Below are positions 1-64,000 of a stretch of DNA of 64,000 nt, one piece after another; positions within the stretch are counted from its first letter, which is position 1; every line of letters begins with the position of its first letter. The stretch is from positions 25,584 to 89,583 of the forward strand of contig CAMUYN010000003.1 of assembly GCA_947165005.1 (NCBI GenBank). The letters are read 5' to 3'. The position numbers were made by a program, and so were the translations under genes. The notes beneath the pieces were generated by a model, which was not told the origin of the DNA, did not search any database, and worked only from the letters and a program-made list of their open reading frames with translations. The stretch comes from an uncultured Bacillota bacterium (GTDB lineage Bacteria > Bacillota_I > Bacilli_A > RF39 > UBA660).

Positions 1-3000
1 CAAATGTTGAATAACCTGAATAAATTTTAAAGTTATCGAAATGATTCTCTGTTGTAGTAATTTCAAATGTTGTGTCTTTAACATTTAATGTTCCATATCT
101 ACTATATATTCCTTCATCCTCAAAATTATAAAAATGTGAATTTTCTATTGTAAGACTTCCATTGTTTTCACCAACAAAATATGAATAACTATCTAAATTC
201 TTAATTATAGTAGTACCAGAATTATCTACTATTTTAGATGCAGTTGGTGTTCCACTATTATATGTTTGGCCATTATTATATACACCGCCATAAATATTAG
301 TTGTTCCACCAGAAACTGTTCTAATTGATGCATTTGCATTAGCTGCTCCATTATTTTCACAGTGAATCCATGGTGCATCAAATAAACTATCTGTACTTTG
401 ATCATTATCATTATTTAAATCAACAATATTAAGAATATTTCTATTGATTATTACATGTGCATTTATATTATGTAAATATGCTCCATTTAAGATATCAACA
501 GTACCACTATTATCGATTAAAGTAGATCCTGTAGATGATGTAATAATTCCTTCATCCTTTACAACCAATGTAGAATTACTATTATTCTTAAATAATAATA
601 TTCCATGATTAGTAGATACTTTTGCATCTATCAAATTAATAGTTCCATTATTATCAAATGCAGTAGTTCCAGATATTGCAATTATTTCACCAGTATTTCC
701 ATTACTACTATCTATAATAGTTAACTCACCATTATTTACAAATAACTTATCATTTGATTGTCTAATTGTTTTTCCATTTAAATCAAATGTAACAATATTA
801 CTAACAACAGCTGCTTCATCAATTGTTAAGTTATTATAATCATTTATCATTTGAAGTGTATCACCAGAATTTGCTTCATCAAATGCACTCTTTAAATCAT
901 AATATTTCTTTTCTATTCCAACTGATTGAGTAACATTTTTAATAACATATACTTTATCTAGGTAATTTGTCTTATAATCATCAGATGTACCAGATATTCT
1001 TCCATATCCAACTTCAAGATTAGTTATAGTTCCATAAGTAGGATCTGTTTTACCCATTAATATTCCATCATAGAAATTAATAGTACTACTTGAATTATAA
1101 ACACCATATGTAGTTCCTTTAATAATAGGATATGTCTTAGAAACAGCACCATCTATTTCTATTGATTCTCCTAAATTAAATGTTGAACTAGATAAGTAAA
1201 TAGCTCTTCCATTATCAGATATTATAGAACTATTCTTTTTAACATCCACACGTGATGAATATGAATTAATTGCTGCATTATTAAATGCCTCTATAGTAGA
1301 ATTTTCTATAATTAATAATCCTCTATTTTCTATTACTTCTCCACTACCTCTATTATAAAGATATGAACCCGAAATATTAATAGAATTATCATTATTAGAA
1401 TTATATTTATTTCTAATTAGGTGAGAATTCTTAACACCATATAAATCATCATTATCAGTACGATATCCTGAACCATTTGCTGTTCTATCAATAGTTGTAT
1501 TAGTAATACTAATATTTCCACCATTATTTTCTACAAATGAAGCTTTTATTTCAAATGTTGAATCACTAATAGTTAAACTACCAGTATTAATTAAGTTAGG
1601 ATGTAATCCTGATGTTCCACCAGTATTAAGATTAATAATATTTTCCATAGTTACATCATCTAAAGTTAATGTTCCTTGGTTTAATCCTATATGTGAATTA
1701 TCAGAAACAATTCCAGAAATAGTTGCAGTACCATAGTTATATATTAATTCACCCTTACTTGCTGTAGAATAATCTCTCCATGAACTATCATTATCTCGCC
1801 ATGTCCTACTAGCTATTCCATCATATGTACCACCAGAAACATTTAATGTTCCTAGAGAATTATTTACAAATATGGATGATGAATAAATATAATCAGCATT
1901 ATCTATAGTTCCTCTACGATATGCACTTTCTATAAATGAACTATTTGAATAGAAAGTACCATTCGTAATTATTGCAACTCCACTATTATTAACAATAGTA
2001 CCTGAATTTGTTTGTCTATAACCTAATTTATCATAATACTTAGTAAATACTCCACCAGAAATATTAAGATTTGAATTATTCAAAACAACTTCAGACTCTG
2101 TAGAACCAGCTTCCGAAACATAAGTACCACTTAATATATTTAAAGTTCCATTATTTACAAATATATTACCTGTTGTAGAATCAATCTTACCAACAATATT
2201 TGAATTAGTACTATCAATAGTATCTAATTCACCATTGATAATAAACATAGTATTATTATTGTTATCGATTATATTATTATTAATATCAAATGTAATCTTT
2301 AATCCACTTGGAATTGTAATTGGATTTTCAGATCTTGTTATTGTTATATTTCTTAATGCTTGAATAACATCATTATTATTTATAGTTCCATTAGATAAAT
2401 CAGTATTTAATTCATCTACTGAAGTATAAGATTTTCCTTGAGTAATATTTCTAAATACAGGTTCACTAGTTAAATATTTAGATTCAATATCACCAACACT
2501 ATCATAATCTCTATGTATTGAGTATCCATTTTCTACATTATCAATTGAAACATTGTATGCTTTTTGTCCACTAACTATTCCATCATAGAAATTAACTAAC
2601 AATGCTGGATTTGATGTATAAATACCATAAGATTTACCATTAATTATTGGTTTAGTATTTTCTTTAGAATCAACATTTCCATCATGAATACCTAAATTAA
2701 TTATTCCACTTCCAGAATTATTAATAGCAATATCATTAGACACATTGATAGTTCCACCTTCTATATTAGTTATACCTGTTGCACTTATATTTAATTTAGA
2801 ATTAATTGTTCCATTTTCAATTATCAATGAATACTGATTATTAGTATTATCTATTATCTTTCCTGAGCCACTAATTGTAAATGAATTTGAATAAGTACCA
2901 CTCTTTATTCTTAGAAGACCAGGGCTATTTAATGATCCTGATGGTAAAGTATTACTTTCCAATGTTAATATTCCTTCATTATATATTCTTTCAAATGTAG

Positions 3001-6000
3001 TAGTCATATTCTTAATAGTAGCAGTTCCACTACTATTTAAGAAATAATTTTCAATACCACCAGATACACTATAACTATTACCATCTAATGTAACTGTACC
3101 ACTTGTAAAGTTATAAACGAAATATTTTCCAGCAGATGATGTAACATTAGAATCTTTTACTGTTAGTGTTCCTTTATTATTAAACATGTTATTAGTATAC
3201 CAAAGATTAAATATACTTTCATTTGCAATAATAGTACCACTTTCTGTATTTGTAATAGCAACCTTATTGCTAACATTATTGTCATTACCAAAATCAAATT
3301 TGACTTTATCTAAAGTAACTACACCATTATTATTTTCTAAAATACTAATAGAATAATCATAGTTTCCAATATAAAGTTTACTTACTGTTAATGTCCCTTC
3401 ATTATATATATATTTATCACCATAATAACTATTCTTTCTTAATGAATTAGTACTATCAGTAATAGTTAAATTTCCTTGGTTATTAAATAAATATTTATCA
3501 GAATAAGATTTAACAATATGTCCATTATAATCAATTGTTACTGCTTTAGTATCAGAAATATTAATAGTATTTTGTTGATTTATATCAACAAGTAAATCAA
3601 TTTCATCTCCATTATTAGCAGCATCAACAGCATTCTGAATAGTTGTATATTTAGAATTATTAATTTGTGCGACATATGATTCTTCACCATCAGCTACTGG
3701 TCTTGAATTAGCATTAGAGACTAGAATAATCTTTTCTTTAGAATTATCAATTGATTTATAAATATCATATCCTTCTGGAACATTTTCTATATCGGAATTA
3801 ATTGCTGTATTCGCACTTATTGTTCCATCATAGAAATTAAATCTTCCAGAACCAACTATACCATAATTTGTACTTGAAATAGTTGGAGTATTAGACACTA
3901 CTGTAGATGAACCATTCAATAATGTTATTTTAGCATGACCATTACCAACATTTCCTTTTACTAATCCTGATGTAGAATAGTCTGGCATTTCTTCATTTCC
4001 AGTTTTCATTATTATATTTGATAAATTACTAGAAACATATGATGATCCACCGGTATATGATGATCCACCATAATATCCTCCACCACTATTTCTATCTCCA
4101 TAACCAAGAGTAGTTGAAGTTGTTTGATAGCCACCATAACAATTATCTGTATAATAACAAGATCCTCCACCACCAGCAACTATGATTCTTTGTTCATATG
4201 ATTCTGTACTTCTTCTAGAAGATACAACACCATTATCATAATACCAAGTATTATCTTCACTAGATAGAGAAATATCAGTAGCTCCTCCACCAGTTCCTGG
4301 TACAGTCCAATCATTATAGTATCCAGTTGTTGCTCCTCCACCATTATATGCACCATAATATGATCTTAATGCATTCCAGTATGTTCCAGATGAACCATGA
4401 CCACCAACATGGATATACAATTTATCTCCTTTATTTAGAGTAATTGTTCCTGAAGCATAAGCTCCAAATCCACCTCTATAGATTGATTTATATCCACTAC
4501 TCCATCCATTTGCATCGGATGCGGCGGCTCCCCAAGTTTCAAGTTTATAAGTTCCTGTTTGTGGTGCAGTAAATACTTCTTGTGCACCAGTATACCCAAA
4601 TTCATATTCTGTATCTACATTCTTTTCATCAGAACCAATTGTTACAACACCATTATTATTAATAGCAGTACCAAAGCTTGAATCAATATATGTATTACCA
4701 GTTATATTTAAATAAGGAGTAACATAATTCTTAGTATTATTAAATACTGTGGATTTAGCTCCATTAACATTATTAAATCTTGTATTATATACAGTCATAT
4801 AATAATCATTATCTACTATATCCTTATTAGAAGTAGCTGTAGAGTTTACTATTGAATTCTTCAATAATAATTTAGAAACATATTCTATTCCACCTCTACT
4901 GTAATTACCATCTTCATTAAATATAATAGTTCCTGAACCAGTAAGAGTCGAATCATTTATAACTGCTTCTCCTCTATTATTAATATAGTTTAAAGTAGAT
5001 GAATTAATAGAAACATTACCAAAACTATTATAAAGTGTTGTTAAACTCGAATTATTTATAGATACCATTCTTGGAGATGATTCTAATGAAACTGAACCAT
5101 ATAAACTAGATGAATTTATTGTAAATCTAAGTGGGAATGCCTGTGGTGTGAAATAAATTGAATCATTTCCAGTTGATGAAATATTAGAGTTACTAATAAT
5201 TGTATTTCCAGTAGCATATTCTCTAAATCCTTCTCCAGCACCAGTTACATTAATATTTGTATAAGTAACATCAGCAACAGCTTCATTTCTTATACCCTTG
5301 GCATCAGTTGGTGTTGTTACAACTTTTATACCAGAAATACTTGGATCATTACTTCTATTATAAAGTCCTGTAGAGTTATTTCCTATAGCATTAATAACAC
5401 CACTAGATGAAACTATATCACCATTTGTTTCGTTATAAATACCAATAGTTCCAGCATTATTAGCATTGATAATTGCACCTTCACCAATTATTAATTTTCC
5501 TCTGTTTACAATACCATATTTAGAATTAATGTTAATATTAATAGCCCCACTGGATAAATTTAATGTAGCATGTTCTTCATTTAATAAAATACTAGATGTA
5601 GTAGATGTAATAGTTCCATTAACTGCTTCAGAAACTATATTATTATATGATACTTCTGAATCTATATCTATATTATCTACATCAACTGAACTATCGAAAT
5701 CTACTTCACTTAAATAATCTTTAAATACAGGTAATGTTTTAACATTATATGTTTTAGGTAAATTTTTTTTCATTTCTTCAAGTTCTTCATCAGTAATGTC
5801 AAATGTAATCTTTGCATAACCATCATTTGCTTTTGCACATTTACTAACTGGATCAGAACTAAATCCATTAGGACAATTTTCACTATCTATATATTCAGTA
5901 GAACCCTTAGTACTAATTGTAAATATGTCTTTATCATTATTCACATCAGTAGCTTCCGTACAGTAATAACAATACATTGCTTTGTTATCAAGTGATTGAT

Positions 6001-9000
6001 TTCCGATATAACCGGAACCTCCTCCACCACCTGTACAGTAGTTAGTACCAGCAGCTCCTCCACCGTAGTAGCCTCCTCCTCCAGCACCACCTAAGTATCT
6101 GCTAGAAATATCACTTTCAGTTTGACCACCTTGTCCAAATGAACCTTTTCCAAGTGAAGGATTATATTTATAATATCCGCCTGAAGACTGAGTTCCACCA
6201 GTTCCATATCTATTGCTTTCAGTAGTACCACCATTGTTTCCAACGTATCCACCGGCAGAACCACCAGCTCCATATTCACCATAATCCCAGCGTGAAGATC
6301 CTCCTCCACCACCAGCAACTATAAGAATTGAACTTTGATCACTCTCTAATTCTGAAAGAATACCCTGAGAAGTAGCAATGTGAGTTGCTCCTCCACCAGA
6401 ACCAGAATCAAATTGTGAACCATTTCCGTGATATAAGACAGCATTACCACCACCGTTATATCCACCTTGTGCAGTTGTGTTGCTACCATGAACAGATTTA
6501 CCAGCACCACCTACATTAATATATAGTGTATCTCCCGCAGTTAATTCTACTGTACCTACAGAATAACCACCATATCCTCCGTAAATAGAGTTGCTATATG
6601 AACCACCTTGTGCACCCCATACTTCTAACTTGTATGTGCCTGTAAATCCTACATTAAATGTTTCTTCATGTCCACTATATGGAATTTCTTTTCTTAATGA
6701 ATTATCAATTATATATTCTTCACTTGGTTCACAATTTTCACATAAACCAGCGTATTCATTATACTCAGTTAAATCAGCAAGATACTTATTTTTTGCCTCA
6801 TTATATAATCTTGCTTGTTCTGTTTTATAATTGATATTTCTCTTTCTATTTTCTTCAAATTTTCCATCAATTATCTTTAAATTACCATTATTTTTAATTA
6901 CATAATCATTCTTATTAGATGTTAATGTAAATCCATTTAAATCCAATATTACTTCTTTTTCTTCTGGAACCTCAATAGCTGAATCAAGTGTAATTTGTTT
7001 TAATATTTCAATTGTGTCTACTTCTTGATTTAATACTGGATTATCAAAATATATTTCACTAATTGTCGAATAATTATTTGCATTAATTGAATATGCATCT
7101 TCTAAAGAATTACAATACCTAATTTCTTTAATAAAGAATTTATCTGATTCAGTATTATATGAACCACTCTTAGTATATAAGAAATGGACATAATTAACTT
7201 TATTCTTTTGTAATCTTAAAATTCCAGTTTGATTTTCTTTTACACCGCTAACATAGATTTCTCTTCCAGATGTTCCTGATGGAACTGATGTAGAATCAGT
7301 TACATAGACTGAACCATAATTATATGAATGAGAACTAATTGTTGCATTTACATATAAATATTTATCTTCATTAACATTAGTTAAATCATACATTATATAA
7401 GAATGTGCTGTTGAATTAGCAACTCCTGCATTATTACTTATAAATGAAGCTTCAGTAGGAATCTTAGAATTACTTCCATCCAGATTAAGAATTATATTAT
7501 CTGGATTATTTATTTCTTCTGGAGTTATTTCCTTATTATATACTTTTATATTATATATAGTACCATTCCAATAGTTACCATTACTTCCTGCTCTACCAAT
7601 ATATGCATTAGTAGTAGCTCCAGTTATTCGCCATGTACCGCCTTTTGTTAATTTAGTACCATCATAATATACTTCATAATTTCCTTCTTTATATGTAGTT
7701 AATATACTATGTTTACTACCATTATTAAAGTTTGATGGTCTATTATACCATGCAGCATCACTACCTACTCCATTAGATACTTGAATTCTTCCATCAGATA
7801 ATCCAACTACTATCCTCTCTCTAGAAGATCCCATATAAATAACCATATTATTAGTACTAGTTGTTGAGAATTCTGTATATACTGATTCTTCATAATTATT
7901 TAAATTATAATTAGATGTATCTACATATCCATAATCATTATTACCATCAAATAATAAACCTGTACTCTGTGAATTTAATATTGGTCCATTTAATATAGCA
8001 TTATTATGATTTGATGAAGAATCTTTCCAAGTAAATAAATCATAATCAATATTATTGAAATAATATGTATCATTATTATTATGTAATAATGTGCTTTGAG
8101 ATAATATATTTTCACCTTTAGCATTAGTTAAAGCCACATTATTAATTGTGAATGTATCATCTCCACCATGATTACCATTATAATTATAATAGCAGAAATG
8201 AACATAATTAAGTTCTCCTGGTGTTAAAGAAATAGTATAAGTTCTATTTGATACAACACCATACATATCAAACTTCTTAATAGATGATGCTGAATCATAA
8301 TTTAAGAAATTTTCATTATTTGAAACATAAACATATCCATGATCATTATTATTTAAACTTGAGATACTTGCATTTACAAGTATATTAAAGCCTTCAGTTT
8401 GGTCTCTTAAATCATATATTATATAAGAATGTGCATAAGTGCCTCCAAGGAAAGGATTAGTACTCTTATAAGAACCATCATCTTGTCTTTCAAACGAATA
8501 TCTATTAGTATCATTAAGTAATGCAAAATCACTTGTTTCTTGTCTTTCACCAAGTATATTAAAATTAGATATTTTAAATATTTCTATAGGGTTAATGTCC
8601 CCTCCACCTTTAACAAATCCAAAGTATAAATAATATGCTTTACCTTTAGTTAACTTGTATATTTTATTACCATTAATATCATTACCTGTACTTCTATATA
8701 TTTGAGTACCTGTACTACTTAATGTTTCACTAATTGATATATAACCATAAGAATCAGAATTATATGTATCGGCAAATGTAGTAAATGTTAAGAATTTATC
8801 TTCTTCTTCATCAGTTAAATCTAATTTTAGATATGATATAGCTGTTGTATTAGAAGTTGAATTATTACCATTAACAATAGTTTCATTTACTGCATCATAG
8901 ATAAATCCATAATCACCATATTGTTTTATCTTAGATAACATTTTTTCTTTTTCTTCTTCAAATGTTCCTGAATTTGAAGAATCAAATGCATTATCTACAC

Positions 9001-12000
9001 CACTATCTTTTAATTTTGCATAATATGTACTCTTAATTCTTGCCTGTGGATCAGTTACCCTAGCAAGTTTTGCGACATTTTTATAATTTTCTGTAATAAA
9101 TATTACGTTATATGAATATTGTGTAATAGCGTCAGCACCATTATTAATTAATGCAAGTGTATCTGCTACTAATTTACCATCATAGAAATGAAATTCATCG
9201 TTTTGTTCAAGTGCTGCTGTCTTTCCTTCTATAATAGGTCTATCCATCTCTGGATTAATAAATGTATCACTAACTTCAGAACTTCCCTCACCTAAAATAA
9301 ATGTACCATTATTAACGATTGCTTTATTAACAGTATTTTTTACTGTTCCAATAGTATTATCTGATCTAGGATTTCTATCAACAATCTGTAGTTTTCCATT
9401 ATTTACAAATGTTGCAGAAGCATCACTTGTAATACCTCTTCCATCTAAATCTATTGTTATATCTTGGTCAGCTGCAACTATGATATTTTCATTAACAACT
9501 GGAATAGTTGGATTTGTTTGAATTGTACATTGTACATTAGCGCAATAATTAACTGCACTTTGTATACTATCAAATAGTAAGAATTCTCTTCCTTGATCAA
9601 CCACAATTTCTTTAGTATCAGAATCAACTGTATACCATAGTATTCCATTCTTTCCTACTACTCTAGCTATATATGGATTAGTTCTTACCTCTACTTCTCT
9701 TTCTGAAACATTACCAACATAGTCTTCTGCTACTATTTTAACAATATATTCTGTATCTTGTTCTACACCATAGAATGTATGATCATAGTTTTCTGCATGA
9801 TCCTTAACTCCATCAAATATAGGTGATTCATAAGTTAAATTTTCATCATATATTAATGCTGATTTTTCTCTAGCATATAAAGTAAATTTCTTAACTCCTG
9901 ATCCTGCATCTTGAGCAGTTCCACTGACAGTCATATTAAATGACGCAGCTCCTGTTCCAGGATTATTAATAGTTGGACTAATAGTATCAACATTAACTAT
10001 AGTTTCATTAGTATCAGTACTATAAATATTACTCTTCTTAGAAACTGCTGTTATAGTTTCATTTGAATATACTTTAAATGGTTCTGTATATAAAGTAAGT
10101 GCACCATCACCAATCTTATAATATAATTCATATTCATTATGTTCACTTGATAATGTTACTAAGACACCGCAATTTTCTGTAGATGAATTACCACAAACCC
10201 AAGTTTTATTAGTTTCATTATCTAAACTTGGAGTTATTTCTATCATTGGAGATATAACTTCTTCATAAACAGCATATAAATTTTTGTCTTCAGTAATTAA
10301 AGTATTAAAATCATATTCATTTATTCCATCTTCTGACCAATATAAGAATATATGATGTCCTTTTGTTGGAATTGAAGAAGGAATTGTAGCTTTACTATTC
10401 CAATTCACGTCCTCGGTAGTAAATAATGCAGATTCATTATAGAAATTAACATCATACTTACTTATCTCATAGTGAGCCACCAAATGTTTGTTTCCTGTAG
10501 ATCCTGTTGGAATTCCCGTAACAATAACATTATCAATTGTATAATTTATAAATTCGTATCCTTCCTTACTAGGATTATTTAATAGTATATCTGGAGTTTC
10601 AATATTATATGTAGATGGATTTGTTTTTCCATCATCTAAACTACCACCATCATAATCATAAGTAAGATTATAAGTAATTGGTTCATAATTAGCTGTATAA
10701 CTTCTATGTCCTGTAGATCCTGTTGGAATTGTAACAACTAAATTAGTATTTCCAACTAAATCTGTACCTTCCCATCCAATAAAATTATAACCAACTTTTG
10801 ATGGATTATTTAGTGTTATACTAGCACTATCAACAGAATACTTAGTTGGATTATCTTGTTCTACTTTTCCATTATTTAATGTATACGAAATAGTGTATTC
10901 TATCTTTTCAAAATTAGCTGTATAATTTCTATTTCCAGTACTACCTTTTAATACTATTACTGAAGTAGATTTATTAGCAATATCCGTTCCACTCCATCCA
11001 AGGAAATTATATCCTTCTCTTTGTGGATTGCTTATTGAGAATGTTGCTGTTTCTACATCATATGTAGTTGGATTATTTAGCGCTACCATCTCAGCTTGTG
11101 TTAATCCAGAATAATTAATACTATATGTTATTTTTTCAAAATTAGCTACATAGCTTCTATTTCCAGAGCTACCTTTTGGAATTGTTACTTCTGTTGATGT
11201 CCCTGTTATTCCTGTTCCACTCCATCCAGTAAAATTATAACCAGGTTTTGATGGATTATTTAGTGTAAATGTTTCTGTTTTTCTCATATATGTAGATGGA
11301 TTTGTTTTACCAGGTTCATATACTCCATCATTTAAGTTATATGTAATATTATAAACATCTTCATTATCATGCCATTCAGCAGTATATTCTCTATCTCCTA
11401 TACTTCCTTTTGGAATACTTACATTTATTGATATATTTCCATTTCCATCATTCCATCCAGCAAAATCTTCTATACTTAAGCCTTGTCCATCTTTTCTAGA
11501 AGCCGGAATATTTAACGTAAATGTATCTGTCTCAACATTATATGTTGTTGGATTTTTTAATAAGTTTCTTTCTTCAGTAGTTATTCCTTCATAAGATATG
11601 TTATATGTAATAGGGGTATAGTGTGCCACATAGTTTCGTACTCCTGCACTTCCTTTAGGTATTGTTACTGTCGTTGATGTTCCAGTTATTCCTGTTCCGC
11701 TCCAGCCAGCAAATGTATAACCAGGTTTTGATGGATTATTTAATGTAAATGTGGTTGTACTTCTCTTATATGAACTTGGATTTGGTTCTCCTAAAGTTCC
11801 ACCATCAAGATCATATGCAATTGGATAACTATCTTGGTTTTCATGCCATTCAGCTGTATATGTCTTATTTCCTATACTTCCTTTTGGAATACTTACATTT
11901 ATTGATATATTTCCATTTCCATCATTCCATCCAGCAAAGTCTTCTAAATTAAGCCCTTGTCCATCTTTTCTAGAAGCCGGAATATTTAACGTAAACGTAT

Positions 12001-15000
12001 CTGTCTCAACATTATATGTTGTTGGATTTTTTAATAAGTCTCTTTCTTCAGTAGTTATTCCGCTATAAGTAATATTATAAGTTATTGCTTCATAATTAGC
12101 AGTATATGTTCTATTACCTGAGCTTCCTTTAGATATTGTTACTTCTGTTGATGTTCCAGTTATTCCTGTCCCACTCCAACCAGTAAAATTATATCCTGGT
12201 TTTGATGGATTATTTAATGTAAATGTGGCCGTACTTCTCTTATATGAATTTGGATTTGTTTTACCAGGTTCAAGTGCTCCACCATCAAGATCATAAGTGA
12301 TTGAATAATCATTTTGATTTTCGTGCCATACAGCTGTATATGTCTTATTTCCTATACTTCCTTTTGGAATACTTACATTTGTTGATGTATTTCCATTTCC
12401 ATCATTCCATCCAAGGAAATCTTCTGAATCATTGCCATGTTCATCTTTTCTTGTACTTGGAATATTTAATGTAAATGTATCTGTCTCAACATTATATGTT
12501 GTTGGATTTTTTAATAAATTTCTTTCTTCAGTAGTTATTCCTTCATAAGATATGTTATATGTAATAGGGGTATAATGTGCTACATAGTTTCTTACTCCCG
12601 CACTACCTTTAGATATTGTTACTACTAGTGATGTTCCATCAATTTCTGTTCCACTCCATCCAGCAAATGCATAACCAGGTTTTGATGGATTATTTAATGT
12701 AAATGTGGCTGTACTTCTCTTATATGAACTTGGATTTGTCTTTCCAGGTTCAAGTGCTCCGCCATCAAGATCATATGTAATTAAATAGCTATCTTGGTTT
12801 TCGTGCCATTCAGCAGTATATGTTCTATTTCCTATACTTCCTTTTGGAATACTTACATTTATTGATATATTTCCATTTCCATCGTTCCATCCAAGAAAAT
12901 CTTCTAAATTATTACCATGTTCATCTTTTCTTGTACTTGGTTCATTTAATGTAATAGTTTCTGACTCAATATTATATGTTGTTGGATTATTTAATAAATT
13001 TCTTTCTTCAGTAGTTATTCCTTCATAAGTTATATTATATGTAATTGGGGTATAGTGAGCTACATAGTTTCTTACTCCTGCACTACCTTTAGATATTGTT
13101 ACTATTTCTTCTGTTCCAGTTATTCCTGTCCCACTCCATCCGGCAAATTCATATCCTTCTTTTGATGGATTATTTAATGTAAATGTCTCTGTGCTTCTCT
13201 TATATGAAGTTGGATTTGTCTTTCCAAGTTCAAGTGCTCCACCATCAAGATCATACGTGATTAAATAACTGTCTTGATTTTCTCCCCATACAGCAGTATA
13301 TGTTCTATCATCTATACTTCCTTTTTCAATTGTTACATTGATTGATGTATTTCCATTTCCATCATTCCATCCAAGGAAATCTAGTAAATTATTACCATGT
13401 TCATCTTTTCTTGGATCAGGATTATTTAACTTAAATGTATTTGTTTCAACATTATATGTAGTAGGATTATTTAATAAGTTTCTCTCTTCTTCTGTTATTT
13501 CATTATAAAGAATATTATAAGTATTAATTTCATAAGCAGCTGTTAGTGTTGCATCTTCGTCATTAAATGTAAATGTATTATTTAGGAATACTCCACCGCC
13601 AGTTTTATCATATCTTATAAAACTATAACCTCTTTTTACTGATTCTGCTATTTGTCTTATAGTTCCATAATCTTCTTCATATGTAACAACAGATGCATTA
13701 TCTAAATATGTTCCTCCATTTGGATCAATTGATAATGTAGATTTTTTTATCGCATAGCAAGCAGTATATTCTCTATCTCCAACACTACCTTTTTTAATTT
13801 GTAAATTTAATGTTTCTTCAGTTAAATCTGTTCCTACCCAACCGATAAATGTATATCCCTCTTTACTAGGATTATTCAATGTGAATTCATCACTTACAGT
13901 ATAAGTACTTGGATTATCTTCAGGTAAAGTACCACCATCTAAATTATACTCAATGTTATATGTATTAATTTTATACTTTGCATATAAAGTTAAATCTTCC
14001 TGTACATTTTCATCGTTATAACATGTTCCATTTGCTTCATAACATTTAAATGTATATCCCTTATAAGTAGGAGCATCAATTATATCGATAGCATTTCCTT
14101 CTTCAACTTCTTTTGTACCTATTATAATTTCTTCCCCAGTATTAGGATTTCTATCAATAAATGTTATTGTATATTTATTATTTTTAATTTTTCCAAATAA
14201 TACTATATCCTTAGTAACAGTATTATCAAAATTATATTTATTTGTATATTCTTTATCGGTATACCAACCATCAAAATCTTCTATTCCTGGATTAATATTT
14301 TCAATCTTTTCTAGCGAAGATACATATTCTTCTCTAAATATTTTATTATTTAAATAATAAGCAACATATTTATAGTCTTCTCCACTAGTAATAGCGGTAT
14401 TAATATAATTTCTTGCTTCATTAGTTTTTACTATATCTAAAACTAAACTAGCACTTGTTTTTTCATACGCACCCAATTCTTTATCTTCAATTGCTGTATA
14501 GAATAAATATTTTCCATCTTTCTTCCATCCTGGGTTTTTATTTTCATCAAACGAAAGACCATCTGGAATAATATCCTTTAATACAGTTAATGTACCTTTA
14601 ACTTCACCAGTATTTTTTATATTGATTTTATAATAAATAGATCCCTCAATTGTTTTTGCATTCTTAACAGATCTAACTACTTTAGGTTCTTCGTCATATT
14701 CAAACGTTTCTTTTTTGCCATTTACAATTAAATCTAATTTACTAATAGATTTTTTTATTTCTGCATTAAATGGTTCTACTTCTCTAACAACTATATTTAA
14801 TATTCTTCTATTTTCATCAGTTGTTTCTTCTGTATACCTAACTACTTGATATTTTTCTTCCTCAAGTTTTACTTCATATGTATCTACATCCCCTAAACTA
14901 AATGTATATTCACCATTTTCTTTTGTATAAGTTCTTTTTATCTCTTTATCATCCTTTGATAAACTAAGTTCAAGTCCTTTATACATAGTTCCAGTTTCAT

Positions 15001-15523
15001 CAAAAACTTTTCCTTCAACACTTCTTCCTGTTATTACTACAGGATCTACATTTATTTTTGATTTAGATTCATCTTCACTATTGATTTTAAATTCTGGAGT
15101 AATAGCCACACCATATGGAGCATTTTCTACTACAACAGTTATTACTGGATTATTCTTAGTAGTTGTTATTGTAATGTTTCTTCCATTATTGCTAACAACA
15201 GAATCTTTTATTTCTTTAAATCTTGCATATTTATTTTCACTATTAGTTAAACTTCCAGTTATTACTGCAACATCTTCACTTAATTTATTAATTTTTAATT
15301 TATATTTTATTTCATCATAGTTATTAGAAGAAACGCCGTCATCAACTCCATCTATAACAGAAGCATTTAATGATGTTGTTTTAGATAATACATTTTTTAT
15401 GTTTATTTTTTTAACAGAAGGATTTAGAATTGTAAATAATCCCGCAACAAAAACTAATAGCATTGCTATTATTAGTAAAGTAGTATATTTTTTTGTTTTG
15501 AGATTTCTTAGTTTATGATTCAT
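1..15523 (-). CDS. Giant (>5170 aa) secreted surface protein, 5' end at 15523, 3' end beyond window start; signal peptide, CnaB-like domain, >=12 Listeria-Bacteroides (Flg_new) repeats, LamG-like domain, two ALK-type glycine-rich domains, parallel beta-helix repeats
   Basis: ATG at 15523-15521 with GGAAGG RBS 9 nt upstream. N-terminus MNHKLRNLKTKKYTTLLIIAMLLVFVAGLF is a signal peptide. The frame has no stop through position 1: the ORF track shows no long minus-strand ORF with a stop in 1-15523, and I hand-translated the 5' kilobases, ~9480-9420, ~7620-7560, ~6300-6180 and the last 120 nt without meeting a stop. 480-bp tandem repeats between ~10500 and 13500 carry Flg_new motifs (e.g. TYNIEYNLDGGTL...EGYTFIGW). 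TGTYKLEVWGAQGG and YKLETWGAA glycine-rich modules lie at ~6650-5900 and ~4700-4300. N/S/T/G-rich beta-helix-like repeats fill 1-4200. Confidence 0.8.
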   Translation of the reverse strand, partial: MNHKLRNLKTKKYTTLLIIAMLLVFVAGLFTILNPSVKKINIKNVLSKTTSLNASVIDGVDDGVSSNNYDEIKYKLKINKLSEDVAVITGSLTNSENKYARFKEIKDSVVSNNGRNITITTTKNNPVITVVVENAPYGVAITPEFKINSEDESKSKINVDPVVITGRSVEGKVFDETGTMYKGLELSLSKDDKEIKRTYTKENGEYTFSLGDVDTYEVKLEEEKYQVVRYTEETTDENRRILNIVVREVEPFNAEIKKSISKLDLIVNGKKETFEYDEEPKVVRSVKNAKTIEGSIYYKINIKNTGEVKGTLTVLKDIIPDGLSFDENKNPGWKKDGKYLFYTAIEDKELGAYEKTSASLVLDIVKTNEARNYINTAITSGEDYKYVAYYLNNKIFREEYVSSLEKIENINPGIEDFDGWYTDKEYTNKYNFDNTVTKDIVLFGKIKNNKYTITFIDRNPNTGEEIIIGTKEVEEGNAIDIIDAPTYKGYTFKCYEANGTCYNDENVQEDLTLYAKYKINTYNIEYNLDGGTLPEDNPSTYTVSDEFTLNNPSKEGYTFIGWVGTDLTEETLNLQIKKGSVGDREYTACYAIKKSTLSIDPNGGTYLDNASVVTYEEDYGTIRQIAESVKRGYSFIRYDKTGGGVFLNNTFTFNDEDATLTAAYEINTYNILYNEITEEERNLLNNPTTYNVETNTFKLNNPDPRKDEHGNNLLDFLGWNDGNGNTSINVTIEKGSIDDRTYTAVWGENQDSYLITYDLDGGALELGKTNPTSYKRSTETFTLNNPSKEGYEFAGWSGTGITGTEEIVTISKGSAGVRNYVAHYTPITYNITYEGITTEERNLLNNPTTYNIESETITLNEPSTRKDEHGNNLEDFLGWNDGNGNISINVSIPKGSIGNRTYTAEWHENQDSYLITYDLDGGALEPGKTNPSSYKRSTATFTLNNPSKPGYAFAGWSGTEIDGTSLVVTISKGSAGVRNYVAHYTPITYNISYEGITTEERNLLKNPTTYNVETDTFTLNIPSTRKDEHGNDSEDFLGWNDGNGNTSTNVSIPKGSIGNKTYTAVWHENQNDYSITYDLDGGALEPGKTNPNSYKRSTATFTLNNPSKPGYNFTGWSGTGITGTSTEVTISKGSSGNRTYTANYEAITYNITYSGITTEERDLLKNPTTYNVETDTFTLNIPASRKDGQGLNLEDFAGWNDGNGNISINVSIPKGSIGNKTYTAEWHENQDSYPIAYDLDGGTLGEPNPSSYKRSTTTFTLNNPSKPGYTFAGWSGTGITGTSTTVTIPKGSAGVRNYVAHYTPITYNISYEGITTEERNLLKNPTTYNVETDTFTLNIPASRKDGQGLSIEDFAGWNDGNGNISINVSIPKGSIGDREYTAEWHDNEDVYNITYNLNDGVYEPGKTNPSTYMRKTETFTLNNPSKPGYNFTGWSGTGITGTSTEVTIPKGSSGNRSYVANFEKITYSINYSGLTQAEMVALNNPTTYDVETATFSISNPQREGYNFLGWSGTDIANKSTSVIVLKGSTGNRNYTANFEKIEYTISYTLNNGKVEQDNPTKYSVDSASITLNNPSKVGYNFIGWEGTDLVGNTNLVVTIPTGSTGHRSYTANYEPITYNLTYDYDGGSLDDGKTNPSTYNIETPDILLNNPSKEGYEFINYTIDNVIVTGIPTGSTGNKHLVAHYEISKYDVNFYNESALFTTEDVNWNSKATIPSSIPTKGHHIFLYWSEDGINEYDFNTLITEDKNLYAVYEEVISPMIEITPSLDNETNKTWVCGNSSTENCGVLVTLSSEHNEYELYYKIGDGALTLYTEPFKVYSNETITAVSKKSNIYSTDTNETIVNVDTISPTINNPGTGAASFNMTVSGTAQDAGSGVKKFTLYAREKSALIYDENLTYESPIFDGVKDHAENYDHTFYGVEQDTEYIVKIVAEDYVGNVSEREVEVRTNPYIARVVGKNGILWYTVDSDTKEIVVDQGREFLLFDSIQSAVNYCANVQCTIQTNPTIPVVNENIIVAADQDITIDLDGRGITSDASATFVNNGKLQIVDRNPRSDNTIGTVKNTVNKAIVNNGTFILGEGSSEVSDTFINPEMDRPIIEGKTAALEQNDEFHFYDGKLVADTLALINNGADAITQYSYNVIFITENYKNVAKLARVTDPQARIKSTYYAKLKDSGVDNAFDSSNSGTFEEEKEKMLSKIKQYGDYGFIYDAVNETIVNGNNSTSNTTAISYLKLDLTDEEEDKFLTFTTFADTYNSDSYGYISISETLSSTGTQIYRSTGNDINGNKIYKLTKGKAYYLYFGFVKGGGDINPIEIFKISNFNILGERQETSDFALLNDTNRYSFERQDDGSYKSTNPFLGGTYAHSYIIYDLRDQTEGFNILVNASISSLNNNDHGYVYVSNNENFLNYDSASSIKKFDMYGVVSNRTYTISLTPGELNYVHFCYYNYNGNHGGDDTFTINNVALTNAKGENILSQSTLLHNNNDTYYFNNIDYDLFTWKDSSSNHNNAILNGPILNSQSTGLLFDGNNDYGYVDTSNYNLNNYEESVYTEFSTTSTNNMVIYMGSSRERIVVGLSDGRIQVSNGVGSDAAWYNRPSNFNNGSKHSILTTYKEGNYEVYYDGTKLTKGGTWRITGATTNAYIGRAGSNGNYWNGTIYNIKVYNKEITPEEINNPDNIILNLDGSNSKIPTEASFISNNAGVANSTAHSYIMYDLTNVNEDKYLYVNATISSHSYNYGSVYVTDSTSVPSGTSGREIYVSGVKENQTGILRLQKNKVNYVHFLYTKSGSYNTESDKFFIKEIRYCNSLEDAYSINANNYSTISEIYFDNPVLNQEVDTIEILKQITLDSAIEVPEEKEVILDLNGFTLTSNKNDYVIKNNGNLKIIDGKFEENRKRNINYKTEQARLYNEAKNKYLADLTEYNEYAGLCENCEPSEEYIIDNSLRKEIPYSGHEETFNVGFTGTYKLEVWGAQGGSYSNSIYGGYGGYSVGTVELTAGDTLYINVGGAGKSVHGSNTTAQGGYNGGGNAVLYHGNGSQFDSGSGGGATHIATSQGILSELESDQSSILIVAGGGGGSSRWDYGEYGAGGSAGGYVGNNGGTTESNRYGTGGTQSSGGYYKYNPSLGKGSFGQGGQTESDISSRYLGGAGGGGYYGGGAAGTNYCTGGGGGSGYIGNQSLDNKAMYCYYCTEATDVNNDKDIFTISTKGSTEYIDSENCPNGFSSDPVSKCAKANDGYAKITFDITDEELEEMKKNLPKTYNVKTLPVFKDYLSEVDFDSSVDVDNIDIDSEVSYNNIVSEAVNGTITSTTSSILLNEEHATLNLSSGAINININSKYGIVNRGKLIIGEGAIINANNAGTIGIYNETNGDIVSSSGVINAIGNNSTGLYNRSNDPSISGIKVVTTPTDAKGIRNEAVADVTYTNINVTGAGEGFREYATGNTIISNSNISSTGNDSIYFTPQAFPLRFTINSSSLYGSVSLESSPRMVSINNSSLTTLYNSFGNVSINSSTLNYINNRGEAVINDSTLTGSGTIIFNEDGNYSRGGIEYVSKLLLKNSIVNSTATSNKDIVDNDYYMTVYNTRFNNVNGAKSTVFNNTKNYVTPYLNITGNTYIDSSFGTAINNNGVVTIGSDEKNVDTEYEFGYTGAQEVFTAPQTGTYKLETWGAAASDANGWSSGYKSIYRGGFGAYASGTITLNKGDKLYIHVGGHGSSGTYWNALRSYYGAYNGGGATTGYYNDWTVPGTGGGATDISLSSEDNTWYYDNGVVSSRRSTESYEQRIIVAGGGGSCYYTDNCYGGYQTTSTTLGYGDRNSGGGYYGGSSYTGGSSYVSSNLSNIIMKTGNEEMPDYSTSGLVKGNVGNGHAKITLLNGSSTVVSNTPTISSTNYGIVGSGRFNFYDGTISANTAINSDIENVPEGYDIYKSIDNSKEKIILVSNANSRPVADGEESYVAQINNSKYTTIQNAVDAANNGDEIDLLVDINQQNTINISDTKAVTIDYNGHIVKSYSDKYLFNNQGNLTITDSTNSLRKNSYYGDKYIYNEGTLTVSKLYIGNYDYSISILENNNGVVTLDKVKFDFGNDNNVSNKVAITNTESGTIIANESIFNLWYTNNMFNNKGTLTVKDSNVTSSAGKYFVYNFTSGTVTLDGNSYSVSGGIENYFLNSSGTATIKNMTTTFERIYNEGILTLESNTLPSGSLNSPGLLRIKSGTYSNSFTISGSGKIIDNTNNQYSLIIENGTINSKLNISATGITNIEGGTINVSNDIAINNSGSGIINLGIHDGNVDSKENTKPIINGKSYGIYTSNPALLVNFYDGIVSGQKAYNVSIDNVENGYSIHRDYDSVGDIESKYLTSEPVFRNITQGKSYTSVDELNTDLSNGTINNNDVIQALRNITITRSENPITIPSGLKITFDINNNIIDNNNNTMFIINGELDTIDSTNSNIVGKIDSTTGNIFVNNGTLNILSGTYVSEAGSTESEVVLNNSNLNISGGVFTKYYDKLGYRQTNSGTIVNNSGVAIITNGTFYSNSSFIESAYRRGTIDNADYIYSSSIFVNNSLGTLNVSGGTYDGIASRTWRDNDSSWRDYSTASKGELIYNYGTATISGIVSDNSHIGLNQGTLTLDDVTMENIINLNTGGTSGLHPNLINTGSLTISDSTFEIKASFVENNGGNISITNTTIDRTANGSGYRTDNDDLYGVKNSHLIRNKYNSNNDNSINISGSYLYNRGSGEVIENRGLLIIENSTIEAFNNAAINSYSSRVDVKKNSSIISDNGRAIYLSSSTFNLGESIEIDGAVSKTYPIIKGTTYGVYNSSSTINFYDGILMGKTDPTYGTITNLEVGYGRISGTSDDYKTNYLDKVYVIKNVTQSVGIEKKYYDLKSAFDEANSGDTLQMINDYNNLTIDEAAVVSNIVTFDLNGKTIRQSNDKLFVNNGELTIIDSSNGNTGEIIAISGTTAFDNNGTINLIDAKVSTNHGILLFKNNSNSTLVVKDEGIITSSTGSTLIDNSGTVDILNGAYLHNINAHVIINRNILNIVDLNNDNDQSTDSLFDAPWIHCENNGAANANASIRTVSGGTTNIYGGVYNNGQTYNSGTPTASKIVDNSGTTIIKNLDSYSYFVGENNGSLTIENSHFYNFEDEGIYSRYGTLNVKDTTFEITTTENHFDNFKIYSGYSTF

Positions 15524-15660
15524 CTACTTAACCTTCCATTATTATATAATATAATTATATAATAAATGTACTATTTTAATCAACAAAAATAGACTATTTT
15601 TTTATAAAAAAGGCATGTTTTTTTTAATATGGTATAATTAAATTGTAGGGAGGTAAAAAA

Positions 15661-16677
15661 ATGAAATATTTAGTAACAGGAGGAGCAGGTTTTATAGGAA
15701 GTAATTACATGCATTATGTTGTTGATAAATACAAAGAAGATTACTTTGTTTGTATTGATGCATTAACTTATGCAGGTAATTATAATAATATAAAAGATCT
15801 AGAAAATAGAGATAATTATAAATTTGTAAATGGTAATATTACTGATAGAGAATATATTTATAATTTATTTGAGAAAGAAAAATTCGATTGTGTAATTAAT
15901 TTTGCAGCAGAATCTCATGTGGATAACTCAATTAAAAATCCAGAAATATTTTTAAAAACTAATATTATTGGAACAGGAGTCTTAATGGATGCATGTATAA
16001 AATACGGTGTATCTAGATATCATCAAGTATCTACCGATGAAGTATATGGTGATTTGCCACTTGATAGACCTGATTTATTATTTACAGAAAAGACACCTAT
16101 TCACACATCTAGCCCTTATTCATCATCTAAGGCAAGTGCAGATTTACTTGTTATGGCATATCATAGGACATATGGTTTACCTGTAACTATTTCTAGATGC
16201 TCTAATAATTATGGACCATATCAATTTCCAGAAAAGCTAATACCAAAAACAATTTCTAAGGCACTAAATAATGAAAAAATACCAGTATATGGTAAAGGTG
16301 AAAATGTAAGAGATTGGATTCATGTAATTGATCATAATATTGGTGTAGACTTAATAGTTCATAATGGTAAAATTGGAGAAGTATATAATCTTGGTGGTCA
16401 TTCTGAAAGAAAAAATATTGAAATAGTAAACATTATTTTAAATCAAATGAATAAACCAACTAGTCTAATCGAATTTGTAGAAGATAGAAAAGGTCATGAT
16501 TTAAGATATGCAATTGATTCTTCTAAAGTAGAAAAAGAACTTGGATGGAAGAGAACATATTTTTTTGAAACAGGTATAAAAGAAACAATTGATTGGTACT
16601 TAAATAATGAAGAATGGATAAAGAATATAGAATCCGGAGAATATAAAAAAGCATATAAAAAAATACTTAAAAATTAA
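15661..16677 (+). CDS. rmlB: dTDP-glucose 4,6-dehydratase (NAD-dependent epimerase/dehydratase family)
   Basis: N-terminal GGAGFIGSNY Rossmann motif, STDEVYGD and YSSSK catalytic motifs, 338 aa. Upstream are an extended -10 (TGGTATAAT at ~15629) and a GGGAGG RBS. Confidence 0.85.
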   Translation: MKYLVTGGAGFIGSNYMHYVVDKYKEDYFVCIDALTYAGNYNNIKDLENRDNYKFVNGNITDREYIYNLFEKEKFDCVINFAAESHVDNSIKNPEIFLKTNIIGTGVLMDACIKYGVSRYHQVSTDEVYGDLPLDRPDLLFTEKTPIHTSSPYSSSKASADLLVMAYHRTYGLPVTISRCSNNYGPYQFPEKLIPKTISKALNNEKIPVYGKGENVRDWIHVIDHNIGVDLIVHNGKIGEVYNLGGHSERKNIEIVNIILNQMNKPTSLIEFVEDRKGHDLRYAIDSSKVEKELGWKRTYFFETGIKETIDWYLNNEEWIKNIESGEYKKAYKKILKN

Positions 16678-16693
16678 TTTAAGTATTTTTTTA

Positions 16694-16882
16694 TTATTCA
16701 TCTTTATCATCATCAAAATAGTAATCATCATCCTCTAAATCTTCTTCCTCAAAATTCCATGAATCATAATTACCCTTTTTCATTTCATCTTTCTGTTCTT
16801 CTGTTAATTCATTATTATCATTCATAAAAGAAAATAAACCAAATTTTTGATTATCTTTGTTTTTATCATTTTTATCAAACAT
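16694..16882 (-). CDS. Small highly acidic hypothetical protein (62 aa)
   Basis: ORF only; tightly spaced downstream of the deaminase gene on the same strand. Confidence 0.3.
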   Translation of the reverse strand: MFDKNDKNKDNQKFGLFSFMNDNNELTEEQKDEMKKGNYDSWNFEEEDLEDDDYYFDDDKDE

Positions 16883-16890
16883 AAATCCTC

Positions 16891-17358
16891 CTAATATTCT
16901 ATTTTATCTTCTTTATCCACATATTCTTCAAATACTTTGATAGCTTCTTCTCTATTTAATCCTTTTAAATCTAATATATCTTTATCATTCATATCAGACT
17001 TTATAAAATCATAAATATAATCATCTCTAAATCCAATATTTTCAGCATCTTCTTTAGTATTTGCGTAATAAACTTTTTTTATATTAGCCCATATAATTGC
17101 GGACAAACACATTGGGCATGGATAACAAGATGTATATAATTCACATCCACTTAAATCATAAGAATTAATCCTCTTACATGCTTTTCTTATTGCTTCAATC
17201 TCTGCATGAGCAGTCGGATCATTATTCTTAATGACCATATTAATTCCCTTACCAATTATTTTTCCATCTTTAACAATACACGCTCCAAATGGGCCACCAT
17301 ATTTTTTATCAAAATTATCATTGGATAAATCTATTGCAATATCCATAAATTCATTCAT
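16891..17358 (-). CDS. guaD: Guanine deaminase / CMP-dCMP-type zinc deaminase
   Basis: GGPFGACIVKDG, HAEIEAIRKA and CYPCPMCLSAI zinc-binding motifs. 155 aa, close in length and motif order to Bacillus GuaD. Confidence 0.8.
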   Translation of the reverse strand: MNEFMDIAIDLSNDNFDKKYGGPFGACIVKDGKIIGKGINMVIKNNDPTAHAEIEAIRKACKRINSYDLSGCELYTSCYPCPMCLSAIIWANIKKVYYANTKEDAENIGFRDDYIYDFIKSDMNDKDILDLKGLNREEAIKVFEEYVDKEDKIEY

Positions 17359-17360
17359 AT

Positions 17361-17933
17361 TTACTCCTTAAAACCTAAAAACTTTTTTAATCCCTCTGCA
17401 TTTTTTAAATCTTCTTTACTCATTCCAAAAGCACCAGGAGACACTAGTTTAACATACTTATCAAGAAATTCATCAAAAGATCCATCAAAATAATCCTGTG
17501 GAATAAAAAAAGTTCTTGAACCTCCAGTTACTCTATCCCCCGCCTGAACAAATGCTGAATATCCACCATAAAAATGTTTATTAAATTCATATCTTTCTAG
17601 ATACCAACCATGTAACATAGTACCACAAGAAATAGGTACTTTAAATGTTTTATATTTTGGATTTTTGCTTTGAATTGAATATTCGTGCATATCTTTAATA
17701 TAATCGTAAAAGTCACTATCAGATTTAATCCACGTTAATACTTTTCTAAGTATTTCTCCATCATAATTATGGTAATAAGATACAAATTCATAAACTCCAC
17801 CAACTTTTTCTATCTTATATTCATACTTATCATCAAGCATATCCTCAGTAGCCCAAGGATATGAATCAAATATAATCTCTTTAGCTTTTTCTAGATACTT
17901 ATTTATATCATACTTATATGGAAATTTACTCAT
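17361..17933 (-). CDS. Hypothetical protein (190 aa)
   Basis: ORF in an operon-like array with the deaminase; no recognisable motif. Confidence 0.5.
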   Translation of the reverse strand: MSKFPYKYDINKYLEKAKEIIFDSYPWATEDMLDDKYEYKIEKVGGVYEFVSYYHNYDGEILRKVLTWIKSDSDFYDYIKDMHEYSIQSKNPKYKTFKVPISCGTMLHGWYLERYEFNKHFYGGYSAFVQAGDRVTGGSRTFFIPQDYFDGSFDEFLDKYVKLVSPGAFGMSKEDLKNAEGLKKFLGFKE

Positions 17934-17941
17934 AATTACTC

Positions 17942-18607
17942 CTAATACTTTTTTGTTTCTGAATAACCTAGTATTATTTGATATTTACTATCCATTTTTT
18001 TAATTTTATTCTCTGTTATTAATTCTTTTTCTTTACCCATCTCTACATCAGATGCATCAGGATTCATTTTTGCTTCATCAAATTTATTTCTTAATTCAAA
18101 TTCCTCTAATAAATTTATAAAACGAATCTGTCTTTTTCTACTCCAAGGCACTACTGCATAATTAGATAATAAAATGCTTCTTGGCGTATTAAAACTGCTT
18201 AATAAATCGTATGTCTTTTCTATTGTTCCAAACTCAGTCTTTACTTCAAATGAAGGATCATCTTCCGGTACAAAATATGCATTTTTCTTTAAAACTGCTT
18301 CACCTTTCAATCTAGTTTCACAATATAAAGTAGCTTTATGTAATTCTATTTCATCATTAAAGCATAATCCTTCAGCATAAATTATCATACCTGTTTTAGT
18401 ATTTATTAAGATTGCTTCTATCCCTTTAAGATTAATAGTAATTTTATGATCACCTGCTGAAAGATAACTATCACCTTCAAAATCTTCTAAATATGCTTCT
18501 TCAAAACCTTGATTATTACACCATGTTAAAAAATCTTGCCATGACATAAAACTATATGGCAAATTATAAGATTTTCTTCTTTCATTTTCATAATCTAATC
18601 TATCCAT
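17942..18607 (-). CDS. Hypothetical protein (221 aa)
   Basis: ORF with AGGAG RBS and an upstream extended -10 TGGTATAAT; no recognisable motif. Confidence 0.5.
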   Translation of the reverse strand: MDRLDYENERRKSYNLPYSFMSWQDFLTWCNNQGFEEAYLEDFEGDSYLSAGDHKITINLKGIEAILINTKTGMIIYAEGLCFNDEIELHKATLYCETRLKGEAVLKKNAYFVPEDDPSFEVKTEFGTIEKTYDLLSSFNTPRSILLSNYAVVPWSRKRQIRFINLLEEFELRNKFDEAKMNPDASDVEMGKEKELITENKIKKMDSKYQIILGYSETKKY

Positions 18608-18670
18608 AAATACTCCTATAATAATTATACCATATAAAATAAAATTTTAAGTTTTATTTTAACAAAGCAT

Positions 18671-18702
18671 AAAAAATGGAGCCATAAGGCTCCTTCAGGG
18701 GG
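18671..18702 (-). terminator. Intrinsic terminator downstream of pnuC (CCCCCUGAA-GGAGCC-UUAU-GGCUCC-AUUUUUU)
   Basis: 6-bp GC stem followed by a U-tract on the minus strand. The same CCCCCTGAAGG-hairpin module recurs at 20649-20681 and in variant form at 23094-23127. Confidence 0.7.
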
Positions 18703-18814
18703 TCAATCCAAACTACTCTTCTTGCTTTTTAAAATTTGCTAAACCTTTTTATTTATTGACGTTCCCTATTACTTTGTTTTATTATTTTTTACTCATATTT
18801 AGATGATTTAGCAC

Positions 18815-19492
18815 CTAAATAGCACCTATTTTTTGTTTGTTCTTAATTCTTCTCCAGTTATATACTCCATATATATCATTTATAAGTAATAATACTGGAC
18901 ATAATAAAACTGGTATTAAATTACAATTTCCACTTATAACTGGAATACTCCATAACGTAATTAGGATAATATCATTAATAATAAATCCTATAAAACCATA
19001 TTCACTTCTTCTTGCTGTTAAATATGTTGCTATTATACTAGCTACTATACTAAATGTACTAACAAGTAGATTATTTGTATTAAATATTTTTAATAAATAA
19101 TAATATCCGGCAAACATAACTACTTGTGATAGTAATACTAATAGTAATTCTTTTTTAGTTATTTCTTTTATAATAACTGTATTAGTATTATCTTGATGTT
19201 TTAACCAGTTTATTAATCCTATTATCATCAATGGTAATGTACAACACATAGCGATAATTACTTCACCATAATATGAGTTACTATAAGATACATATGCATA
19301 AAAGAATGTACTTATTATTCCTATTATATAACAAGCATACTTACCTTTAGCTAAGAGTAATGCTGTCCAAAAATAAAGAAGTGTATACCCTAGATCTATC
19401 CATGTACCTTTAAATAAAAAAGTTAATACAAAAGCTGAAATAGTTCCAAGTATTAAAAATAATTTTTCAAAAATAGTCCAACCCTTAAACAT
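18815..19492 (-). CDS. pnuC: PnuC-family nicotinamide riboside / nucleoside transporter
   Basis: 225 aa, 7-8 predicted TM helices, Trp/Tyr-rich loops and the size typical of the PnuC family. Sits 12 nt downstream of the preceding ORF. Confidence 0.6.
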   Translation of the reverse strand: MFKGWTIFEKLFLILGTISAFVLTFLFKGTWIDLGYTLLYFWTALLLAKGKYACYIIGIISTFFYAYVSYSNSYYGEVIIAMCCTLPLMIIGLINWLKHQDNTNTVIIKEITKKELLLVLLSQVVMFAGYYYLLKIFNTNNLLVSTFSIVASIIATYLTARRSEYGFIGFIINDIILITLWSIPVISGNCNLIPVLLCPVLLLINDIYGVYNWRRIKNKQKIGAI

Positions 19493-19503
19493 ATTTACTC
19501 CTT

Positions 19504-20550
19504 TTAGAATGGTAATTTTCCTTCATAAACATAAATCCAAGAATAATTGTTACTTATATTAGTTAAATCATTATTAAGATTTACTTTTACCAAATCATCT
19601 TTTATTTGTTCAAATTGTTTATGTGATATAGTCTTCTCTATTATTTTATCTTCTCTAACTTCAAGTATTCCCATACCTGCCCAAAAGTCTACCATTGAAG
19701 ATGAATTAGAAGCAAGGTGTAGCCAAGCTTCTCCCCCAGCTCCTAGACCAAAAGATCCAAGAAGTGGTATAAGATTATCTTTTTCAAAATATTCTTTTCC
19801 TCTAAGTTCATAATCTATATCTAAAAATGCTTCATTTAATGTTCTAGAATTATATATAAATTTTTTTCTATCTTTGTCTGGTAAATTTGTTAAATCTTCC
19901 TTACCATTCCACATAATATTAGTCTCGGCTCTTTTAAGTCTAATTTCTTTTTCTTCTTCAGGAAGAGCATCAAATCTTGCTTTTACCTCAGGTAAGTATT
20001 CATTCATTTTTTTTAGTAGTTCATCCCTATCATAGAAATCTCTAGCTAGAACTATACTTAAATCAATAGGATAATTTACTTTACCATTAATATAATTAAT
20101 TAAATCTTTAAATGCTTTATTATATTTATCCATACCTTCTTGCGGCGTGTTATTCATATATGTTAATGCTACTTCTTCAGATTCAAATTCTATCTTAGTT
20201 CTTTTATCTTGAGTTTTTGCGATTGGTAAAACATATTCCATTAAATATTTAATTGTAAATATTTCTGCCCAGTCTGGTTCTGGATAAGTTGGAGCCCAAA
20301 AGTGTTTATATCCACCAAAGCAGAAACAAAATAGAAATTCTAAATTATTATTCAATATATTATCAACTTTTTCTTCAGTATATTTTTTAGCATCTTCAAA
20401 CTGTGCTTTACGAGACCATTTTCTTGAGAATAATCTATTTAATATACTATCTTTTAAATCTTTTCCTTCTAAAGGATTAGTTTCTATATTATTAAAATTT
20501 AATAATTCATTATTAATGTAATTATTAACTCTAGTTTCTAAATCGTTCAT
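19504..20550 (-). CDS. Hypothetical protein (348 aa) co-transcribed with pnuC
   Basis: ORF with AGGAG RBS. No motif recognised (contains FGGYKHFWAPTYPEPDW). Confidence 0.5.
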   Translation of the reverse strand: MNDLETRVNNYINNELLNFNNIETNPLEGKDLKDSILNRLFSRKWSRKAQFEDAKKYTEEKVDNILNNNLEFLFCFCFGGYKHFWAPTYPEPDWAEIFTIKYLMEYVLPIAKTQDKRTKIEFESEEVALTYMNNTPQEGMDKYNKAFKDLINYINGKVNYPIDLSIVLARDFYDRDELLKKMNEYLPEVKARFDALPEEEKEIRLKRAETNIMWNGKEDLTNLPDKDRKKFIYNSRTLNEAFLDIDYELRGKEYFEKDNLIPLLGSFGLGAGGEAWLHLASNSSSMVDFWAGMGILEVREDKIIEKTISHKQFEQIKDDLVKVNLNNDLTNISNNYSWIYVYEGKLPF

Positions 20551-20760
20551 GTTATCAGCTCCTATAAGTATTATATCATATAACTATCTAATAGCACCTA
20601 AAATAGCACCTAAATTATTTTGTATTCACTAATTTCTTTTATATACAACAAAAAATGGAGCCTTTCGGCTCCTTCAGGGGGTTTGGTTTGCACTTTCACA
20701 TATATACAGTAAAAGTGCTACGTAACATATTGTTACGCTACTATAATATTATTATATTTT
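20551..20760 (-). promoter_or_regulatory. Promoter plus structured 5' leader with intrinsic terminator (candidate riboswitch/attenuator) upstream of the 348-aa/pnuC operon
   Basis: TTGACA (+20769-20774 rc), 17 nt, TAATAT. Two hairpins follow (GCGUAAC-AAUAU-GUUACGU; GCACUUUUAC-9nt-GUGAAAGUGC), then CCCCCUGAA-GGAGCC-GAAA-GGCUCC-U6 at 20649-20681, then ~95 nt including the tandem AGGTGCTA repeat before the ATG. Confidence 0.45.
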
Positions 20761-20774
20761 AGATTTTTTGTCAA

Positions 20775-20960
20775 TTACTTTGATCTTAATTTTCTATAAT
20801 TAATTATATTTATTATTAGTTCAATAATAGTCATTGAAATAAGAATAATAGTTACTACTAAAAACTTATGTTCAAGTATACTAAATAGTAAACATATTCC
20901 TCCGATTATTATTGAAATTATATTTAAATATATAGAATATAATGCATAGTTTTTACCCAT
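20775..20960 (-). CDS. Small hydrophobic membrane protein (61 aa)
   Basis: Two predicted TM helices; immediately downstream of recG. Confidence 0.3.
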   Translation of the reverse strand: MGKNYALYSIYLNIISIIIGGICLLFSILEHKFLVVTIILISMTIIELIINIINYRKLRSK

Positions 20961-20967
20961 AATACAC

Positions 20968-22944
20968 CTAATCCTTACTTAATGAATTGTTTAAAATATC
21001 TTTTAACTCTGGATAATTATTTATATTTTTCAATATATTATTTGAGTCTTCTTTAGCCTTTAATAATATATCATAATCCCTTGTTAAATTAGCTATTTTA
21101 AAATTCATATCTCCACTTTGTCTTGTTCCAAATAAATCTCCTGATCCTCTTAACTTAAAGTCTTCTTCTGCTAATTTAAATCCATCTGTTGTCTCTTCCA
21201 TAATCTTTAATCTTTCAGTATCTCTATCTGATACTAAAATACAATAAGAATCTAAAGAATTTCTTCCTACTCTACCTCTAAGCTGATGTAAAGTAGCTAA
21301 TCCAAATTTATAAGCATCAAATATTACTATCATAGTAGCATTAGGTACATCTACCCCTACTTCTATAACAGTAGTACTAATTAATATATTTATTTCTTTA
21401 TTTTGGAACTTCTTCATTATATCATCTTTTTCTTTAGATGTCATCTTTCCATGTAATATACCTATACTTTGTTTTTTAAATGCTAAAGAAAAATTCTTAA
21501 GTAAAGTCTTAATATCTTCATCTTCATCTTCACTTTCTATAAGTGGAGAGACAATATACACTTGATGATCATTATCTAGTTCTCTTTTTACAGTATTAAG
21601 CATTTTCTTTAAGTCTTCTTCACTCTTAGTAATATTAATTGTCTTAACTGGTTTTCTACCATTTGGCATAGACTTAATAATAGATATATCCATATCTCCA
21701 TAAATAGTTAATGCATATGTTCTAGGTATTGGTGTAGCACTTAAATATAAGACATCTACCATCTTACCTTTATTTCTTAAATTACTTCTTTGATTAACCC
21801 CAAATCTATGTTGTTCATCTGTTATTATTAACCCTAAATTATTAAAATTAATATCATCTTGTAAAAGTGCATGAGTACCAATAATTATATCTATTTCTCC
21901 ATTAGCTAATTCTTCTTTTATTAATTCTTTTTCTTTTTTTGGAGTACTTCCTAATATCTCTTTAATATTTAAATTATAACCTTTAAATAATTTTTTCATA
22001 TTAAGATAATGTTGATGTGCAAGTATTTCTGTTGGTGCCATTAATGCACTTTGATATTTATCAAGTGCTAAAGCATACATAGAAATAAAAGCTACGATTG
22101 TTTTACCAGATCCAACATCTCCTTGAACTAATCTGTTCATTCTTCTAGGTGATTTTAAATCGGTAAAAATCTCATCTAATACTTTATTTTGATCCTCAGT
22201 TAATTCAAATGGTAAAGATGAAATAAATTTATTTATTTTATCTTTATCTATATTTCTACTTTGACCAAAATTATTAACAGAATTCTTATTAATAAGCTCA
22301 TTAATCTTTAGCATAAAAAGAAATAATTCTTCATATTTAAATCTTTCTAAAGATATATTTAATGATTTTACATCACTAGGATTAGTTATTATATTTAAAG
22401 CCTGTCTCTTATCTATAAAATTATATTTCTTTGATAATTCCTCAGGAATATAATTAACTAAATTACTTTTATTAATTGCTTCCGTAATATATTTTCTTAT
22501 ATTATTATTACTTAATCCCTTAACCAAGTGATATATAGGTGTTATTACCACTCTATTACCTAAATCAAATAACTTTATGTCTGATGCAGTAAATTTTCCC
22601 TTTTCATTATCATATTTACCAATCAATGTAACTATTTTAGAAGGTACTAAATTATTCTTCATGAATGCCCTATTAAATATAACTACATCTATATACTTAT
22701 TCTCTTCTTCATATAATGCTTTAAATCTAATTGCATTTTTAGATCTACCAAAATAACTAATAGTAGGAGTACTAACAATTGTTACACTAACAATAGCATG
22801 TTCATCATTTATATTAGTCTTTTTTAATTTCTCAAATCTATATGGATAATATGATAATAAATCATCTATAGCATAGATATTTAACTTATTTAATTTACTT
22901 ATAGTAGATGCCCCAATACCCTTTATACTAGATAGTTCATTCAT
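20968..22944 (-). CDS. recG: ATP-dependent DNA helicase RecG
   Basis: Walker A GSGKT, DEQHRFG (DEAH box) and HQLRGRVGR helicase motif VI. The ORF track starts at a TTG at 23031; the likely true start is the ATG at 22944 (MNELSSIKGIG...). Confidence 0.9.
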   Translation of the reverse strand: MNELSSIKGIGASTISKLNKLNIYAIDDLLSYYPYRFEKLKKTNINDEHAIVSVTIVSTPTISYFGRSKNAIRFKALYEEENKYIDVVIFNRAFMKNNLVPSKIVTLIGKYDNEKGKFTASDIKLFDLGNRVVITPIYHLVKGLSNNNIRKYITEAINKSNLVNYIPEELSKKYNFIDKRQALNIITNPSDVKSLNISLERFKYEELFLFMLKINELINKNSVNNFGQSRNIDKDKINKFISSLPFELTEDQNKVLDEIFTDLKSPRRMNRLVQGDVGSGKTIVAFISMYALALDKYQSALMAPTEILAHQHYLNMKKLFKGYNLNIKEILGSTPKKEKELIKEELANGEIDIIIGTHALLQDDINFNNLGLIITDEQHRFGVNQRSNLRNKGKMVDVLYLSATPIPRTYALTIYGDMDISIIKSMPNGRKPVKTINITKSEEDLKKMLNTVKRELDNDHQVYIVSPLIESEDEDEDIKTLLKNFSLAFKKQSIGILHGKMTSKEKDDIMKKFQNKEINILISTTVIEVGVDVPNATMIVIFDAYKFGLATLHQLRGRVGRNSLDSYCILVSDRDTERLKIMEETTDGFKLAEEDFKLRGSGDLFGTRQSGDMNFKIANLTRDYDILLKAKEDSNNILKNINNYPELKDILNNSLSKD

Positions 22945-23027
22945 AAAGTAATCCTTTCTTAAAATAATTATAACATATTTTACAAATTCCCTTGACAAAA
23001 AGAAAAAAATAAGTAATATATATGGTA

Positions 23028-23092
23028 CCAATTCCCAAATGGCGAATTGGCTGCTAGTATCACACTAGCCAACCCCTTTTTATTCTTTTTTA
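23028..23092 (+). ncRNA. Candidate small RNA (~65 nt, two hairpins) with near-consensus sigma-A promoter and intrinsic terminator
   Basis: TTGACA at 22993-22998, 17-nt spacer, TATATA. Hairpin 1 is CCAAUUC-9nt-GAAUUGG. Hairpin 2 is UUGGCUGCUAGU-AUCAC-ACUAGCCAA followed by CCCCUUUUUAUUCUUUUUU. No ORF. Confidence 0.3.
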
Positions 23093-23183
23093 TGAAGCAG
23101 TTCTTCAGGGGGGCTGCTTCTTTTTTTAATAATAAAAGTAGACATATTGTCTACTTTATTTTTTTATGCTAATATATATTTAA

Positions 23184-23252
23184 AGGAACATTTAGTTTAT
23201 CTAAGTGTCATCCTTTGGTTTTGGATGGATACTCAGACTAGAGTATCTTTTT
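23184..23252 (+). repeat. Partial copy of the MITE-like element found at 33122-33317
   Basis: AGGAACATTTAGTTTATCTAAGTGTCATCCTTT...GATACTCAGACTAGAGTATCTTTTTT aligns with AGGGACATTCAATTATAAGAGTGTCATCCTTT...GATACTCTTTAGAGTATCATTTTTT. Confidence 0.5.
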
Positions 23253-23290
23253 TATTTCTACTATCAAAAAAAGACTCAATAGAGTCTTTT

Positions 23291-25657
23291 TTATTTTAAA
23301 TATTCTTTTGCTTGTTTTAATAAATCACTTAAAGTATATATTGGTAATGAATAGTAAGTACCATTATTAGATACTATTACTTTATCTTTTTCAAGTTCAG
23401 TAAGTCCTCTTATATGACCTACTTTATTATAATTCTTATCTAATATATAAGCATCAGTTAAATTTCCAATATAAGTTCTTCCATATTTATCAGTACCATA
23501 GTAATGATCAGGTCTAAGAATATTCTCCACCATATTAAGTAACTTCTTTTCTTTAACGTTATATACTGCTAAGGAATTATCTACATAGCTAACAAATAAT
23601 AAATCTTTATTTTTACTATAGAACATACCAGATACTAAATTCTTATTCATAATATTTATTTTTTCTTTTAATTCATTAGCATCTTTTTCAGAAATAGTAT
23701 CAGTACTTACATACCCATATTCTTTTTTTACTTCTTTCATATCTTTACTAGTATTAGTAGTATAGTAAATAACTCTATTTTGATTTTCTGGTATTAATAA
23801 GTATCCTGATTCATTTTGAACTACTTTAGAATAATTAGTTAAATTAAATTGATATTGTCCTTTATAAATAACATTTTGTTTAGTATCCATACTTGCATAA
23901 TTAGCAGTACCATCTTTATTAATTGTTAAATATAAATTTCTATTAGTATATGAATATACTTCAAGTATATCACTAGATGTATCAAAATTATGTTTAACAT
24001 CTCCATTTGAAGCATCAAGTATATCTAATTTATTGCCATGAACTATAGCTATATCATTAACCCCTTCAGCATATGATCTAGTTATTATTTTTCCCCAAAT
24101 ACCATTTTCAGTTCTAGACCAATTTAAGTTATTATCAATATAGTTATAAGATGCTGCTAGTAAATTAAAATCAGATCCCATAGTTCTATTAAATAACATA
24201 TAAACATTATTATCTTTAGTAAACATATTACTAATATAACCAGCATTAAACTTAATACTGTTTATTTCTTTAGCACTTTCAGTATCTATGACATGTACTG
24301 TTATATATTGCTCTTTATCTACACTAAATTGATTTTCAATAGTACTTGCAAACAAATATTTACCATCTTCTGTATAAAATGATTGTCTTACTATATCATT
24401 ATCATATTTAATAGTACCTATTGTTTTATCATTAAGCAAATCATATATAGTTAAATTTTTATTATCTGCATAAGTTAAATATTTAGTTTTAAAATGGCCT
24501 CTTACAAATTGATAAGATGAATCTTCTTTCTTAATTTCTTTTAATTTATCACCATTTTTAGTAACAGTAATAATTACATTACCATCTTTATTTATATAAG
24601 AGAAATAATCTTCTCCGATAAAACTAAAATCATTTTCATCAAAAGTAAAACCATATATATCATTATAAGTTTTAATCTTTTTAAATGTTTTTGCATTCCA
24701 TAAAGTTAATTCCTCTGATTCATCATAAGTAGCTAAATAATTATTATCATAACTAACCTTTATAAAGTCTACTACACCCTTAGTTTTAATTTCATCATTA
24801 GCTTTAAAACTAGATCCTACATCATATACTCCAAGTGCTTCACTTAAAGCATATTCTGCATCAGTAGTATATGGCATTTTAACTTCATCAAACTTAGTTA
24901 ATGATTCATAAGCATATTTAATTGCATCATATCTACTATCATTTTTTAATGATGATATAGATTTTTCAGATAAAGTTGTTGCTTGATGATTTTTAAGTAT
25001 CTTTTGTTGACTATTAATTTTAATTAACATGATTGAAGAATAAAGTGCAAATAATAAGAATGCTCCTGCTGCTATTGTAGCAATAGTTAGTTTTCTTTTT
25101 TGTTCTTGCATTTTATGTCTTTGTTTTAAATCATCATAATCAAGTCCATACATTGGAGCTATTAATCTTAGTTTTTCACTCTTAATCTTACTTAATACTT
25201 CTTTTTTAGTTTCTCCTCTAACATCTGCAGCTAGTGGTTCTACCAAAGTCTTTCCGTCATCATCAACTAATACTTCTTCAGGGAAAGAATCACCTGGTTC
25301 ACCTTCAATTAATACACAGAAGATATTCTTTCTTCCTCTTAATTTTTTAAAAGTTTCTATTTCTTTTTTACACCACATAGAATCTTTTAATCTTGGAGAA
25401 CAAATAACTATTAAGTATTTAGTATTATGAAGTGCATCTACTATTGGATCTTCTAGATTACTAGAAAGTGGTAATTCATCTTGGTCTCTAAATACTCTTT
25501 TAATACTTCTTCCTTCAATACCTAATTGTTCTTTAATATTTTTAGGCAGTTCATAACTTTCTAATATCTTATGTAAGTTTTCTGCAACAAACTTATCTAA
25601 GTCACAATGTCTATAACTTATAAAAGCATCATATTTATATTCTTTTTTCTTTTCCAT
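23291..25657 (-). CDS. TIR-domain protein with one transmembrane helix and a C-terminal ~550-aa beta-propeller-like repeat domain
   Basis: N-terminal YDAFISYRHCD...VICSPRLKDSMWCKKEIE is a canonical TIR signature including the putative catalytic Glu. A hydrophobic segment LTIATIAAGAFLLFALYSSIMLI follows at ~aa 190-215. The C-terminal region has repeated Y/W/D/N-rich beta-strand patterns. A hairpin terminator lies at 23236-23275. Confidence 0.75.
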   Translation of the reverse strand: MEKKKEYKYDAFISYRHCDLDKFVAENLHKILESYELPKNIKEQLGIEGRSIKRVFRDQDELPLSSNLEDPIVDALHNTKYLIVICSPRLKDSMWCKKEIETFKKLRGRKNIFCVLIEGEPGDSFPEEVLVDDDGKTLVEPLAADVRGETKKEVLSKIKSEKLRLIAPMYGLDYDDLKQRHKMQEQKRKLTIATIAAGAFLLFALYSSIMLIKINSQQKILKNHQATTLSEKSISSLKNDSRYDAIKYAYESLTKFDEVKMPYTTDAEYALSEALGVYDVGSSFKANDEIKTKGVVDFIKVSYDNNYLATYDESEELTLWNAKTFKKIKTYNDIYGFTFDENDFSFIGEDYFSYINKDGNVIITVTKNGDKLKEIKKEDSSYQFVRGHFKTKYLTYADNKNLTIYDLLNDKTIGTIKYDNDIVRQSFYTEDGKYLFASTIENQFSVDKEQYITVHVIDTESAKEINSIKFNAGYISNMFTKDNNVYMLFNRTMGSDFNLLAASYNYIDNNLNWSRTENGIWGKIITRSYAEGVNDIAIVHGNKLDILDASNGDVKHNFDTSSDILEVYSYTNRNLYLTINKDGTANYASMDTKQNVIYKGQYQFNLTNYSKVVQNESGYLLIPENQNRVIYYTTNTSKDMKEVKKEYGYVSTDTISEKDANELKEKINIMNKNLVSGMFYSKNKDLLFVSYVDNSLAVYNVKEKKLLNMVENILRPDHYYGTDKYGRTYIGNLTDAYILDKNYNKVGHIRGLTELEKDKVIVSNNGTYYSLPIYTLSDLLKQAKEYLK

Positions 25658-25666
25658 AAAACACCT

Positions 25667-26242
25667 CTATATTATTAATCCATCTCCGTCATAAAGAAGA
25701 ATTAAATCATCTTTATTAACTGTTTCTAATAAATCTTTCTTTTTATTAGAATGTGGTACTATTTCTTTATCTATTATATTAAGTGCAGTAAAATCAGTCA
25801 TATTTACAAAATTATCTTCATATATTGCATCTAAACTAATTGTAGATCCAAGTATTTGAGATCCTGCACTTGATCCAATATATAATTTACCTTTATTAAT
25901 AAAATCTTTTATTACTTCACCAAAATTATTTTTTCTTACCATATCAAGAAGATAAATAGTATTACCACCCATCATATAAATAATATCATATTTATCTATA
26001 TCTAACGGATTACCTATCTTATACTCAGTAATATTTTCTTCTTTAATACCTAAATCTAATATAGTTTTATATTCCTCGTTAACCCAAGCTTTATTATTAT
26101 CTTTTTCTCCATCTACTGCAGTAGTAATATATAAAACTTTTTTATTAGATAATTCTTCTTTTGATATTATCTCATAAAATTTATTTTTAAAATCTTCATT
26201 TCTAATTCCACATGAAGTTAAAACAATATTATTCATAAACAC
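25667..26242 (-). CDS. Peptidase S51 (dipeptidase E / cyanophycinase-like) family protein
   Basis: VLYITTA, YMMGGNT..LL and YIGSSAGS motifs in S51 order; 191 aa. Confidence 0.6.
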   Translation of the reverse strand: MFMNNIVLTSCGIRNEDFKNKFYEIISKEELSNKKVLYITTAVDGEKDNNKAWVNEEYKTILDLGIKEENITEYKIGNPLDIDKYDIIYMMGGNTIYLLDMVRKNNFGEVIKDFINKGKLYIGSSAGSQILGSTISLDAIYEDNFVNMTDFTALNIIDKEIVPHSNKKKDLLETVNKDDLILLYDGDGLII

Positions 26243-26254
26243 CTCTCTTTATAA

Positions 26255-26788
26255 TTAGTTATTTAAAGATTTTAAATATTCTTCAATAACTAATATCATA
26301 TCTGGAGATAATATTTCATTTCTTTTGTTATTAGGCATATTATTTCTAATAATATCTATCGATTCATTTAATGGGAACGATTCTAACTTAAAATGATGAT
26401 TCTTTTCTGATTCAGTTAATTTAATTTTACTCATATCAGGTTCTTTAGTAGTTTCTATTAAGTAATAATTTATTTCATTTTTTCTATTTTTTCCTTTTTC
26501 AGGCCAATCTCTATTCATAAAAGTAACTTTCATAAGTATATCTTTTACTTCAGAATCATCTATTTCTATTCCGGTTTCTTCCATTATTTCTCTTTTTAGA
26601 CATTCATCAATAGTTTCACCTTCATCAAGATGTCCACCAGGAAATTCAAATAACCCATCTTCATTAGCAATTAATATATTATTAGTATTTGTATTAACTA
26701 TTAGTGCTTTTGCTCTTATAACAGTTTCTGTTATATCTTCGTTAGTTAAATTATCATTGTTATGAATTATTTCTTTCATATAAATCAC
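26255..26788 (-). CDS. NUDIX hydrolase
   Basis: Nudix box GGHLDEGETIDECLKREIMEETG. Confidence 0.8.
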   Translation of the reverse strand: MIYMKEIIHNNDNLTNEDITETVIRAKALIVNTNTNNILIANEDGLFEFPGGHLDEGETIDECLKREIMEETGIEIDDSEVKDILMKVTFMNRDWPEKGKNRKNEINYYLIETTKEPDMSKIKLTESEKNHHFKLESFPLNESIDIIRNNMPNNKRNEILSPDMILVIEEYLKSLNN

Positions 26789-26817
26789 CTATATAATTAT
26801 ATCATAAAATCACTTGA

Positions 26818-29800
26818 TTATTTATCAAGTGATTTATAATATTCAAATCTTTCTTTAGAAGTTTCTAAATTAGCTTCAAGTAATTCTTTAGCATGATCTA
26901 AATTAACTGCGGATAACATTTTATATCTAGTTTCATTACTTAAGAATTCATCATATAAAGTAAAGTCTGGTTCTTTAAAATCTAAATTAAATTCTTTAGT
27001 TTTTGCATTATATCTAAATAATGGGAAATATCCACATTTTACTGCTAATTCTTCTTCTTTCATAGAATTACCCATACCACCTTTTATACCATGAGAAATA
27101 CAAGGAGCATACGCAATTATTAAAGATGGTCCATCATGATTCATTGCTTCATTAATAGCTTTAATAGCTTGATTCATGTTAGCTCCCATACTAATTTCTG
27201 CTACATATACATTTGGATAAGTCATCATCATTCTAGCTAAATCTTTCTTAGAAGTATTTTTACCAATACTATTAAATTTAGCTACTGCACCTTCTCTAGT
27301 TGATTTAGAAGATTGGCCTCCAGTATTTGAATATACTTCAGTATCAAGAACCAATATATTAACATTTTCGTTAGAACTCATTACATGATCTAATCCACCA
27401 AATCCTATATCATAACTCCATCCATCTCCACCAATTATCCATACACTCTTATTAAGAATATAATTCTTAATTGGTTCAAGTTCAGGAATTTCATCATAAT
27501 TAAGATTATCCATAACTACTTTAGATGTCTTATAATCATTTGATTTTTCAAGGTAAGCCTCAATTAATTTTTTATTATCTTCTGATACTTTATCTTTATA
27601 ATTATTCATTATATTAATAATTCTATTTTTATATAGTTCTTCACTTAATCTCATTCCATATCCAAATTCTGCATTATCTTCGAATAATGAATTAGACCAA
27701 GATACATTGTATGGAGAACTTGGCATAGATCCACCATATATAGATGAACATCCAGTAGCATTAGCTATTATTAAACCTTCTCCTACTATTTGAGTTAGCA
27801 TCTTAATATATGGAGTTTCTCCGCACCCAGCGCAAGCACCAGAATATTTAAATAATGGTTTATTAAATGCTAATCCTTTTACTATTGTTTCTGGATATAA
27901 ATGTTTATTAGTAACACCACTTATTTTGTTATTAACTCTATCTATATTCTTATCTCCCATAGTTATAGCTTTAGTAGGACAAACCGAAGTACATACACCG
28001 CATCCAGTACAATCATCATAACTAATTTCTAAAGCAAATTTCATATCTGATCCTGGTACATCTTTGTATATAATTCCGGGATTCTTTTCTACTTCCTCCA
28101 TAGTCATTAATTTAGGTCTAATAACTGCATGAGGGCATGCCATTACGCACGAGTTACATGTTGTGCATTTTTCTGTGTTCCAACATGGAAGCATCTCTGC
28201 GATATTTCTCTTTTCTAATTTAGATGTATTTACTTCAAAAGTACCATCATCATGTTTAATAAAATCAGATACTTTTAATTCGTCACCTTTTAAGTGAGAA
28301 ATGTATTCTAATACTCCATTTAATCCTTTTTCTTCTACTTCTAAATTAATCCATTCTGGATTAATTATTGCTTCTTTAATTGATGATTCAACTGAATCAA
28401 GAGCACTTATATTTTTACTTACTATATCTTCTGATTTCTTACCAAATTTATTAGTAATACTATCCTTTAACATATCATATGCTTTATCTTTAGGTAATAC
28501 TTTAGTAATTAGTATTATTGCATATTCCATAATAGCACTAATCTTATTAGGTATACCATTATCTGCTGCTATTTTAGATGCATCTATTAAGAATGTTTTA
28601 ACTTCATTTTTAGCTAAATAATATTTAGTTTTATTATCTAATTCTTCTATATCTTTAGAAGTATTTAATATAAATATTCCATTCTTTCTAATAGATTTAA
28701 CTATATCATAAATACCCAAATAGCTTTCTTTAGTACATACTACTATATGAGCTTTATCTATATAATAACTAGATCTTATTTCTTCTTTACCAATTCTAAG
28801 CTGAGATATAGTTACTCCACCACTCTTTTTAGAATCATATTTATTATAAAGCTGAATATATCCATTAGTATTATCACCGATTAAAGTTGCAAGATCTTTA
28901 GTACCAGATACCATTCCATCTGATCCAAATCCATATACCATTAATTCAATTGCTTTACTATTTATCTTTATTTCTTTTCTATCTAAACTTTTATTAGTTA
29001 CATCATCAATTATGCCTATAGTAAATGAATCAATTGGTTCTTTACTATCTAAATTATCAAATACAGAAAGTATATCTCCTGGAGTTGTATCTTTAGAAGA
29101 TAATCCATATCTTCCACCATATACTTTTACTTTTAATTTAGATTTAGATATAGCATCAACTACATCTAGATATAAACTTTCTCTAGATCCAGCTTCTTTT
29201 GCCCTATCCAGTACAGCAATCTTCTTAACAGTACAAGGTATAGTATTAATAAAATGTTTAATACTAAATGGTCTAAATAATCTAACTATTATCAAACCCG
29301 TATCTTCCATATTATCAACAGTTTCTTTAATAGTATCACATACTGATCCCATTGCAACAATTAACTTAGATGGATTCTTACTTCCATAATAATCAAATAA
29401 ATGATAATTAGTATTAAATTTTTCATTGATAAGTTTCATATAACCATTAACTATATCTGGCATCTTATCATAGTATTTATTTCTTGCTTCTATATTTTGA
29501 AAATATACATCATCATTTTGAGTAGTACCCATTATTTTTTTATTAGCCAAACTACTATTTTTTCTAAACTCATCTATTAAACTAAAATCTACTAATTCTT
29601 TTACTTCTTCTAAATCAAGAACATCTATTTTATTTAATTCATGACTAGTTCTAAAGCCATCATAAAAATTAACAAAAGGAATTCTTCCTTTTAAAGTACT
29701 TAAATATGAAATAAGTGTCATATACATAACATCTTGTACATTAACTGATGATAAAATTGAATATCCAGTTCCTTTAACTGCATATATATCTGAATGATCT

Positions 29801-30168
29801 CCAAATATACTAAGAGCATGAGTAGATACTGTTCTACTTGCAACATTTATAACACTAGGAAGTAATTCTCCTGCTATTTTATACATATTTGGAATCATTA
29901 ATAAAAGCCCTTGAGACGCAGTAAATGTTGATGCTAATGATCCTGTTTGAAGTAATCCATGTATTGCTCCTATTGCGCCTGCTTCACTTTGCATTTCAAC
30001 AACTTTTACTCTTTCATTAAATAAGTTTAACTTTTCTTTGTTACTCCATTCCTCTATTTTTTCTGCACCTGGAGAAGCTGGAGTAATAGGATATAAACTA
30101 ACTGCATCAGAAAACATATATGCAATATGTGCACAAGCAGTATTACCATCCATTATTATTTTTTTCAT
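26818..30168 (-). CDS. nifJ: Pyruvate:ferredoxin (flavodoxin) oxidoreductase
   Basis: 1116 aa, two CxxCxxCxxxCP ferredoxin motifs, TPP-binding GDG...N motif, canonical PFOR domain order. Confidence 0.95.
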   Translation of the reverse strand: MKKIIMDGNTACAHIAYMFSDAVSLYPITPASPGAEKIEEWSNKEKLNLFNERVKVVEMQSEAGAIGAIHGLLQTGSLASTFTASQGLLLMIPNMYKIAGELLPSVINVASRTVSTHALSIFGDHSDIYAVKGTGYSILSSVNVQDVMYMTLISYLSTLKGRIPFVNFYDGFRTSHELNKIDVLDLEEVKELVDFSLIDEFRKNSSLANKKIMGTTQNDDVYFQNIEARNKYYDKMPDIVNGYMKLINEKFNTNYHLFDYYGSKNPSKLIVAMGSVCDTIKETVDNMEDTGLIIVRLFRPFSIKHFINTIPCTVKKIAVLDRAKEAGSRESLYLDVVDAISKSKLKVKVYGGRYGLSSKDTTPGDILSVFDNLDSKEPIDSFTIGIIDDVTNKSLDRKEIKINSKAIELMVYGFGSDGMVSGTKDLATLIGDNTNGYIQLYNKYDSKKSGGVTISQLRIGKEEIRSSYYIDKAHIVVCTKESYLGIYDIVKSIRKNGIFILNTSKDIEELDNKTKYYLAKNEVKTFLIDASKIAADNGIPNKISAIMEYAIILITKVLPKDKAYDMLKDSITNKFGKKSEDIVSKNISALDSVESSIKEAIINPEWINLEVEEKGLNGVLEYISHLKGDELKVSDFIKHDDGTFEVNTSKLEKRNIAEMLPCWNTEKCTTCNSCVMACPHAVIRPKLMTMEEVEKNPGIIYKDVPGSDMKFALEISYDDCTGCGVCTSVCPTKAITMGDKNIDRVNNKISGVTNKHLYPETIVKGLAFNKPLFKYSGACAGCGETPYIKMLTQIVGEGLIIANATGCSSIYGGSMPSSPYNVSWSNSLFEDNAEFGYGMRLSEELYKNRIINIMNNYKDKVSEDNKKLIEAYLEKSNDYKTSKVVMDNLNYDEIPELEPIKNYILNKSVWIIGGDGWSYDIGFGGLDHVMSSNENVNILVLDTEVYSNTGGQSSKSTREGAVAKFNSIGKNTSKKDLARMMMTYPNVYVAEISMGANMNQAIKAINEAMNHDGPSLIIAYAPCISHGIKGGMGNSMKEEELAVKCGYFPLFRYNAKTKEFNLDFKEPDFTLYDEFLSNETRYKMLSAVNLDHAKELLEANLETSKERFEYYKSLDK

Positions 30169-30222
30169 ATTATATCACCATATTTATTATATCAAAATTA
30201 TAGTATAAAAAAAAGAAAAGAA

Positions 30223-31086
30223 TTAATTCTTTTCTTCATTTTTAAACTTTAATTTTCTTTCTATAGTAAATGGGCTAGTATATTTAATAATTGTATCTGG
30301 ATAACCATTTTCAAATATATAATAATCTTCAGATTCATTTTTCCACTTTATTTCTTCGCCAAAAATAATATTATATGCATTATTAATTTCTTCACTTGTA
30401 ATTGTTATTTTTTTATTTAAAAAAATATCTTCCCTTTTAGTATTATTTAAGAAACAAACAAGAGGTTTCTTTTCAGTAATATTTGATATATCATATAATA
30501 ATACTTCATTATCTCTTCCATGTGGATAAACAAAGTTAAATGCATGATATTTATTATTTGATTCACCCACTATTATATAATCAGATTCAATCCCTAGAAA
30601 TTTATACATATTTTGTATTACACCAGCTACTTCAACACACATAGCAGATTTATTTTTATGGAACATTTCAATTGAAATAGATTTATTCATTGTTGCTGAA
30701 TATTCATGATAAATATTATTTCTAGTTTTATCTAAATGATTATATTTTCTTTCTAAACTATCTAAACCTAAATACTTTCTAGTGGCAATATTTACTGCAA
30801 TATATATATTATCTTTATTAATTACTTCATTTATTAAGTATTTATATATTTCTTTATCATCAAATATAACACTTCCATAGATAGTTTCTATATAATCTTT
30901 TACAGGAATATATTCACAAGTTACATTTACTTTTATTTTTTCATCTAATAACCCATCATAAAATACATTTTCTGTATTCAAACCTATTTCTTTTTCTTCC
31001 TTATTTTTTATCATAGATAATCTACTATTAATAAAATCAATTATTTCTTCATTTTTCAAATTTTTAACTAATTTAATATAATTCAT
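30223..31086 (-). CDS. Hypothetical protein, possible transglutaminase-like cysteine-protease fold
   Basis: Cys (SAMCVEVAG), His (KYHAFNFVY) and Asp (LLYD) occur in the transglutaminase-like order and spacing. Confidence 0.35.
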   Translation of the reverse strand: MNYIKLVKNLKNEEIIDFINSRLSMIKNKEEKEIGLNTENVFYDGLLDEKIKVNVTCEYIPVKDYIETIYGSVIFDDKEIYKYLINEVINKDNIYIAVNIATRKYLGLDSLERKYNHLDKTRNNIYHEYSATMNKSISIEMFHKNKSAMCVEVAGVIQNMYKFLGIESDYIIVGESNNKYHAFNFVYPHGRDNEVLLYDISNITEKKPLVCFLNNTKREDIFLNKKITITSEEINNAYNIIFGEEIKWKNESEDYYIFENGYPDTIIKYTSPFTIERKLKFKNEEKN

Positions 31087-31157
31087 ACAAACCCTCTTTT
31101 TTTGTATGAACTATGATACCAAAAAAAATATAAAAAGTAAATAAGAAAGTGAAAAGG

Positions 31158-32981
31158 TTATTCCTTTTCACTTCTTATTTTTGCATCATATTTTTTTCTT
31201 TCTTCAGTATTAAGAATCTTTTTTCTTAATCTAAAGTTAATTGGTGTTACTTCTACTAACTCATCATTATTAATATATTCAAGTGCAGTTTCTAGAGTAA
31301 GTAATTTAGTTTTCTTAAGAACTACAGTATGATCTTTACCAGCACTTCTTGTATTAGTTAATTGTTTTCCTTTAACAACATTTACTGCAAGATCTCCTTC
31401 TTTATTAGATTCTCCTACTATCATACCTTCATAAACGTCTACACCTGGTTCAATAAACATAACACCTCTATCTTCAAGTCCACCAAGAGCATAGGCAGTA
31501 GATTTACCATTTTCCATAGAAACTAGTACTCCTACTTTTCTTTCTCCTACATCAGCTTGGTTTCTTGGAAGATATTCTCTAAATGTATGGTTAAGTACGC
31601 CATAACCTTTAGTCATAGTCATGAAATCAGTTGTAAATCCAATTAGTCCTCTACTTGGAACAATATAATGAAGTTTAACTATACCAGGTAGATTACTCAT
31701 ATTTTCCATAGTACCACCTCTAACACCTAAGGCTTCAATTACTGGACCTACAGTGTCTTCTGGTGCTTCTATTTCAACATCTTCATATGGTTCACATATT
31801 TCACCATTAATTTCTTTTAAAATAACTTTTGGTTTAGATACTTCAAGTTCGAATCCTTCTCTTCTCATATTTTCAATTAATATAGATAAGTGAAGTTCTC
31901 CTCTACCAGAAACTAGAAAACTATCTCTACCATTTTCTTCAACTTTTAGGGCAACATCTGCTTCAGCTTGTTTTCTTAGTCTTTCTTCAATCTTAGAAGC
32001 AGTAACTAATTTACCTTCTTTACCAACAAATGGTGAAGAGTTAGCTGCAAATGTCATTTGAAGTGTTGGTTCATCTATTCTAAGTTTTGGTAAAGCTTCT
32101 TCTTTGTCTTCTTCACAAATAGTTTCACCAACTTCTATATCAGGAAGTCCTGATACAGCAATTACATCTCCTGCATGTGCTTCTTCAACTTCTAATCTTT
32201 TTATACCAAAATATCCAAATAATTTTTGTACTCTAAATTTTTTAATACTTCCATCTAATCTTACACATGAAACCATTTGATTTACTTTAATTGTTCCATT
32301 AACTACAGTACCAATACCAATTCTCCCTACATATTCATTATAATCTAGTAATGCTGGTTGAAATTGTAATGGTTTATTTTTGTCACCTTTTGGTCCTGGT
32401 ATTTGATTAACAATTAAATCAAATATTGGATCCATTGTATGTTCTTGTGTAGTTATATCATCACTAAGTGATGTAGTTCCATTGATTGCAGAAGCATAAA
32501 CAACTGGGAAGTCTAATTGTTCATCAGTTGCACCAAGTTCAATAAATAGTTCTAATACTTCATCAATAACTTCTCTAACTCTTGCGGTAGGTTTATCTAC
32601 TTTATTAACTACTACTATAGGTTTTAAATCTGCATTTAAAGCTTTCTTTAAAACGAATTTAGTTTGTGGCATAACACCTTCATAAGCATCAACTAATAAA
32701 AGTACACCATCAACCATGTGCATTATTCTTTCTACTTCTCCACCAAAATCAGCATGTCCTGGAGTATCTAGAATATTAATCTTATAATCTTTATAGATAA
32801 TTGATGTTGGTTTAGCAAGAATAGTAATTCCTCTTTCTCTTTCAATATCATTAGAGTCCATTACTCTTTCAGCAACTTGTTCATTATCTCTAAATGTATT
32901 AGATTGCTTTAATAATTGATCTACTAAAGTTGTTTTACCATGGTCAACGTGCGCAATTATTGCTATGTTCCTTATATTCAT
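31158..32981 (-). CDS. typA: Translational GTPase TypA/BipA
   Basis: AHVDHGKTTL, DTPGHADF and NKVD GTPase motifs; 607 aa, the length and domain order of BipA. Confidence 0.9.
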   Translation of the reverse strand: MNIRNIAIIAHVDHGKTTLVDQLLKQSNTFRDNEQVAERVMDSNDIERERGITILAKPTSIIYKDYKINILDTPGHADFGGEVERIMHMVDGVLLLVDAYEGVMPQTKFVLKKALNADLKPIVVVNKVDKPTARVREVIDEVLELFIELGATDEQLDFPVVYASAINGTTSLSDDITTQEHTMDPIFDLIVNQIPGPKGDKNKPLQFQPALLDYNEYVGRIGIGTVVNGTIKVNQMVSCVRLDGSIKKFRVQKLFGYFGIKRLEVEEAHAGDVIAVSGLPDIEVGETICEEDKEEALPKLRIDEPTLQMTFAANSSPFVGKEGKLVTASKIEERLRKQAEADVALKVEENGRDSFLVSGRGELHLSILIENMRREGFELEVSKPKVILKEINGEICEPYEDVEIEAPEDTVGPVIEALGVRGGTMENMSNLPGIVKLHYIVPSRGLIGFTTDFMTMTKGYGVLNHTFREYLPRNQADVGERKVGVLVSMENGKSTAYALGGLEDRGVMFIEPGVDVYEGMIVGESNKEGDLAVNVVKGKQLTNTRSAGKDHTVVLKKTKLLTLETALEYINNDELVEVTPINFRLRKKILNTEERKKYDAKIRSEKE

Positions 32982-33121
32982 AAAATCATCCCTTTTTTTA
33001 TTAACTTTTTAAGTTTACCACAAAATTATTATAAATACAACTTTTTTTAACATTTTTATACATCTTAAACCTAGTAAAAATTATATAAAAAAACTATATT
33101 TTGTGTTATTATATAAATGAA

Positions 33122-33317
33122 GGGACATTCAATTATAAGAGTGTCATCCTTTAATTGGGTAATGATACTCTTTAGAGTATCATTTTTTTATTACTATTAC
33201 CAGTAAGGTAAGGATAATATGAATGAAATATACTTAAGAAGCTTAATTATATAAACTCTTTTATTCATTTCACCACCTACTTCCTAAAAAAGAGGATGAT
33301 ACTCTAATTAAATGTCC
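33122..33317 (+). mobile_element. MITE-like non-autonomous element (~196 bp) with 28-bp imperfect terminal inverted repeats
   Basis: Left repeat GGGACATTCAATTATAAGAGTGTCATCC at 33122-33149. Right repeat (reverse complement of 33291-33317) GGGACATTTAATTAGAGTATCATCC. No ORF inside; there is an internal palindrome GATACTCTTTAGAGTATC. Partial second copy at 23184-23252. Confidence 0.55.
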
Positions 33318-33401
33318 CAATTATAATATTCGCAGTAAATATAGCAAATTCCCCCTATTTTTTGTTATTTTTTTATAGTATAATTTTATTAGGTGATAAT
33401 T

Positions 33402-34427
33402 ATGAAAAAAATATCAATAAATATGTTATCTTCAGCCGATAAAGTTAAAGGTCAAGGAGTTGGTTCTGCATACTTAGAACTAATAAAATTATTAAGAGAA
33501 GATGGAAAAGAATACTTTGATATATATATTAACAAAGGATCAAAATATGATATATTACATGCACATACAATAGATCCGATAAATTATATTAAATTAAAAT
33601 TTACTAAAGGGAAAAAAGTTATATATGTACACTTCTTACCAACAACATTAGATGGATCTATTAAACTTCCTAAATTATTTTTTAACATATTTAAATGGTA
33701 TGTAATCAAATTTTATAAACTAGCAGATAAATTAGTAGTAGTTAATCCAATATTTATCAAAGAAATGATAGAAAATGGATTAGATAAAGACAAAATAGTA
33801 TATATTCCTAACTTTGTATCAAAGGAAGAATTCTATAGTCTAGATAATAAAGAAAAAATAAATATAAGAAAAAAATATGGTTATACTGAAAAAGATTTCA
33901 TAGTTATGGGTGCTGGTCAAGTACAAACAAGAAAAGGTGTTATGGATTTTGTTGAAGTAGCAAAAAAAATGCCAGATATAAAATTTATCTGGGCTGGTGG
34001 ATTTAGTTTTGGAGCTATTACTGATGGACATGAAGAATTAAAAAAAGTTATGGATAATCCACCAGAAAACGTTAATTTTTTAGGAATAGTTGAAAGAAAA
34101 AATATGAATGAATTATATAATATGTCTAATGTATTATTTGTTCCTTCCTACAACGAATTATTCCCAATGACAATATTAGAAAGTACAAATTGTCATGTGC
34201 CTTTATTACTAAGAAATTTAGATTTATATGAAGACATATTATTTAAAAAATATTTAAAAGGAAATAATAATAATGATTTTATAAAAGAATTAACTAAATT
34301 AAAAAACGATAAAAAAATATATAAAGAACAAATCAAAAATTCTAAATATATTAGTGATTTCTATACTAAAGATCATGTTCTTGAAATGTGGATAGATTTT
34401 TATACAAGCATAATAAAAGAGGATTAA
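33402..34427 (+). CDS. Glycosyltransferase family 4 (GT-B fold; diacylglycerol glucosyltransferase-like)
   Basis: C-terminal half carries the GT4 nucleotide-binding region (...FVPSYNELFPMTILEST...). AGGTGA RBS before the ATG at 33402; the ORF track's earlier start at 33393 lacks an RBS. Confidence 0.65.
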   Translation: MKKISINMLSSADKVKGQGVGSAYLELIKLLREDGKEYFDIYINKGSKYDILHAHTIDPINYIKLKFTKGKKVIYVHFLPTTLDGSIKLPKLFFNIFKWYVIKFYKLADKLVVVNPIFIKEMIENGLDKDKIVYIPNFVSKEEFYSLDNKEKINIRKKYGYTEKDFIVMGAGQVQTRKGVMDFVEVAKKMPDIKFIWAGGFSFGAITDGHEELKKVMDNPPENVNFLGIVERKNMNELYNMSNVLFVPSYNELFPMTILESTNCHVPLLLRNLDLYEDILFKKYLKGNNNNDFIKELTKLKNDKKIYKEQIKNSKYISDFYTKDHVLEMWIDFYTSIIKED

Positions 34428-35566
34428 TTTAAATCCTCTTTCTTTTGTTCTTTTTCAGCCTTTTTTTCAGCTTCTTCTTTTTCTAGATAAGCTCTAGAAA
34501 TAGTTAATTTATATAATGTATCTTGTTTTAATATTATAAAATAACTCTTTTCATCAGGTATTACTTCATAATATATAATTGGTTCTTTTGTAAGTTCATT
34601 AACATCTAATAATTCTTCAACAGACATAACTCTAACTTTATTTTTATAAATAGATTCATCAATACTTGGTTGACTACTAGTTATTATTAGACGATCATAA
34701 TTCTTTAAAATACCATCTACTGTTCTTCTATAAATATCATTTTTCTTTCTAGTTAATAATAATACTAGCGCAAATAATATTACTGATATAGAACAAAGTA
34801 CTATACCTAGATAAAATAGACTCTTATGAGCAATAATATTTTCATCAATAGGAATATTAAAGTTATTTGCAAGTTCACTAGTATTAATAGAAATATCTAC
34901 TGTATTCTTTGTTAAAGGGATTGTCATTGTTAAAGTACTAGATTTAGCAGGTATTTCTTTACTTCCATAAGATGCTTTACGATAAATATTCATTGTTAAT
35001 ATTACACTACTATCTACATCTAATGAATACTTTTCTTTAAATGAACTAACATATGAATTATATTTTCCATAATCAATAGTTACGCTTTCATTAATATCAA
35101 ATCCACTATCTTTTCCTTCTTCTTTCTTAGTATCGATTAATACTTCGTCTTTAGAATAAAGAATCTTTGAACTATCATTCTTATCTGTTACTAATGTTTT
35201 ACAATCTACTGAATATTCATATTCATAATCTACTATATTAGAAAATTTATTTTCATAGATAAAATTTACATCAAATGTATTTATTAAACTAGCTATATAG
35301 TTATTTGCTTCACTATCGCCTTTTCTTAAGAATTTGTTAGAGTAAAAATCATTATCTTTTAAATGTACAGTATAATCTACAGTACCATTTTCACTATTAG
35401 CAATTGCAGTAATCTTTCCAATAGATGCAAAGATTAATACTCCACCTAATAATAATAAAACTAATAGTCCTATGAATATATAGTTTTTAGCCCTTTTTTT
35501 ACTTGACAAATCTTTTATATAATATAATTTGCCTTTATCCTTATTTTCATATTTTATTTCTTTCAT
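34424..35566 (-). CDS. Bitopic membrane protein, possible accessory or anchor protein of the TasA-like fibre locus
   Basis: TM helix at aa ~30-50, a second hydrophobic segment near aa 250-275, and a charged C-terminal coiled-coil tail. Overlaps the sipW-like gene by 4 nt. Confidence 0.45.
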   Translation of the reverse strand: MKEIKYENKDKGKLYYIKDLSSKKRAKNYIFIGLLVLLLLGGVLIFASIGKITAIANSENGTVDYTVHLKDNDFYSNKFLRKGDSEANNYIASLINTFDVNFIYENKFSNIVDYEYEYSVDCKTLVTDKNDSSKILYSKDEVLIDTKKEEGKDSGFDINESVTIDYGKYNSYVSSFKEKYSLDVDSSVILTMNIYRKASYGSKEIPAKSSTLTMTIPLTKNTVDISINTSELANNFNIPIDENIIAHKSLFYLGIVLCSISVILFALVLLLTRKKNDIYRRTVDGILKNYDRLIITSSQPSIDESIYKNKVRVMSVEELLDVNELTKEPIIYYEVIPDEKSYFIILKQDTLYKLTISRAYLEKEEAEKKAEKEQKKEDLN

Positions 35567-36717
35567 TTTAATTTACTCCCTTCAACAAATTCATATAACC
35601 ATATAGATGGTAATCCAACTAAAGGTATTTTATGATTAGTAATACCAACTATATTTCCTTTTGTTACTACCCAATTATCTTCATCTTTGTTATTATCACC
35701 TTTTGTTTTATAAATAGTATCTCCATTCTTATCTTTAGATATTTGTGATACCCTGTGGACAATAATCTTATTTTGCATTCTAAATACTAATATTGAACCA
35801 ACTTTAATTTGCTTCAATTCATCCTCATTTAATTTCTTTACTATAACTACATCTCCAACAAACAATTCCTTTTCCATTGATCCAGAACCAATTGTTAAGA
35901 AGAAATATTTAAATATTCCACTAGTTAATGCTATTAAAACAAGTAGGAATGCTATTAATGTTATACTTACTATTCTATTCGTTTGCTTCTTCATAAAAGT
36001 ATCAACTTTGATATTTTCTCTGAGTAATTTTCTAGTAACAAAATAAATAATAACCGGATATACTAAGGCAATTACTGCTTGTAAATATTTATTAAAATCT
36101 GGAATAATTGGAATAATGAATACTAATAGTGATGTTATGCATAAATAAATAATATTTGCAAGTATACCAAATCTTTTCATCCAATAAGTTAATAATAAAT
36201 TCTTAGATATACTTGGAATCAATATTAAACATATTGCTTCTAATGCTACTCTAGAATTAGTTATATCATATTTAAATATATTTGCTGAAGTATCAATTAA
36301 TACAAATACTATAAAAGTTAAAACAAAGAATACTTTTCTCTTTTCACCTTTTATTAAGAATTCATGCCTTAATACTTCTCCAGTAGTTATTATCATAGCA
36401 AATGGCAAAATATTCATTAATAATGTCATTAAATTTAAACTATATCCACTTTTTAAGAAACCAATAAAAATACCTGCAACATATATAAATATTTCATATA
36501 TCAAACTAAATATAATTGCAACTAAGATTCCATCTTTTTTAAATCTATGTCTATCTTCTTCATAACCTAGGACTAATGTGGAAATAAAAAACATAACTAT
36601 TATTGCCATAGCAATAATATAGTTATCCGCTTCTAAGAATAATAAATTTACTAAAAACAACACTATCATGAATATTTCTAAAATCAAAAGTTTTTTTTCT
36701 GATTTTTTGAATTTCAT
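35563..36717 (-). CDS. sipW: SipW-type (archaeal/ER-type) signal peptidase I fused to an N-terminal ~270-aa polytopic membrane domain
   Basis: C-terminal TIGSGSMEKELFVGDVVIVKK...ILVFRMQNKIIVHRVSQ...YKTKGDNNKDED matches the SGSMEP...GD...HRV...TKGDNN signature of SipW-class peptidases. Preceded by ~8 predicted TM helices. Confidence 0.7.
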   Translation of the reverse strand: MKFKKSEKKLLILEIFMIVLFLVNLLFLEADNYIIAMAIIVMFFISTLVLGYEEDRHRFKKDGILVAIIFSLIYEIFIYVAGIFIGFLKSGYSLNLMTLLMNILPFAMIITTGEVLRHEFLIKGEKRKVFFVLTFIVFVLIDTSANIFKYDITNSRVALEAICLILIPSISKNLLLTYWMKRFGILANIIYLCITSLLVFIIPIIPDFNKYLQAVIALVYPVIIYFVTRKLLRENIKVDTFMKKQTNRIVSITLIAFLLVLIALTSGIFKYFFLTIGSGSMEKELFVGDVVIVKKLNEDELKQIKVGSILVFRMQNKIIVHRVSQISKDKNGDTIYKTKGDNNKDEDNWVVTKGNIVGITNHKIPLVGLPSIWLYEFVEGSKLK

Positions 36718-36823
36718 ATGCTTTCTCCCTTATTCTATCCTATTTATAATTATATAATATATAATTATTAAAAGTCAATGAAATAAGTCTTATTTACAAA
36801 AAAATTAAGGTTTTTCCTTAATT

Positions 36824-37444
36824 TTATTGTTGTGTATATGTAATTGAAATTGTATCTGGATTAACAGTTACAGGTGCATTTGGTAATTGTGATGCTGTCA
36901 TGTTCTTATCTAATACTGCTACTACCCAAACTTGTTTACTTGCACCAGCAGCTAATGTATCATCAGCAGCAAGTCTAGTTGTTCCTGCTGCGTTAGTGTA
37001 AATACCATATGTAATTTTTCCACATACAGTAGTTTCTGATGATCCACCCTTTGTACAAGAAATATCTGGTACATTGATACTTGTTATTTTAGCAGCATAA
37101 CTACCTGCATTACGGATATAGAATGTATATGTTATTCTATCTCCTGGTGTTTTAAATGTTCCATCCCAAGTAAAACTATCAGTTTTTAATGTTCCTGTTC
37201 CTGTAGCTGTTACAGTTAAACTGTTATCATTTGATAATGTTGGTGTTATAGATACACCTGATGTTCCTGCTGCATTTCCTCCATTTGTTGATGTAAAAAA
37301 TATGTTCCAATTTGATGCTTGTACTTCCGCAGTACCGTTAATATTTAATGTTGCACTAAATGTAGCAAATGCTACTCCTATACTTACTACAGCAAGCACA
37401 AGTGCAATTACTATAGAAATTGTTGTTCCTTTTCTTCTACCCAT
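36824..37444 (-). CDS. TasA/camelysin-like secreted protein, SipW-cognate signal peptide class (paralog 1)
   Basis: N-terminus MGRRKGTTISIVIALVLAVVSIGVAFATFSATLNINGTAEV matches the SipW-cognate pattern (GxAFAxFS). Conserved WNIFF, TPGDRITYTFYIRNAG, C...C and YGIYT blocks are shared with the four other paralogs. Confidence 0.55.
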   Translation of the reverse strand: MGRRKGTTISIVIALVLAVVSIGVAFATFSATLNINGTAEVQASNWNIFFTSTNGGNAAGTSGVSITPTLSNDNSLTVTATGTGTLKTDSFTWDGTFKTPGDRITYTFYIRNAGSYAAKITSINVPDISCTKGGSSETTVCGKITYGIYTNAAGTTRLAADDTLAAGASKQVWVVAVLDKNMTASQLPNAPVTVNPDTISITYTQQ

Positions 37445-37458
37445 ATATTTCTCCTATA

Positions 37459-38082
37459 TTAATTTTGATCGTAATAAACTGAAACTGCTGGTGCAGTTAC
37501 TGTTACTGCTTGAGTTGGTAAATCTGATCCATTTGTTGCAAAGTTATCTAGTAACATAACTTTAACCCAATATTGTGCAGAACTATTAGAATTTAATGGG
37601 TCGTCAGCAGTTACTGCTTGAGTACATGCTTCATTCTTATATATACCATATGTAACATGTGAATTACAGAATGTCTGTGCACTTGTTGTATCAGCATATG
37701 TACATGTTACATTTGGTGATAATGTTGAACGAACTTTTGCATTAAATGATCCTGTATTTCTTGCATAGAAAGTATAAATTACATAATCTCCTGGCGCAGT
37801 TAATGTTGCCGCCCATGAAAAATTATCTGCAGATAAACTTGCTAATGTTGATGATGCAGATCCATGTTCTGTGATATTTGCTGCTGGTAATGTCCCTGCT
37901 GATGATGGTTTTGACCCATTTGATGCACTTGCAAAGAATATATTCCAGCTAGATTGCTGTACTGTTGCAGTACCGTTAATATTTAACTGTGTACTAAATG
38001 CCGCAAACGCTACCCCCAAACTTATTACCGCTAATATTAGTGCTACTACTATAGCTACTATTGTTCCTCTCTTTTTTTCCAT
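37459..38082 (-). CDS. TasA/camelysin-like secreted protein (paralog 2)
   Basis: Same signal-peptide class and conserved blocks (TAPGDYVIYTFYARNTG). Own promoter TTGACA-17-TATATT at ~38095-38125. Confidence 0.55.
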   Translation of the reverse strand: MEKKRGTIVAIVVALILAVISLGVAFAAFSTQLNINGTATVQQSSWNIFFASASNGSKPSSAGTLPAANITEHGSASSTLASLSADNFSWAATLTAPGDYVIYTFYARNTGSFNAKVRSTLSPNVTCTYADTTSAQTFCNSHVTYGIYKNEACTQAVTADDPLNSNSSAQYWVKVMLLDNFATNGSDLPTQAVTVTAPAVSVYYDQN

Positions 38083-38193
38083 ATTATATTTCCTCCTATT
38101 TTAAATATACTCGCACTACTTATTATTGTCAACCAAAAATGTTTATAAAGTGTAAACCACAAAAAAAAAGCATCATAAATGATGCTTTTATAA

Positions 38194-38847
38194 TTAATTT
38201 TGACCAAATGATACAGTTGCTGATATTTGATTAGTTTTTACTGTTTCTGTTGGTAAATCTGAACCGTCTTGAGCCCAGTTTGTATCAAGCCATGCTATTA
38301 AATAATAAGCTTTAGTTGTTCCTGCAGGAATAGTTTGATCTACTGCTACAGCACTAGAACCAGCAGTATCATTATATAATCCATAATGAATATGTCCACA
38401 TACTCTTGTTTCAGCCTCTTGTTGTGCAGTACCTGTTTTTATTGTACATGTTGGAATTGGCATATTAACATCAGTTACTTTTGCGTTAAAAGTACCACCA
38501 TTTTTTACATATACAGTATACATTACTCTATCACCAGGTGTTCTAAAAATAGCATCCCAAGTAAGTGTAGTTGCAACCATACTACCAGTTGCAGTAACAG
38601 TTGGTGTTACATTAGGATCAATATTTGATATTTGAATATTTCCTGATGGAATAGTTGTACTTTCTGATGGTTTTTCCCCATCATTAGCTGTTGTAAAATA
38701 CATATCCCATTTTATAGTATCTACTGTTGCAGTACCATTGATATTTAACGTTCCTGAAAATACAGCAAATGCTACTCCTAAACTTATTATAGATAATACT
38801 ACTGTTATAATAATCGCAATAACTTGTCTCTTTTTTTCTTTTTCCAT
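38194..38847 (-). CDS. TasA/camelysin-like secreted protein (paralog 3)
   Basis: Same family (TPGDRVMYTVYVKNGG). Own promoter TTGACT-17-TATATT and terminator hairpin at ~38150-38180. Confidence 0.55.
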   Translation of the reverse strand: MEKEKKRQVIAIIITVVLSIISLGVAFAVFSGTLNINGTATVDTIKWDMYFTTANDGEKPSESTTIPSGNIQISNIDPNVTPTVTATGSMVATTLTWDAIFRTPGDRVMYTVYVKNGGTFNAKVTDVNMPIPTCTIKTGTAQQEAETRVCGHIHYGLYNDTAGSSAVAVDQTIPAGTTKAYYLIAWLDTNWAQDGSDLPTETVKTNQISATVSFGQN

Positions 38848-38958
38848 ATATTTCTCCTATTCTTCTATAATATAAATATACTTTTATCATAAAAAAAAGT
38901 CAATATTTATTAGAAAGAAAAAACATCGTTTACACGATGTTTAAATCATATTAATATA

Positions 38959-39657
38959 TTAGTTGTTGCTAACAGCACTACTAGATTGTGTATATGCAAG
39001 TGTTGTTGTAATTGTTGCTGTTGTAACATCTACTGGTGCTAAACTTTGACCATCATTTCCACCATAACTATTATCTAACCAAGCAACTAGATAATATTGA
39101 TTAGATGAATGAGCATTTAAAGATGTACCTGTTTGTAATGGTGTTGTTCCTGCTGAATCTGTGTATATTCCATAATGGATATGTGCACATACTGATTCTT
39201 CAGCGCCAGTTTGTCCACCTTCAGCTGTACAAGTGAAATTAGTTACTCCTACTTGAGTAAGACCTGAAGTTCCAGTTGAATCTAAAGTGGCATTAAAATC
39301 ACCATCATTAACAACATAGAATGCATAAGTCACTCTATCACCTGCTGTTTTAAATGAAGCACTCCATTCAATTGTAGTTGCTGATGTAATATTTCCAGTT
39401 CCACTTGCAGTAGTTGTAAATCCAGCCCCATTTGATGGTGTAATAGAAGCAATAGGTGTACTTGATGATGGTTTACTACTAGATTGTGAACTATATGCTG
39501 AATTTGAGAAATAAATATCCCATTTAGTTGCTTGAACTGTTGCAGTACCATTGATATTTAATGTTGTACTGAATGCAGCGAATGCAACACCTAAACTGAT
39601 TACAGCTATTACTAATGCAGCTACTACTGCTATAGTTACTCCTCTCTTTTTTTCCAT
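38959..39657 (-). CDS. TasA/camelysin-like secreted protein (paralog 4)
   Basis: Start trimmed to the Met preceded by GGAGGA (MEKKRGVTIAVVAALVIAVISLGVAFAAFSTT). Promoter TTGACA-17-TATACT at ~39690-39720; terminator hairpin at ~38905-38935. Confidence 0.55.
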   Translation of the reverse strand: MEKKRGVTIAVVAALVIAVISLGVAFAAFSTTLNINGTATVQATKWDIYFSNSAYSSQSSSKPSSSTPIASITPSNGAGFTTTASGTGNITSATTIEWSASFKTAGDRVTYAFYVVNDGDFNATLDSTGTSGLTQVGVTNFTCTAEGGQTGAEESVCAHIHYGIYTDSAGTTPLQTGTSLNAHSSNQYYLVAWLDNSYGGNDGQSLAPVDVTTATITTTLAYTQSSSAVSNN

Positions 39658-39731
39658 ATTTTTACTTCCTCCTCTATTATAAAGTATAGAACAATATAGA
39701 TATATTGTCAATTATTTTAAATAAAAAAATA

Positions 39732-40103
39732 TTATATTTTTTTATTTAAAATATGTATAGTTAATAATAATACTATAGTTGCTGATAATGATATTAAAAA
39801 GTAGTTAGTATTAGTCTTAATCATTTTCTTTTTTTCTTGTTTATCTAGCAAATAATTTTCTTTACATATCTTCTTTATATCATCATCATATTCTTTTTTA
39901 CCCTCTTGATCAGTACCTTCATATTCTAATTTATCTAAAGTGCATATTTCTTTAGAATAATCATCATATGATAATATTTCAGGGCCATTTATCATATTAA
40001 TACCGGTTGATATTACAACAATAATAGATATAATTGCTCCTACTATAAATATTGAATTTACAATTTTTAAAACTAAATCTTTTTCTTTTGCAAATAATTT
40101 CAT
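39732..40103 (-). CDS. Small two-TM membrane protein (123 aa)
   Basis: ORF with N- and C-terminal hydrophobic helices; between tyrS and the TasA-like array. Confidence 0.4.
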   Translation of the reverse strand: MKLFAKEKDLVLKIVNSIFIVGAIISIIVVISTGINMINGPEILSYDDYSKEICTLDKLEYEGTDQEGKKEYDDDIKKICKENYLLDKQEKKKMIKTNTNYFLISLSATIVLLLTIHILNKKI

Positions 40104-40199
40104 ATTAATCCTCCATTATAACTAGGTAATATTTCTTTTTACCTCTTCTTATTATTACATATTTATTATATAATGAAGTTTCTTTATTTACAAGTAATT

Positions 40200-41417
40200 C
40201 TAGAAAATAACTTTCATAAATACTTTTTTGCCTTTTTGTAAGATTATATATCCATCTTGTAAATCTTCTTCAGTTATTACTTTATCAATATCATTTAATT
40301 TTTCTAAATTTAAAGAAAGTCCATTTTGATCAATTAATCTTCTTCCTTCTGATTTAGATGGAACTAATCCTACTTTTACGAGTAAATCTAGTATATTAAT
40401 ACCTAAATCTTCTTTTGATAAATTTATTGTTTCTATATCTTTAGGTAATCCAGTTAATGAAACAGACAAGAAACTTTCTTCTGCACGTTTAGTATCTTCT
40501 TCTCCATAAAATATTTTAGTTATTTCTCTAGCAGCAAAAAGTTTAGCTTCTCTTGGATTATTTTTAATATCTAATTTAGCTATTTCATCAAGTGGTACTC
40601 TTGTATTATTAACCAATAATAATTCTATCATTTCATCAGGTTGATTCATTATTTCTTCAAACATTTTATTTGCTCCAGTACCTAAGAATACTCCTGTTCC
40701 TCTTGATTTAGACATTAATGTTCCATCTATTGGATTTTCCATTAAATTATTAGCTACTACAAATTTATCTTTATCTCTATATTTCTTTAATAAATCTCTT
40801 CCTACTAAAGCATTGAATATTTGATCTGTTCCACACATTTCAACATCTATATCAAGTGCAACACTATCATATCCTTGTAACATTGGATAAATAAATTCAT
40901 GCATAAATATTGGTTTATTCTCTTCCATCCTCTTTTGGAACATATCTCTTACTAATAATTGCCCTACAGTGGCATGTGATAGTAAATCTATCATATCCTC
41001 TGAAGTTAATTTATCCATCCATTCACTGTTAAATACTACATGTGTAGGATTTTCTTTATCTTCAGTATTGATAAGAGGTTTAATACTTTCTATCCAATGT
41101 TCCGCATTTTTTTTTGCTTCTTCTCTTGTTAATCTAGCTCTTGCAGATGTTCTATCTGTTGGATCACCAATACAAGCAGTAAAATCTCCAAATAATATAT
41201 ACACTTCATGTCCTAATTTTCTAAATTCATCCAACAACATAAAGTTTTTTGCATGGCTTAAATGTAATGATGTTCCTGTAGGATCTGCACCTATATAGAA
41301 TTTTAATTTTCTATCTAATAATGCTTCCTTAAATTCTTCTCTTGATGGAAGTATTTGTCTTACTATTCCCCTATCAAGTATTTCATCAATTCTTTTTGAT
41401 TTTTCTTCTCTTGTCAT
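40200..41417 (-). CDS. tyrS: Tyrosyl-tRNA synthetase paralog (divergent; HLSH and LMSKS variants of the class I motifs; C-terminal S4 domain)
   Basis: GADPTGTSLHLSHAKNF, CIGDPTDRTS, LMSKSRGTGVFL and a C-terminal S4-like RRLIDQNGLSLN; 405 aa. Preceded by a T-box leader with a UAC specifier. Confidence 0.75.
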   Translation of the reverse strand: MTREEKSKRIDEILDRGIVRQILPSREEFKEALLDRKLKFYIGADPTGTSLHLSHAKNFMLLDEFRKLGHEVYILFGDFTACIGDPTDRTSARARLTREEAKKNAEHWIESIKPLINTEDKENPTHVVFNSEWMDKLTSEDMIDLLSHATVGQLLVRDMFQKRMEENKPIFMHEFIYPMLQGYDSVALDIDVEMCGTDQIFNALVGRDLLKKYRDKDKFVVANNLMENPIDGTLMSKSRGTGVFLGTGANKMFEEIMNQPDEMIELLLVNNTRVPLDEIAKLDIKNNPREAKLFAAREITKIFYGEEDTKRAEESFLSVSLTGLPKDIETINLSKEDLGINILDLLVKVGLVPSKSEGRRLIDQNGLSLNLEKLNDIDKVITEEDLQDGYIILQKGKKVFMKVIF

Positions 41418-41419
41418 AT

Positions 41420-41640
41420 TTCCTCCTTAAACAAAAAAAGTTCCTATAATATAAGGACGAATTACCGCGGTACCACCTTATTTCATAGAAACTATGCACT
41501 CTAATTATAACGGAATTACCGATTAAATTCAGAATATGTAATTCATTCTTAAAAATACACTAGTTTTCACCAACCACTAGTTCTCTAATAATATATTTTA
41601 AAAACTACTAATTATTCATCAACATTTAATTACATTCTAA
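41420..41640 (-). promoter_or_regulatory. T-box riboswitch leader (Tyr specifier UAC) with promoter, upstream of the tyrS paralog
   Basis: -10 TTATAAT at rc 41640-41646. Stem I contains AGAGA and GGUGAAA-like elements; specifier loop GAAUUACAUA. Conserved T-box sequence AAUUAGAGUGCAUAG...AAGGUGGUACCGCGG; terminator/antiterminator and U-tract before GGAGG-ATG. Confidence 0.8.
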
Positions 41641-41679
41641 TTATAACACATATTTTATAAAAATAAACAAAAAAAAGTT

Positions 41680-42975
41680 TTAATTATTATTCTTAACTAA
41701 AACTTTCATGTAATTCTTTTTTCCTTTTCTTACTACAAATCCACCGTCTGTAATATCAGAAGGAGTAACCATATTTTGTTCTTGTTGCATTCTAACGTTG
41801 TTTAAATATATACCCCCTTGTTGCAATAATCTTCTAACTTCTGATTTTGATTTAGCCATTTTTATTAATACCATTAATTCTTCAATAGGAATACCTTCTC
41901 CCATAACATCTGCACTTATTCCACATTGAGGCATGTTTTCTGAATTACCAGCATTTGAGAATACTTCTTCACTTGCTTTCTTTACTTTTAAAGCTTCTTC
42001 TTCTCCATGTACTAATTTTGTTACTTCAAAAGCCATTATTTTTTTAGCATTTCTTATATCTTCAGTACACATTCTCTTTATATCTTCCATTTCATAATTA
42101 CTAAAGAATGATAATAATCTTTCTACGTCTTCATCATATGAATTCATAAACATTTGATAGAAATCATAAACAGTTGTTTTTTCTCTTGAAACCCATAATG
42201 TTCCACTAGCTGTTTTACCCATTTTTTCTCCATCTGCCTTTATTAATAACGGACATGTTAATGTTTGTAATTGTCTATCTTCTAAACCATTTGCAAAATC
42301 CATTTTTCTAGCCAATTCTACACCTGCTATCATATTTGCCCATTGGTCAGAACCACCAACTTCTAATACGCACCCATATTTTTCATTTAAATATACAAAG
42401 TCATAAGCTTGCATTAACATATATCCCATTTCTAAGAATGTTAATCCACCAGATTCTAATCTGTTTTTATAGCAATCAGTAGCTAACATTTTATTAACAT
42501 TAAAATGTACTCCAACTTTTCTCATAAAATCAACATATGATTCTGGATTAATCCAATCTGCGTTATCTAATATTAGTGCAGGATTATCTCCATCAACATC
42601 TACGAATCTCTTAACTAATTCTTTCACTTCTGCTTTATTGTATGCTACTTGTTCTTTAGTTAGCATCTTTCTCATATCTCTTTTTCCAGTTGGATCACCA
42701 ATTAAAGCTGTAGCCCCTCCGATTACAATTATTGGATGATGTCCCTTCTCTTGTAATCTTCTTACCATTGTAAGCGCAAAGAAATGTCCTATATGTAAAC
42801 TATCCGCTGTTGGATCTATACCTATATAAAACACTTTTGGTTCACTATCGTTTAACATTTCTTCAATTACTTTTTCATTTGTAGCTTGATATACATATCC
42901 TCTTTCTCTTAGTATATCAAAAGGTTTTTTTTCCATATTAACTCCCCTCTCAAATAACATTGCATATATTAACAT
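41680..42975 (-). CDS. tyrS: Tyrosyl-tRNA synthetase (canonical)
   Basis: IDPTADSLHIGH, GGATALIGDPTGK, KMGKT and a C-terminal S4 domain (RRLLQQGGIYLNNVRM); 431 aa (about 416 aa from the better start MEKKPFD). Confidence 0.9.
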   Translation of the reverse strand: MLIYAMLFERGVNMEKKPFDILRERGYVYQATNEKVIEEMLNDSEPKVFYIGIDPTADSLHIGHFFALTMVRRLQEKGHHPIIVIGGATALIGDPTGKRDMRKMLTKEQVAYNKAEVKELVKRFVDVDGDNPALILDNADWINPESYVDFMRKVGVHFNVNKMLATDCYKNRLESGGLTFLEMGYMLMQAYDFVYLNEKYGCVLEVGGSDQWANMIAGVELARKMDFANGLEDRQLQTLTCPLLIKADGEKMGKTASGTLWVSREKTTVYDFYQMFMNSYDEDVERLLSFFSNYEMEDIKRMCTEDIRNAKKIMAFEVTKLVHGEEEALKVKKASEEVFSNAGNSENMPQCGISADVMGEGIPIEELMVLIKMAKSKSEVRRLLQQGGIYLNNVRMQQEQNMVTPSDITDGGFVVRKGKKNYMKVLVKNNN

Positions 42976-42990
42976 TTTTATATCAAAATG

Positions 42991-43758
42991 TCAATTTTTT
43001 TGATATTTAACTATATTAAAAACTACCTTATATAAATCTTCATAACTTGTTTGAATGTCAGATAATGAAATTAATTCTTCTGGTGTATTATCATCTATTA
43101 TTGCAATTTTTTTTCCTTTCTTTAATCCAAACATTTCTATATCATTATAATCATTACCAAAAACATAAATATCATCATTAATAAAAATATTATCTATTAT
43201 GAATTCTATTGCAGTTCTTTTATTTATACCCTTTGAATTAATTATAATATAATCTTCGGACTTAATAGCATTAATATTATTATTATTACATTTATCTATA
43301 AAAGCATTAACACATTCATTACTTTTAAATTTAATTGTGATTTGACAAATATCATTTACCAATACTTCATTATAAAAATCTTTAGAATTACTAATTCTTT
43401 TTGACACATAAAGTAAAGTTTTATCTCCATACTGTATATAATTATTTGAATTAGATGGATTAAATAATATATATTCTACTTCCTTATAATCGATATATTT
43501 TAATATTTTTTTTTCATTTTGAGTTAAAAATCTTTGATAAATTATTTCATTATTTTTTGTTACTATTTTTGAACCATTCTCGATAATAATTGGTAATTCA
43601 TTTAAATAATTATTTACGATTTCTAAACTTCTTAAATATCCTCTGCCTGTACAAAAAATAAAAGGAATCTTATTTTTTTGTAAAAAAAGTAATAATTTAT
43701 CATTACTTTTTTTATTTTTATAAATTACACCATCTATATCAAAAAACATTAATTTCAT
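42991..43758 (-). CDS. HAD-IIB (Cof-type) phosphatase
   Basis: FFDIDGVI motif I, GNDYNDIEMF motif IV, cap domain between. Confidence 0.75.
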   Translation of the reverse strand: MKLMFFDIDGVIYKNKKSNDKLLLFLQKNKIPFIFCTGRGYLRSLEIVNNYLNELPIIIENGSKIVTKNNEIIYQRFLTQNEKKILKYIDYKEVEYILFNPSNSNNYIQYGDKTLLYVSKRISNSKDFYNEVLVNDICQITIKFKSNECVNAFIDKCNNNNINAIKSEDYIIINSKGINKRTAIEFIIDNIFINDDIYVFGNDYNDIEMFGLKKGKKIAIIDDNTPEELISLSDIQTSYEDLYKVVFNIVKYQKN

Positions 43759-44771
43759 TTTTTGACCTCAAATACTGTTTTAATATTATCCTTAATATTT
43801 TCGTAATTTTTTATATATTCTACTGATGACAAAAAATCAATTCTATAAGAAATCAAATCGTTAACTTGAATGTCTTTTTTTTCTAATAAATCTAATGCCT
43901 TCTTAAAGTCATTATGTATATTACAGTATGAGTTTATTCCTTTTAAAGTGCCTTGCTTATAAAATAGTGTCCTAATATTAATATTTGCAAGATAATTAAA
44001 TGCATATACTCCATAACAAAGAATTAAACAATTATTATTGCCTACTTCTATTGAAGTGTTTAAAGTGTCAGATTGTTTCCCTCCAACTGTTTCTAATATA
44101 ACATCAAATTTTATATCACATTTTTTTATTTCATCAAACAGCAAATAATTAATACCTAAATTCTTAATCTTATCTCTATGTTTTGCAAACAATATAATAT
44201 TCTTATCACTATACATTGATTTTAATATTCTATAACAAATTATTCCTAAAGGCCCATCTCCTATAACTGCTATATTTTCTATATTATTTTTTTTGATTTC
44301 TTTTATATAATTAATTCCATGTAATGCTACTGCAATATCATCAATAAATATTGCATCTTCATAGTTTATGTTATCTGATAACTTATAAACACAATTTTTA
44401 GGAACATAAACTACTTCCGAATAACCACCATCTATATCTCTTCCTACAATTTTAATATCATTACATAAACTAAAGCTTTCACATGGAGCATGTTCAAGAG
44501 CAACATCAAAAGGATTTACTACTACTTTATCTCCAATACTAAAACCTTCGCAATTCTCTCCAAAATTGCTTATAACTCCCATAATTTCATGTCCTAATAT
44601 ATTTGTATTAATATAGTTTTTATTTGGAGTTTGTTTTAAAAACTTTAGAATATCACTACTACACAAGCCCAGATATCTAGTTTCTATTTCTATTTCATCA
44701 TTTTTACATTTTCTCTTTTCAAATGTTTCAAAAAAGAAATCATTTTTTTCTTTATAAAAAATCCTTTGCAT
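43755..44771 (-). CDS. Zinc-dependent medium-chain dehydrogenase/reductase (sorbitol/threonine dehydrogenase-like)
   Basis: GLCSSD...GHEIMG catalytic zinc motif, VIGDGPLG Rossmann motif; 338 aa. Confidence 0.75.
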   Translation of the reverse strand: MQRIFYKEKNDFFFETFEKRKCKNDEIEIETRYLGLCSSDILKFLKQTPNKNYINTNILGHEIMGVISNFGENCEGFSIGDKVVVNPFDVALEHAPCESFSLCNDIKIVGRDIDGGYSEVVYVPKNCVYKLSDNINYEDAIFIDDIAVALHGINYIKEIKKNNIENIAVIGDGPLGIICYRILKSMYSDKNIILFAKHRDKIKNLGINYLLFDEIKKCDIKFDVILETVGGKQSDTLNTSIEVGNNNCLILCYGVYAFNYLANINIRTLFYKQGTLKGINSYCNIHNDFKKALDLLEKKDIQVNDLISYRIDFLSSVEYIKNYENIKDNIKTVFEVKK

Positions 44772-45906
44772 GCTTTTCTCCTAATAATTTATAAATTTTG
44801 TTACTATTTCCGCCTGTATGTTTTATATATTTGATTAACATATCTAATCCTTGCCCTGTTTTAATTGCTTCTTTTGCCTTTACATAGCCTTCTTTATAAT
44901 TTGTAACCATTCTAGACAAATACAATATATTAGCACAATTAATACATACTATATCTTCATGTGCTTCTAAGCCATTACCTGCTAAAACGCTTAAGATATA
45001 TTTTATGTTTTCCTCTTTAGTTTTCCCTTGTGCTATATCTCTAGAAGTATATTTTGGCAAACCCAGTTCTTTTATCGGATTAAAAATTAATAAATTACCA
45101 TTATTTATTCCGTCTTTTGTACCAATTATCTTTGTCTCACCATATACTCCCATTTCATCAATAAAATGAATTCCATCATCTGTGCTAGAAACAACTAAAA
45201 CATTTTGGTTGCCAAATTTCTTTAAAACATCTAATGATAATTCTACATTCGGATGTGCTAAACCATATAAAAGTGAATCTGTTTTTACTGGACAAATTAA
45301 TGCTGCCAATCCAAAACTTAAAACATGTGGAGCAAAAAAATTACCACCATATATTTTGTCAAATTTAGGAATAATATCCTCTATGCAAAAGAATGCAAAA
45401 CCACAGTCATTTAATATATCTATACTCTCATCTAATGTAATATCTTTATTAGCGCCTACTATTTCCATAAAATCAGCGGACCCAGTAACTGACGAAGTTG
45501 ATTTAGATCCTGGTTTAACAACATACGCCCCCATACTTGAAGCAAGTAAAGCACTTGCTGTTGAAATATTAATTGTTTTAACCCCTTTTTTACCACTACC
45601 TGCTAACGTTACTATTTCATGATTATCTATTTGTATTTTTTTTCTTTCAATAGGATTATAATTATCCAAACTAAATGCTTCTTTTAGTAAAGCTACTACT
45701 TCATCAGATGTTGGATTCTTAGTCATAATTGCTGTCAAAAAGGATCCTAACATAGTATTTCTAATATTATCATTTTTAACATTTAAAATCTCAGAGAATG
45801 CAGACCTAAGTAAATCTATATCATATTTTGAATTTACATTTAATCTATATAATAATTCTTTTAAATTTTTATATTCATTCATTATCCCACGCCCCACATA
45901 TATCAA
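44752..45906 (-). CDS. TrpD-family (glycosyltransferase family 3) phosphoribosyltransferase-like protein
   Basis: LAGSGKKGVKTINISTASALLASSMGAYVVKPGSKSTSSVTGSADFMEIVG aligns with the GTGGDG..NIST.....AA.G..V.KHGNR..SS..GSAD.LE motif block of anthranilate phosphoribosyltransferase. Confidence 0.65.
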   Translation of the reverse strand: MIYVGRGIMNEYKNLKELLYRLNVNSKYDIDLLRSAFSEILNVKNDNIRNTMLGSFLTAIMTKNPTSDEVVALLKEAFSLDNYNPIERKKIQIDNHEIVTLAGSGKKGVKTINISTASALLASSMGAYVVKPGSKSTSSVTGSADFMEIVGANKDITLDESIDILNDCGFAFFCIEDIIPKFDKIYGGNFFAPHVLSFGLAALICPVKTDSLLYGLAHPNVELSLDVLKKFGNQNVLVVSSTDDGIHFIDEMGVYGETKIIGTKDGINNGNLLIFNPIKELGLPKYTSRDIAQGKTKEENIKYILSVLAGNGLEAHEDIVCINCANILYLSRMVTNYKEGYVKAKEAIKTGQGLDMLIKYIKHTGGNSNKIYKLLGEKHAKDFL

Positions 45907-46897
45907 TTAATACTTTTGCATATTTTTTCTTGCTTTCTAGCCATTTATCACCCTTTTCTTCACAAATTTTATATAATTCTTCTAATTCTTCTGGAGAATA
46001 ATATGATACTGCACTCATCATTTGAAAAATTGTTGAATCCTCTGGTTTTTCATATTCATCTTTACTATTAACAACAAGATCATATATCTTATCAGGAGTC
46101 ATGTCCACAGAAATAGATGAATCAGGAATACTCTTACTCATCTTTGGATAACCATTTAACCCCTTTATTACTCTAGAATATAATGCTCCGATTGTCATAT
46201 CAAGATTCATGCGTTCTACAACTTTTTGGGCAATTCTAACATATAAATGTTCTTCTAAACCTAACATAACTAAAACGTTTTCATAATTATCTACATATCC
46301 CAAATGGATGAAATCTGCAACCATCAATAAAATTGCTTGTTTAACTTTAAAGTCAATTCCCTTATATATATTTTTGCTCTTATATAATTCGGATAAATCT
46401 TCTTCCGCTTCTAAAAAGTCTTCATCTGTTAAGCAATTTGAAATCAAATAAGCTGTTTTTAATATTTCAGGATGATCAATTTGTGTTCTTAATACTCCTT
46501 TTGTTTCATCAAAGCCTAACTTTTTTATAAACTTAGTATATTTATCAGCACGTTCTTTTAGCACTTCTAAAGACTGATTTCTAGCATTATAGGAATCTAA
46601 ATCTCCTAAAACAAACTGAACTTCAAATCCTGCTTTTTGTAAAAAGATTGCTCTTAATATTTGAGATAATGTTCCCATATGTGGTGTTCCACTCAAACCT
46701 ATTCCAGTAGTAATAATCTGTTTTTTGTCATTAACACCTTTAACAAATTTTTCTGCCTTATAATGGCATAACCATTTTTCCTTCATAACATCTCTACTGA
46801 TATTACTTAAACTAAAATCAATAGGTTTAAAATCCATTGCATTATAGCCATACTTGTTAATAACACTTCTGTAATATTCATCATCAAATTTTATCAT
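45875..46897 (-). CDS. Class Ic aminoacyl-tRNA-synthetase-like paralog (TrpRS/TyrRS fold) with degenerate HIGH region (GTPHMGTL), intact KMSKS and a ~55-aa N-terminal extension
   Basis: TTGIGLSGTPHMGTLSQ (a TrpRS-style HIGH region), GDLDSY, KMSKSIPDS; 340 aa. Start overlaps the previous gene, indicating an operon. Confidence 0.6.
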   Translation of the reverse strand: MIKFDDEYYRSVINKYGYNAMDFKPIDFSLSNISRDVMKEKWLCHYKAEKFVKGVNDKKQIITTGIGLSGTPHMGTLSQILRAIFLQKAGFEVQFVLGDLDSYNARNQSLEVLKERADKYTKFIKKLGFDETKGVLRTQIDHPEILKTAYLISNCLTDEDFLEAEEDLSELYKSKNIYKGIDFKVKQAILLMVADFIHLGYVDNYENVLVMLGLEEHLYVRIAQKVVERMNLDMTIGALYSRVIKGLNGYPKMSKSIPDSSISVDMTPDKIYDLVVNSKDEYEKPEDSTIFQMMSAVSYYSPEELEELYKICEEKGDKWLESKKKYAKVLIDICGAWDNE

Positions 46898-46959
46898 TTT
46901 TCCCTCCTTATTTATTGCTAAATTATTTACACTTAATATAGTTGCTTTTTTTTAATTTA

Positions 46960-47110
46960 TAGCAACAAAAAAACGGTGCTTAAACACTATATGTTAAAGT
47001 TACCGTTTTCATTTTTATTGGGGCAAAAAAGCATATTAAATTGTATTTAATATTTAAATTTTCAAAAACTATTGTTCTTTCTACCAATACTTTTATATTA
47101 TTCATAAATC
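46960..47110 (-). promoter_or_regulatory. Leader region of the aaRS-paralog operon with 8-bp hairpin, U-tract and possible 41-codon leader ORF (candidate attenuator)
   Basis: AAAACGGU-23nt-UACCGUUUU followed by U-rich sequence, about 90 nt upstream of the ATG. Small ORF MNNIKVLVERTIVFENLNIKYNLICFFAPIKMKTVTLTYSV with GAGGGG RBS ends inside the hairpin. No T-box consensus found. Confidence 0.3.
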
Positions 47111-47250
47111 TCACCCCTCATAAATAATTTAATTTATTTTATCTCCATATATATCAATTGTCAATAACATTCAAAGAATATATATAAATTTTTTTCAGTT
47201 GCAAAAAAATATAAAAAGTTGTATAATAAGCACTTAAAAGGAGAAATTAT

Positions 47251-47682
47251 ATGAATACTAATGAAAAGAACAAAAAAATAAATATTATTATATTACCACC
47301 ATATATGAGAAAAATTGATAATAATAAATTAATACTTTTATACACAAAAATAAAACCTATTATATCAATTCAAGAAAAAAAATATAAGTTAAATACTTTC
47401 ACATTGGAGCAATTATTAAAAAATTATAATTGGAATAGTGAAGAAAACAAGACAGAATTAATTGATAGTAACAGCATTGAAATAATCACCGATTTCCTAT
47501 GTTTACATACACACAAAGAGCAAGCATCTTTAGAAGAAATATTATCACAAATCCCAGATGATATAACTAATTTTGCTAACGCTTTTGAAGTGATTGAAGC
47601 ACCTGAAAAAAGAGAGAACTTGATTGTACATGCTAAAGGATTACATTTATCAAAAATCAGAATATATAAAATCAATGAATAA
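47251..47682 (+). CDS. Hypothetical protein (143 aa)
   Basis: Strong promoter TTGCAA-17-TATAAT and AAAGGAG RBS. Followed by a bidirectional terminator (GAAGC-UUAU-GCUUC) at 47690-47718. Confidence 0.55.
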   Translation: MNTNEKNKKINIIILPPYMRKIDNNKLILLYTKIKPIISIQEKKYKLNTFTLEQLLKNYNWNSEENKTELIDSNSIEIITDFLCLHTHKEQASLEEILSQIPDDITNFANAFEVIEAPEKRENLIVHAKGLHLSKIRIYKINE

Positions 47683-47698
47683 TATTAAAAAAAGAAGC

Positions 47699-48701
<1,003 letters not shown>

Positions 48702-48711
48702 TAAAAAAGAA

Positions 48712-48745
48712 GAAGTAATACTTCTTCTTATAATTATATATGCAT
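48712..48745 (-). terminator. Intrinsic terminator of the 350-aa TasA-like gene (AAGAAGAAG-UAAU-ACUUCUUCUU)
   Basis: 9-bp perfect stem with a following U-rich tract, directly after the stop at 48755. Confidence 0.65.
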
Positions 48746-48754
48746 CTTCCTGAA

Positions 48755-49807
48755 TTAATTACAATAAGTAGCTGGTGAATGATTGAGTGGATCTATCCCA
48801 CAATTTGTGCCACTTAAGCCAGAAACGTCTACGCTTTTAGTCTCTGTAAGATTAATATAAGCTGCTACATCATAACCAACAAAATAATTACATGAGCCAA
48901 TTGGATCTGATGAAACCTCTGTTTGGTATTCCCATCCAAGTGTTTGACATAGTGTTTCTAAATCTGATGTAGTACTTGAAGTCCCAATGCAATATTCTGT
49001 GGAATTATAAACTAAACATGTAAATGATTCACCACCCGAACTTTTAATATAAGCATCTTGAGCAGATAAATCTGATAAACTATTAACCCAATCTGCACTG
49101 GTACCTTGTTCAGTATCTATTTTTCCATAATAAGTTATATTGGCTGGTGAATTACCACCGTTACCACCATTTCCAGCATTATTAGATATTGCTGAACTTG
49201 TTTGTTGGAATGTTACAGTTGCTGATATTGCATCTGTTGTTAAATCTGATTGTACTAATCCTGATCCATCATTTCCTCCATATGAAGATGATAATTCAGC
49301 TATTAAATAAAATACTTCTGTATCTCCTGCATCCACTGTGAATGATGTTGTTAATGGTGTTGTTCCTGTTGAGTCTGTCCATAAATTATAACTTATATAT
49401 TGACATGCATTTTGTGGATCTGTTGTACATTGAACTGCTGGTTTAACTATATTTGATACTTGTGCATTATAGTTTCCACCATTCTTTACATAGATAGTAT
49501 ATACTATTCTATCTCCTGGTGATTTAAAACTTGCATTCCATGTATATGTTGTTGCTACATATGATGCCGATATATTTTCTGCTGTTGTTCCTCCTGTAGA
49601 TATATTCGCTGCTGGTACTGTTGTTGATTGTGTTGGTTTTGGCCCATCATCTTGTGATGTAAAGAATATATCCCAAGTTGTTGATTCTACTGCTGCAGTA
49701 CCATTTATATTTAGCGTTGTACTAAATGCTGCAAATGCTACTCCTAAACTTACTACAGCAATAATTAAAACTATCACTATTGGTATTGTGATTTTTCTAT
49801 TATCCAT
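48755..49807 (-). CDS. TasA/camelysin-like secreted protein (paralog 5) with a ~140-aa Cys-rich C-terminal extension
   Basis: N-terminus MDNRKITIPIVIVLIIAVVSLGVAFAAFSTTLNINGTAAV and SPGDRIVYTIYVKNGG blocks match the other paralogs. A GNGGNGGN linker follows, then a domain with 8 Cys (CLVYNSTEYC...CQTLGWEY...CNYF...CGIDPLNHSPATYCN). Confidence 0.55.
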   Translation of the reverse strand: MDNRKITIPIVIVLIIAVVSLGVAFAAFSTTLNINGTAAVESTTWDIFFTSQDDGPKPTQSTTVPAANISTGGTTAENISASYVATTYTWNASFKSPGDRIVYTIYVKNGGNYNAQVSNIVKPAVQCTTDPQNACQYISYNLWTDSTGTTPLTTSFTVDAGDTEVFYLIAELSSSYGGNDGSGLVQSDLTTDAISATVTFQQTSSAISNNAGNGGNGGNSPANITYYGKIDTEQGTSADWVNSLSDLSAQDAYIKSSGGESFTCLVYNSTEYCIGTSSTTSDLETLCQTLGWEYQTEVSSDPIGSCNYFVGYDVAAYINLTETKSVDVSGLSGTNCGIDPLNHSPATYCN

Positions 49808-49883
49808 ATTTCCTCCTACTTTATATTAATATTATACATCCCCCGGGTATATTTGTAAAGAACAAAAAAGAAAAATTATTCTT

Positions 49884-51233
49884 CTATTTTTTGTTTTTGT
49901 TCTTTAAAGGGATATTAACATCTACTTTCTTGAATAGTAATTTATAATTAAAGCTATCTATAATTATATATATAAGAACTATTAATGTTATTATTTGATC
50001 TCTAAATGTAAACATTAAATGTTTATATGAATGATTCGCTAATATTAAATATCTTACATATGGCATAAAACTAATAATTAATAAGAATATATAATATTTC
50101 TTTTCCTTTAGACTTTTCCAATCTATAAATATTAAAATTAACATAATAAATAAGAATACAAAATATTTAACTATTAATTTATCAAAATTTTCTCTTATAT
50201 AATACATAAAAGGAATACAAAAAACATTTCTAGGTATAACATTTTTATATAATACCGTTTTACTTTCTATACCTTGTAGGCCATTAAATCTAAGAGTAAA
50301 ATTTCTTTTCACATAATCAAATGCATTTATTTTTAGTATTAATGATGAAAGAACCCATTTAGTCAACCACATTAATCCATAACCCAGAAACCATAAAATA
50401 CATGCTTTTAAAATAAATATAGTTGTCTTTTTAAAATCTTCTAATCTATTTTCTTTTTTTCTAATAATTATTATAAATATTAATGGAACAAATATAGTTA
50501 AAATTTCTGTTGTTAGAAAATCAAAGAAAGTTGCAGTTATTCCTGTAATTAAGAATAATATTAATAGTTTGTTATTTGATTTAGAAACATCACTATCTTT
50601 TTTATCAATTAATAAAGTAAGAATTGATGTTATTATCATAACATAAAACATAACAGAATATTCAATACATATTGGTACATACCAGCAAGATGTTAATATT
50701 AAAGATATAATAAATATAATAGCCATTTTTTTGGATCTTAAGAATAATAATACTAATAATATTAAAGCCAATATACTTAAAATAATAATATTAATTAAAT
50801 ATATTTTATCCATACTCATTATAGTAAGTAATGGTCTTAAAAATACCATACAGCCATTCCAATATCTTAAATAATTAGTATTAGGTTCTTTATCTTTTTC
50901 AACAAGATTAATAAAATCTACATTTGAATCCATATGTGTTTCTTGATAAAATTTATCCCATAATACTGATTTAATGGCATCGTTTGAATCAATATTATAT
51001 AAAATATTTAATTTTCTTGTATCAGCATAATAATGAATATATGTATCATATCTTTTATACGTAAAATAATATATACCCCTATATTTTTTATAAAAATCTA
51101 AACTTGCTTTAATATTTTTTTCAATTGAACTTTTTGGTATTTTAGCTGTTAATACTAAAGACCCAAATAATATTAAAACAGTAACTATAAAAATTATTAT
51201 ATATTTTAAAATATTCTTTATTATTTTCTTCAT
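49884..51233 (-). CDS. Polytopic membrane protein (449 aa), unknown function
   Basis: At least 10 predicted TM helices; no catalytic motif recognised. Confidence 0.5.
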   Translation of the reverse strand: MKKIIKNILKYIIIFIVTVLILFGSLVLTAKIPKSSIEKNIKASLDFYKKYRGIYYFTYKRYDTYIHYYADTRKLNILYNIDSNDAIKSVLWDKFYQETHMDSNVDFINLVEKDKEPNTNYLRYWNGCMVFLRPLLTIMSMDKIYLINIIILSILALILLVLLFLRSKKMAIIFIISLILTSCWYVPICIEYSVMFYVMIITSILTLLIDKKDSDVSKSNNKLLILFLITGITATFFDFLTTEILTIFVPLIFIIIIRKKENRLEDFKKTTIFILKACILWFLGYGLMWLTKWVLSSLILKINAFDYVKRNFTLRFNGLQGIESKTVLYKNVIPRNVFCIPFMYYIRENFDKLIVKYFVFLFIMLILIFIDWKSLKEKKYYIFLLIISFMPYVRYLILANHSYKHLMFTFRDQIITLIVLIYIIIDSFNYKLLFKKVDVNIPLKNKNKK

Positions 51234-51292
51234 ATTAGTATATCTTCCTACTTATTAATAATAGCATATATTAATAAATAAAAAAAGAAGAA

Positions 51293-51694
51293 TTACTCTT
51301 CTTCTAATTTTTTTAATACTTCTCTAACTACTTTAGCAGTTTCTGCTTTTACTTTTTTAGCAGTACTTTCAAGTACTGGTGTTCCTTTTTCTTTAGCATA
51401 CTCTACTAATTCAGTAGCTTTTTTCTTTAATGCTTCACCTTTTTCAATAGCAATGGATTTAACTTTTTCTTTATCTAAATCTTTAATACCATCTTTTATT
51501 TCTTTTACTTTCTTTTCAATATTAGCTTTAACTTCATCTTCATCAATATCTTTTAATTTATCACAAAGTTCACTAATTTTTTCTAACAAATCTTTTCTTA
51601 ATTCTTCACCTTTTTTAGGAGCAAACAATAATGCTATTCCGGCACCAATAGCTCCACCTAAAAGTAAACCACCAATACCACTTCTTTTACTCAT
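51293..51694 (-). CDS. YtxH-like (DUF948) membrane-anchored stress protein
   Basis: N-terminal GIGGLLLGGAIGAGIALLFAPKKGEELRKDL, then K/E-rich helices typical of YtxH. Confidence 0.6.
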   Translation of the reverse strand: MSKRSGIGGLLLGGAIGAGIALLFAPKKGEELRKDLLEKISELCDKLKDIDEDEVKANIEKKVKEIKDGIKDLDKEKVKSIAIEKGEALKKKATELVEYAKEKGTPVLESTAKKVKAETAKVVREVLKKLEEE

Positions 51695-51995
51695 CTTTAC
51701 TATCCTCCTTTAATCTTTTTGACTTTTTGTCACTAACTTTAAATACTTTTTCAATTGCTCCAGCAATTACATTAATAATTCTATCACTTAATAATGATAT
51801 TTTATCTGTAGCAAGATCAATAACATCAAATACGCCATCTAATGTTTTAACTTTCTTATCAACATTATCTACTACATCTTGTACTTTATTTAATGCTTTT
51901 ATTGCCTTAATTGATATTATTATTAATAAAATAATAAGAGCAATTAATAGTATATATATTATTATAGGCAATAACTGACTTAAATATTCCATCAT
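51687..51995 (-). CDS. DUF948-like membrane protein (YtxG-like)
   Basis: N-terminal TM helix followed by a coiled-coil region; gene pairing as in Bacillus ytxG-ytxH. Confidence 0.45.
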   Translation of the reverse strand: MMEYLSQLLPIIIYILLIALIILLIIISIKAIKALNKVQDVVDNVDKKVKTLDGVFDVIDLATDKISLLSDRIINVIAGAIEKVFKVSDKKSKRLKEDSKDE

Positions 51996-51997
51996 TA

Positions 51998-52903
51998 TTA
52001 TTCTTCCTCCTCTTCTTCCTCATTATACATATTATCTATTAAATTAAATAGATCTTCTTTTTTATCTTCTTTTTCTTCTGTTTTTTTAGTTTTTTTCTTC
52101 TTAGGTGTTTCTATTTTAACATCAGGGGCTATATCATCTTCCTCTTCTTCCTCAGGAATTTCTTCTTTTTCTTTAGGAACAATTACTTCAGGTTCTTTAA
52201 ATTCTACTTCTTCAGCTTGTTTTGGTTCCTCAACTTCTGCTTCTATTTCATCATAAGTAATAATAACTGAAGGTTCTTCAACTGGTAATTCTTCTTCTTT
52301 TTCTTCTTCTCTATCAAGATTATAGAATATATCATTATTCATAGTCTTCTCTAATTCTTCATCAACATCTTTATATGCTCTATTTCTTACGCTATCATAA
52401 TCTACTATCTTTTTATCAAAAGAAAATTCTTTTGTCTTATCAGCATCTACTACATCATCAACAGTATAATTCTTATCTAATATTCCATATACTGGTGAAA
52501 TAACTGGAGATGGTTTGAAATGTTTCTTTTCCTCTTGTTTTGGTTCTTCTCTTGAAATATTATGATAAATACTTCTTGTATATGTCTGTTCTTTAACAGG
52601 TTCTCTTCTAACAAAAGTATCTTCTTTCTTTTCTTCTTTTTCTTCTTTATCAAATATTTCATCGCCCATATCCATAGGAAAATTAAATGTTCTTTCAGAT
52701 TTAAATAATTCTCTTTCAGAAAGATCATTATTTGCCTCTTGTTTAACATCTACTGCTACTTCTTCATTAATTTCCTCTTTTGTTTCTATTTTTGGTTCTT
52801 TTTTGAAAAAATTAAATTTCTTTTTTTCTTCTCTTTTTTCTTCTTCATAATCTTCTTCTACATCTTCATAGAAAAAGTTCTTAACCTTATTCATAATACT
52901 CAT
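51998..52903 (-). CDS. Glu/Lys-rich low-complexity protein (301 aa)
   Basis: ORF with extreme E/K content and a poly-Glu C-terminus. In the conserved ytxG/ytxH neighbourhood. Confidence 0.45.
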   Translation of the reverse strand: MSIMNKVKNFFYEDVEEDYEEEKREEKKKFNFFKKEPKIETKEEINEEVAVDVKQEANNDLSERELFKSERTFNFPMDMGDEIFDKEEKEEKKEDTFVRREPVKEQTYTRSIYHNISREEPKQEEKKHFKPSPVISPVYGILDKNYTVDDVVDADKTKEFSFDKKIVDYDSVRNRAYKDVDEELEKTMNNDIFYNLDREEEKEEELPVEEPSVIITYDEIEAEVEEPKQAEEVEFKEPEVIVPKEKEEIPEEEEEDDIAPDVKIETPKKKKTKKTEEKEDKKEDLFNLIDNMYNEEEEEEE

Positions 52904-52915
52904 ATAATTTCACCT

Positions 52916-53593
52916 CTAATCATCGTCACGTTCAATTTCTTTCTTTTCAATTAAATCTTTACTAGCTTCTTCTCCATTATATGTATCATAATCCTTTTCA
53001 TATTTTATAAAAGTACTAGTATTATTTTTCTTAACATTAAATATATTATACTTTTGATTTGCACTTAAATTGTATTTTTCATCGCCAAGTATATTTTCAA
53101 TTACTTTATCATTATACTTTATACTTGATAATATATAAGCCATATTATTAAGAGTATTTTTTAAATCTTTTTTATCTATATAACTTTCAATTTTAGAATA
53201 GTTATACATCATTTCAACAAAGTATTTATCATTATCTTCATTTACTTCTACATAACCATATTTATCTTTATATTCTAATTTACTAGATAAAAAAGCTTTT
53301 TTATCAACTTTATAATCTGTCTTAGTCTTATAGTAATAACTAACTACATCTGCATATAAATAATATTTTTCATCATTACAAATTAATACTTCATTAAATT
53401 CATTTGATTCAATTTTAGTTACTCCAATAGGTAATTTATACTGGTAACCTATTGCATTATCACTAGTATATTTATTATCTCTTTTAATAATATTATTTAT
53501 ATTTTTTAAATAGTCTTTAGTATTAATATTTACTATAGTACACCCAGTAAATAAAAAAATTAATAAAAATAGAATTATCTTTTTTAGTCTCAT
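52916..53593 (-). CDS. Lipoprotein (lipobox LFTGC)
   Basis: Signal peptide MRLKKIILFLLIFLFTGC. Confidence 0.6.
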   Translation of the reverse strand: MRLKKIILFLLIFLFTGCTIVNINTKDYLKNINNIIKRDNKYTSDNAIGYQYKLPIGVTKIESNEFNEVLICNDEKYYLYADVVSYYYKTKTDYKVDKKAFLSSKLEYKDKYGYVEVNEDNDKYFVEMMYNYSKIESYIDKKDLKNTLNNMAYILSSIKYNDKVIENILGDEKYNLSANQKYNIFNVKKNNTSTFIKYEKDYDTYNGEEASKDLIEKKEIERDDD

Positions 53594-53662
53594 TTAAGCA
53601 CCTACTTTTATCTCTTATAATTATATCAAAAAAAAATACTTATTAAAAGTACTTTTTTAAAA

Positions 53663-54292
53663 TTAATCTTTATATGCTTCTAATCTATTTATTCTTACTC
53701 CATTTTCACTAAATTTCTTCTCATATTCAGTCATAAAATTTTCTTCTATATTACTATTATGTAAATCTAAAGATATATTTTTTAATTTATATCCATAATT
53801 ACTTAAACTTTCAATAGAAAACTCAAACAAATGAATATTATCAGTCTTCATAAATATAGTTTTATTATTCTTAAATATAGAATCATATAATTTCAAGAAT
53901 CTTTCATGTGTCAATCTTCTTTTAGCATGTCTTTCTTTTGGCCAAGGATCAGAGAAATTAAGATATATTAAATCTATTTCTTTATCAAACACTTCATTTA
54001 TTTCTAAAGCATCCATTCTAATAAATCTAAGATTAGGTATATCATTTTCTACTTTATTAACTGCATACATTAATACTGTATCATATTTTTCAATAGCTAT
54101 ATAATTATTTTCTGGATGATTAATAGCATTTGCTATTATGAAATCCCCTTTTCCACAGCCTATCTCTATATATATTTTATTTTTATTATTAAAAATAGTA
54201 TTCCACTTACCTTTATAATCTTTTGGATTATTAATAACATACTCTGAATTAGTTATTATTCCTTTAGCATTCTTATTATTTCTAAGTCTCAT
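53663..54292 (-). CDS. trmB: tRNA (guanine46-N7)-methyltransferase
   Basis: EIGCGKGDF SAM motif and FSDPWPKERHAKRRL signature. Confidence 0.9.
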   Translation of the reverse strand: MRLRNNKNAKGIITNSEYVINNPKDYKGKWNTIFNNKNKIYIEIGCGKGDFIIANAINHPENNYIAIEKYDTVLMYAVNKVENDIPNLRFIRMDALEINEVFDKEIDLIYLNFSDPWPKERHAKRRLTHERFLKLYDSIFKNNKTIFMKTDNIHLFEFSIESLSNYGYKLKNISLDLHNSNIEENFMTEYEKKFSENGVRINRLEAYKD

Positions 54293-54436
54293 ACAAAATC
54301 ACCTAGAAAATATTATATAATAAAATGAATAATAAAACTATAATTAATTATGGTCCTATTATTTTAATTATATAAAATTAGCCCATACAAATTATGGGTA
54401 TATGCATATATTAAATTAGAAAGTGAGGTAATTAGT

Positions 54437-54691
54437 ATGGATAGACCAGGTTTTGAAAGTTATAGCATGATGAATATGTATCCAAATTATATGATGCCTA
54501 TGCCATCATTTATTCAAGGAGGAAATACATGTCAAAATAGCAATATAAATCAATCTCAAAATTATCAAATTCAAACATTAGAGAATGAAATAAATAATTT
54601 AAAAACTAGAGTTTCTAGATTAGAAAACTCTATGTATCCAGAAGCATTAGATTATAACAAAACTTATCAAAATTCTTTAAACATGATGTAA
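54437..54691 (+). CDS. Small Q/N/M-rich protein with coiled-coil (possible spore coat/late sporulation protein)
   Basis: AAAGTGAGGT RBS. Upstream AC-16nt-CATATATTA resembles a sigma-K promoter. Confidence 0.35.
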   Translation: MDRPGFESYSMMNMYPNYMMPMPSFIQGGNTCQNSNINQSQNYQIQTLENEINNLKTRVSRLENSMYPEALDYNKTYQNSLNMM

Positions 54692-54868
54692 TTCTTTATA
54701 TATTATACAAGCAGAATAACAATATATCTGTTCATCACCATAAATAGAATTACTAATACTATATTTTATATCTATTAGTTTCTTATCACTAATAAATTCA
54801 TTTATGCTATCTTCTAGATCTTGTTCATGTTCAAAATCAAATATTTTTACTTTCATAATTATCACCAA
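54677..54868 (-). CDS. Cse60-like small sporulation protein
   Basis: MKVKIFDFEHEQDLEDSINEFI...IDIKYS resembles the Cse60 family N-terminus (from memory); 63 aa. Confidence 0.45.
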   Translation of the reverse strand: MVIIMKVKIFDFEHEQDLEDSINEFISDKKLIDIKYSISNSIYGDEQIYCYSACIIYKELHHV

Positions 54869-54890
54869 AATAAAAATAACATATAAAATG

Positions 54891-55340
54891 TTATTTTTTT
54901 GTCACATAATGTATTTTATATTCTTTATTATCAATTTTATACTTAACTAATACTTTCATAGTTATATTAAAATCTTCTATATCTCCTTTATATGGAATAT
55001 ATCCTACTAAGATAAGTCCACTTGGTTTCTTATCTTTTTTTAATGATTCTTTTTCATCAAATATGCCCATAGATGGATATATATCATCTGTCTTTTTATT
55101 ATGATAACAGATTATAGTTATGTCATTAATATCTTTTTTTACACTATCAAGTATTACTTGATATCTTACTTCTTTAGAAGTGATTTTATCATATTTAATT
55201 TCTATATTAAACGGATAAGAATCAGAACTTTTTTCTACTGATTTAAGTTCATCAATATAATTTAAATAATCCTTTTTTTCAGAGGATGTACATCCACACA
55301 CAAAAAATATTAGTAATATAATTATTAATACTTTTTTCAT
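54891..55340 (-). CDS. Lipoprotein (lipobox FFVCGC)
   Basis: Signal peptide with lipobox. Confidence 0.55.
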   Translation of the reverse strand: MKKVLIIILLIFFVCGCTSSEKKDYLNYIDELKSVEKSSDSYPFNIEIKYDKITSKEVRYQVILDSVKKDINDITIICYHNKKTDDIYPSMGIFDEKESLKKDKKPSGLILVGYIPYKGDIEDFNITMKVLVKYKIDNKEYKIHYVTKK

Positions 55341-55990
55341 AGAACCTCAGTTAAATAATTACGAGTAATATTGTCTATTATTCTAGGAGCAGTTTCTTCA
55401 TATGCTTCAGTTTGTGCAGAATAATCTCCTTCTTCAGAAATTCTATCACTGATACCCTTTATTATAACTATATCGATATTATTTAATTTACATACTCTTG
55501 CAATTGATGCAGCTTCTGTATCAGATGCTACCATATCTGTTTCTCTAGCCATTAAATAATCTTTTTTAGTTATTAATGACTTATCGCTAGTACCAATTAG
55601 CCCATCAAAATATTTCATAGTAACATTTACTTTATTAAGTTTAATAATACTACTCTCTTTTATTAAAGGTTCTACTTCTCTAATAGATAAATCATATTCT
55701 GATACTCTATCAGGAATAATAATATCTTCATAATCTAGATAATCGCATACTAAAGTACATGTACCTATAAATACTACCTTTTTAAGATTAAATTTATCTA
55801 TCATATATTGAACTGCTGCAGAAGCCATTGCTTTTCTTCCAATACTCCTAAAAAGTAATACTTCTTTATTATATATACTAGTTTTATAATAATCTCCATA
55901 AATATATGAATCAGTTAAAGATTTATCAATATCATATACTTTAAGTAATGCATCCCATTCAATTTTAGATGTAACAATAACTCCTATCAT
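55337..55990 (-). CDS. PNP_UDP_1 family nucleosidase/phosphorylase (MTA/SAH nucleosidase-like, divergent)
   Basis: MIGVIV N-terminus, GRKAMASAAVQ...VVFIGTCT and ETDMVASDTEAASIARVC...KGISD blocks in MtnN order. Confidence 0.5.
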   Translation of the reverse strand: MIGVIVTSKIEWDALLKVYDIDKSLTDSYIYGDYYKTSIYNKEVLLFRSIGRKAMASAAVQYMIDKFNLKKVVFIGTCTLVCDYLDYEDIIIPDRVSEYDLSIREVEPLIKESSIIKLNKVNVTMKYFDGLIGTSDKSLITKKDYLMARETDMVASDTEAASIARVCKLNNIDIVIIKGISDRISEEGDYSAQTEAYEETAPRIIDNITRNYLTEVL

Positions 55991-56559
55991 AAAGTATCCT
56001 CTTCCTTATATCTTGAATTATATAAATCATCATCTTCAAGTACTTCAGTTTGTTCTTCTATCTTAGGAAGTTCATTTATATTAGATAGATTAAAATAATC
56101 TAAGAATACATCTGTAGTCTTATATAAATTAGGTCTTCCTGGACTATTATCATCTTTACCAGACACTTCAATTAATCCTTTTGCTATTAAATTTCTAAGC
56201 ATTTGAGAAGAATTAATTCCTCTTATTTCATCAATCTGAAATCTAGTAACTGGTTCATTATATGCAATTATAGCTAGTGTTTCAAGTGCTGCATCACTTA
56301 AATTATTACTTACTTCTAAAGCAAGTGATTTTAAATATTCATTTTCTTTTTCTTTAGTAACTAATTTATAATTATTTCCTAAAACTTTAAGTTCTATTCC
56401 AGAATCATCACTAGAATATTTTTCGTTTAGTTTAGTAATTATATTATCTAATTCTTCCTCACTAATATTTAATATATCAAGTAATTCTTCTTTAGATAAT
56501 CCTTCACTACCTACTGCAAATAATAATGCTTCTACTGAACTAATCATCTTTTTCACCAT
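55987..56559 (-). CDS. scpB: Segregation and condensation protein B
   Basis: EALLFAVGSEGLS and the winged-helix repeat pattern; overlaps scpA as in the scpAB operon. Confidence 0.85.
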   Translation of the reverse strand: MVKKMISSVEALLFAVGSEGLSKEELLDILNISEEELDNIITKLNEKYSSDDSGIELKVLGNNYKLVTKEKENEYLKSLALEVSNNLSDAALETLAIIAYNEPVTRFQIDEIRGINSSQMLRNLIAKGLIEVSGKDDNSPGRPNLYKTTDVFLDYFNLSNINELPKIEEQTEVLEDDDLYNSRYKEEDTL

Positions 56560-57271
56560 CCCTACTGCTTACATATATTTCATTAAAATTATTTTCTTGT
56601 GTAATAATAATTTCTTTATTCTTAGCCATTTCAAGTACTGTTAAAAATGTAACTACTACATACTCTCTAGTTCTTTCTTTAAATAATTCAAAGAAAGAGA
56701 CTTTTTTCTTAGATTTAAGTATTTTTTTAATATCTCTACTTCTTTCTTCAATAGATATTTCTCTAGTAGTTATTTTAGTTTCTATTGGTTTTTCTAATTC
56801 TTTTCTTTCTAAGAATTTAGAAAGTGCCATAGCTAAATCATCAACAGATACAGATCCATCATTTTCAATATGTTTATCACTTAAGCTATAAAAATTAATT
56901 GGATCTTTAGTATAGAATTCTTTTCTTTCTTCTTCTAAACCTTTAAAAGAAGCTATCATATCTTTATATTTTTGATACTCTACTAATCTATTTACTAAAT
57001 CTTCTCTTGGATCTTCTTCCTCTTCATCATCATAACTAGGTAATAGCATTTTAGATTTAATTTCTAATAACTCACTAGCCATAACTAAATATGAAGATGC
57101 TACTGTTAAATTCATTTCTTCCATTTTATTTATAAAATCTAAGTATTCTTCAGTTATCTTAGAAATAGATATATCATATATATCCATTTTATTAGTCTTA
57201 ATTAAATGAAGTAATAAATCTAATGGACCTTCAAAGTCGTTAATAACAAAGTTCGTTTCCATATGCTTCAC
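56540..57271 (-). CDS. scpA: Segregation and condensation protein A
   Basis: FEGPLDLLLHLI N-terminal signature; 243 aa. Confidence 0.85.
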   Translation of the reverse strand: MKHMETNFVINDFEGPLDLLLHLIKTNKMDIYDISISKITEEYLDFINKMEEMNLTVASSYLVMASELLEIKSKMLLPSYDDEEEEDPREDLVNRLVEYQKYKDMIASFKGLEEERKEFYTKDPINFYSLSDKHIENDGSVSVDDLAMALSKFLERKELEKPIETKITTREISIEERSRDIKKILKSKKKVSFFELFKERTREYVVVTFLTVLEMAKNKEIIITQENNFNEIYVSSRDGEKDD

Positions 57272-57333
57272 CTACCTTAATCATTATATCATTATTTCTT
57301 GATAAATACAAAGGAATAATATATAATTAAAGC

Positions 57334-57633
57334 ATGAAAAGATTTAATATGATTGATGAAAATTTTATATGTGAAAATTGTCATAAAGAAGTAAACGAAT
57401 TAGGATATACCGCAAGAGATCATTGTCCATACTGTCTTTATTCAAAACATGTTGATATTAATCCAGGTGATAGAAATAATCCTTGTAAAGGATTATTAAA
57501 ACCAATTGATATAGAAAAGTTTAAAGATACATATAAGATAATTTATAAATGCGAAAAATGTGGAGAACTACATAAAAATATTATGGCTAATGATGATGAT
57601 TTTGATTTAATAATTGAACTATCAAAAAAATAA
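57334..57633 (+). CDS. RNHCP-domain zinc-ribbon protein
   Basis: CENCHK...TARDHCPYCLYSKH...CEKCGELH. RDHCP matches the RNHCP signature. Confidence 0.55.
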   Translation: MKRFNMIDENFICENCHKEVNELGYTARDHCPYCLYSKHVDINPGDRNNPCKGLLKPIDIEKFKDTYKIIYKCEKCGELHKNIMANDDDFDLIIELSKK

Positions 57634-57645
57634 TGGGATAACCCA

Positions 57646-59190
57646 TTATTTTTTAGTTGTTTTCTTAGTTACTTTTTTAGTTGCTTTTTTAACAGCAGGT
57701 TTCTTTTCTTCTGTTTTAGTTTCAACTTTTTTTGGTTCTTCTTTCTTTACTTCTTTAGATTTTTTACTTTTTGATACTACTATTACAAATGCAAGTAGAA
57801 CTGCTATAGCTACCATGAATATAATAGCGTTTTGATTAAATCCTTTTAAGAATATAGCTATTACTAATAAATAAGCTAATAATAATACTAAGAAGTATTT
57901 ACCAATAAATTTAATCCAGTCAATATATCTTGTTTCTGTCTTATGTAAAGCAATTAATAATAATATACTTGTTGGAGATATTAGTAAGAATAAACTATAA
58001 ATTGCTTGGTAAGTAACAGCAAATAAAGCTTCATATTTAGATGCTGCTGTTCCCATAAGAGATGTTAGAGTAAATTGAGCTGCATATCCAGTATCTGGAT
58101 ACATAATAGATGCAAGCATACTTGTTACAGAACTATTAAATAGACCTACTTCTTTACCATTTATGAAATTTGAAATAGTATAGAATATTCCTGATGTGTA
58201 AACATTTACTAATACTAAATTAGCAAGAGTAATAATTACAGCATAAGGGAATGCCTTCTTTAAACCATCTGCAAAAGCTTCAAAGAAATCATTTATTTTT
58301 AATCTATATATTAATGATAATACTACTGAAGTAAACATTAATAAAGTCCCAAAGTTATAACTTTGCCATGCACCAAATGGAGCAATTGATGTACCAAATA
58401 TTGCATCAAAAATTGATACTTTAGCAACTTTGGCTTCTCTTAAATTATTTAAGAAATCTTCAAATCCTTTAAATCCAAAATATCCATTCCAATTAACAAA
58501 TCCTAGTATTACAAATACTAGTAATAAGATAAATGTAACATATAATGGAATCATTTTTTTCATTGTTGATTTTCTTACTTCTCCATCTAATTTTTTGTTT
58601 TTATTAAATAGTAAGATAAATGCTACTATAGATACTAATCCTATTAATCCTACAGTTATTTTTGCTACAACATTATCTTTAACTGTTAGAGATAAATATT
58701 GATTAATATAATAAGTATAAGTACTTCCACTGAATCCTAAAATTATAGATCCAATAGTTGCTAATATACTACTTGGTTTTCCAAAACCTAATTTACTTAA
58801 AACATCAAGTAAGAAAGGTACAAAAACTAACATTGGTAGTATATCACCACAGAATAATGTAACTAATCCAAGACCAAATACAGTGATAACTATAAATAGT
58901 CCTCTATTAGTATCAAATACTGATGCTGTATTTTCAACTAAAGCATCATATCTACCAGTTTTCTTTAAAACACAGTAGAATATCCCAATTACAAGTATAA
59001 ACATTATTGTAGTTACTACGGCATTAACTGTAGTAATACCGTTAGAAAATAAATTAGCAAATGTAACTGGTAATATTGTTCCTTTTTCAAGTCCAGTATA
59101 ATTTATACTAGAACCAGGAATAAAATAAGATAAAACCATTGATAATAATATAACAATAGTTAAAACTTTAAAAATATTATATTTTTTCAT
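57646..59190 (-). CDS. YfcC/DcuC-like anaerobic C4-dicarboxylate or basic amino acid carrier with a ~40-aa Lys-rich C-terminal tail
   Basis: About 12 TM helices; C-terminal SKSKKSKEVKKEEPKKVETKTEEKKPAVKKATKKVTKKTTKK. Confidence 0.55.
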   Translation of the reverse strand: MKKYNIFKVLTIVILLSMVLSYFIPGSSINYTGLEKGTILPVTFANLFSNGITTVNAVVTTIMFILVIGIFYCVLKKTGRYDALVENTASVFDTNRGLFIVITVFGLGLVTLFCGDILPMLVFVPFLLDVLSKLGFGKPSSILATIGSIILGFSGSTYTYYINQYLSLTVKDNVVAKITVGLIGLVSIVAFILLFNKNKKLDGEVRKSTMKKMIPLYVTFILLLVFVILGFVNWNGYFGFKGFEDFLNNLREAKVAKVSIFDAIFGTSIAPFGAWQSYNFGTLLMFTSVVLSLIYRLKINDFFEAFADGLKKAFPYAVIITLANLVLVNVYTSGIFYTISNFINGKEVGLFNSSVTSMLASIMYPDTGYAAQFTLTSLMGTAASKYEALFAVTYQAIYSLFLLISPTSILLLIALHKTETRYIDWIKFIGKYFLVLLLAYLLVIAIFLKGFNQNAIIFMVAIAVLLAFVIVVSKSKKSKEVKKEEPKKVETKTEEKKPAVKKATKKVTKKTTKK

Positions 59191-59309
59191 ATATCCTCCT
59201 TCAAATATTTTTAAATTTTTTGATTTCTTATGCTCACCTCTAATCTCCTATAAAAATTATATCACAATCATATATAAAATAAAACAAAAAAAATATGCCT
59301 AGGCATATT

Positions 59310-60776
59310 TTATTTGTTTGGTTTCATAGTTGGAAATAAGATTACATCTCTTACTGAAGCTTGATCAAATGCAAGCATCATTAATCTATCCACTCCACAA
59401 CCAAGTCCACTTATTGGTGGCATACCTTGTTCCATAGCAAGAAGATAGTCTTCATCAAGATCCATTGTTTCATCGTCCCCAGCTTCTTTAGCTTTTAATT
59501 GTTCTTCAAATGTTGCTCTTTGAACCTCTGGATCAACAAGTTCTGAATATGCATTACAGATTTCTGCTCCACATACAACAACTTGGAAACAATCAACTAT
59601 ATTCTTGTCATTATCATTTCTTCTAGCAAGTGGTTTTAAACTGGCTGGATAATTATACATAACTACAGGTCCAATTATATTTGCTCTAAGTAATTTCTTA
59701 TATAAGAAATCAGTTAACCCTGAAATAGATTTATAATCATCCATATCCTTTAAAGTAAAGAATCCTTTTTCTACTACTTTAGATTTATATTCATCAACAT
59801 TAGTTTCTGTTAAGAAATCAAAACCTAATATTTCTCTCATTCTTTCTACATAATTAACTCTTTCAAATGGTTTACTAAAATCAAGAGTATTACCTTGATA
59901 AGTTATTATTGGAGATCCTGTTAAGTAAGTTAAAACTTCCCTCATGAAATCTTCAAAGAATACTATATTATCTTCAAAATTCCAATAACTTGCATACCAT
60001 TCTATTTGTGTAAATTCGGGATTATGTTGTGGATCCATTCCTTCATTTCTAAAGCATTTTGCTACTTCATATACTCTATCATAACCACCAGCGATTAATT
60101 CCTTTAAATAACATTCTGGTGCTATTCTTAAATTACAATCTAAATCAAGTGCATTATAATGAGTGAAGAAAGGTTTAGCAGTTGCTCCACTTACACTAGT
60201 TTGTATAATTGGAGTTTCTACTTCCATGAATCCATTTTTATCTAAATAATTTCTTAAGAATAAGTAGAATTTACTTCTTCCAGTAAATACTTTTCTAGAT
60301 TCTTCATTAGTTATTAAATCAACATATCTTTCTCTATATTTAATTTCTGTATCTTGAAGTCCATGGAATTTTTCTGGAAGTGGTCTAAGAGCTTTACCTA
60401 AGAATGTAAATTCTTCTACTCTTAAAGTTTTTTCACCAGTTTGAGTAGTAAAAATTTCTCCCTTAGCACCAATAAAATCTCCTGAATCAATTAATCTTTT
60501 AAAGAAATCATATCTTTCTTCACCTAATATATCTTCTCTAAATTCTAATTGGAAGTTTGCATCTATATCTTTAATTTTTACAAAAGATAATTTACCCATT
60601 TTTCTAGCAAAACCTACTCTACCAGCAAGTTTTACATCTTTAGTTCCATCCTCTATATTTTTTGCTTCTTTTAATGTATGTGTTCTTTCATATTTAGCTG
60701 GATATGGATTACATGTTTTTCTGATTTCATCAAGTTTATTTCTTCTAATTACTTCTTGTTCACTTAATTCTCTCAT
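59310..60776 (-). CDS. lysS: Lysyl-tRNA synthetase (class II)
   Basis: N-terminal OB fold and class II motifs (FRNEG, GLGxGxDR); 488 aa. Confidence 0.95.
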   Translation of the reverse strand: MRELSEQEVIRRNKLDEIRKTCNPYPAKYERTHTLKEAKNIEDGTKDVKLAGRVGFARKMGKLSFVKIKDIDANFQLEFREDILGEERYDFFKRLIDSGDFIGAKGEIFTTQTGEKTLRVEEFTFLGKALRPLPEKFHGLQDTEIKYRERYVDLITNEESRKVFTGRSKFYLFLRNYLDKNGFMEVETPIIQTSVSGATAKPFFTHYNALDLDCNLRIAPECYLKELIAGGYDRVYEVAKCFRNEGMDPQHNPEFTQIEWYASYWNFEDNIVFFEDFMREVLTYLTGSPIITYQGNTLDFSKPFERVNYVERMREILGFDFLTETNVDEYKSKVVEKGFFTLKDMDDYKSISGLTDFLYKKLLRANIIGPVVMYNYPASLKPLARRNDNDKNIVDCFQVVVCGAEICNAYSELVDPEVQRATFEEQLKAKEAGDDETMDLDEDYLLAMEQGMPPISGLGCGVDRLMMLAFDQASVRDVILFPTMKPNK

Positions 60777-60812
60777 AATTTCACCTCAAATTTCTTAAAT
60801 TATATCATATTT

Positions 60813-61784
60813 TTATATTTTTTTCTTGTATTCTTCTAATATTTTTACTAATTCTGCCTTATTTTGGCATTTAAATATTTCTCTTTTAATTTCAGTACTA
60901 CCATTTAATCCCTTTATATACCATGCAGCATGTGTCCTCATTTCTAGTACTGCAGTTTTTTCTGGCTTAATCTCTGATAAATATTCTAAATGTTTAAGAG
61001 CTAAATCTATCTTTTCTACTGGAGTTAAATCTGGTAATAAATTACCTGTTTCTAGATATTCAATTACTTGTTTAAATAAATATGGATTGCCTAGTGCTGC
61101 TCTACCAATCATAACACCATCACAATTAGTTTCATCAATCATTCTCTTAGCATCTTCAGGTGTTTTTATATCACCATTACCTATTACAGGTATATTAACA
61201 TTTTCTTTAACCTCTTTTATTATATTCCAATCTGCTTGGCCTTCATAACCATCTGATCTTGTTCTTGGATGAACAGTAATTGCAGAAGCTCCTGCTTCTT
61301 CAATTATCTTTGCTACTTCTACTGCATTTATACTGTTTTTATCCCATCCACTTCTTATTTTAACTGTTACTGGACACGGAACTGCTTCTACTACGGCTTC
61401 TACTATTTCTTTTATCTTATCTGGATGTTTAAGTAATCCTGCCCCTGCCTCAGATTTAACTGCTACTTTAGGTACTGGACATCCCATATTAATATCTATA
61501 ATATCTGGTTTCATTAGTTCATATACTTTTTTTGCTGCAATAACAAAACTTTCTTTGTCACTACCAAATATTTGTTGTGATATAGGTCTTTCTTCTTCAG
61601 TCATAAATAACATTTTTTTAGTTTTCTCGCTATCAAAAACTAGTGCCTTATCAGATACCATTTCAGCTTCTATTAAGCCTACTCCATATTCTTTAACTAT
61701 TCTTCTAAAAGCACTATTACATACTCCAGCCATCGGAGCTAAAACAACATTATTTTTTAAAACGATATTACCAATCTTTAACAT
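60813..61784 (-). CDS. dusB: tRNA-dihydrouridine synthase
   Basis: VLAPMAGV, DINMGCP and FMN-binding barrel motifs; 323 aa. Confidence 0.9.
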   Translation of the reverse strand: MLKIGNIVLKNNVVLAPMAGVCNSAFRRIVKEYGVGLIEAEMVSDKALVFDSEKTKKMLFMTEEERPISQQIFGSDKESFVIAAKKVYELMKPDIIDINMGCPVPKVAVKSEAGAGLLKHPDKIKEIVEAVVEAVPCPVTVKIRSGWDKNSINAVEVAKIIEEAGASAITVHPRTRSDGYEGQADWNIIKEVKENVNIPVIGNGDIKTPEDAKRMIDETNCDGVMIGRAALGNPYLFKQVIEYLETGNLLPDLTPVEKIDLALKHLEYLSEIKPEKTAVLEMRTHAAWYIKGLNGSTEIKREIFKCQNKAELVKILEEYKKKI

Positions 61785-61793
61785 ATTTCCTCA

Positions 61794-62147
61794 CTATTTA
61801 AAGAAATAAGAAATAATTAAACTACCTATACTAAAAATCATTGGAATTACAATCCATGCTAAAGAAATAAGAATACTAATAATAAATCTTTTTTTACCTT
61901 TTTCTTTATTTTCCATTGTCTTATTGCTACCCATAGTACAAAGATAAATAATTGCCATAATTAAACCAATTGGTGGAAGTATACAGGATATTATTATACA
62001 CATACCTCCAATTGTTCCATAGTCCATTTGTGCTGCAGCATCCTTTTTTTCATCACCAGTAAGCACTATATCTTCTTTACCTTGTCCACAGTAAAGACAA
62101 TATTTTGTATCATCAGCAAGTTCCCTACCACATTTTCTACAATACAT
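61794..62147 (-). CDS. Zinc-ribbon (CxxC...CxxC) small membrane protein
   Basis: MYCRKCGRELADDTKYCLYCG followed by two TM helices. Confidence 0.5.
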   Translation of the reverse strand: MYCRKCGRELADDTKYCLYCGQGKEDIVLTGDEKKDAAAQMDYGTIGGMCIIISCILPPIGLIMAIIYLCTMGSNKTMENKEKGKKRFIISILISLAWIVIPMIFSIGSLIISYFFK

Positions 62148-62217
62148 AAAATCACCAAAAATATTATATCACAGTAACATTTTATATCAAAATAAATATT
62201 ATATTTTAGAGGCATTT

Positions 62218-62727
62218 ATGTTAGAGATAATATTATCTATCATTGGTGTAAGTATAGATGGTTTCTTTACTGGAAGTGCACTTGGTCTTAAAAACACTAA
62301 AATACCAATAAAAAAATTAATAGTTATATCATTAATACCCATATTAATGGCTTATCCAGTTATGTTTTTCGGATATAAAATATCCGATGTAATTACGAAT
62401 GACATAATTAAAATAATTGGTTTTATATTATTTTTAATTATGTCAATTAATTCGTTTGTTGAAATTAAAAAGGATAAAATCAAAGATATTAATTTATTAA
62501 ATATCATATCTATTGGTTTAAGTGTGGGACTTGATTCATCTGTCTGCGCATTTACATTAGCATTAGAAAAATCAAATCCTTTTATTACACCACTATATTT
62601 TGGAATATCACATTTTATTCTAATATGGCTCGGAAACACATTATTTAATAATAGGATAAATAACAGATATATAAAGTATTTAAGTCCAATAACATTTCTG
62701 ATACTTGCATTATTTAGATTATTTTAA
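62218..62727 (+). CDS. MntP/YtaF-like (DUF204) membrane protein
   Basis: Two half-repeats, each with a small-residue-rich helix (SIDGFFTGSALG / SVGLDSSVCAF); 169 aa. Confidence 0.45.
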   Translation: MLEIILSIIGVSIDGFFTGSALGLKNTKIPIKKLIVISLIPILMAYPVMFFGYKISDVITNDIIKIIGFILFLIMSINSFVEIKKDKIKDINLLNIISIGLSVGLDSSVCAFTLALEKSNPFITPLYFGISHFILIWLGNTLFNNRINNRYIKYLSPITFLILALFRLF

Positions 62728-62734
62728 AAGAGAG

Positions 62735-63235
62735 TTATAACTCTCTTTTTGCTTTTATAATAAATCTCTCTTGATTATTATTAGTACAAGTTATTAAATA
62801 TAGACTTTTATCTTCATTAAAATATGAGAAATCATCTACTTTAATCACCTTTTTATCTACAACCTTATAATTATAATCTGTTATAAAATTACTAATAATA
62901 ATCTGATCATCTATATTTAAATTATATATTTTATTAAAAACATACTTATTATTATGACCTGCTAGTATAACTCTATTACCATCTATTTTGTCAGAAAAAT
63001 TTGTTAATTCAACTAAGTTTTCATCTAACGATTCATCTCCTTCTTTAATCAAATTTTTATAATCAAATTTAGGAATATAGATAAACCCAGAATATATATT
63101 ATTAATATTATTATTTTCTATGACTTTTTCTACTTTTTTCTTCAGATTTATTTCTTTAGTTACAGGAATAAACAATATAAATAAAGAAACAATTAAGAAT
63201 ATCTTAACTAGTTTTCTTAATAAAGACATAACCAA
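62735..63235 (-). CDS. Sortase (membrane-anchored transpeptidase)
   Basis: N-terminal TM anchor, ILAGHNN catalytic His and LYLITCT catalytic Cys motif (TLxTC), conserved Arg near the C-terminus. Confidence 0.7.
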   Translation of the reverse strand: MVMSLLRKLVKIFLIVSLFILFIPVTKEINLKKKVEKVIENNNINNIYSGFIYIPKFDYKNLIKEGDESLDENLVELTNFSDKIDGNRVILAGHNNKYVFNKIYNLNIDDQIIISNFITDYNYKVVDKKVIKVDDFSYFNEDKSLYLITCTNNNQERFIIKAKREL

Positions 63236-64000
63236 TTACATTAAAAAACAATAATATAAAATATGAAAAATCATTTTCTTTTGAAGTTATAGGCATAATA
63301 ACTTTATCATTATTAAAAGTTATTTTTGATGAACATATATCATCACTAACTTCTAAATTAATTTCATTATCATTTAATTTATATCCGTTAGGAACACTAA
63401 CTTCTTTAATTATATAATTACCATATTCTAAATTAAATTTAGCTTCCCCATTTATTGTTGTTCCTTTATAAACTAGATTATTATTTAAATCATATACTTC
63501 AAAATCACTGTCTAATTTAATATCTCCAGAAATACTAAAAACAGATATTTCACATTTTATTTTTTTGTTTATTACATCCAATTCTTTAGTTATATACTCG
63601 ATTGTATCATCATAAGATAAATCTATCTCGTATATATTTTTATCTAGTTCATAGCCATAATTAGGACTTATTTCTTTAATATAATATTTTCCTAGAGGTA
63701 ATACTTTTGATGCAGTTTTAGTATTACTAGTATTAATTTCATCAACTAAGTTATTATTTGAATCATAGATATTAAATTTAACATTTTCAAGGTTTTCATT
63801 ATTTTCATTAATCTTATTTATTAATATCTTGCCCTCTTGTTTCTTATTAAAGAAATCTATTTCTTTAGATACATCATCCTTAGTAATAGTAAATTCTAAA
63901 CCATCATTTATTAAATAAGGATTTACTGTTTTAATTTCCTCAATTTTATATTTCCCTTCTTTTAGAGAAATATTTATTTTACCATCATCAAATTCTAATA
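63204..64000 (-). CDS. Cell-wall-sorted surface protein with CnaB-type repeats, 3' end only (5' end beyond window end); C-terminal sorting signal with non-canonical MPITS motif
   Basis: Reading frame open from 64000 to the stop at 63204. GKYYIKEISPNYGYELD- and NGYKLNDNEINLEV-type CnaB patterns. The C-terminus is ...VIMPITSKEND-FSYFILLFFNVIGYVFI-KKTS (motif, hydrophobic segment, basic tail). Overlaps the sortase gene. Confidence 0.65.
   Translation of the reverse strand, partial: LEFDDGKINISLKEGKYKIEEIKTVNPYLINDGLEFTITKDDVSKEIDFFNKKQEGKILINKINENNENLENVKFNIYDSNNNLVDEINTSNTKTASKVLPLGKYYIKEISPNYGYELDKNIYEIDLSYDDTIEYITKELDVINKKIKCEISVFSISGDIKLDSDFEVYDLNNNLVYKGTTINGEAKFNLEYGNYIIKEVSVPNGYKLNDNEINLEVSDDICSSKITFNNDKVIMPITSKENDFSYFILLFFNVIGYVFIKKTS

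Follow-up and report, generated by a model that had tools for sequence, protein, structure and literature searches.

The giant open reading frame at the left edge of the window (the whole stretch of 64,000 nucleotides analysed here) probably encodes a fibrillar-adhesin-like surface protein of about 5,650 amino acids (aa), belonging to uncultured gut or rumen Bacilli. This reading is based on the intactness of the reading frame, the domain content, the predicted folds of the glycine-rich domains and the beta-helix modules, the collinear relatives, the sole hydrophobic segment at the N terminus, and the sortase gene in the window. The protein is of a known kind, well formed, and does not represent a new biological system; we infer the adhesin role from its architecture. 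The positions of all features are given in Table 1.

The reading frame and its relatives

Re-translation of the minus strand from the ATG at position 15523 gave 5174 codons with zero in-frame stops, exactly the single uninterrupted frame that the preliminary description had claimed. From the base composition, about 486 stops are predicted over this length, and the other two minus-strand frames carry 404 and 935. The 5' end of the gene is complete. The ATG is preceded, at a distance of 8 nt, by the ribosome-binding site GGAAGG and, at 15583-15554, by the promoter-like sequence TTGATT-N18-TATAAT; both are consensus matches only. As the frame exits the window at position 1, the protein is incomplete, and the gene is truncated at its 3' end by the left window edge. 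Elsewhere in the window the gene has chromosomal housekeeping neighbours (rmlB, RecG, PFOR, TypA, and a T-box leader).

The complete relatives are 3,656 to 5,802 aa long and form, together with the window protein, an uncharacterised family in metagenome-assembled genomes of uncultured gut and rumen "Bacilli." Two relatives, P0134 and L081, are collinear with the window protein at 52 to 53% identity and extend about 490 aa past the window end, which gives the full length of about 5,650 aa and agrees with the earlier claim that the C-terminal anchor lies outside the window. In a scan of metagenomes L081 was the one relative found (45% identical), and its frame is open to the locus edge. A scan of genome contigs with the last 500 aa of the window protein gave no relative, and no record matched the product of the neighbouring rmlB gene exactly.

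It is very improbable that the locus is non-functional, either as an assembly chimera across the repeats or as a decaying pseudogene. Repeats can mislead assemblers, and at one relative locus (L083) the gene is split into four reading frames by frameshifts and a scaffold gap. Here, however, the frame stays open over 15.5 kb in DNA of 26 to 30% G+C, against the number of stops expected, it is collinear from end to end with independent relatives, and it is preceded by a good ribosome-binding site. Moreover, the repeats, as described below, are different enough in DNA to be easy to assemble, which argues against a chimera.

Table 1. Features of the giant gene and the sortase gene, in window coordinates (aa, residues of the giant protein)
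Feature	Position	Strand	Basis
Upstream region	15524..15600	-	GGAAGG ribosome-binding site and TTGATT-N18-TATAAT, consensus matches only
Giant open reading frame, 5174 codons	2..15523	-	No stop versus ~486 expected
Basic stretch and ~20-residue hydrophobic segment, aa 1-34 (signal peptide or signal anchor)	15422..15523	-	Hydropathy
Conserved N-terminal tip domain, aa ~53-160	15044..15367	-	Family profile A5
Prealbumin-like domain, aa 168-237 (earlier "CnaB-like")	14813..15022	-	CarboxypepD_reg and SdrD_B, sub-threshold
DUF11-like domain, aa 283-383	14375..14677	-	PF01345, 23.8 bits versus cut-off 24.6; TIGR01451, 23 versus 24
Array of ~18 Listeria-Bacteroides (Flg_new) repeats, aa 416-1760	10244..14278	-	PF09479, PF18998, TIGR02543
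Five tandem units of 480 bp (160 aa), each made of two Flg_new-type repeats	11063..13456	-	Tandem Repeats Finder and pairwise identity
FN3-like domain, aa ~1835-1930	9734..10021	-	Family profile A6
Short beta-helix-like module A, predicted, start cap and FYDG end cap, aa 1985-2150	9074..9571	-	Paralogy to module E
X1, first copy of uncurated ~115-aa module, aa ~2218-2335	8519..8872	-	Weak similarity to X2 and X3
X2 module, aa ~2355-2470	8114..8461	-	Similarity to X3
Laminin_G_3/ConA-like lectin domain, aa 2530-2672	7508..7936	-	PF13385
X3 module, aa ~2697-2812	7088..7435	-	Similarity to X2
Module B start cap, then helical linker, aa 2830-2945	6689..7036	-	Paralogous to module C start, E 2.6e-6
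Glycine-rich domain 1 (GRD1), ALK/LTK type, aa ~2946-3241	5801..6688	-	PF12810, AlphaFold2 (AF2), Foldseek
Module B solenoid body, aa ~3290-3650	4574..5656	-	AF2 for aa 3305-3470
Glycine-rich domain 2 (GRD2), more divergent, aa ~3655-3890	3854..4561	-	PF12810
Module B end cap with NFYDG motif, aa 3891-3935	3719..3853	-	Paralogous to module C end, E 5.6e-8
Beta-helix module C, aa 3936-4345	2489..3718	-	AF2 model, Foldseek
Beta-helix module D, aa 4346-4855	959..2488	-	AF2 model, Foldseek (shared with module C)
Beta-helix module E, aa 4856-5174, cut by window edge	2..958	-	Paralogous to A, C, and D; collinear with relatives
Sortase-domain gene, candidate processing enzyme	62735..63235	-	PF04203, E 3.5e-16

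N-terminal region

The hydrophobic segment at the N terminus is the only 19-aa stretch in the whole 5174 aa with a Kyte-Doolittle hydropathy above 1.6, and the basic and hydrophobic layout is common to all complete relatives. A signal peptide had been claimed here. The basic n-region and the 20-residue hydrophobic core are indeed present, but an A-x-A cleavage site is not evident, so that both a signal peptide and a signal anchor are possible. The profile of the tip domain that comes next gave one weak match, to the NEAT domain of Hal (4ymp; E 0.005), and the domain may possibly be a NEAT-like beta-sandwich. We make no claim of haem binding by the tip domain, as the NEAT match is too weak and the family alignment has no conserved tyrosine columns. 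For the domain previously described as having a CnaB-like fold, related prealbumin-fold families do match, all of them just below the Pfam cut-offs (CarboxypepD_reg with 31.3 bits against 32.3, SdrD_B with E 0.014), but Cna_B itself was not matched in Pfam.

The Flg_new array

The Flg_new repeat is present in a large array. PF09479 matched 11 stretches (E 1e-65; 217.9 bits against a cut-off of 27), TIGR02543 matched 13 stretches (328.5 bits against 20.95), and PF18998 matched the array at E 3e-25. Counting of the motif gives a total of about 18 repeats, which bears out the claim of at least 12. Within the array, Tandem Repeats Finder reports a period of 480 bp with 4.9 copies at 11140-13489 and 84% matches. 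The preliminary description had called these units near-identical and had quoted a 56-nucleotide block as recurring four times. The block does occur in four copies, 3 to 4 nt away from where they had been placed (at 11405, 11879, 12359 with 3 mismatches, and 12839 with 2 mismatches; 0 expected by chance). When compared pairwise, however, the five units have only 74 to 88% identity in DNA and 65 to 85% in protein, so that "near-identical" was an overstatement, and the longest exact runs that they have in common are 26 to 69 nt. With these values they differ from the repeats of periscope proteins, whose length-variable stalks are defined by highly identical DNA repeats that permit frequent changes in copy number. 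The copy number of the 480-bp unit across species-level relatives is 5, 3, 3, 1, and 0.

FN3-like, LamG, and X modules

Between the array and the glycine-rich domains there is a group of smaller modules. The profile of the FN3-like domain matches the FnIII domain of chitinase A1 (1k85; E 3e-4), as well as FN3 domains of titin, Dscam, and Tie2. The LamG/ConA-like module of the preliminary description was confirmed by Laminin_G_3 (PF13385; 40.3 bits against a cut-off of 27.6, E 4.5e-10) and by Laminin_G_1 (34.2 bits against 24), with the motif NGNYWNGTIYNIKVYN lying at 7535-7582, close to the position of about 7600 given for it; in the PDB it has weak matches to neurexin LNS domains. Three copies of an uncurated module flank this domain, in the order X1-X2-LamG-X3. 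Over 115 aa, X2 has 34% identity to X3 (E 7e-13), and a profile built on 32 sequences of the module (A3) gave no match in Pfam or PDB searches. PDB sequence searches of the regions without an assigned domain returned nothing useful.

Glycine-rich domains

Both ALK-type glycine-rich domains that had been claimed were recovered. GRD1 matches PF12810 (ALK_LTK_GRD) with 126.6 bits, covering positions 7-242 of the 243 in the profile, and GRD2 with 79.1 bits in two stretches. The fold of GRD1 was also confirmed, since its AF2 model has a pLDDT above 90 and each of the top 21 PDB matches in Foldseek is a GRD structure of ALK or LTK (E 4e-7 to 7e-5, probability 1.0). The likeness to the GRDs of ALK and LTK (7lrz, 7nx1, 7mzy, and 9g5i) is one both of sequence, with a score that clearly exceeds the Pfam cut-off, and of fold. 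The bacterial domains differ in that they are present twice, have 16 to 20% identity and TM-scores of 0.3 to 0.44, and apparently lie inside a beta-helix module. TNF-like, EGF-like, and kinase domains, which belong to the receptor context, were not detected by Pfam in the giant protein. The match is one of domain family only and not of the ALK/LTK receptor family. In animals, the ALK/LTK glycine-rich domain binds ligand. A search of the literature on bacterial PF12810 proteins gave nothing relevant.

Both GRDs apparently sit within beta-helix module B. The start-cap region of this module has low AF2 confidence, with only the linker helices in the model, so that the placement of the GRDs inside the module rests on sequence paralogy.

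Predicted beta-helix modules

The C-terminal part of about 1,240 aa is predicted to consist of serial right-handed beta-helix modules, and this is supported by structure models. The AF2 model of modules C and D (pLDDT 84.6, pTM 0.75) has three short strands per approximately 22 to 24 residues, stacked as rungs into a solenoid, in keeping with the three-stranded rungs of about 22 to 25 residues that characterise the right-handed parallel beta-helix fold. In Foldseek, the top 50 matches of this model are all right-handed beta-helix proteins, at weak E-values (best 0.013). In module B, residues 3305-3470 form regular short strands (pLDDT 75 to 90), with weak fold matches to pectate lyase and pectin methylesterase. 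Modules A and E are paralogues (E 6e-5), and the FYDG of module A lies at aa 2113. No match to the Beta_helix, PbH1, or Pectate_lyase families was obtained in Pfam up to E 0.5 over aa 3400-5174, and no PDB sequence match was found. The claim of more than 1300 aa of beta-helix-like repeats is therefore without Pfam support, yet AF2 and Foldseek back the fold, although with weak E-values. Taken over the whole translated frame, of the families that had been expected in the preliminary description, Flg_new, PF12810, and Laminin_G_3 scored above their cut-offs, whereas Beta_helix/PbH1 and Cna_B gave no match up to E 0.5.

The predicted three-strand rungs and long uninterrupted solenoids resemble those of Ag43, Hap, EspP, PfbA, pectate and alginate lyases, and phage tailspikes. 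In contrast to these proteins, with which there is no detectable sequence similarity, the giant protein belongs to a Gram-positive-type organism, would have a sortase-like or transmembrane anchor and not an autotransporter barrel, and has modules with family-specific caps (start, Y.T[IL]Q.A[IV]..A...[ILF]DLNG; end, NFYDG...GY).

These fold matches raise the question of whether the protein is a surface-tethered polysaccharide-degrading enzyme, with one or more of the beta-helix modules as active lyases or hydrolases of the pectate/alginate-lyase or tailspike type and the LamG and X modules as carbohydrate-binding modules. The best Foldseek matches include PL6 alginate lyases, pectin methylesterases, AlgE epimerases, and phage tailspike depolymerases, the host habitat is gut or rumen, and LamG has the fold of the ConA-like lectin/glucanase superfamily. 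We consider this unlikely: there is no lyase, hydrolase, or Beta_helix match in Pfam or NCBIfam even at E 0.5, the fold matches are weak (E 0.013 or higher) and are equally to the non-enzymatic adhesins Ag43, Hap, PfbA, and EspP, and the modules are mutually paralogous with conserved caps, which is stalk-like.

Putative C-terminal anchor and sortase

The C terminus was studied in the relatives. The final elements of the complete relatives are, in this order, a prealbumin-like domain, the motif [IL]QTG, a hydrophobic helix, and a basic tail of Lys/Arg, with the conserved pattern A-x-L-[IL]-[IL]-x-[IL]-Q-T-G...[RK]..Y followed by the helix and the basic end. [IL][QK]TG is present in 33 of the 34 distinct C-terminal tails, 32 to 42 residues from the end. 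This distance falls inside the range of 17 to 45 residues from the C terminus that is used to predict sortase substrates (PMC4155245). An LPXTG or S-layer-homology end had been expected, and instead these tails score 12.2 to 15.3 bits with TIGR01167 (LPXTG_anchor), below its cut-off of 15.9. We interpret the C terminus of the relatives as a putative non-canonical anchor that resembles a sorting signal. It is similar to LPXTG-type substrates in its tripartite layout (a T-G motif, about 20 hydrophobic residues, and a basic tail) and in how far the motif lies from the C terminus, but differs from them in the TIGR01167 score and in the motif, which is without proline and has isoleucine or leucine at position 2; nor is [IL]QTG among the sortase motifs given in PMC9210967. 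The nearest precedent, the proposed NVQTG signal of Clostridioides difficile CbpA, is similar in having a hydrophobic residue and glutamine before T-G. In vitro, however, SrtB of C. difficile does not cut NVQTG (PMC4155245), and we give less weight to this precedent. The C-terminal domain and tail were also considered as a widely reused anchor cassette, and this was rejected, with only 21 matches, each of which was a short fragment from the end of a contig and belonged to this family.

The sortase encoded in the window reaches 44.2 bits with TIGR01076 (cut-off 39.35) and no sortase class model, and is divergent. A sortase gene directly beside the giant gene was found neither here nor in the contigs of two relatives. 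This divergent sortase could conceivably process the [IL]QTG tail, or another enzyme could do so.

The C terminus also bears on contact-dependent toxin delivery, in which a filament would carry a terminal toxin domain as in polymorphic toxins. The very large size and the beta-helical filament are as in CdiA/FHA-type proteins, but all complete relatives end in the prealbumin-like domain and the membrane-anchor tail, and Pfam and NCBIfam detected no toxin family, and no enzyme family either, across all 5174 aa. Such a role is hardly to be expected.

A proposed model of a fibrillar-adhesin-like protein

The protein has the large length and the rod-like region of repeated stalk domains that characterise fibrillar adhesins (PMC9210967), a definition in which Flg_new is treated as a stalk domain. 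It is like fibrillar adhesins and the giant "InlB B-repeat-containing" surface proteins of Firmicutes in its size, the putative N-terminal export signal, the stalk of tandem Flg_new repeats, the putative Ig-like and prealbumin-like domains, and, in the relatives, the end that resembles a sorting signal. It differs from them in having no module from a curated family of adhesive domains (Laminin_G_3 and PF12810 are not established bacterial adhesive domains) and in its hybrid stalk, with about 18 Flg_new repeats and at least 4 predicted beta-helix modules.

According to the model that we propose, the basic and hydrophobic N-terminal segment would direct the chain through the Sec pathway, and the C-terminal helix with its Lys/Arg tail, present by homology, would hold the protein at the membrane. 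Cleavage at T-G, by the divergent sortase or by a different transpeptidase, would result in linkage to the wall. The at least four serial right-handed beta-helix modules beside the anchor may form a rigid stalk, and the Flg_new repeats a second, more flexible one. Binding parts may lie between the two stalks, namely, the X1-X2-LamG-X3 cluster as a lectin-like beta-sandwich group, the FN3-like domain, and the two GRDs projecting from one beta-helix module. The N-terminal tip, with the conserved tip domain, the prealbumin-like domain, and the DUF11-like domain, would likely be a binding part too. The likeliest ligands would be glycans of host mucus, plant fibre, or other microbes.

The same architecture could serve in cell-cell cohesion or as a structural fibre of the envelope, for example in a biofilm matrix, in self-association, or as a spacer layer. 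The fold matches include beta-helix autotransporters that self-associate (Ag43; 4kh3), the family is confined to one lineage, the module copy numbers drift, and there is no recognised adhesive domain. However, the LamG domain and the two GRDs suggest recognition of a specific ligand, and we think it improbable that cohesion is the main role. This explanation overlaps with that of a fibrillar-adhesin-like protein; the sole difference is the binding partner.

The attachment of gut bacteria to mucus, to fibre, and to each other depends largely on giant surface proteins, which in uncultured lineages are mostly unannotated. The locus described here is an intact and well-delimited example with a full module map, placed among relatives of 3.7 to 5.8 kaa. 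It offers three leads: an uncurated family of domains of about 115 aa on both sides of LamG, a putative C-terminal signal, [IL]QTG, which is conserved but non-canonical and would be missed by standard sortase-motif screens, and bacterial ALK-type glycine-rich domains that appear to lie within a beta-helix stalk. Unless they are confirmed experimentally, these leads do not alter the current understanding. A further idea, to which we give only limited credence, is that the [IL]QTG tail is an unrecognised surface sorting signal in a lineage of uncultured gut/rumen Bacilli and that, at the same time, the GRDs are ligand-binding cassettes, placed in beta-helix stalk modules at a constant site directly behind the start cap. 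If this is true, the giant-protein family would serve as a model, in bacteria, of ligand binding by the ALK/LTK glycine-rich fold.

Results

As the preliminary description had it, the giant frame is open throughout: it begins at the minus-strand ATG at 15523 and extends to position 2 of the window, 5174 codons with no stop. About 486 stops are expected from base composition over this length, and the other two minus-strand frames contain 404 and 935; the giant ORF is therefore a genuine coding sequence. Its DNA has a G+C content of 25 to 32%. The start codon has a GGAAGG ribosome-binding site 8 nt 5' of it, and a promoter-like TTGATT-N18-TATAAT is found further 5' at 15583 to 15554. Because the frame leaves the window at position 1, the protein is C-terminally incomplete there.

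Domain searches recovered most of what had been read from the sequence alone (see the table). The Listeria-Bacteroides (Flg_new) repeats, put initially at 12 or more, number about 18 by motif count, and the LamG/ConA-like module and both ALK-type glycine-rich domains (GRDs) are found by their Pfam models. For the proposed CnaB-like fold, the matches to prealbumin-like families stay below their cut-offs. In the family alignment, the tip domain has no conserved tyrosine columns. X1 to X3 are copies of an uncurated module; X2 and X3 share 34% identity (E 7e-13), and a 32-sequence profile of the modules found no match in Pfam or the PDB.

Domain map of the visible giant protein (residue i begins at window position 15523-3(i-1))
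Feature	Residues	Evidence or remark
Lys/Arg-rich stretch and ~20 hydrophobic residues	1-34	sole strongly hydrophobic segment
Tip domain, family-conserved	~53-160	one weak profile match, B. anthracis Hal NEAT domain 4ymp, E 0.005
Prealbumin-like domain	168-237	CarboxypepD_reg 31.3 bits (cut-off 32.3); SdrD_B E 0.014
DUF11-like domain	283-383	23.8 bits (cut-off 24.6)
Flg_new array	416-1760	PF09479 E 1e-65 (11 stretches); PF18998 (4 stretches); TIGR02543 (13 stretches)
FN3-like domain	~1835-1930	family profile against chitinase A1 FnIII 1k85, E 3e-4; also titin, Dscam, Tie2
Module A, short, beta-helix-like	1985-2150	paralogy
X1	~2218-2335	~115-aa module; similarity among copies
X2	~2355-2470	as X1
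Laminin_G_3 domain	2530-2672	40.3 bits; between X2 and X3
X3	~2697-2812	as X1
Module B	2830-3935	apparently encloses GRD1 and GRD2 (PF12810)
GRD1	~2946-3241	PF12810, 126.6 bits
GRD2	~3655-3890	PF12810, 79.1 bits
Module C	3936-4345	paralogy and model
Module D	4346-4855	paralogy and model
Module E	4856-5174	paralogy and model; cut by window edge

The beta-helix modules are related to one another (C to D, D to E, and A to E). The first ~115 residues of module B resemble the start of C (E 2.6e-6) and its last ~55 the end of C (E 5.6e-8), which indicates that GRD1 and GRD2 both lie within a single solenoid module. An AlphaFold2 model of residues 2830 to 3470, based on a 26-sequence alignment, has a mean pLDDT of 77, with GRD1 above 90, the start cap (2830 to 2896) below 50, and short strands at regular spacing after GRD1 (3305 to 3470) at 75 to 90. 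When this model was compared with the PDB by Foldseek, the top 21 matches were ALK/LTK glycine-rich-domain structures (E 4e-7 to 7e-5, probability 1.0); below these came weak matches to pectate lyases and pectin methylesterases. In P0137, a relative of 5802 aa, the solenoid module next after GRD2 has a third GRD (residues ~4390 to 4700) directly behind its start cap, the same position relative to the cap as that of GRD1 in the window protein. At sequence level, this suggests a preferred insertion point just after the start cap. The domain is not rare in bacteria, as PF12810 gave 2167 matches in bacterial proteins among 8000 scored candidates, often paired with Flg_new, Laminin_G_3, Ig-like or prepilin N-methyl domains. 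In many of these proteins, of ~700 to 1300 aa, the prepilin N-terminal methylation domain PF07963 is present as well; in such cases type IV pilin-like proteins seem to present the GRD.

Within the Flg_new array, the 56-nt block quoted in the preliminary description does recur four times, where chance would give none, at positions 3 to 4 nt from those first listed: 11405, 11879, 12359 (3 mismatches) and 12839 (2 mismatches). At 11140 to 13489, Tandem Repeats Finder detects 4.9 copies of a unit with a period of 480 bp and 84% matches. The five delimited units (11063 to 13456) are clearly related but not near-identical, with 74 to 88% identity in DNA and 65 to 85% in protein, and their longest common exact runs are 26 to 69 nt. 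At such DNA identity the array is ill suited to frequent homologous recombination. Family members vary in how many 160-aa double-repeat units they have (five in the window protein, three each in P0134 and P0135, one in P0137, none in others), so the array has expanded and contracted on an evolutionary timescale.

When 1.84 billion representative proteins were searched in full by HMMER with residues 1890 to 2870, 211 relatives were found, the giant ones including proteins of 5058 (P0134), 5473, 5802 (P0137), 4487, 4031, 3944, 3894, 3798 and 3656 aa. The complete relatives share the N-terminal basic and hydrophobic segment. P0134 is collinear with window residues 828 to 5169 at 53% identity and continues for 486 residues past the point matching the window's end, so the complete window protein would be about 5,650 aa long. 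The product of the metagenomic locus L081 is collinear with residues 1484 to 5156 (52% identity) and extends ~500 aa beyond; it too is only partly visible, since the frame is still open where the locus starts. At another locus (L083, 6252 to 22355), two frameshifts and a stretch of N break a relative at 51 to 54% identity into four successive ORFs of 1183, 1949, 1639 and 453 aa, through assembly error or decay; the window copy is intact.

The prediction that the anchor lies outside the window is supported: the relatives extend ~490 to 500 aa beyond its end, through one more beta-helix module and a prealbumin-like domain, and finish in a conserved tail. This reads A-x-L-[IL]-[IL]-x-[IL]-Q-T-G-x-x-[RK]-x-x-[YF], where A, T and G never vary and L, Q and Y hardly do; ~20 hydrophobic residues and an end rich in Lys and Arg come after it. 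The tail resembles a cell-wall sorting signal in layout and position, with [IL][QK]TG 32 to 42 residues from the end in 33 of 34 distinct tails, but has Ile or Leu in place of Pro. It is not the LPXTG or S-layer-homology end that had been expected, and it scores 12 to 15 bits with the NCBIfam LPXTG_anchor model (cut-off 15.9). The closest published motif is NVQTG of C. difficile CbpA, which was only proposed, and purified SrtB failed to cleave NVQTG (PMC4155245). The C-terminal domain and tail were found in this giant-protein family only.

C-terminal anchoring of the family proteins is well supported; covalent sortase-type attachment is no more than a hypothesis. Neither in the window nor in the contigs of two relatives does a sortase adjoin the giant gene. 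The window encodes a small, divergent sortase (62735 to 63235, minus strand, 166 aa) that scores above the generic sortase cut-off but fits none of the class models. Just upstream of it (62735 to 64000 region, minus strand), an ORF with CnaB/SpaH-pilin-like repeats runs off the window's right edge; it ends in IMPITSKEN, a hydrophobic helix and KKTS, another non-canonical sorting-signal-like tail. A cell-wall polysaccharide with rhamnose, and hence a walled cell, is hinted at by rmlB (dTDP-glucose 4,6-dehydratase; 15661 to 16677, plus strand), whose transcription diverges from that of the giant gene, and by a GT4 glycosyltransferase gene (33393 to 34427, plus strand); this bears on anchoring.

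Besides rmlB, the neighbours of the giant gene are housekeeping genes (TadA-like deaminase, PnuC, RecG, PFOR and TypA) and a T-box leader, and this neighbourhood has no sign of phage or plasmid origin. TypA is 97% identical to that of the MAG "Bacillales bacterium Tb.RUG.455" and 80 to 86% identical to those of rumen/gut MAGs labelled Bacilli, Tenericutes, Erysipelotrichaceae or Clostridium sp. CAG:433; the organism is therefore an uncultured, low-G+C gut or rumen member of Bacilli. Four ORFs of 190 to 348 aa among the housekeeping genes (within 17361-18607, 19504-20550 and 30223-31086, minus strand) had no Pfam match, and NCBIfam, against which three of them were run (190, 221 and 348 aa), likewise gave none.

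Several other loci were seen in the window. The cluster at 34424 to 40103 (minus strand) looks like a SipW-type fibre-subunit operon, the window's second surface-fibre system. In it, four paralogous ORFs of 206 to 250 aa (39 to 44% identical), all starting with a TasA/camelysin-style signal (...SLGVAFAxFSxxLNINGTA), accompany genes for a DUF5305 protein and a long S26 signal peptidase; just upstream is a 123-aa ORF (39732 to 40103) with a C-terminal hydrophobic helix. A 788-aa protein (23291 to 25657, minus strand) combines an N-terminal TIR domain (TIR_2 39 bits, ThsB_TIR) with a WD40 beta-propeller and has weak PADLOC matches to SAVED_TIR and PDC-S66; its neighbours are at 25667-26242 and 26255-26788. 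An adjoining NUDIX hydrolase matches the PADLOC candidate family PDC-S07 (E 2e-12), and the region may be a defence locus. Two tyrosyl-tRNA synthetase genes (405 and 431 aa) stand in tandem at 40200 to 42975 (minus strand). The T-box leader between them, at 41450 to 41631 (RF00230, 99 bits), would control only the downstream copy. Two more class-I (Trp/Tyr-type) synthetase-like ORFs lie at 45875-46897 and 47699-48292 (minus strand); the 197-aa one covers profile positions 31 to 220 of 292 and looks truncated.

Discussion

The product of the intact gene starts with an export-type segment and combines a stalk-type repeat array with lectin-like, glycine-rich and beta-helix modules, and its relatives end in a conserved C-terminal anchor. 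No catalytic domain, and no enzymatic or toxin family of Pfam or NCBIfam, was detected in the visible 5174 aa. Such a protein would be exported by the Sec pathway and retained at the membrane or wall by its C-terminal tail. The beta-helix modules would form a rigid, cell-proximal stalk, with the Flg_new array as a flexible stalk distal to it, and putative binding modules in mid-protein and at the N-terminal tip may contact glycan-rich ligands. If a beta-helix rises ~0.48 nm per rung of ~23 residues and a Flg_new repeat spans ~3 to 4 nm, the extended molecule would, as a rough estimate, exceed 100 nm.

In its large size and repetitive stalk, and in the anchor of its relatives, the protein fits the description of the fibrillar adhesins, where Flg_new is treated as a stalk domain and many anchors remain unknown (PMC9210967). 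The initial reading was largely right. What the protein and its family add is modest: an uncurated domain family, a non-canonical but conserved C-terminal signal, and glycine-rich domains that are apparently embedded in a beta-helix module.

Follow-up and report, generated by a model that had tools for sequence, protein, structure and literature searches.

The glycine-rich domain of ALK/LTK is chiefly familiar as part of an oncogenic receptor in humans. In the solved structures of this domain, a TNF-like beta-sandwich is joined to a lattice of extended glycine-rich (polyglycine-II) segments (PMC13243192, PMC9608196). The ligand-binding TG domains of human ALK and LTK and of C. elegans SCD-2 (PDB 7LRZ, 7LS0, 7N00, 7NX1, 7NWZ, 7LIR) belong to the Pfam family PF12810 (ALK_LTK_GRD), and in the receptors they are followed by a membrane-proximal EGF-like domain, with a cytoplasmic tyrosine kinase in the same chain. 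A TNF-like sandwich with a glycine-rich lattice, conserved glycine motifs and variable loops is also found at the fibre tips of bacteriophages, as in gp24 of cyanophage Pam3 (7YPX) and gp38 of Salmonella phage S16 (6F45). In Pam3 gp24, receptor recognition has been assigned to the TNF-like plus glycine-rich domains, which form a unit in the trimeric body of the fibre, and trimerisation comes mostly from an N-terminal helical bundle (PMC9608196). Here we compare these systems with a giant protein encoded in a 64,000-nt stretch of DNA (the window) from an uncultured low-GC rumen/gut Bacilli bacterium.

Results

A giant open reading frame carries two glycine-rich domains

A six-frame scan of the window identified a minus-strand reading frame that is open throughout from 15523 to 2 and encodes at least 5174 aa; this is a lower bound, because the frame leaves the window on its left side before the C-terminus is reached. 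The frame is preceded by a ribosome-binding site (GGAAGG, 15532-15537) and by a promoter-like TTGATT-18-TATAAT at 15583-15554 (consensus match only). Genetic code 4 was considered because of the GC content of 26%, and was rejected, with table 11 giving identical long reading frames. A DNA tandem repeat or an alternative reading frame as the source of the glycine-rich region was likewise rejected, neither of them accounting for it. The features of the frame are as follows.

2..15523, minus strand: giant open reading frame, ATG at 15523 (open frame and start region read directly)
15419..15523, minus strand: basic segment and hydrophobic segment of about 20 residues (MNHKLRNLKTKKYTTLLIIAMLLVFVAGLFTILNPS), read from the translation
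10244..14206, minus strand: Flg_new / InlB B-repeat (Listeria-Bacteroides repeat) array, aa ~440-1760; PF09479, PF18998
7508..7936, minus strand: Laminin_G_3 / ConA-like lectin domain, aa 2530-2672; PF13385, 37 bits
5801..6694, minus strand: GRD1, full-length ALK/LTK-type glycine-rich domain, aa 2944-3241, 24% Gly
4616..5800, minus strand: 395-aa spacer between GRD1 and GRD2, aa 3242-3636
~3911-4615, minus strand: GRD2, reduced and divergent glycine-rich domain, aa 3637-3871, 19% Gly
2..3910, minus strand: C-terminal region of super-repeats of about 500 aa, aa 3872-5174 and beyond, from self-similarity

The N-terminus of the protein is a putative secretion signal or signal anchor. In a Pfam search of the whole frame, the Flg_new array, which forms the stalk of the protein, matched PF09479 with 215 bits over 11 stretches and PF18998 with 86 bits, and a CarboxypepD_reg domain was also detected. 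Internal repeats revealed three copies of a module of about 135 aa that has no assignment (aa 2215-2350, 2351-2491 and 2693-2828) and that flanks the Laminin_G_3 domain. The C-terminal super-repeats had no Pfam match and no match to PDB sequences with phmmer, and no NCBIfam model matched any part of the protein. Kinase, EGF-like, MAM and LDLa domains had no Pfam match anywhere in the 5174 aa. The first-pass annotation had described a giant surface protein, and the hydrophobic signal or anchor, the Flg_new repeats and the Laminin_G_3 domain bear this out, as does a metagenomic orthologue (L081) that ends in a hydrophobic transmembrane segment and a basic tail (RKNKKREI), with no canonical LPXTG motif.

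The same annotation had proposed two tandem ALK/LTK-type domains between 4300 and 6650, quoting peptides that occur letter for letter in the translation of the minus-strand frame from ATG 15523. There are indeed two copies, but they are not adjacent, being separated by the spacer. The proposed interval was also too short: GRD2 runs about 390 nt past 4300, so that its C-terminal half had been cut off, and GRD1 extends slightly past 6650, to 6694.

Both domains belong to PF12810

Against PF12810, which has a gathering cut-off of 24.5 bits, the region containing both domains scored about 195 bits (195.4). The search suggested by the first-pass annotation, with each segment alone, placed both far above the cut-off: GRD1 reached 128.2 bits (E 7e-37, profile positions 7-242 of 243) and GRD2 89.8 bits (E 3.6e-25). 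An independent profile built from 82 homologues, with the query excluded, gave 323.8 bits for GRD1 and 97.8 bits for GRD2, and across the window it detected exactly two such domains, both in the giant frame. A phmmer search of the region against PDB sequences gave no match, and ALK was reached by profile search only: the bacterial-homologue profile aligned to human ALK with an E value of 8e-6, motif for motif, pairing tGtYkLEvWGAqGG with TDTYSISGYGAAGG, LkkgdklYinVG with LEKDDMLYILVG, GGGATHIA with GGGATYVF and lIVaGGGGG with LIIAAGGGG. The signature motifs of ALK are present in the same order (Y-x-[LI]-x-x-x-G-A-x-GG, L-x-x-[GD]-D-x-LYI-x-VG, GGGAT, [LI]I-[VI]-A-GGGG and GGGG-Y-x-GG); they form invariant columns across 83 homologues, and GRD2 retains all of them in weakened form.

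Because the HMMER bias terms were large (43-67 bits), the matches could in principle be an artefact of glycine-rich low-complexity sequence meeting a glycine-rich HMM. However, when each domain was shuffled 300 times by residue and scored with the same independent profile, the best shuffles gave -25.8 bits for GRD1 and -2.6 bits for GRD2. Sequences of the same composition thus score below 0 bits where the real domains score 324 and 98, and the signal is therefore not one of glycine composition. Conservation of motifs that include non-glycine residues (YKLE.WGA, GD.LYI.VG, GGGATHIA, I.IVAGGGG) and the confident structural models described below also argue against an artefact, the probability of which we regard as negligible; the shuffle control refutes it. 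These results demonstrate that the region encodes two homologous ALK/LTK-type glycine-rich domains, 395 residues apart, in a secreted or membrane-anchored protein.

Predicted structures are nearest to ALK and LTK

AlphaFold2 models were obtained with pLDDT 92.8 and pTM 0.91 for GRD1 and pLDDT 78.7 and pTM 0.79 for GRD2. A comparison of such models with the ALK fold had also been proposed in the first-pass annotation, and its outcome supports the proposal: each model had 21 significant PDB chains (E <= 0.001), all of them ALK/LTK TG/GRD chains, with probability 1.00 and E values of 3e-8 to 5e-5 for GRD1 and 7.5e-10 to 6e-8 for GRD2. The predicted fold of both domains is thus nearest to the TG (TNF-like plus glycine-rich) domain of ALK/LTK, with TM scores to ALK of only 0.34-0.48 and rmsd values of 7-13 A. 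Residues 147-238 of the GRD1 model are glycine-rich and modelled with pLDDT values of 86-98 although DSSP assigns hardly any helix or strand to them; DSSP has no label for PPII, and such a segment would be expected if it formed an ordered polyglycine-II lattice. The GRD2 model also matched the cyanophage Pam3 tail fibre (7ypx_A; E 2.6e-3, probability 0.99, TM 0.34). No phage fibre was found among the PDB matches of the GRD1 model, and S16 gp38 was absent from the matches to both models.

The two domains are of different types

GRD1 and GRD2 are about 39-41% identical to each other, both in the giant protein and in its orthologue L081. The duplication is, judging from this identity, an old one. 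In a four-way alignment GRD2 lacks about 45 residues of the glycine-rich middle as well as a C-terminal CxxC...C...C insert of GRD1 (aa ~3185-3230), and it carries a conserved insert of its own (EDNTWYYDNG). A short helix opens the spacer, and after it come N/S/G/T-rich repeats that resemble the C-terminal repeat region (similar to aa 4090-4750). The spacer is probably a beta-solenoid, and it had no sequence match in Pfam, NCBIfam or the PDB. L081 was found by searching metagenome contigs with the C-terminal 667 aa, which had no relative among genome contigs. The order GRD1-spacer-GRD2 is colinear in L081, with identities of 47%, 48% and 62%, respectively, making GRD2 the best-conserved part of this segment.

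Relatives are widespread in bacteria and phages

The PF12810-type architecture is common, with 6088 cluster representatives matching, and Bacilli MAGs and phages are the sources of those listed relatives for which a source is named. Many are Bacilli proteins of 2-7.6 kaa with 2-9 matched GRD stretches. MCR4581170.1 (P0236), for example, is a protein of 4369 aa with eight PF12810 domains that is named "InlB B-repeat-containing protein" at NCBI, and further giant multi-GRD relatives (P0239, P0241, P0244 and P0368) reach up to 7663 aa. Like the protein described here, these giants of uncultured Bacilli combine Flg_new repeats with several GRDs over thousands of residues and are of the same class. 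Their overall identity to it is 23-33%, however, and the visible part of our protein has only two GRDs, one of them of the reduced type, compared with the eight of P0236.

The homologues also include hundreds of small proteins with a single GRD, many of which have a PF07963 prepilin leader and would therefore also be displayed outside the cell. Those from Bacilli MAGs, "glycine rich domain-containing proteins" or prepilin-GRD fusions such as P0011, P0103 and P0119, have 350-580 aa and one domain, which is 40-53% identical to GRD1, Cys insert included. The P0011 gene, a prepilin-GRD fusion, stands alone among housekeeping genes, and no pilus operon was found in its neighbourhood. Close database relatives of GRD2, on the other hand, were limited to P0121 and P0122, plus L081. 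GRD1 is the full-length type, shared with thousands of proteins of bacteria and phages, and GRD2 is a shortened, lineage-restricted type.

On the viral side, 61 predicted structures (BFVD) matched GRD1 with TM scores up to 0.62, including "virion structural proteins" of Synechococcus phages, and three PHROG families matched with E values of 1e-29 to 1e-35. A tblastn search of GenBank phages with GRD1 gave no match, which may reflect the low-complexity filter because PHROGs and BFVD do match.

Discussion

The GRDs of the giant protein share PF12810 membership and motif order with ALK/LTK at a sequence identity of 15-19%. They differ from the receptor domains in their setting, a giant repeat protein of a bacterial host with neither the kinase nor the EGF-like domain, and in the Cys insert of GRD1 and the truncated glycine-rich middle of GRD2. 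The protein is thus a domain homologue of ALK and not a receptor kinase, and in a rumen/gut bacterium there is no reason to expect that it binds ALKAL/Augmentor cytokines.

Taken as a whole, the explanation that we consider rather probable is that the two PF12810 domains are loop-displaying binding scaffolds on a giant adhesin. The basic and hydrophobic N-terminus and the Flg_new array are traits of Gram-positive giant surface adhesins with InlB B-repeat stalks, and the LamG and CarboxypepD_reg domains also speak for a surface location. Among the 83 homologues conservation is concentrated on the glycine motifs and core strands, the loops between them varying in both sequence and length, a pattern that has been described for Pam3 gp24 as well (PMC9608196). 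In each GRD, a rigid scaffold of invariant glycine motifs and core strands would carry variable loops; the loops would bind an external ligand, such as a glycan of host or dietary origin, a protein or a different cell, and the giant protein would act as a multivalent adhesin. The match of GRD2 to the Pam3 fibre, the viral structure and PHROG matches, the prepilin leaders of many small homologues and the colinear order in L081 favour this explanation; the low TM scores to ALK, the lack of a phage fibre among the PDB matches of GRD1 and the empty tblastn search of GenBank phages count against it. Such a use would parallel that of the phage tail-fibre tips (Pam3 gp24, S16 gp38) and the ALK ectodomain. 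The binding role rests on analogy, because a literature search found no paper on bacterial PF12810 proteins and none with an experimentally known function. With regard to function, therefore, such proteins are as poorly characterised as the first-pass annotation supposed, but their architecture is common and already deposited.

It is possible, although we think it somewhat unlikely, that the GRDs are instead purely structural, serving as rigid knots or oligomerisation nodes that stiffen or bundle a fibre or build a surface lattice and bind no external ligand. The TNF-like sandwiches would then form trimers or otherwise associate with one another, on the pattern of TNF and of the Pam3 gp24 trimer, where the corresponding unit lies within the trimeric fibre body (PMC9608196). 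Such a role would suit the invariance of the glycine motifs, the repeat-like occurrence of 2-9 GRD stretches in related giants (eight PF12810 domains in one of them) and the 62% identity of GRD2; indeed, the conservation of GRD2 relative to GRD1 (62% versus 47%) fits a structural or fixed-ligand role equally as well as adhesion. However, the loops between the glycine motifs vary freely, an uncommon property in a repeat whose role is structural alone, and the hundreds of small single-GRD homologues, some with prepilin leaders, have no fibre to stiffen. The PHROG and viral structure matches, together with the similarity of GRD2 to the Pam3 fibre, might also suggest that the giant frame encodes a phage-derived tail-fibre-like protein in a prophage or phage-like element rather than a bacterial adhesin. 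This is very improbable and is largely refuted by gene context: the neighbours are chromosomal housekeeping genes (epimerase, deaminase, RecG, PFOR, TypA, aminoacyl-tRNA synthetases and a T-box leader), and no phage genes were seen around the frame. The protein itself has a putative N-terminal secretion signal and about 20 InlB B-repeats, its orthologue has a putative C-terminal membrane anchor, and the giant proteins most closely related to it carry annotations as proteins of bacteria. It lacks the N-terminal trimerising helical shaft and the adjacent chaperone of the phage fibres, and its GRDs are internal to a chain of more than 5000 aa, whereas those of the fibres are at the C-terminal tip.

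Returning to the adhesin reading, an unlikely elaboration of it would make the two GRDs functionally distinct receptor-binding heads from the same evolutionary stock as the phage tail-fibre tips. The "specificity" head would be GRD1, evolving fast, with variable loops and with a Cys insert that is possibly stabilised by metal or disulfides, and GRD2 would be a reduced, strongly conserved and lineage-confined head binding a fixed partner. If this were true, gut Bacilli and their phages would share and exchange a polyglycine-II binding module, and the ligand-binding domain of metazoan ALK/LTK would be an offshoot of a much larger prokaryotic and viral family.

The identification of the GRDs is correct but fairly ordinary, because the domain has its own Pfam family and is widespread among bacteria and phages; any standard Pfam search would pick up the GRDs of the giant protein, and proteins of comparable architecture have already been deposited publicly. 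What the window illustrates is the much greater abundance and diversity of the GRD fold in bacteria and phages, where it occurs in giant surface, pilin-like and virion proteins. Since its chain contains both a full-length GRD and a reduced one, and since it has a colinear orthologue, the protein offers a natural pair for studies of binding by, and structure of, the polyglycine-II scaffold, and it could help explain how reduced-genome rumen/gut Bacilli attach to their substrates.

Two ALK-type glycine-rich domains in a giant exported protein

A giant reading frame runs on the minus strand from an ATG at 15523 to base 2 of the window and is open throughout. It comprises at least 5174 codons, a lower bound with the C-terminus lying beyond the window edge. 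A GGAAGG ribosome-binding site is found 8 nt upstream of the start, with a promoter-like TTGATT-18-TATAAT sequence ahead of it. The product is an exported repeat protein with two homologous ALK-type glycine-rich domains (GRD1 and GRD2) in conserved order, and its features are as follows.

Features of the giant protein (aa, positions in the protein; nt, positions in the window)
N-terminal, minus strand: export signal (basic and hydrophobic stretch)
Minus strand: CarboxypepD_reg-like domain (Pfam)
Minus strand: Flg_new / InlB B-repeats, about 20 copies
aa 2215-2350, 2351-2491 and 2693-2828 (nt 7040-8881), minus strand: three copies of a ~135-aa module (self-similarity)
Between copies of that module, minus strand: Laminin_G_3 lectin-like domain
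aa 2944-3241 (nt 5801-6694), minus strand: GRD1 (profile matches and structure models)
aa 3185-3230 (nt 5834-5971), minus strand: CxxC...C...C insert of GRD1, between its last strands
aa 3637-3871 (nt ~3911-4615), minus strand: GRD2 (profile matches and structure models)
aa 3880 onwards, minus strand: N/S/G/T-rich super-repeats of ~500 aa each (self-similarity)

The copies of the ~135-aa module, which bracket the Laminin_G_3 domain, are 24-35% identical pairwise. Neither they nor the super-repeats have a Pfam or PDB sequence match, and the long super-repeats have no NCBIfam match.

When searched against Pfam-A, the GRD-containing region matched PF12810 (ALK_LTK_GRD) with 195 bits. Taken alone, GRD1 scored 128.2 bits (E 7e-37, profile positions 7-242 of 243) and GRD2 scored 89.8 bits in two stretches (E 3.6e-25), both significant against the gathering cut-off of 24.5 bits. 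Because glycine-rich sequence can inflate such scores, a control was run using a profile from 82 homologues that excluded the query, together with 300 residue shuffles of each domain. GRD1 and GRD2 scored 323.8 and 97.8 bits with this profile, and their best shuffles -25.8 and -2.6 bits, which excludes a compositional artefact as the source of the PF12810 matches. A six-frame scan of the window with the same profile returned exactly two GRDs, both in the giant reading frame.

The AlphaFold2 model of GRD1, based on an alignment of the 82 homologues, had a mean pLDDT of 92.8 and a pTM of 0.91; that of GRD2 had values of 78.7 and 0.79. In the GRD1 model, beta strands at either end make up a sandwich. 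Residues 147-238 are glycine-rich and almost devoid of helix or strand by DSSP, yet have pLDDT values of 86-98, and in the model they look as an ordered polyglycine-II lattice would to DSSP. Foldseek searches of the PDB (E <= 0.001) returned 21 matches for each model, every one of them an ALK or LTK extracellular TG/GRD chain at probability 1.00 (E 3e-8 to 5e-5 for GRD1, 7.5e-10 to 6e-8 for GRD2). The next match for GRD2 was the tail fibre of cyanophage Pam3 (7ypx_A, E 2.6e-3, probability 0.99). By sequence alone, the bacterial-homologue profile reached human ALK chains (E 8e-6), with the motifs pairing one for one. Score, motifs and nearest fold thus all place GRD1 and GRD2 in the PF12810 domain family. 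The first-pass annotation, which had read two tandem ALK/LTK-type GRDs at window positions 4300-6650 inside a giant surface protein, was therefore right in its main point, and the peptides it quoted occur verbatim in the translation. Neither of the two outcomes it had named as refuting, a lack of significant PF12810 matches or a predicted fold foreign to the ALK domain, was observed. The left edge of its interval cuts GRD2 in half since this domain spans nt ~3911-4615, and with 395 residues between them the two domains are not strictly tandem.

Divergence of the two domains

An orthologue of the giant protein is encoded on a metagenome contig:

Ga0265298_10005019 (L081), 2-13570, plus strand: orthologue with colinear GRD1, spacer and GRD2

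Its N-terminus is lost at the contig end, leaving 4523 aa with a complete C-terminus. The two proteins are 47% identical in GRD1, 48% in the spacer and 62% in GRD2. In a four-way alignment, GRD1 and GRD2 are only 39-41% identical within each species, as against 51% and 63% between orthologues, indicating that the domain was duplicated before the two lineages parted. GRD2 is without ~45 residues of the glycine-rich middle and without the CxxC...C...C insert, and has a conserved insert of its own (EDNTWYYDNG). The cysteine insert is near-invariant across GRD1-type domains (consensus MYCYxCxES...C...CAKxGNGYARIT) and could form a metal site or two disulfides. Close relatives of GRD2 are limited to two fragments, P0121 and P0122 (56-59% identity), in a set of 5.8 billion proteins; below them the search falls to generic GRDs at E 1e-17. 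The L081 orthologue ends in a hydrophobic segment and RKNKKREI, preceded by LTLQTGTNKP. No canonical LPXTG is present at this C-terminus, and the tail looks like a membrane anchor or a sorting-signal-like tail.

Genomic setting

The giant gene is surrounded by genes for an epimerase, a deaminase, RecG, PFOR, TypA and aminoacyl-tRNA synthetases, and by a T-box leader. These are ordinary chromosomal neighbours, and a prophage origin is therefore excluded. The TypA protein shares 97% identity with its counterpart in the MAG 'Bacillales bacterium Tb.RUG.455' and ~80% with those of Clostridium sp. CAG:433 and 'uncultured Bacilli/Tenericutes' gut MAGs; the host is an uncultured low-GC rumen/gut member of the Bacilli. 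Several other loci in the window were recorded.

17361-17933, 17942-18607 and 19504-20550, minus strand: three reading frames with no Pfam match, upstream of the giant gene and separated from it by the divergent epimerase gene and the deaminase gene
23291-25657, minus strand: protein of 788 aa in which a TIR domain (TIR_2, ThsB_TIR) at the N-terminus precedes WD40/beta-propeller repeats, a defence-like architecture, between RecG and PFOR
33393-34427, plus strand: divergent glycosyltransferase gene
34424-36717, minus strand: a DUF5305 protein and, beside it, a protein of 384 aa that matches S26 signal peptidase weakly
41680-42975 and 40200-41417, minus strand: adjacent tyrosyl-tRNA-synthetase-like genes, both with tRNA-synt_1b and SYY C-terminal domains
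41450-41631: T-box leader (RF00230, 99 bits) between the two synthetase-like genes, a position that suggests T-box control of the downstream gene alone

Distribution of the domain in bacteria and viruses

When 1.84 billion cluster representatives were searched exhaustively with HMMER, 6088 proteins matched the GRD (E <= 1e-3), 2866 of them with E <= 1e-10. Many of the highest-ranking proteins are 2000-7663 aa long and hold 2-9 stretches of GRD. One of these, P0236, has eight PF12810 domains and is deposited at NCBI as MCR4581170.1 ('InlB B-repeat-containing protein [Bacilli bacterium]'). With thousands of relatives and multi-GRD giants already in the databases, rarity should not be assumed. 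Most other homologues are single-GRD proteins of 350-580 aa from Bacilli MAGs, named 'glycine rich domain-containing protein' at NCBI. Many of the small proteins (P0010, P0011, P0019, P0044 and others) carry the prepilin N-terminal cleavage/methylation signal PF07963, and are thereby pilin-like, with a GRD of the ALK type as their head. A geopilin structure (9egp_A) is matched by the N-terminal end of the GRD profile. No pilus operon surrounds the one such gene inspected (L082 8001-9209, plus strand). A sortase gene lies near it. Relatives are numerous among viruses too. The GRD matches three PHROG families that have no assigned function (E 1e-29 to 1e-35), and GRD1 matches 61 BFVD models (TM up to 0.62). 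These models include 'virion structural proteins' of Synechococcus phages, as well as phage proteins that were automatically named 'receptor protein-tyrosine kinase'.

Probable role of the glycine-rich domains

Kinase and EGF domains belong to the ALK/LTK receptor kinases, and the giant protein, with no Pfam match to either, is not a member of that group. We group it with the giant multi-GRD InlB-B-repeat proteins known from uncultured Bacilli. In their working, its GRDs would most resemble the polyglycine-rich receptor-binding tips of phages, although the protein itself is not a phage protein. [quoted passage not shown] The same pattern is seen among 83 homologues: conservation is centred on the glycine motifs and sandwich strands, and the intervening loops differ in sequence and length. 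PDB entry titles identify the TNF-like plus glycine-rich unit as the ligand-binding region of ALK, and the GRD recurs in settings at the cell surface or in virions, in giant repeat, pilin-like and virion proteins. On these grounds we infer, by analogy, that each GRD is most likely a rigid scaffold presenting variable loops to bind ligand, through which the giant protein would act as a multivalent adhesin.

The main alternative, a purely structural or oligomerising role, agrees with the strong conservation of GRD2 and with the position of the TNF-like plus glycine-rich unit in a trimeric fibre in Pam3. Given the loop variability among homologues, we consider this rather unlikely. The literature searched yielded no paper on what PF12810 proteins do in bacteria. 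The find is of note chiefly as part of a widespread PF12810 family with no bacterial member of known function, and also for GRD2, a minor oddity in being reduced and restricted to its lineage.

Follow-up and report, generated by a model that had tools for sequence, protein, structure and literature searches.

A candidate membrane sensor with an N-terminal TIR domain and a WD40-type propeller in a large Firmicutes family

In a 64,000-nucleotide stretch of DNA from an uncultured Bacillota bacterium (hereafter, the window), a gene for a 788-aa protein with a TIR domain, a transmembrane (TM) helix, and a propeller-like region lies next to genes for a NUDIX hydrolase and an S51 peptidase. Do the three genes form one NAD-linked module, as the original prediction proposed, or does the TIR protein act alone, and if so, in defense or in signaling? 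Most characterized bacterial TIR proteins are NAD+-consuming defense components; to our knowledge, all of those characterized are either cytosolic anti-phage sensors or effectors, or secreted virulence factors. A literature search found no paper on the TIR-TM-propeller family, in agreement with the earlier statement that such fusions are uncharacterized.

Results

Domain architecture of the TIR protein

The gene and its parts were located as follows.

23291..25657, minus strand: TIR-TM-WD40 propeller gene (788-aa ORF; Pfam domains, homologs, AF2 model)
25148..25633, minus strand: TIR domain, predicted cytoplasmic (residues 9-170)
25361..25375, minus strand: W95-C96-K97-K98-E99 motif, with candidate catalytic Glu E99 and a Cys three residues earlier (alignment)
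25019..25090, minus strand: single TM helix, predicted N-in/C-out (approximately residues 190-213; Kyte-Doolittle, within model helix 174-238)
24821..25018, minus strand: predicted extracytoplasmic juxtamembrane stalk (residues 214-279; helices 242-253 and 265-275, AF2)
23342..24820, minus strand: WD40-type beta-propeller region, predicted extracytoplasmic, the variable part of the family (residues 280-772; AF2, Foldseek, profiles)

The predicted layout of TIR domain, single TM helix, and propeller was confirmed by Pfam, hydropathy, AF2, and Foldseek. More than 3,378 homologs of the protein were found, and the 120 best listed were nearly all full-length (783-825 aa). The full-length AF2 model (mean pLDDT 87.6) showed a TIR fold at residues 9-170, an unbroken helix across the membrane at residues 174-238, and approximately 43 beta strands at residues 280-772, which would make up roughly 10-11 blades in one or two propellers. 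Partial Pfam matches to WD40/beta-propeller families (residues 277-507 and 671-710), profile matches to THOC3, WDR5, and WDR61 (E of approximately 3e-5), the AF2 strands, and Foldseek all placed this C-terminal region, originally described only as propeller-like, among the WD40-type propellers. The Foldseek matches in the PDB were WD40 propellers with E values down to 7e-17, and included Apaf-1, ODA16 (8 blades, TMt 0.66-0.75), Tako8, and Gemin5.

Candidate catalytic motif

Matches above the curated cut-offs (Pfam TIR_2, 39.1 bits vs. 28; ThsB_TIR, 28.5 bits vs. 21.2) and a flavodoxin-like TIR fold placed the N-terminal domain in the TIR superfamily. A family-specific EPLAADVRG motif lies within its strongly conserved surface. 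The catalytic Glu claimed in the original prediction was present on alignment: E99 occupied the catalytic position within an SxWCxxE motif, in the alpha-C helix and four residues past the Trp (W95...E99), which is the sequence pattern of NAD+-cleaving TIRs. The window segment 'DSMWCKKEIETF' aligned with 'DSKWCLMELAEI' of L6/L7 and with 'SEWCKYEL' of TLRs; E99 was aligned with the Glu of plant L6/L7 'WCLMEL' and C96 with the L6/L7 Cys. Both residues were at least 95% conserved among 89 relatives from two bacterial classes (Bacilli-type and Lachnospiraceae-type), E99 was invariant in alignment A1, and the Glu, Trp, and Cys of the motif were likewise invariant. From the sequence we infer a TIR of the NAD+-cleaving type. 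The motif is necessary, not sufficient, for NADase activity, because the TIRs of TLR1/2/6, which are classically seen as adaptors, share the Glu.

The closest structural matches of the domain were the NADases TIR-1 and SARM1, and the best PDB sequence matches were the TIRs of TLR6, TLR2, and TLR1. The latter matches would suit a non-enzymatic role, in which the TIR docks proteins in the manner of TLR/MyD88 and links a scaffold propeller of the TolB or BamB kind to a conserved cytoplasmic partner. The entire TIR surface, EPLAADVRG included, is extremely conserved, which also fits multiple protein interfaces. Such a role nevertheless seems quite unlikely to us, given the invariant catalytic-type residues, the structural similarity to NADases, and the failure to find a conserved partner gene adjacent to the TIR gene.

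Membrane topology and stalk

The TM helix gave a Kyte-Doolittle peak of 2.07 and a second peak was absent. One hydrophobic peak was found in 85 of 89 relatives, and in all 89 the K+R count was higher on the N-terminal than on the C-terminal side of the helix (means 6.6 vs. 2.5). This flank bias predicts, for every relative, a TIR domain inside and a propeller outside the cell, as the original prediction had it. The stalk contained a conserved motif, MPYT...EY.L.E.LG.Y, with invariant columns in alignment A1; A245, P262, T264, L271, and Y278 were at least 95% conserved across both groups.

Transcription unit in the window

Four further features surround the TIR gene.

25667..26236, minus strand: S51 (PepE-like) peptidase gene (Peptidase_S51, 88 bits; likely ATG at 26236 behind AGAGGTG; ORF 25667-26242)
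26255..26779, minus strand: NUDIX hydrolase gene (NUDIX, 53 bits; likely ATG at 26779; ORF 26255-26788)
23267..23292, minus strand: palindromic hairpin and T-run, likely intrinsic terminator (terminator scan; overlaps the TIR stop codon)
26801..26828, minus strand: promoter-like site TTGATA-16 nt-TATGAT (at the 3′ end of PFOR, immediately upstream of NUDIX)

The spacers of 9-12 nt noted earlier hold for the ORF coordinates (9 and 12 nt), whereas the likely ATG starts of the NUDIX and S51 genes, both behind AGGTG ribosome-binding sites, give 9 and 18 nt. The hairpin at the TIR stop codon likely ends the transcription unit; L084 and the other close relatives have a hairpin of the same kind after their TIR stop codon. 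The promoter-like site matched the consensus at 10 of 12 positions; such sites were not enriched relative to shuffled sequence. Read-through from PFOR is also possible, because no terminator followed PFOR in the window. Close spacing, ribosome-binding sites, and the terminator past the TIR gene thus fit the proposed co-transcription of NUDIX, S51, and TIR in the window genome.

Synteny in relatives

Relatives at 63-93% identity retained a PFOR-...-TIR-RecG frame, within which the slot preceding the TIR gene varied.

Window: NUDIX and S51
L083: NUDIX only (70% identical ortholog)
L001: S51 only (94% identical ortholog)
L003, L084, L085: neither NUDIX nor S51

In L084 the TIR gene started 29 nt after PFOR, with a ribosome-binding site alone between them. 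More distant relatives had unrelated gene contexts, and S51 was never seen next to them. The PnuC gene (NMN transporter, Pfam 108 bits; 18815-19492), which had been drawn into the original prediction at a distance of approximately 3 kb, does lie in the window, 3.8 kb from the TIR gene and separated from it by RecG and two further ORFs, but it was near the TIR gene in no related locus.

These data bear directly on the proposal of one NAD-linked defense or signaling module, in which the product of the TIR would be broken down by NUDIX, and NAD precursor would come from PnuC nearby. The packing of the window genes, with their ribosome-binding sites, promoter-like site, and terminator, speaks for it, as do NUDIX genes of other subfamilies that adjoin the TIR gene in five loci (L005, L007, L008, L010, and L016). 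For Nudix domains of conflict systems, an action on ADPr or NAD+ has also been discussed (PMC7159879). The module is largely refuted, and we regard it as highly improbable, because close relatives with the same frame lack NUDIX, S51, or both, so that the three genes do not co-occur across relatives. Moreover, the NUDIX protein, originally put forward as a candidate ADP-ribose hydrolase, matched no ADP-ribose-specific family: its matches were at the level of the Nudix box, no NCBIfam equivalog was reached, ADPR pyrophosphatase included, and its sole PADLOC match was again the Nudix box. NUDIX and S51 occupy this variable slot as dispensable passengers and are not parts of the system.

Recurrent hydrolase neighbors

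Genes of the NUDIX, HD, and HAD classes accounted for 12 of the 44 genes adjacent to the TIR gene and for 18 of the 260 distant ones (odds ratio 5, P = 2.5e-4, uncorrected for shared ancestry). A DHH gene (NrnA-like) lay directly upstream of the TIR gene in 44 Lachnospiraceae-type loci. A stand-alone HD neighbor in Bacilli matched the HD region of the multifunctional CCA-adding enzyme and was separated from the TIR gene by at most approximately 10 nt in L086, L088, L022, and L057, and by 21-84 nt in L012, L014, and L019. Long arrays of small hydrolase genes (HD, NUDIX, HAD) were common throughout the genomic regions of the relatives. Across the family, genes for small nucleotide phosphohydrolases (NUDIX, HD, HAD, NrnA-like DHH) recur next to the TIR gene, and these enzymes may dispose of TIR products. 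There is no dedicated or obligatory partner gene, since the PFOR-TIR slot is variable and the DHH gene, part of a housekeeping gene array, mostly had no TIR gene with it (51 of 74 informative loci). No downstream receptor of the putative nucleotide signal was identified.

The same neighbors could be taken to mean that the TIR makes another nucleotide, a 2′,3′-cNMP or a cADPR isomer, which the DHH phosphoesterase in Lachnospiraceae and the HD phosphoesterase in Bacilli would turn over. The alignment of C96 with the L7 Cys would agree with this, as Yu et al. 2022 reportedly found that Cys necessary for 2′,3′-cNMP synthetase activity; so would the short HD-TIR gaps and the 44 upstream DHH genes. 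Against it stand the many DHH genes without a TIR gene and the abundance of HD, NUDIX, and HAD genes across these regions, and we rate this possibility as very unlikely.

Family size, constraint, and the question of defense

Relatives of the TIR protein are encoded in at least 457 species genomes and were spread over many gut and rumen Firmicutes. The TIR subtype comprised 2,308 representatives of 50%-identity clusters at E ≤ 1e-30. Among the 150 best cluster hits listed, the TIR was N-terminal in all 150, and most were 760-1,060 aa long. A few of these hits were short and are probably fragments. Identity to the window protein decreased from TIR to stalk to propeller, being 83, 64, and 48% in Bacilli-type relatives and 61, 35, and 21% in Lachnospiraceae-type relatives. 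Between tandem paralogs, present in some Lachnospiraceae, identity was 57-80% for the TIR and 24-37% for the propeller. Judged from these identities, the TIR is constrained much more strongly than the propeller. Matches on proteobacterial plasmids had the TIR region alone in common, and the one inspected (Sinorhizobium) carried TPR repeats and no propeller.

A single-gene abortive-infection or anti-phage system, whose propeller would detect phage adsorption or envelope damage and whose TIR would deplete NAD+, would agree with the defensive role of most characterized bacterial TIRs, and with a variable sensor domain and tandem paralogs with divergent propellers. Single-gene TIR and TIR-plus-TM systems protect E. 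coli (PMC11350192). PADLOC found no defense system in the neighborhood and gave weak partial matches only: the NUDIX gene to candidate model PDC-S07 (Nudix box alone), a deaminase gene to a dCTPase model, and the TIR protein to PDC-S66 and a SAVED-TIR model (TIR part, residues 10-125), the last two being the similarities that would favor defense. On the other side, the TIR gene sits at a stable chromosomal site among housekeeping genes, with synteny preserved across genus-level divergence and no defense or mobile-element genes nearby. No phage homologs and only one plasmid/chromid copy were found, the gene was retained in contigs of metagenome-assembled genomes labeled Bacilli or Tenericutes, and the TIR was unusually conserved (61% across two classes, vs. 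21% for the propeller). We therefore consider such a single-gene system unlikely, and the defense role of the original prediction is not supported. Because the context is stable and of housekeeping type, a physiological signaling role fits better than a mobile defense island.

Discussion

Comparison with known TIR systems

Several known systems were considered and rejected. Thoeris was rejected since neither the window locus nor the related loci had an adjacent ThsA-like gene (SIR2-SLOG, Macro, or TM-SLOG); the window-locus neighbors are S51, NUDIX, PFOR, and RecG. The NCBIfam Thoeris models were not reached (Thoeris type III, 11.8 bits vs. a cut-off of 220), and ThsB is small and cytosolic, whereas the window protein has 788 aa and a TM helix. 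CBASS, TIR-STING, and TIR-SAVED were rejected for want of a STING or SAVED domain and of a nearby cyclase gene. A TIR-STAND or NLR-like protein was rejected because residues 174-279 form the TM helix and short helices, with no NTPase profile match. In bacterial TIR-STAND and TIR-repeat conflict proteins, a TIR is joined to an NTPase and to superstructure-forming repeats of the WD40 or TPR kind (PMC7159879). The window protein likewise joins a TIR to WD40-type repeats, and a TM segment also occurs in some of the single-gene E. coli systems (PMC11350192). It differs from these conflict and defense proteins in that it has no NTPase domain, its family's repeats are predicted to lie outside the membrane, and its genes have housekeeping synteny rather than a place in defense islands.

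With SARM1/TIR-1 and plant TIRs (L6/L7, RPS4, RUN1, RPP1) the protein shares the FxSYR.. strand and S-x-W-C-x-x-E helix motifs, with the Glu aligned. Their activity needs sensor-driven oligomerization, and we propose the same for the window protein. SARM1 and plant TIRs are cytosolic, with sensors (ARM-SAM, NB-ARC-LRR) in the compartment of the TIR, whereas a TM helix splits the window TIR from a WD40 region predicted to be outside; the window protein also has no NTPase or SAM domain, unlike those proteins. Animal TLR and IL-1 receptors share the single-pass layout, in which a single TM helix joins an extracellular repeat sensor to a TIR in the cytoplasm. In the window protein, however, the order is inverted (N-terminal TIR, type II anchor, no signal peptide), and the ectodomain is a WD40 propeller instead of LRR or Ig. 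Membership of the Toll-like receptor family was rejected on the TIR-TM-WD40 order and the absence of LRR and signal peptide, and we know of no MyD88-like adaptor in the carrier bacteria. The resemblance is an analogy of topology, not orthology.

A stand-alone receptor

The original prediction was supported on architecture, topology, catalytic Glu, and a context compatible with co-transcription, and was not supported on the three-gene module, the defense role, and the PnuC link. We propose that the protein, one of a large Firmicutes family, works on its own as a single-pass sensor-effector in the membrane, in which ligand binding outside would activate the cytoplasmic TIR; we give this reading an even chance. 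The propeller would recognize a ligand or an envelope event, recognition would alter the oligomeric state and gather the TIR domains, and the clustered TIRs would cleave NAD+ or produce an NAD-derived nucleotide. SARM1, plant TNLs, AbTir, and TIR-STING are active only once their TIR domains are brought together. For the window protein, topology and oligomerization are both predictions.

A further reading, possible though doubtful, extends the sensor-effector by a TLR-like logic. A vertically inherited receptor, encoded among housekeeping genes and with a diversifying outside propeller and a near-invariant TIR, would sense an environmental, host-derived, or cell-envelope ligand and would make a non-lethal NAD-derived messenger rather than mount an abortive defense.

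The claim made for these window genes is corrected, with the NUDIX and S51 genes outside the system. The family is supported by at least 457 species genomes, approximately 2,300 clusters, stable housekeeping positions, and a TIR far more conserved than the propeller, and it would let an extracytoplasmic sensor control TIR chemistry directly. Should the TIR be active, the family would offer a tractable system in which to ask whether NAD-derived nucleotides are ordinary transmembrane messengers in bacteria, and a prokaryotic analog of the receptor-TM-TIR layout known from innate immunity in animals. If the TLR-like reading is true, it would mean outside-in TIR signaling in commensal Firmicutes.

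Gene arrangement and domain assignments

The genes around the TIR gene were all on the minus strand, in a window of approximately 26% G+C. In order of transcription they were:

minus strand: BipA/TypA
minus strand: 287-aa ORF
26818-30168, minus strand: PFOR
26255-26788, minus strand: NUDIX protein (Pfam NUDIX, 53 bits)
25667-26242, minus strand: S51 peptidase (Pfam Peptidase_S51, 88 bits)
23291-25657, minus strand: 788-aa TIR protein (Pfam TIR_2, ThsB_TIR and beta-propeller/WD40)
20968-23031, minus strand: RecG
minus strand: 61-aa ORF
minus strand: 348-aa ORF
18815-19492, minus strand: PnuC

Pfam confirmed each of the domains that the original prediction had named in the TIR, NUDIX and S51 proteins. 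TIR_2 (39.1 bits, cut-off 28) and ThsB_TIR (28.5 bits) were both found in the 788-aa protein, and partial beta-propeller/WD40 models matched its residues 277-507 and 671-710. No family name was assigned by NCBIfam to the TIR protein or to the NUDIX protein.

Three other elements were observed in the window. A stretch of approximately 110 nt between the TIR gene and recG (23005-23135, plus strand; core 23026-23076), antisense to the flanking genes, showed almost no differences among seven relatives with TIR proteins of only 63-93% identity. Its plus strand folds into two invariant hairpins together with a terminator hairpin, with four covarying base pairs, and a U-run. No Rfam family matched it (best E 0.35), and it is a candidate for an unannotated small RNA. 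At the window start, which truncates it, a single ORF of more than 5,174 aa (2-15523, minus strand) presumably encodes a giant surface protein, given the hydrophobic anchor at its N-terminus and a composition rich in Asn, Thr, Gly and Ser. A T-box leader (41450-41631, minus strand; Rfam RF00230, 99.2 bits, gathering score 93) was located upstream of a 405-aa ORF (40200-41417).

Structure and predicted topology of the TIR protein

The AlphaFold2 model, based on an alignment with 25 homologues (mean pLDDT 87.6), showed a TIR fold at residues 9-170, a continuous helix at residues 174-238, two short helices at residues 242-275 and approximately 43 beta strands across residues 280-772. The helix contained the sole hydrophobic segment of the protein (residues ~190-213). 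Foldseek matches in the PDB were all WD40 propellers, including Apaf-1 and Gemin5, which have tandem propellers, and ODA16 and Tako8, which have eight blades (TMt 0.66-0.75). The C-terminal domain, predicted to be a beta-propeller, was thus of the WD40 type, and in the model it may consist of eight blades plus approximately three, or of two propellers.

No signal sequence is present at the N-terminus, and Lys and Arg were more frequent on the TIR side of the transmembrane segment in all 89 relatives (89/89; mean of 6.6 vs. 2.5). The TIR domain is therefore predicted to be cytoplasmic and the propeller to be outside, and the suggested coupling of a cytoplasmic TIR to an outer domain holds as a prediction. 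The absence of Cys from the ectodomain was dropped as evidence of export: the window protein has none in 573 residues, but the Lachnospiraceae members have 5-19.

A catalytic-type motif in the TIR domain

In HMMER comparisons with solved structures, DSMWCKKEIETF aligned with DSKWCLMELAEI of flax L6/L7 and with SEWCKYEL of TLR2. The catalytic residue of TIR NADases is a Glu four residues past a Trp (SARM1 E642, the plant TIR Glu and AbTir E208), and E99 of the window protein is at this position. W95, C96 and E99 were invariant in the 25-sequence alignment, and conservation of C96 and E99 was 95% or higher across 89 relatives representing two bacterial classes. The catalytic-type Glu reported previously is thus present, conserved and aligned with that of L6/L7. 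This Glu is also retained in the TIR domains of Toll-like receptors, and the motif is therefore compatible with catalysis without being proof of it. That the TIR is a non-enzymatic scaffold, the reading in which E99 would have no catalytic role, is quite improbable in our judgment.

Distribution and conservation of the family

More than 3,378 homologues were obtained by homology search with the window protein. The best 120 of these were 54-93% identical to it and nearly all full-length (783-825 aa, with one shorter protein of 693 aa); their sources were mainly gut and rumen metagenomes and, where a name was given, a "Bacilli bacterium." With each GTDB species represented by a single genome, a scan identified 457 stretches encoding a relative. 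Relatives in Bacilli-labelled MAGs were 48-86% identical, and those of Lachnospiraceae, Acetatifactor, Wujia, Blautia and Clostridium sp. CAG:510 were 29-34% identical over the full length. When only the TIR domain was used as a profile, 2,308 representatives of 50%-identity clusters matched at E ≤ 1e-30; among these, the best 150 had an N-terminal TIR without exception and were mostly 760-1,060 aa long, the few short ones probably being fragments. A cultured carrier, Butyrivibrio fibrisolvens D1, encodes an 814-aa member of the same architecture (WAA20_RS20255, annotated only as a TIR-domain protein) on the 243-kb replicon pNP243. No relatives were found in phage records. One proteobacterial plasmid match was examined (L081, positions 5566-8322; Sinorhizobium sp. 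K101 plasmid pK101b): an N-terminal extension and a TIR region, which share 34% identity with the window protein across residues 2-209, were fused to TPR repeats without WD40, and this TIR subtype has therefore been reused with another repeat domain.

Conservation decreased from the TIR to the propeller in both groups of relatives.

Identity to the window protein by region
Bacilli-type relatives: TIR 83%, stalk 64%, propeller 48%
Lachnospiraceae-type relatives: TIR 61%, stalk 35%, propeller 21%

Nearly all positions conserved at 95% or more were inside the TIR, which carries the family-specific motifs YDAFISYRH, CSPR..S.WCKKEIETF and EPLAADVRG. Some Lachnospiraceae have two or three tandem copies of the gene, with TIRs 57-80% identical and propellers 24-37% identical. 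Such a combination of a constant inside domain and a diversifying outside domain would be expected in a family of receptors.

NUDIX, S51 and PnuC genes

Spacers of 9 and 18 nt separate the NUDIX, S51 and TIR genes, and a ribosome-binding site of the AGGTG type is present in both; upstream of NUDIX is a TTGATA-16-TATGAT site, and a hairpin with a T-run overlaps the TIR stop codon. From these signals, the three genes are probably on one transcript in the window genome, as would suit the NAD-linked three-gene module originally proposed. The PFOR-...-TIR-RecG frame was kept in relatives at 63-93% identity, but the slot ahead of the TIR gene was variable.

Content of the slot ahead of the TIR gene in the window and in related loci
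Window: NUDIX and S51
L083: NUDIX only, 70% identical to the window NUDIX
L001: a different gene pair and S51, the S51 94% identical
L003, L084 and L085: empty, the TIR gene starting 29-40 nt past PFOR

The closest relative (L082, 93%) ends at a contig edge, and more distant relatives had unrelated gene contexts. The NUDIX protein reached no NCBIfam equivalog, including those for ADP-ribose pyrophosphatase. The nearby PnuC gene, to which the original prediction had pointed, is real, but no PnuC homologue was present in any related locus and its proximity was judged a coincidence. Because of the variable slot, the lack of PnuC in related loci and the lack of a NUDIX equivalog, the module is not supported; with NUDIX, S51 or both missing from the same frame in five related loci, we regard it as extremely doubtful despite the probable shared transcript. 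The slot is variable, and the NUDIX and S51 genes in it are dispensable cargo.

Recurrent hydrolase neighbors

Of the 44 genes that directly flank the TIR gene in 23 Bacilli-type loci, 12 coded for NUDIX/HD/HAD hydrolases (families checked by Pfam on representatives), vs. 18 of 260 genes at least three positions away (odds ratio 5, Fisher P = 2.5e-4, uncorrected for shared ancestry). The HD neighbor consists of an HD domain alone, homologous to that of the multifunctional CCA-adding enzyme, and its gene is often close against the TIR gene (from overlap to a gap of 84 nt). The Bacilli-type loci are extended runs of small genes for nucleotide housekeeping (ITPase, UDG, PNP and ADP-ribosylglycohydrolase). 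In one Bacilli-type relative (L087, 8841-9605 and neighbors), the TIR gene was followed on the same strand by PNP_UDP_1, UDG, ADP-ribosylglycohydrolase, a second UDG-like gene, a 79-aa ORF and a NUDIX gene.

In 44 Lachnospiraceae-type loci, with several wider contexts among them, the gene immediately upstream of TIR was an NrnA-like DHH/DHHA1 gene. Its product is well conserved in Lachnospiraceae and related Clostridia (approximately 510 aa; L024 and 44 other loci, and loci L089-L168) and has a conserved C-terminal extension of approximately 190 aa without a Pfam match. The reverse test covered 74 informative metagenomic loci: the TIR gene was directly downstream of DHH in 20, elsewhere in the locus in 3 and absent within 5 kb in 51. 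The usual setting of DHH was a housekeeping array (PurH-like - DHH - GlnS), and the gene was downgraded from dedicated partner to frequent neighbor. The adjacency of HD and DHH enzymes could be read as turnover of a non-canonical TIR product, but with 51 of 74 DHH loci lacking the TIR gene this is very improbable. The hydrolase neighbors suggest a possible link to nucleotide chemistry, and we do not regard them as partners.

In seven Lachnospiraceae MAG loci (L021, L031, L033, L034, L044, L046 and L055), an NrtR-type regulator (Nudix domain and NrtR winged helix, Pfam 68 bits) was directly upstream of a DHH-TIR unit with one to three TIR genes (one in L055). This synteny comes from one lineage and therefore represents one event. 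NrtR regulators control NAD metabolism. They respond to ADP-ribose.

Comparison with known systems

PADLOC gave only weak partial model matches for the TIR protein and a match restricted to the Nudix box for NUDIX. Among ten neighboring proteins it found no defense system, the single partial match being that of a cytidine/dCMP deaminase-family protein (16891-17358, minus strand; Pfam 99 bits) to a dCTPase model; this gene is probably tadA-like housekeeping rather than defense. The neighbors of the TIR gene were housekeeping genes, and synteny was stable at the genus level and inside Lachnospiraceae, a context atypical for defense islands. The proposed defense role was not supported by these results, and they count against a phage-triggered version in which the protein is a chromosomally fixed, single-gene abortive-infection system, which we consider unlikely.

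The closest structures to the window TIR, a canonical TIR, were SARM1 and TIR-1. Toll-like receptors share a similar layout logic, but in the window protein the domains are in the opposite order and the ectodomain is WD40. The protein lacks the features that define Thoeris, CBASS/TIR-STING, TIR-SAVED and TIR-STAND proteins. A full-text literature search found no description of a TIR-TM-WD40 family, in agreement with the earlier view that such fusions are uncharacterized.

Proposed role of the TIR protein

The earlier interpretation was retained for the protein, its topology and its Glu, and abandoned for the module, the PnuC link and defense; the interest is in the protein family, not the operon. 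Observed in or predicted from sequence are the architecture, topology, catalytic-type motif, constraint pattern and absence of any obligatory partner. If the protein works in the manner of SARM1, plant TNL resistosomes, AbTir filaments and TIR-STING, binding of a ligand by the propeller would alter oligomerization, and the cytoplasmic TIRs would then form an active NAD+-cleaving or nucleotide-producing array. We give about even chances to the TIR protein being such a receptor-effector, the outcome of which would be either a signal or NAD+ depletion.

Follow-up and report, generated by a model that had tools for sequence, protein, structure and literature searches.

In the window, the 64,000-nt stretch of DNA analysed here, a locus comprising five paralogous genes, a fused signal peptidase gene and a gene for a DUF5305 protein was found. 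It probably encodes an extracellular fibre system of the TasA superfamily, AbpX-like in type, belonging to an uncultured low-GC gut bacterium of the Bacilli/Mollicutes-like kind; the surface fibres would resemble those in biofilms of Bacillus and of some archaea. The locus had no prior annotation and is a new variant of a type of system described only recently. A preliminary description had proposed a TasA-type fibre or a spore/biofilm appendage; a fibre-type locus stands in outline, and no link of the locus to spores was found.

Subunit genes and transcription units

The five paralogs, which like all features below lie on the minus strand, share 38–44% pairwise identity. Four are in tandem upstream of the fused peptidase gene, namely P4 (38959–39657, 232 aa), P3 (38194–38847, 217 aa), P2 (37459–38082, 207 aa) and P1 (36824–37444, 206 aa), and the fifth, P5 (350 aa), lies at 48755–49807. 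The genes were assigned from open reading frames and alignment, P2 also from a structural model, homologs and profile alignment. As described previously, all five share an N-terminal segment and conserved blocks: the alignment displayed an invariant SxGVAFAxFSxxLNINGTA block, a PGD..Y..Y..N.G block, a conserved Cys and a conserved Y. DNA-level repeats D1/D2 agree with this paralogy. P4 starts with the ATG at 39657, preceded by a GGAGGA ribosome-binding site. The 250 aa given earlier for the first paralog was too long, since the TTG at 39711 taken for its start codon belongs to the promoter as the −35 hexamer; the four tandem paralogs stand, with 232 aa as the true greatest length. P5 consists of a subunit-like N-terminal portion of 210 aa and a Cys-rich C-terminal extension of about 135 aa, and may serve as a tip or anchor subunit.

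Clustered at 50% identity, the subunit family, which is without annotation, falls into more than 6,000 groups. Related loci also encode bigger subunit-like proteins of 650–1328 aa, and giant proteins of the family carry 14–45 repeats of the core domain. Single MAGs with many paralog loci were observed, including one with an eight-copy tandem array.

Promoter-like sites were located before P4 (39683–39711, TTGACA-17-TATACT), P3 (38875–38903, TTGACT-17-TATATT), the P2-P1 pair (38104–38132, TTGACA-17-TATATT), the peptidase-DUF5305 pair (36749–36778, TTGACT-18-TATAAT) and P5 (49831–49859, TTTACA-17-TATAAT). Overall, shuffling the sequence yields such matches about as often (49.6 expected against 53 found); only where they sit, in the intergenic gaps, is informative. 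Terminator-like hairpins were found 3′ of P4 (38921–38942), P3 (38166–38189) and P5 (48707–48729), and a bidirectional one 3′ of the DUF5305 gene (34415–34442) is common to a convergent GT4 gene. An AT-rich hairpin followed by a U-run 3′ of P1 (36798–36825; folding energy −7.7 kcal/mol, z −2.8) is likely the terminator of the P2-P1 unit. Neither a promoter nor a terminator was found in the 14-bp gap between P2 and P1, and P1 is predicted to be co-transcribed with P2. The units are thus P4, P3, P2-P1 and peptidase-DUF5305, with P5 alone. An own promoter and terminator for every paralog, as had been claimed, applies to three of the four tandem genes and not to the 206-aa P1.

Fused signal peptidase and DUF5305 protein

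The 384-aa peptidase (35563–36717) scored 75.1 bits with TIGR02228 (sigpep_I_arch; cutoff 51.85), which recognises it as archaeal/ER type, and aligned to human SEC11A/C over SGSME, HRV and KGDNN. Residues S280, H321, D341 and D347 were invariant in 40 homologs. By its sequence, it is an archaeal/ER-type signal peptidase I with the catalytic Ser/His/Asp set intact. With the Bacillus SipW equivalog model NF046067 it scored 67.2 bits, below the cutoff of 190. Its polytopic N-terminal part has 8 helices plus one anchor helix, in agreement with the earlier picture of a signal peptidase fused to an N-terminal domain of about 8 TM segments. This full-length fusion architecture is kept in hundreds of proteins.

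The N-terminal 8-helix domain (residues 1–233; 36019–36717) has the 8-TM fold of a CPBP/CAAX protease and is followed by the anchor helix (residues 240–265) and the catalytic domain (35563–36000). SpdC/LyrA and Rce1 have the same fold; at the sequence level PF02517 was matched by none of the 40 peptidase family members at E ≤ 10. Within residues 1–245 no His is conserved, E114-x-x-R117, F138-x-x-x-D142 and N173 being the only positions kept, and the CPBP/CAAX catalytic motifs EExxxR, FxxxH and HxxxN are not preserved in the domain. With no conserved His, this CPBP-fold domain is probably a non-catalytic scaffold. The cited literature makes no mention of a CPBP-fold domain fused to a signal peptidase domain.

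The CPBP fold, together with tandem paralogs bearing a highly conserved leader, could also suggest a bacteriocin- or toxin-type locus, in which the paralogs would be precursors and the CPBP-like membrane protein would serve in processing or immunity. Such a locus is very improbable here: the products are β-sandwich proteins of about 180 aa, remotely homologous to fibre subunits, and not peptides, the CPBP-like domain has neither the conserved His nor a PF02517 match, and no linked transporter or immunity genes were seen.

The DUF5305 gene (34424–35566, 380 aa) shares 4 nt at its start with the end of the peptidase gene. Its product matched PF17231 (E 5.9e-16; 59 bits, cutoff 29), and hydropathy placed TM segments at residues 26–57 and 244–275, flanking an extracytoplasmic domain. 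With two TM segments and membership in DUF5305, the protein is not the bitopic coiled-coil anchor of TapA-like role formerly suggested; from synteny and the literature it is presumed to be a TafG-like accessory of the peptidase. Among 80 related loci of different MAGs, about 40 had this order of 1–5 subunit genes, fused peptidase and DUF5305, the genomes being those of gut "Bacilli"/Mollicutes-like bacteria. Elsewhere, the peptidase-DUF5305 pair accompanies Tafi and AbpX-like donor-strand fibres (PMC11821415; PMC12337348; bioRxiv 10.64898/2026.01.04.697558).

Predicted cleavage site, fold and remote homology of the subunits

Signal-peptide cleavage was predicted between A27 and A28 (AFA|AFS). 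Among family members, A27 is near-invariant (103/104) and position 25 is A or G. Beyond the site, L33 (104/104), I35 (102), G37 (100), A/G39 and V41 are conserved, and the residues between them are variable and polar. Conservation in this alternating L33-x-I35-x-G37-x-A39-x-V41 segment exceeds that of the fold core. Position by position it corresponds to the AbpX donor strand QWSETLSLSATI, and it lies where TasA has its donor strand (residues 28–38). The pattern fits an N-terminal donor strand directly after the predicted cleavage site; it and the remote homology given below are the grounds on which strand donation is proposed. In P4, the predicted cleavage would likewise leave the conserved donor-strand-like segment, then the β-sandwich.

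The AF2 model of P2 (pLDDT 90.2) displayed a helix at residues 3–30, a low-confidence coil at 31–47 and a β-sandwich of about 10 strands, residues 31–47 lying outside the sandwich in the monomer, as would suit a donor strand. The continuous helix, and an h-region conserved unusually well for a signal peptide, could mean that the hydrophobic helix is kept and that the paralogs are type II membrane-anchored surface proteins, the neighbouring peptidase having other substrates. This is improbable, since it does not sit well with the near-invariant small residues at −1 and −3, with a cleavage region that matches the experimentally processed sites of TasA and AbpX, or with the finding that subunit genes directly precede the peptidase gene in some 40 genomes.

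Membership of the paralogs in TasA/camelysin and in the SipW-cognate signal-peptide class, both claimed earlier, was not borne out by the family models. None of the five matched Peptidase_M73/TasA PF12389 (gathering score 22.5 bits) even at E ≤ 1, with B. subtilis TasA as the control scoring 129 bits; among distant relatives, 10 of 104 gave sub-threshold matches (best E 7e-4). The SipW-dependent-type signal peptide model TIGR04088 likewise had no match in the five at E ≤ 1 and one among the relatives (1/104, E 0.002). On visual inspection, AFA|AFS at the predicted cleavage region looks similar to TWA|AFN of TasA. Fold searches returned a generic β-sandwich with weak matches to donor-strand pilins and TasA, the match to the TasA jellyroll (5OF1/8AUR) being below significance.

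At the BLAST/HMMER level no similarity between subunits and AbpX was detected, the link being found at the profile-profile level only. There, hhalign of the subunit family profile against the AbpX family gave a probability of 95.9% and E 6.4e-9 over 154 columns, the match being full-length and collinear; the core alone, stripped of signal peptide and putative donor strand, still matched (P 5.7e-6). Through this remote link via AbpX, the subunits may be placed in the TasA superfamily in the broad sense, in line with which the locus also encodes a dedicated signal peptidase I.

A β-sandwich with a PGD..N.G motif is typical also of non-polymerising DUF11/CARDB-like domains. The subunits might accordingly be monomeric coat or adhesin proteins, on the surface or secreted, with a shared leader recognised by the dedicated peptidase and no polymerisation, the many copies allowing antigens or functions to diversify in the gut. 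DUF7507 and DUF11 were matched as often as Peptidase_M73, and sub-threshold matches to these and to HYDIN-like Ig domains recurred; the giant proteins with their many core-domain repeats and the MAGs rich in paralog loci, the eight-copy array among them, are in keeping with such a coat, as is the lack of a significant structural match to any fibre subunit. Non-polymerising proteins are nevertheless rather unlikely, as they leave three things without explanation: the near-invariant L-x-I-x-G-x-A-x-V segment after the cleavage site, the full-length collinear AbpX profile match, and the strict linkage to a peptidase-DUF5305 pair that elsewhere goes with donor-strand fibres.

Comparison with known fibre systems and proposed assembly

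AbpX-like loci occur in archaea, Bacillota and Chloroflexota, and AbpX of Pyrodictium abyssi is a solved donor-strand fibre of the TasA superfamily (bioRxiv 10.64898/2026.01.04.697558); the window differs in lineage, being from gut Mollicutes-like Bacilli. AbpX and the window subunits are both about 200 aa long, have a [YF]-A|x-[WF]-S cleavage site (TYA|QWS in AbpX, predicted as AFA|AFS in the window), and share a PG..F..N.G motif and a conserved Cys; the buried positions of the AbpX donor strand recur in the putative donor strand of the window subunits. The signal peptidase adjacent to P. abyssi abpX (380 aa) has the same architecture as the 384-aa window enzyme (hhalign probability 99.3%), and the catalytic domains are 36% identical; the N-domain of the window peptidase alone has no detectable sequence homology to that of the AbpX peptidase. 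AbpX-like loci and the window also have the DUF5305 accessory and several subunit-like genes in common. In contrast, mature position 4 is acidic in AbpX and Thr, Gln, Gly or Ala in the window, and AbpX contains about 15% Asp/Glu compared with 5.6–9.6% in the window copies (pI 4.05–5.15, against about 4 in the AbpX-like clade). The AbpX calcium-coordination signature is thus missing, and the window copies fall outside the AbpX-like calcium-responsive clade, although the aromatic position 2 is present. No SLH, LPXTG or sortase genes were seen next to the window locus.

Haloarchaeal Tafi (TafA/TafE pilins, TafD, and TafG with DUF5305) likewise combines an S26 peptidase, DUF5305 and several donor-strand subunits (PMC11821415; PMC12337348). 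Deletion of its peptidase TafD abolished processing and fibres (PMC11821415; PMC12337348), an experimental demonstration that the peptidase is required for both. Tafi subunits carry Tat signals and those of the window Sec-type signals. TafD has 4 TM segments, an N-terminal catalytic domain and an extra C-terminal domain, in contrast to the N-terminal 8-helix CPBP-fold domain of the window peptidase, and the TafB-type regulator of Tafi is not present in the window. The composition of the locus had been called unusual; a polytopic signal peptidase I with DUF5305 and several subunits had, however, been reported before in AbpX-like and Tafi systems (bioRxiv 10.64898/2026.01.04.697558; PMC11821415).

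As in the window, tapA-sipW-tasA of B. subtilis encodes an archaeal/ER-type signal peptidase with its substrates (PMC9674648). TasA is cut at an aromatic-Ala|Ala-Phe site like that predicted in the window, its first approximately 11 mature residues being the donor strand (PMC9674648), and the PGD..F..N.G motif is common to both. SipW is small (about 190 aa) compared with the 384-aa window peptidase, and in place of a TapA homolog the window has the DUF5305 protein.

The fibre system would operate as follows. Each of the five paralogs would be synthesised as a precursor bearing a Sec-type signal peptide and would be cut after Ala27 by the neighbouring membrane-embedded peptidase, which probably works with the two-TM DUF5305 protein. 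Mature position 2 (P2′) is Phe in all five window copies, and this bulky, hydrophobic residue probably calls for a dedicated enzyme, as the same feature makes TasA a poor substrate of ordinary signal peptidase; according to PMC10269814, an aromatic P2′ residue blocks LepB and explains the need of TasA for SipW. The freed segment L33-x-I35-x-G37-x-A39-x-V41 would insert as a donor strand into the β-sandwich of the following subunit, so that subunits join non-covalently into a fibre, for which P5 with its Cys-rich C-terminal domain may be the tip or anchor. The CPBP-fold domain would most likely serve as a scaffold and bind the signal-anchor or the partner protein.

A bolder and quite doubtful extension is that the CPBP domain, signal peptidase and DUF5305 form a self-contained membrane assembly machine, a "peptidase-usher", in which the pseudo-protease would hold the signal-anchor or nascent donor strand and couple cleavage to strand insertion. 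If true, this would be a previously unrecognised route of pilus assembly, used by a very large protein family in uncultured gut bacteria of the Mollicutes-like kind, which may lack a cell wall.

Gene layout and transcription signals of the probable fibre locus

In the window, which has a GC content of approximately 26% and carries most of its genes on the minus strand, six minus-strand genes were found within 34424-39711. They encode four tandem subunit paralogs, P4 (232 aa, 39657-38959), P3 (217 aa, 38847-38194), P2 (207 aa, 38082-37459), and P1 (206 aa, 37444-36824), followed by a membrane peptidase (384 aa, 36717-35563) and a DUF5305 membrane protein (380 aa, 35566-34424). The fifth paralog, P5 (350 aa), is located at 49807-48755 on the same strand. 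P4 had been described as a 250-aa protein starting from TTG; this TTG belongs to the promoter of P4, as part of its -35 hexamer, and the true start is the ATG at 39657, with a GGAGGA site 5′ of it.

Near-consensus promoter-like sites were observed in the gaps 5′ of P4, P3, P2, the peptidase gene, and P5. Since the number of such matches did not exceed that in shuffled sequences (53 vs 49.6) in this AT-rich DNA, only their placement is informative. Terminator-like hairpins were present 3′ of P4, P3, P5, and the DUF5305 gene, and an AT-rich hairpin with a U-run (-7.7 kcal/mol, z -2.8) was present 3′ of P1. The preliminary description assigned a separate promoter and terminator to each paralog; this holds for P4, P3, and P5, but the P2-to-P1 gap is 14 bp long and empty. 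The peptidase stop and the start of the DUF5305 gene share 4 nt. Based on the positions of promoters and hairpins, the 14-bp gap, and the 4-nt overlap, the likely transcription units are predicted to be P4, P3, P2-P1, peptidase-DUF5305, and P5. No inverted repeats of the invertible-promoter type were found around the subunit promoters.

Directly 5′ of P4 and P5, respectively, lie ORF123 (123 aa, two TM segments, 39732-40103, minus strand) and ORF449 (a polytopic membrane protein of 449 aa, 49884-51233, minus strand). Neither matched any family, and since related loci do not conserve them, both were left out of the parts of the locus. A perfect 41-bp AT-only palindrome (39713-39753; 20-nt arms, 1-nt centre) lies in the stretch from the end of ORF123 to the promoter of P4 and could act as a weak terminator or operator.

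The subunit family and its relation to AbpX and TasA

P1 to P5 are 38-44% identical, with which the DNA repeats concur, and share the invariant block S-x-G-V-A-F-A-x-F-S-x-x-L-N-I-N-G-T-A, a PGD..Y..Y..N.G block, and conserved Cys and Tyr residues. They had been proposed to be TasA/camelysin-like proteins with SipW-cognate signal peptides; in HMM searches, neither Peptidase_M73/TasA nor TIGR04088 matched any of the five. No curated family was matched by P1 to P5, the only hits being sub-threshold ones to DUF11/DUF7507. A word-indexed search returned 86 relatives, all unnamed, and an exhaustive profile search returned 6,381 representative clusters at E≤1e-3, mostly of 190-240 aa; the family has no Pfam or NCBIfam model. 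Among reference genomes, the hosts were MAGs of uncultured gut "Bacilli" and those labelled Mycoplasma/Tenericutes or Erysipelotrichaceae, often with several loci per genome, and included Candidatus Faecisoma (NCBI: Mycoplasmatota); the relatives in these genomes were at most 36% identical.

Three giant metagenomic proteins (P0207, P0208, and P0215; 4,658-6,401 aa) contain 34-45 tandem copies of the subunit-domain core, corresponding to subunit profile positions of about 100-165. The fold thus serves non-fibre repeat proteins too.

The AF2 model of P2 (pLDDT 90.2) displayed a helix at residues 3-30, a low-confidence coil at 31-47, and then a beta-sandwich of approximately ten strands. Foldseek with this model gave no match at E≤1e-3, and the TasA fibre ranked 15th (E 0.04). 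Judged from the modelled structure alone, the subunit fold is a generic beta-sandwich. The main alternative to a fibre, which we consider rather unlikely, is that the family forms a surface coat or acts as adhesins without polymerising, with the same dedicated leader in use.

The leader and the residues next to it resemble those of fibre subunits. In the alignment of 104 diverse family members, A27 was found in 103 and position 25 was A or G, satisfying the -1/-3 rule; S at position 30 was preceded by F, L, or M at position 29. Further on, L33 (104/104), I35 (102/104), G37 (100/104), A/G39, and V41 alternate with polar variable residues. A single conserved face directly after the predicted cleavage site has the look of a donor strand, and the segment corresponds in position to residues 28-38 of TasA, its donor strand, and to W2-I12 of AbpX, the donor-strand fibre subunit of Pyrodictium abyssi. 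Phe was present at P2′ in all five window copies. E. coli LepB cleaves substrates with an aromatic P2′ poorly, and this has been published as the reason for the requirement of TasA for SipW (PMC10269814).

The sequence of AbpX is given in a preprint (bioRxiv 10.64898/2026.01.04.697558). In AbpX, the cleavage site with the donor strand reads GLTYA/QWSETLSLSATI and aligned with GVAFA/AFSTTLNINGTA of the window family (the slash marking cleavage). When the 104 members were compared by hhalign with the AbpX family, the profile of which is shallow because the homolog search yielded just five close Pyrodictium-type sequences, the full-length alignment spanned 154 columns (Prob 95.9%, E 6.4e-9), and the comparison after removal of the signal peptide and donor strand gave P 5.7e-6. 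Comparisons of the family profile with single sequences were weak (AbpX, P 0.007; TasA, P 0.01, in the PGD motif only). Peptidase_M73 was matched below threshold by 10 of the 104 members, and the BsaA, TIGR04088, TIGR04089, and TasA models were each touched by single members; AbpX itself matched Peptidase_M73 at E 0.07, no better than family members. A profile search of PDB sequences gave seven sub-threshold matches in all, including AbpX (E 0.39) and TasA (E 0.5 and 0.92). AbpX has an acidic residue at position 4 and a high Asp/Glu content, related to calcium binding, whereas the window family has neither and falls outside the calcium-responsive clade of AbpX.

The peptidase and its probable DUF5305 partner

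The peptidase passed the model for archaeal/ER-type signal peptidase I (TIGR02228; 75.1 bits, cutoff 51.85) and failed that for the Bacillus SipW equivalog (67 bits vs 190). It aligned to human SEC11A/C over SGSME, HRV, and KGDNN, and a check of the catalytic residues bore out the predicted peptidase, S280, H321, D341, and D347 being invariant in 40 homologs, the most distant of which share 34% identity. The fusion to a membrane domain, also pointed out previously, recurs at full length in metagenomic proteins of 375-395 aa, which number in the hundreds, and is therefore no assembly artefact.

In the AF2 model of the peptidase (pLDDT 78.8), residues 5-233 form eight helices and residues 240-265 an anchor helix, after which comes a catalytic domain rich in beta-structure. 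An N-in, C-out topology agrees with the lysine-rich N-terminus and would place the catalytic domain outside the cell. In this model, the N-terminal eight-helix domain (N-domain) has a CPBP fold. None of 40 peptidase family members matched PF02517, and in the 40 homologs the N-domain had zero conserved histidines, the only conserved residues being E114-x-x-R117, F138-x-x-x-D142, and N173. The N-domain is most likely a non-catalytic scaffold; SpdC is a non-catalytic scaffold with a CPBP fold. Searching PDB sequences with the N-domain alone gave nothing relevant. A CPBP fold in such peptidases is absent from the AbpX preprint (bioRxiv 10.64898/2026.01.04.697558) and was not found by a full-text literature search.

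In P. abyssi, abpX has directly 3′ of it a gene for an SPase I of 380 aa that is organised like the window peptidase. The two matched in hhalign with Prob 99.3%, and their catalytic domains were 36% identical; similarity between the N-domains alone was not significant (P 0.45).

The last gene of the locus had been taken to encode a bitopic coiled-coil anchor with a TapA-like role; its product is instead a DUF5305 protein (PF17231, E 6e-16) with two TM segments (26-57 and 244-275). DUF5305 is TafG in the haloarchaeal Tat-fimbriae, Tafi (PMC11821415, PMC12337348), and AbpX-like loci have it as the "SPase I accessory" (bioRxiv 10.64898/2026.01.04.697558); in some cases it is fused to the peptidase itself. 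The preprint, dated January 2026, describes a ten-TM SPase I with a DUF5305 accessory, Bacillota included. The subunit family is linked to this peptidase-DUF5305 module, as are archaeal Tafi and AbpX.

Related loci, neighbouring genes and meaning of the locus

About 40 of 80 related loci had the order of one to five small subunit genes, fused peptidase, and DUF5305, and in these the two peptidase domains were never apart; the four-gene array of the window is at the high end of this range. Sometimes a large subunit-like protein (650-1328 aa) was encoded 3′ of DUF5305; P5, which has a Cys-rich extension at its C-terminus, may correspond to these large proteins. Two MAG loci (L025 and L057) each contained two fused-peptidase copies approximately 5 kb apart with a subunit gene before each, which suggests that the module was duplicated and that the copies may act on different sets of substrates. 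The largest array seen, eight subunit paralogs in tandem, was in a rabbit-gut MAG (L026:4126-10536), on a contig fragment without a peptidase gene.

Between the fibre locus and P5, the minus strand at 40200-48292 is unusually rich in paralogs of class I aminoacyl-tRNA synthetases. It carries two complete genes of TyrRS type (for 405 and 431 aa), one of them preceded by a T-box leader (41450-41631), a divergent tRNA-synt_1b protein (340 aa), and a 197-aa fragment. They are interleaved with Glycos_transf_3 (anthranilate phosphoribosyltransferase-like), alcohol-dehydrogenase-like, and HAD hydrolase genes, and the region could be a small biosynthetic cluster employing a synthetase paralog. A 788-aa protein (23291-25657, minus strand), with an N-terminal TIR_2/ThsB-like domain followed by WD40/beta-propeller repeats, could act in defence or signalling. 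ORF 2-15523 (minus strand, start at 15523) runs past the left window end and encodes more than 5,174 aa, with an N-terminal signal/TM segment, many Listeria-Bacteroides (Flg_new) repeats, and weaker SpaA-like and CarboxypepD_reg matches, features that suggest a giant surface protein. Because the top representative match of the subunit family was a 4,825-aa repeat protein, this ORF was checked for subunit-like repeats, and it matched neither the subunit profile nor that protein.

On balance, the locus probably encodes an AbpX-like system for donor-strand fibres of the TasA superfamily, in which a dedicated peptidase is paired with a DUF5305 protein. Gene context and Tafi genetics give good support to processing of the subunits by the neighbouring peptidase, and we infer that the subunits polymerise. 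Systems of this kind have been described before, for Tafi (2025) and in the AbpX preprint (January 2026). Novel here are the large subunit family, for which no curated model exists, the lineage that hosts it, the array of paralogs with several promoters, and the CPBP fold seen in the membrane domain of the peptidase.

TasA-superfamily donor-strand fibres are emerging as a matrix-building principle common to bacteria and archaea. The locus reveals a large subunit family lacking models and provides a concrete candidate for what never-cultured organisms may use as adhesion or biofilm structures, and the pseudo-enzyme domain of CPBP/CAAX-protease fold offers a handle on substrate recognition and on whether cleavage is coupled to assembly.
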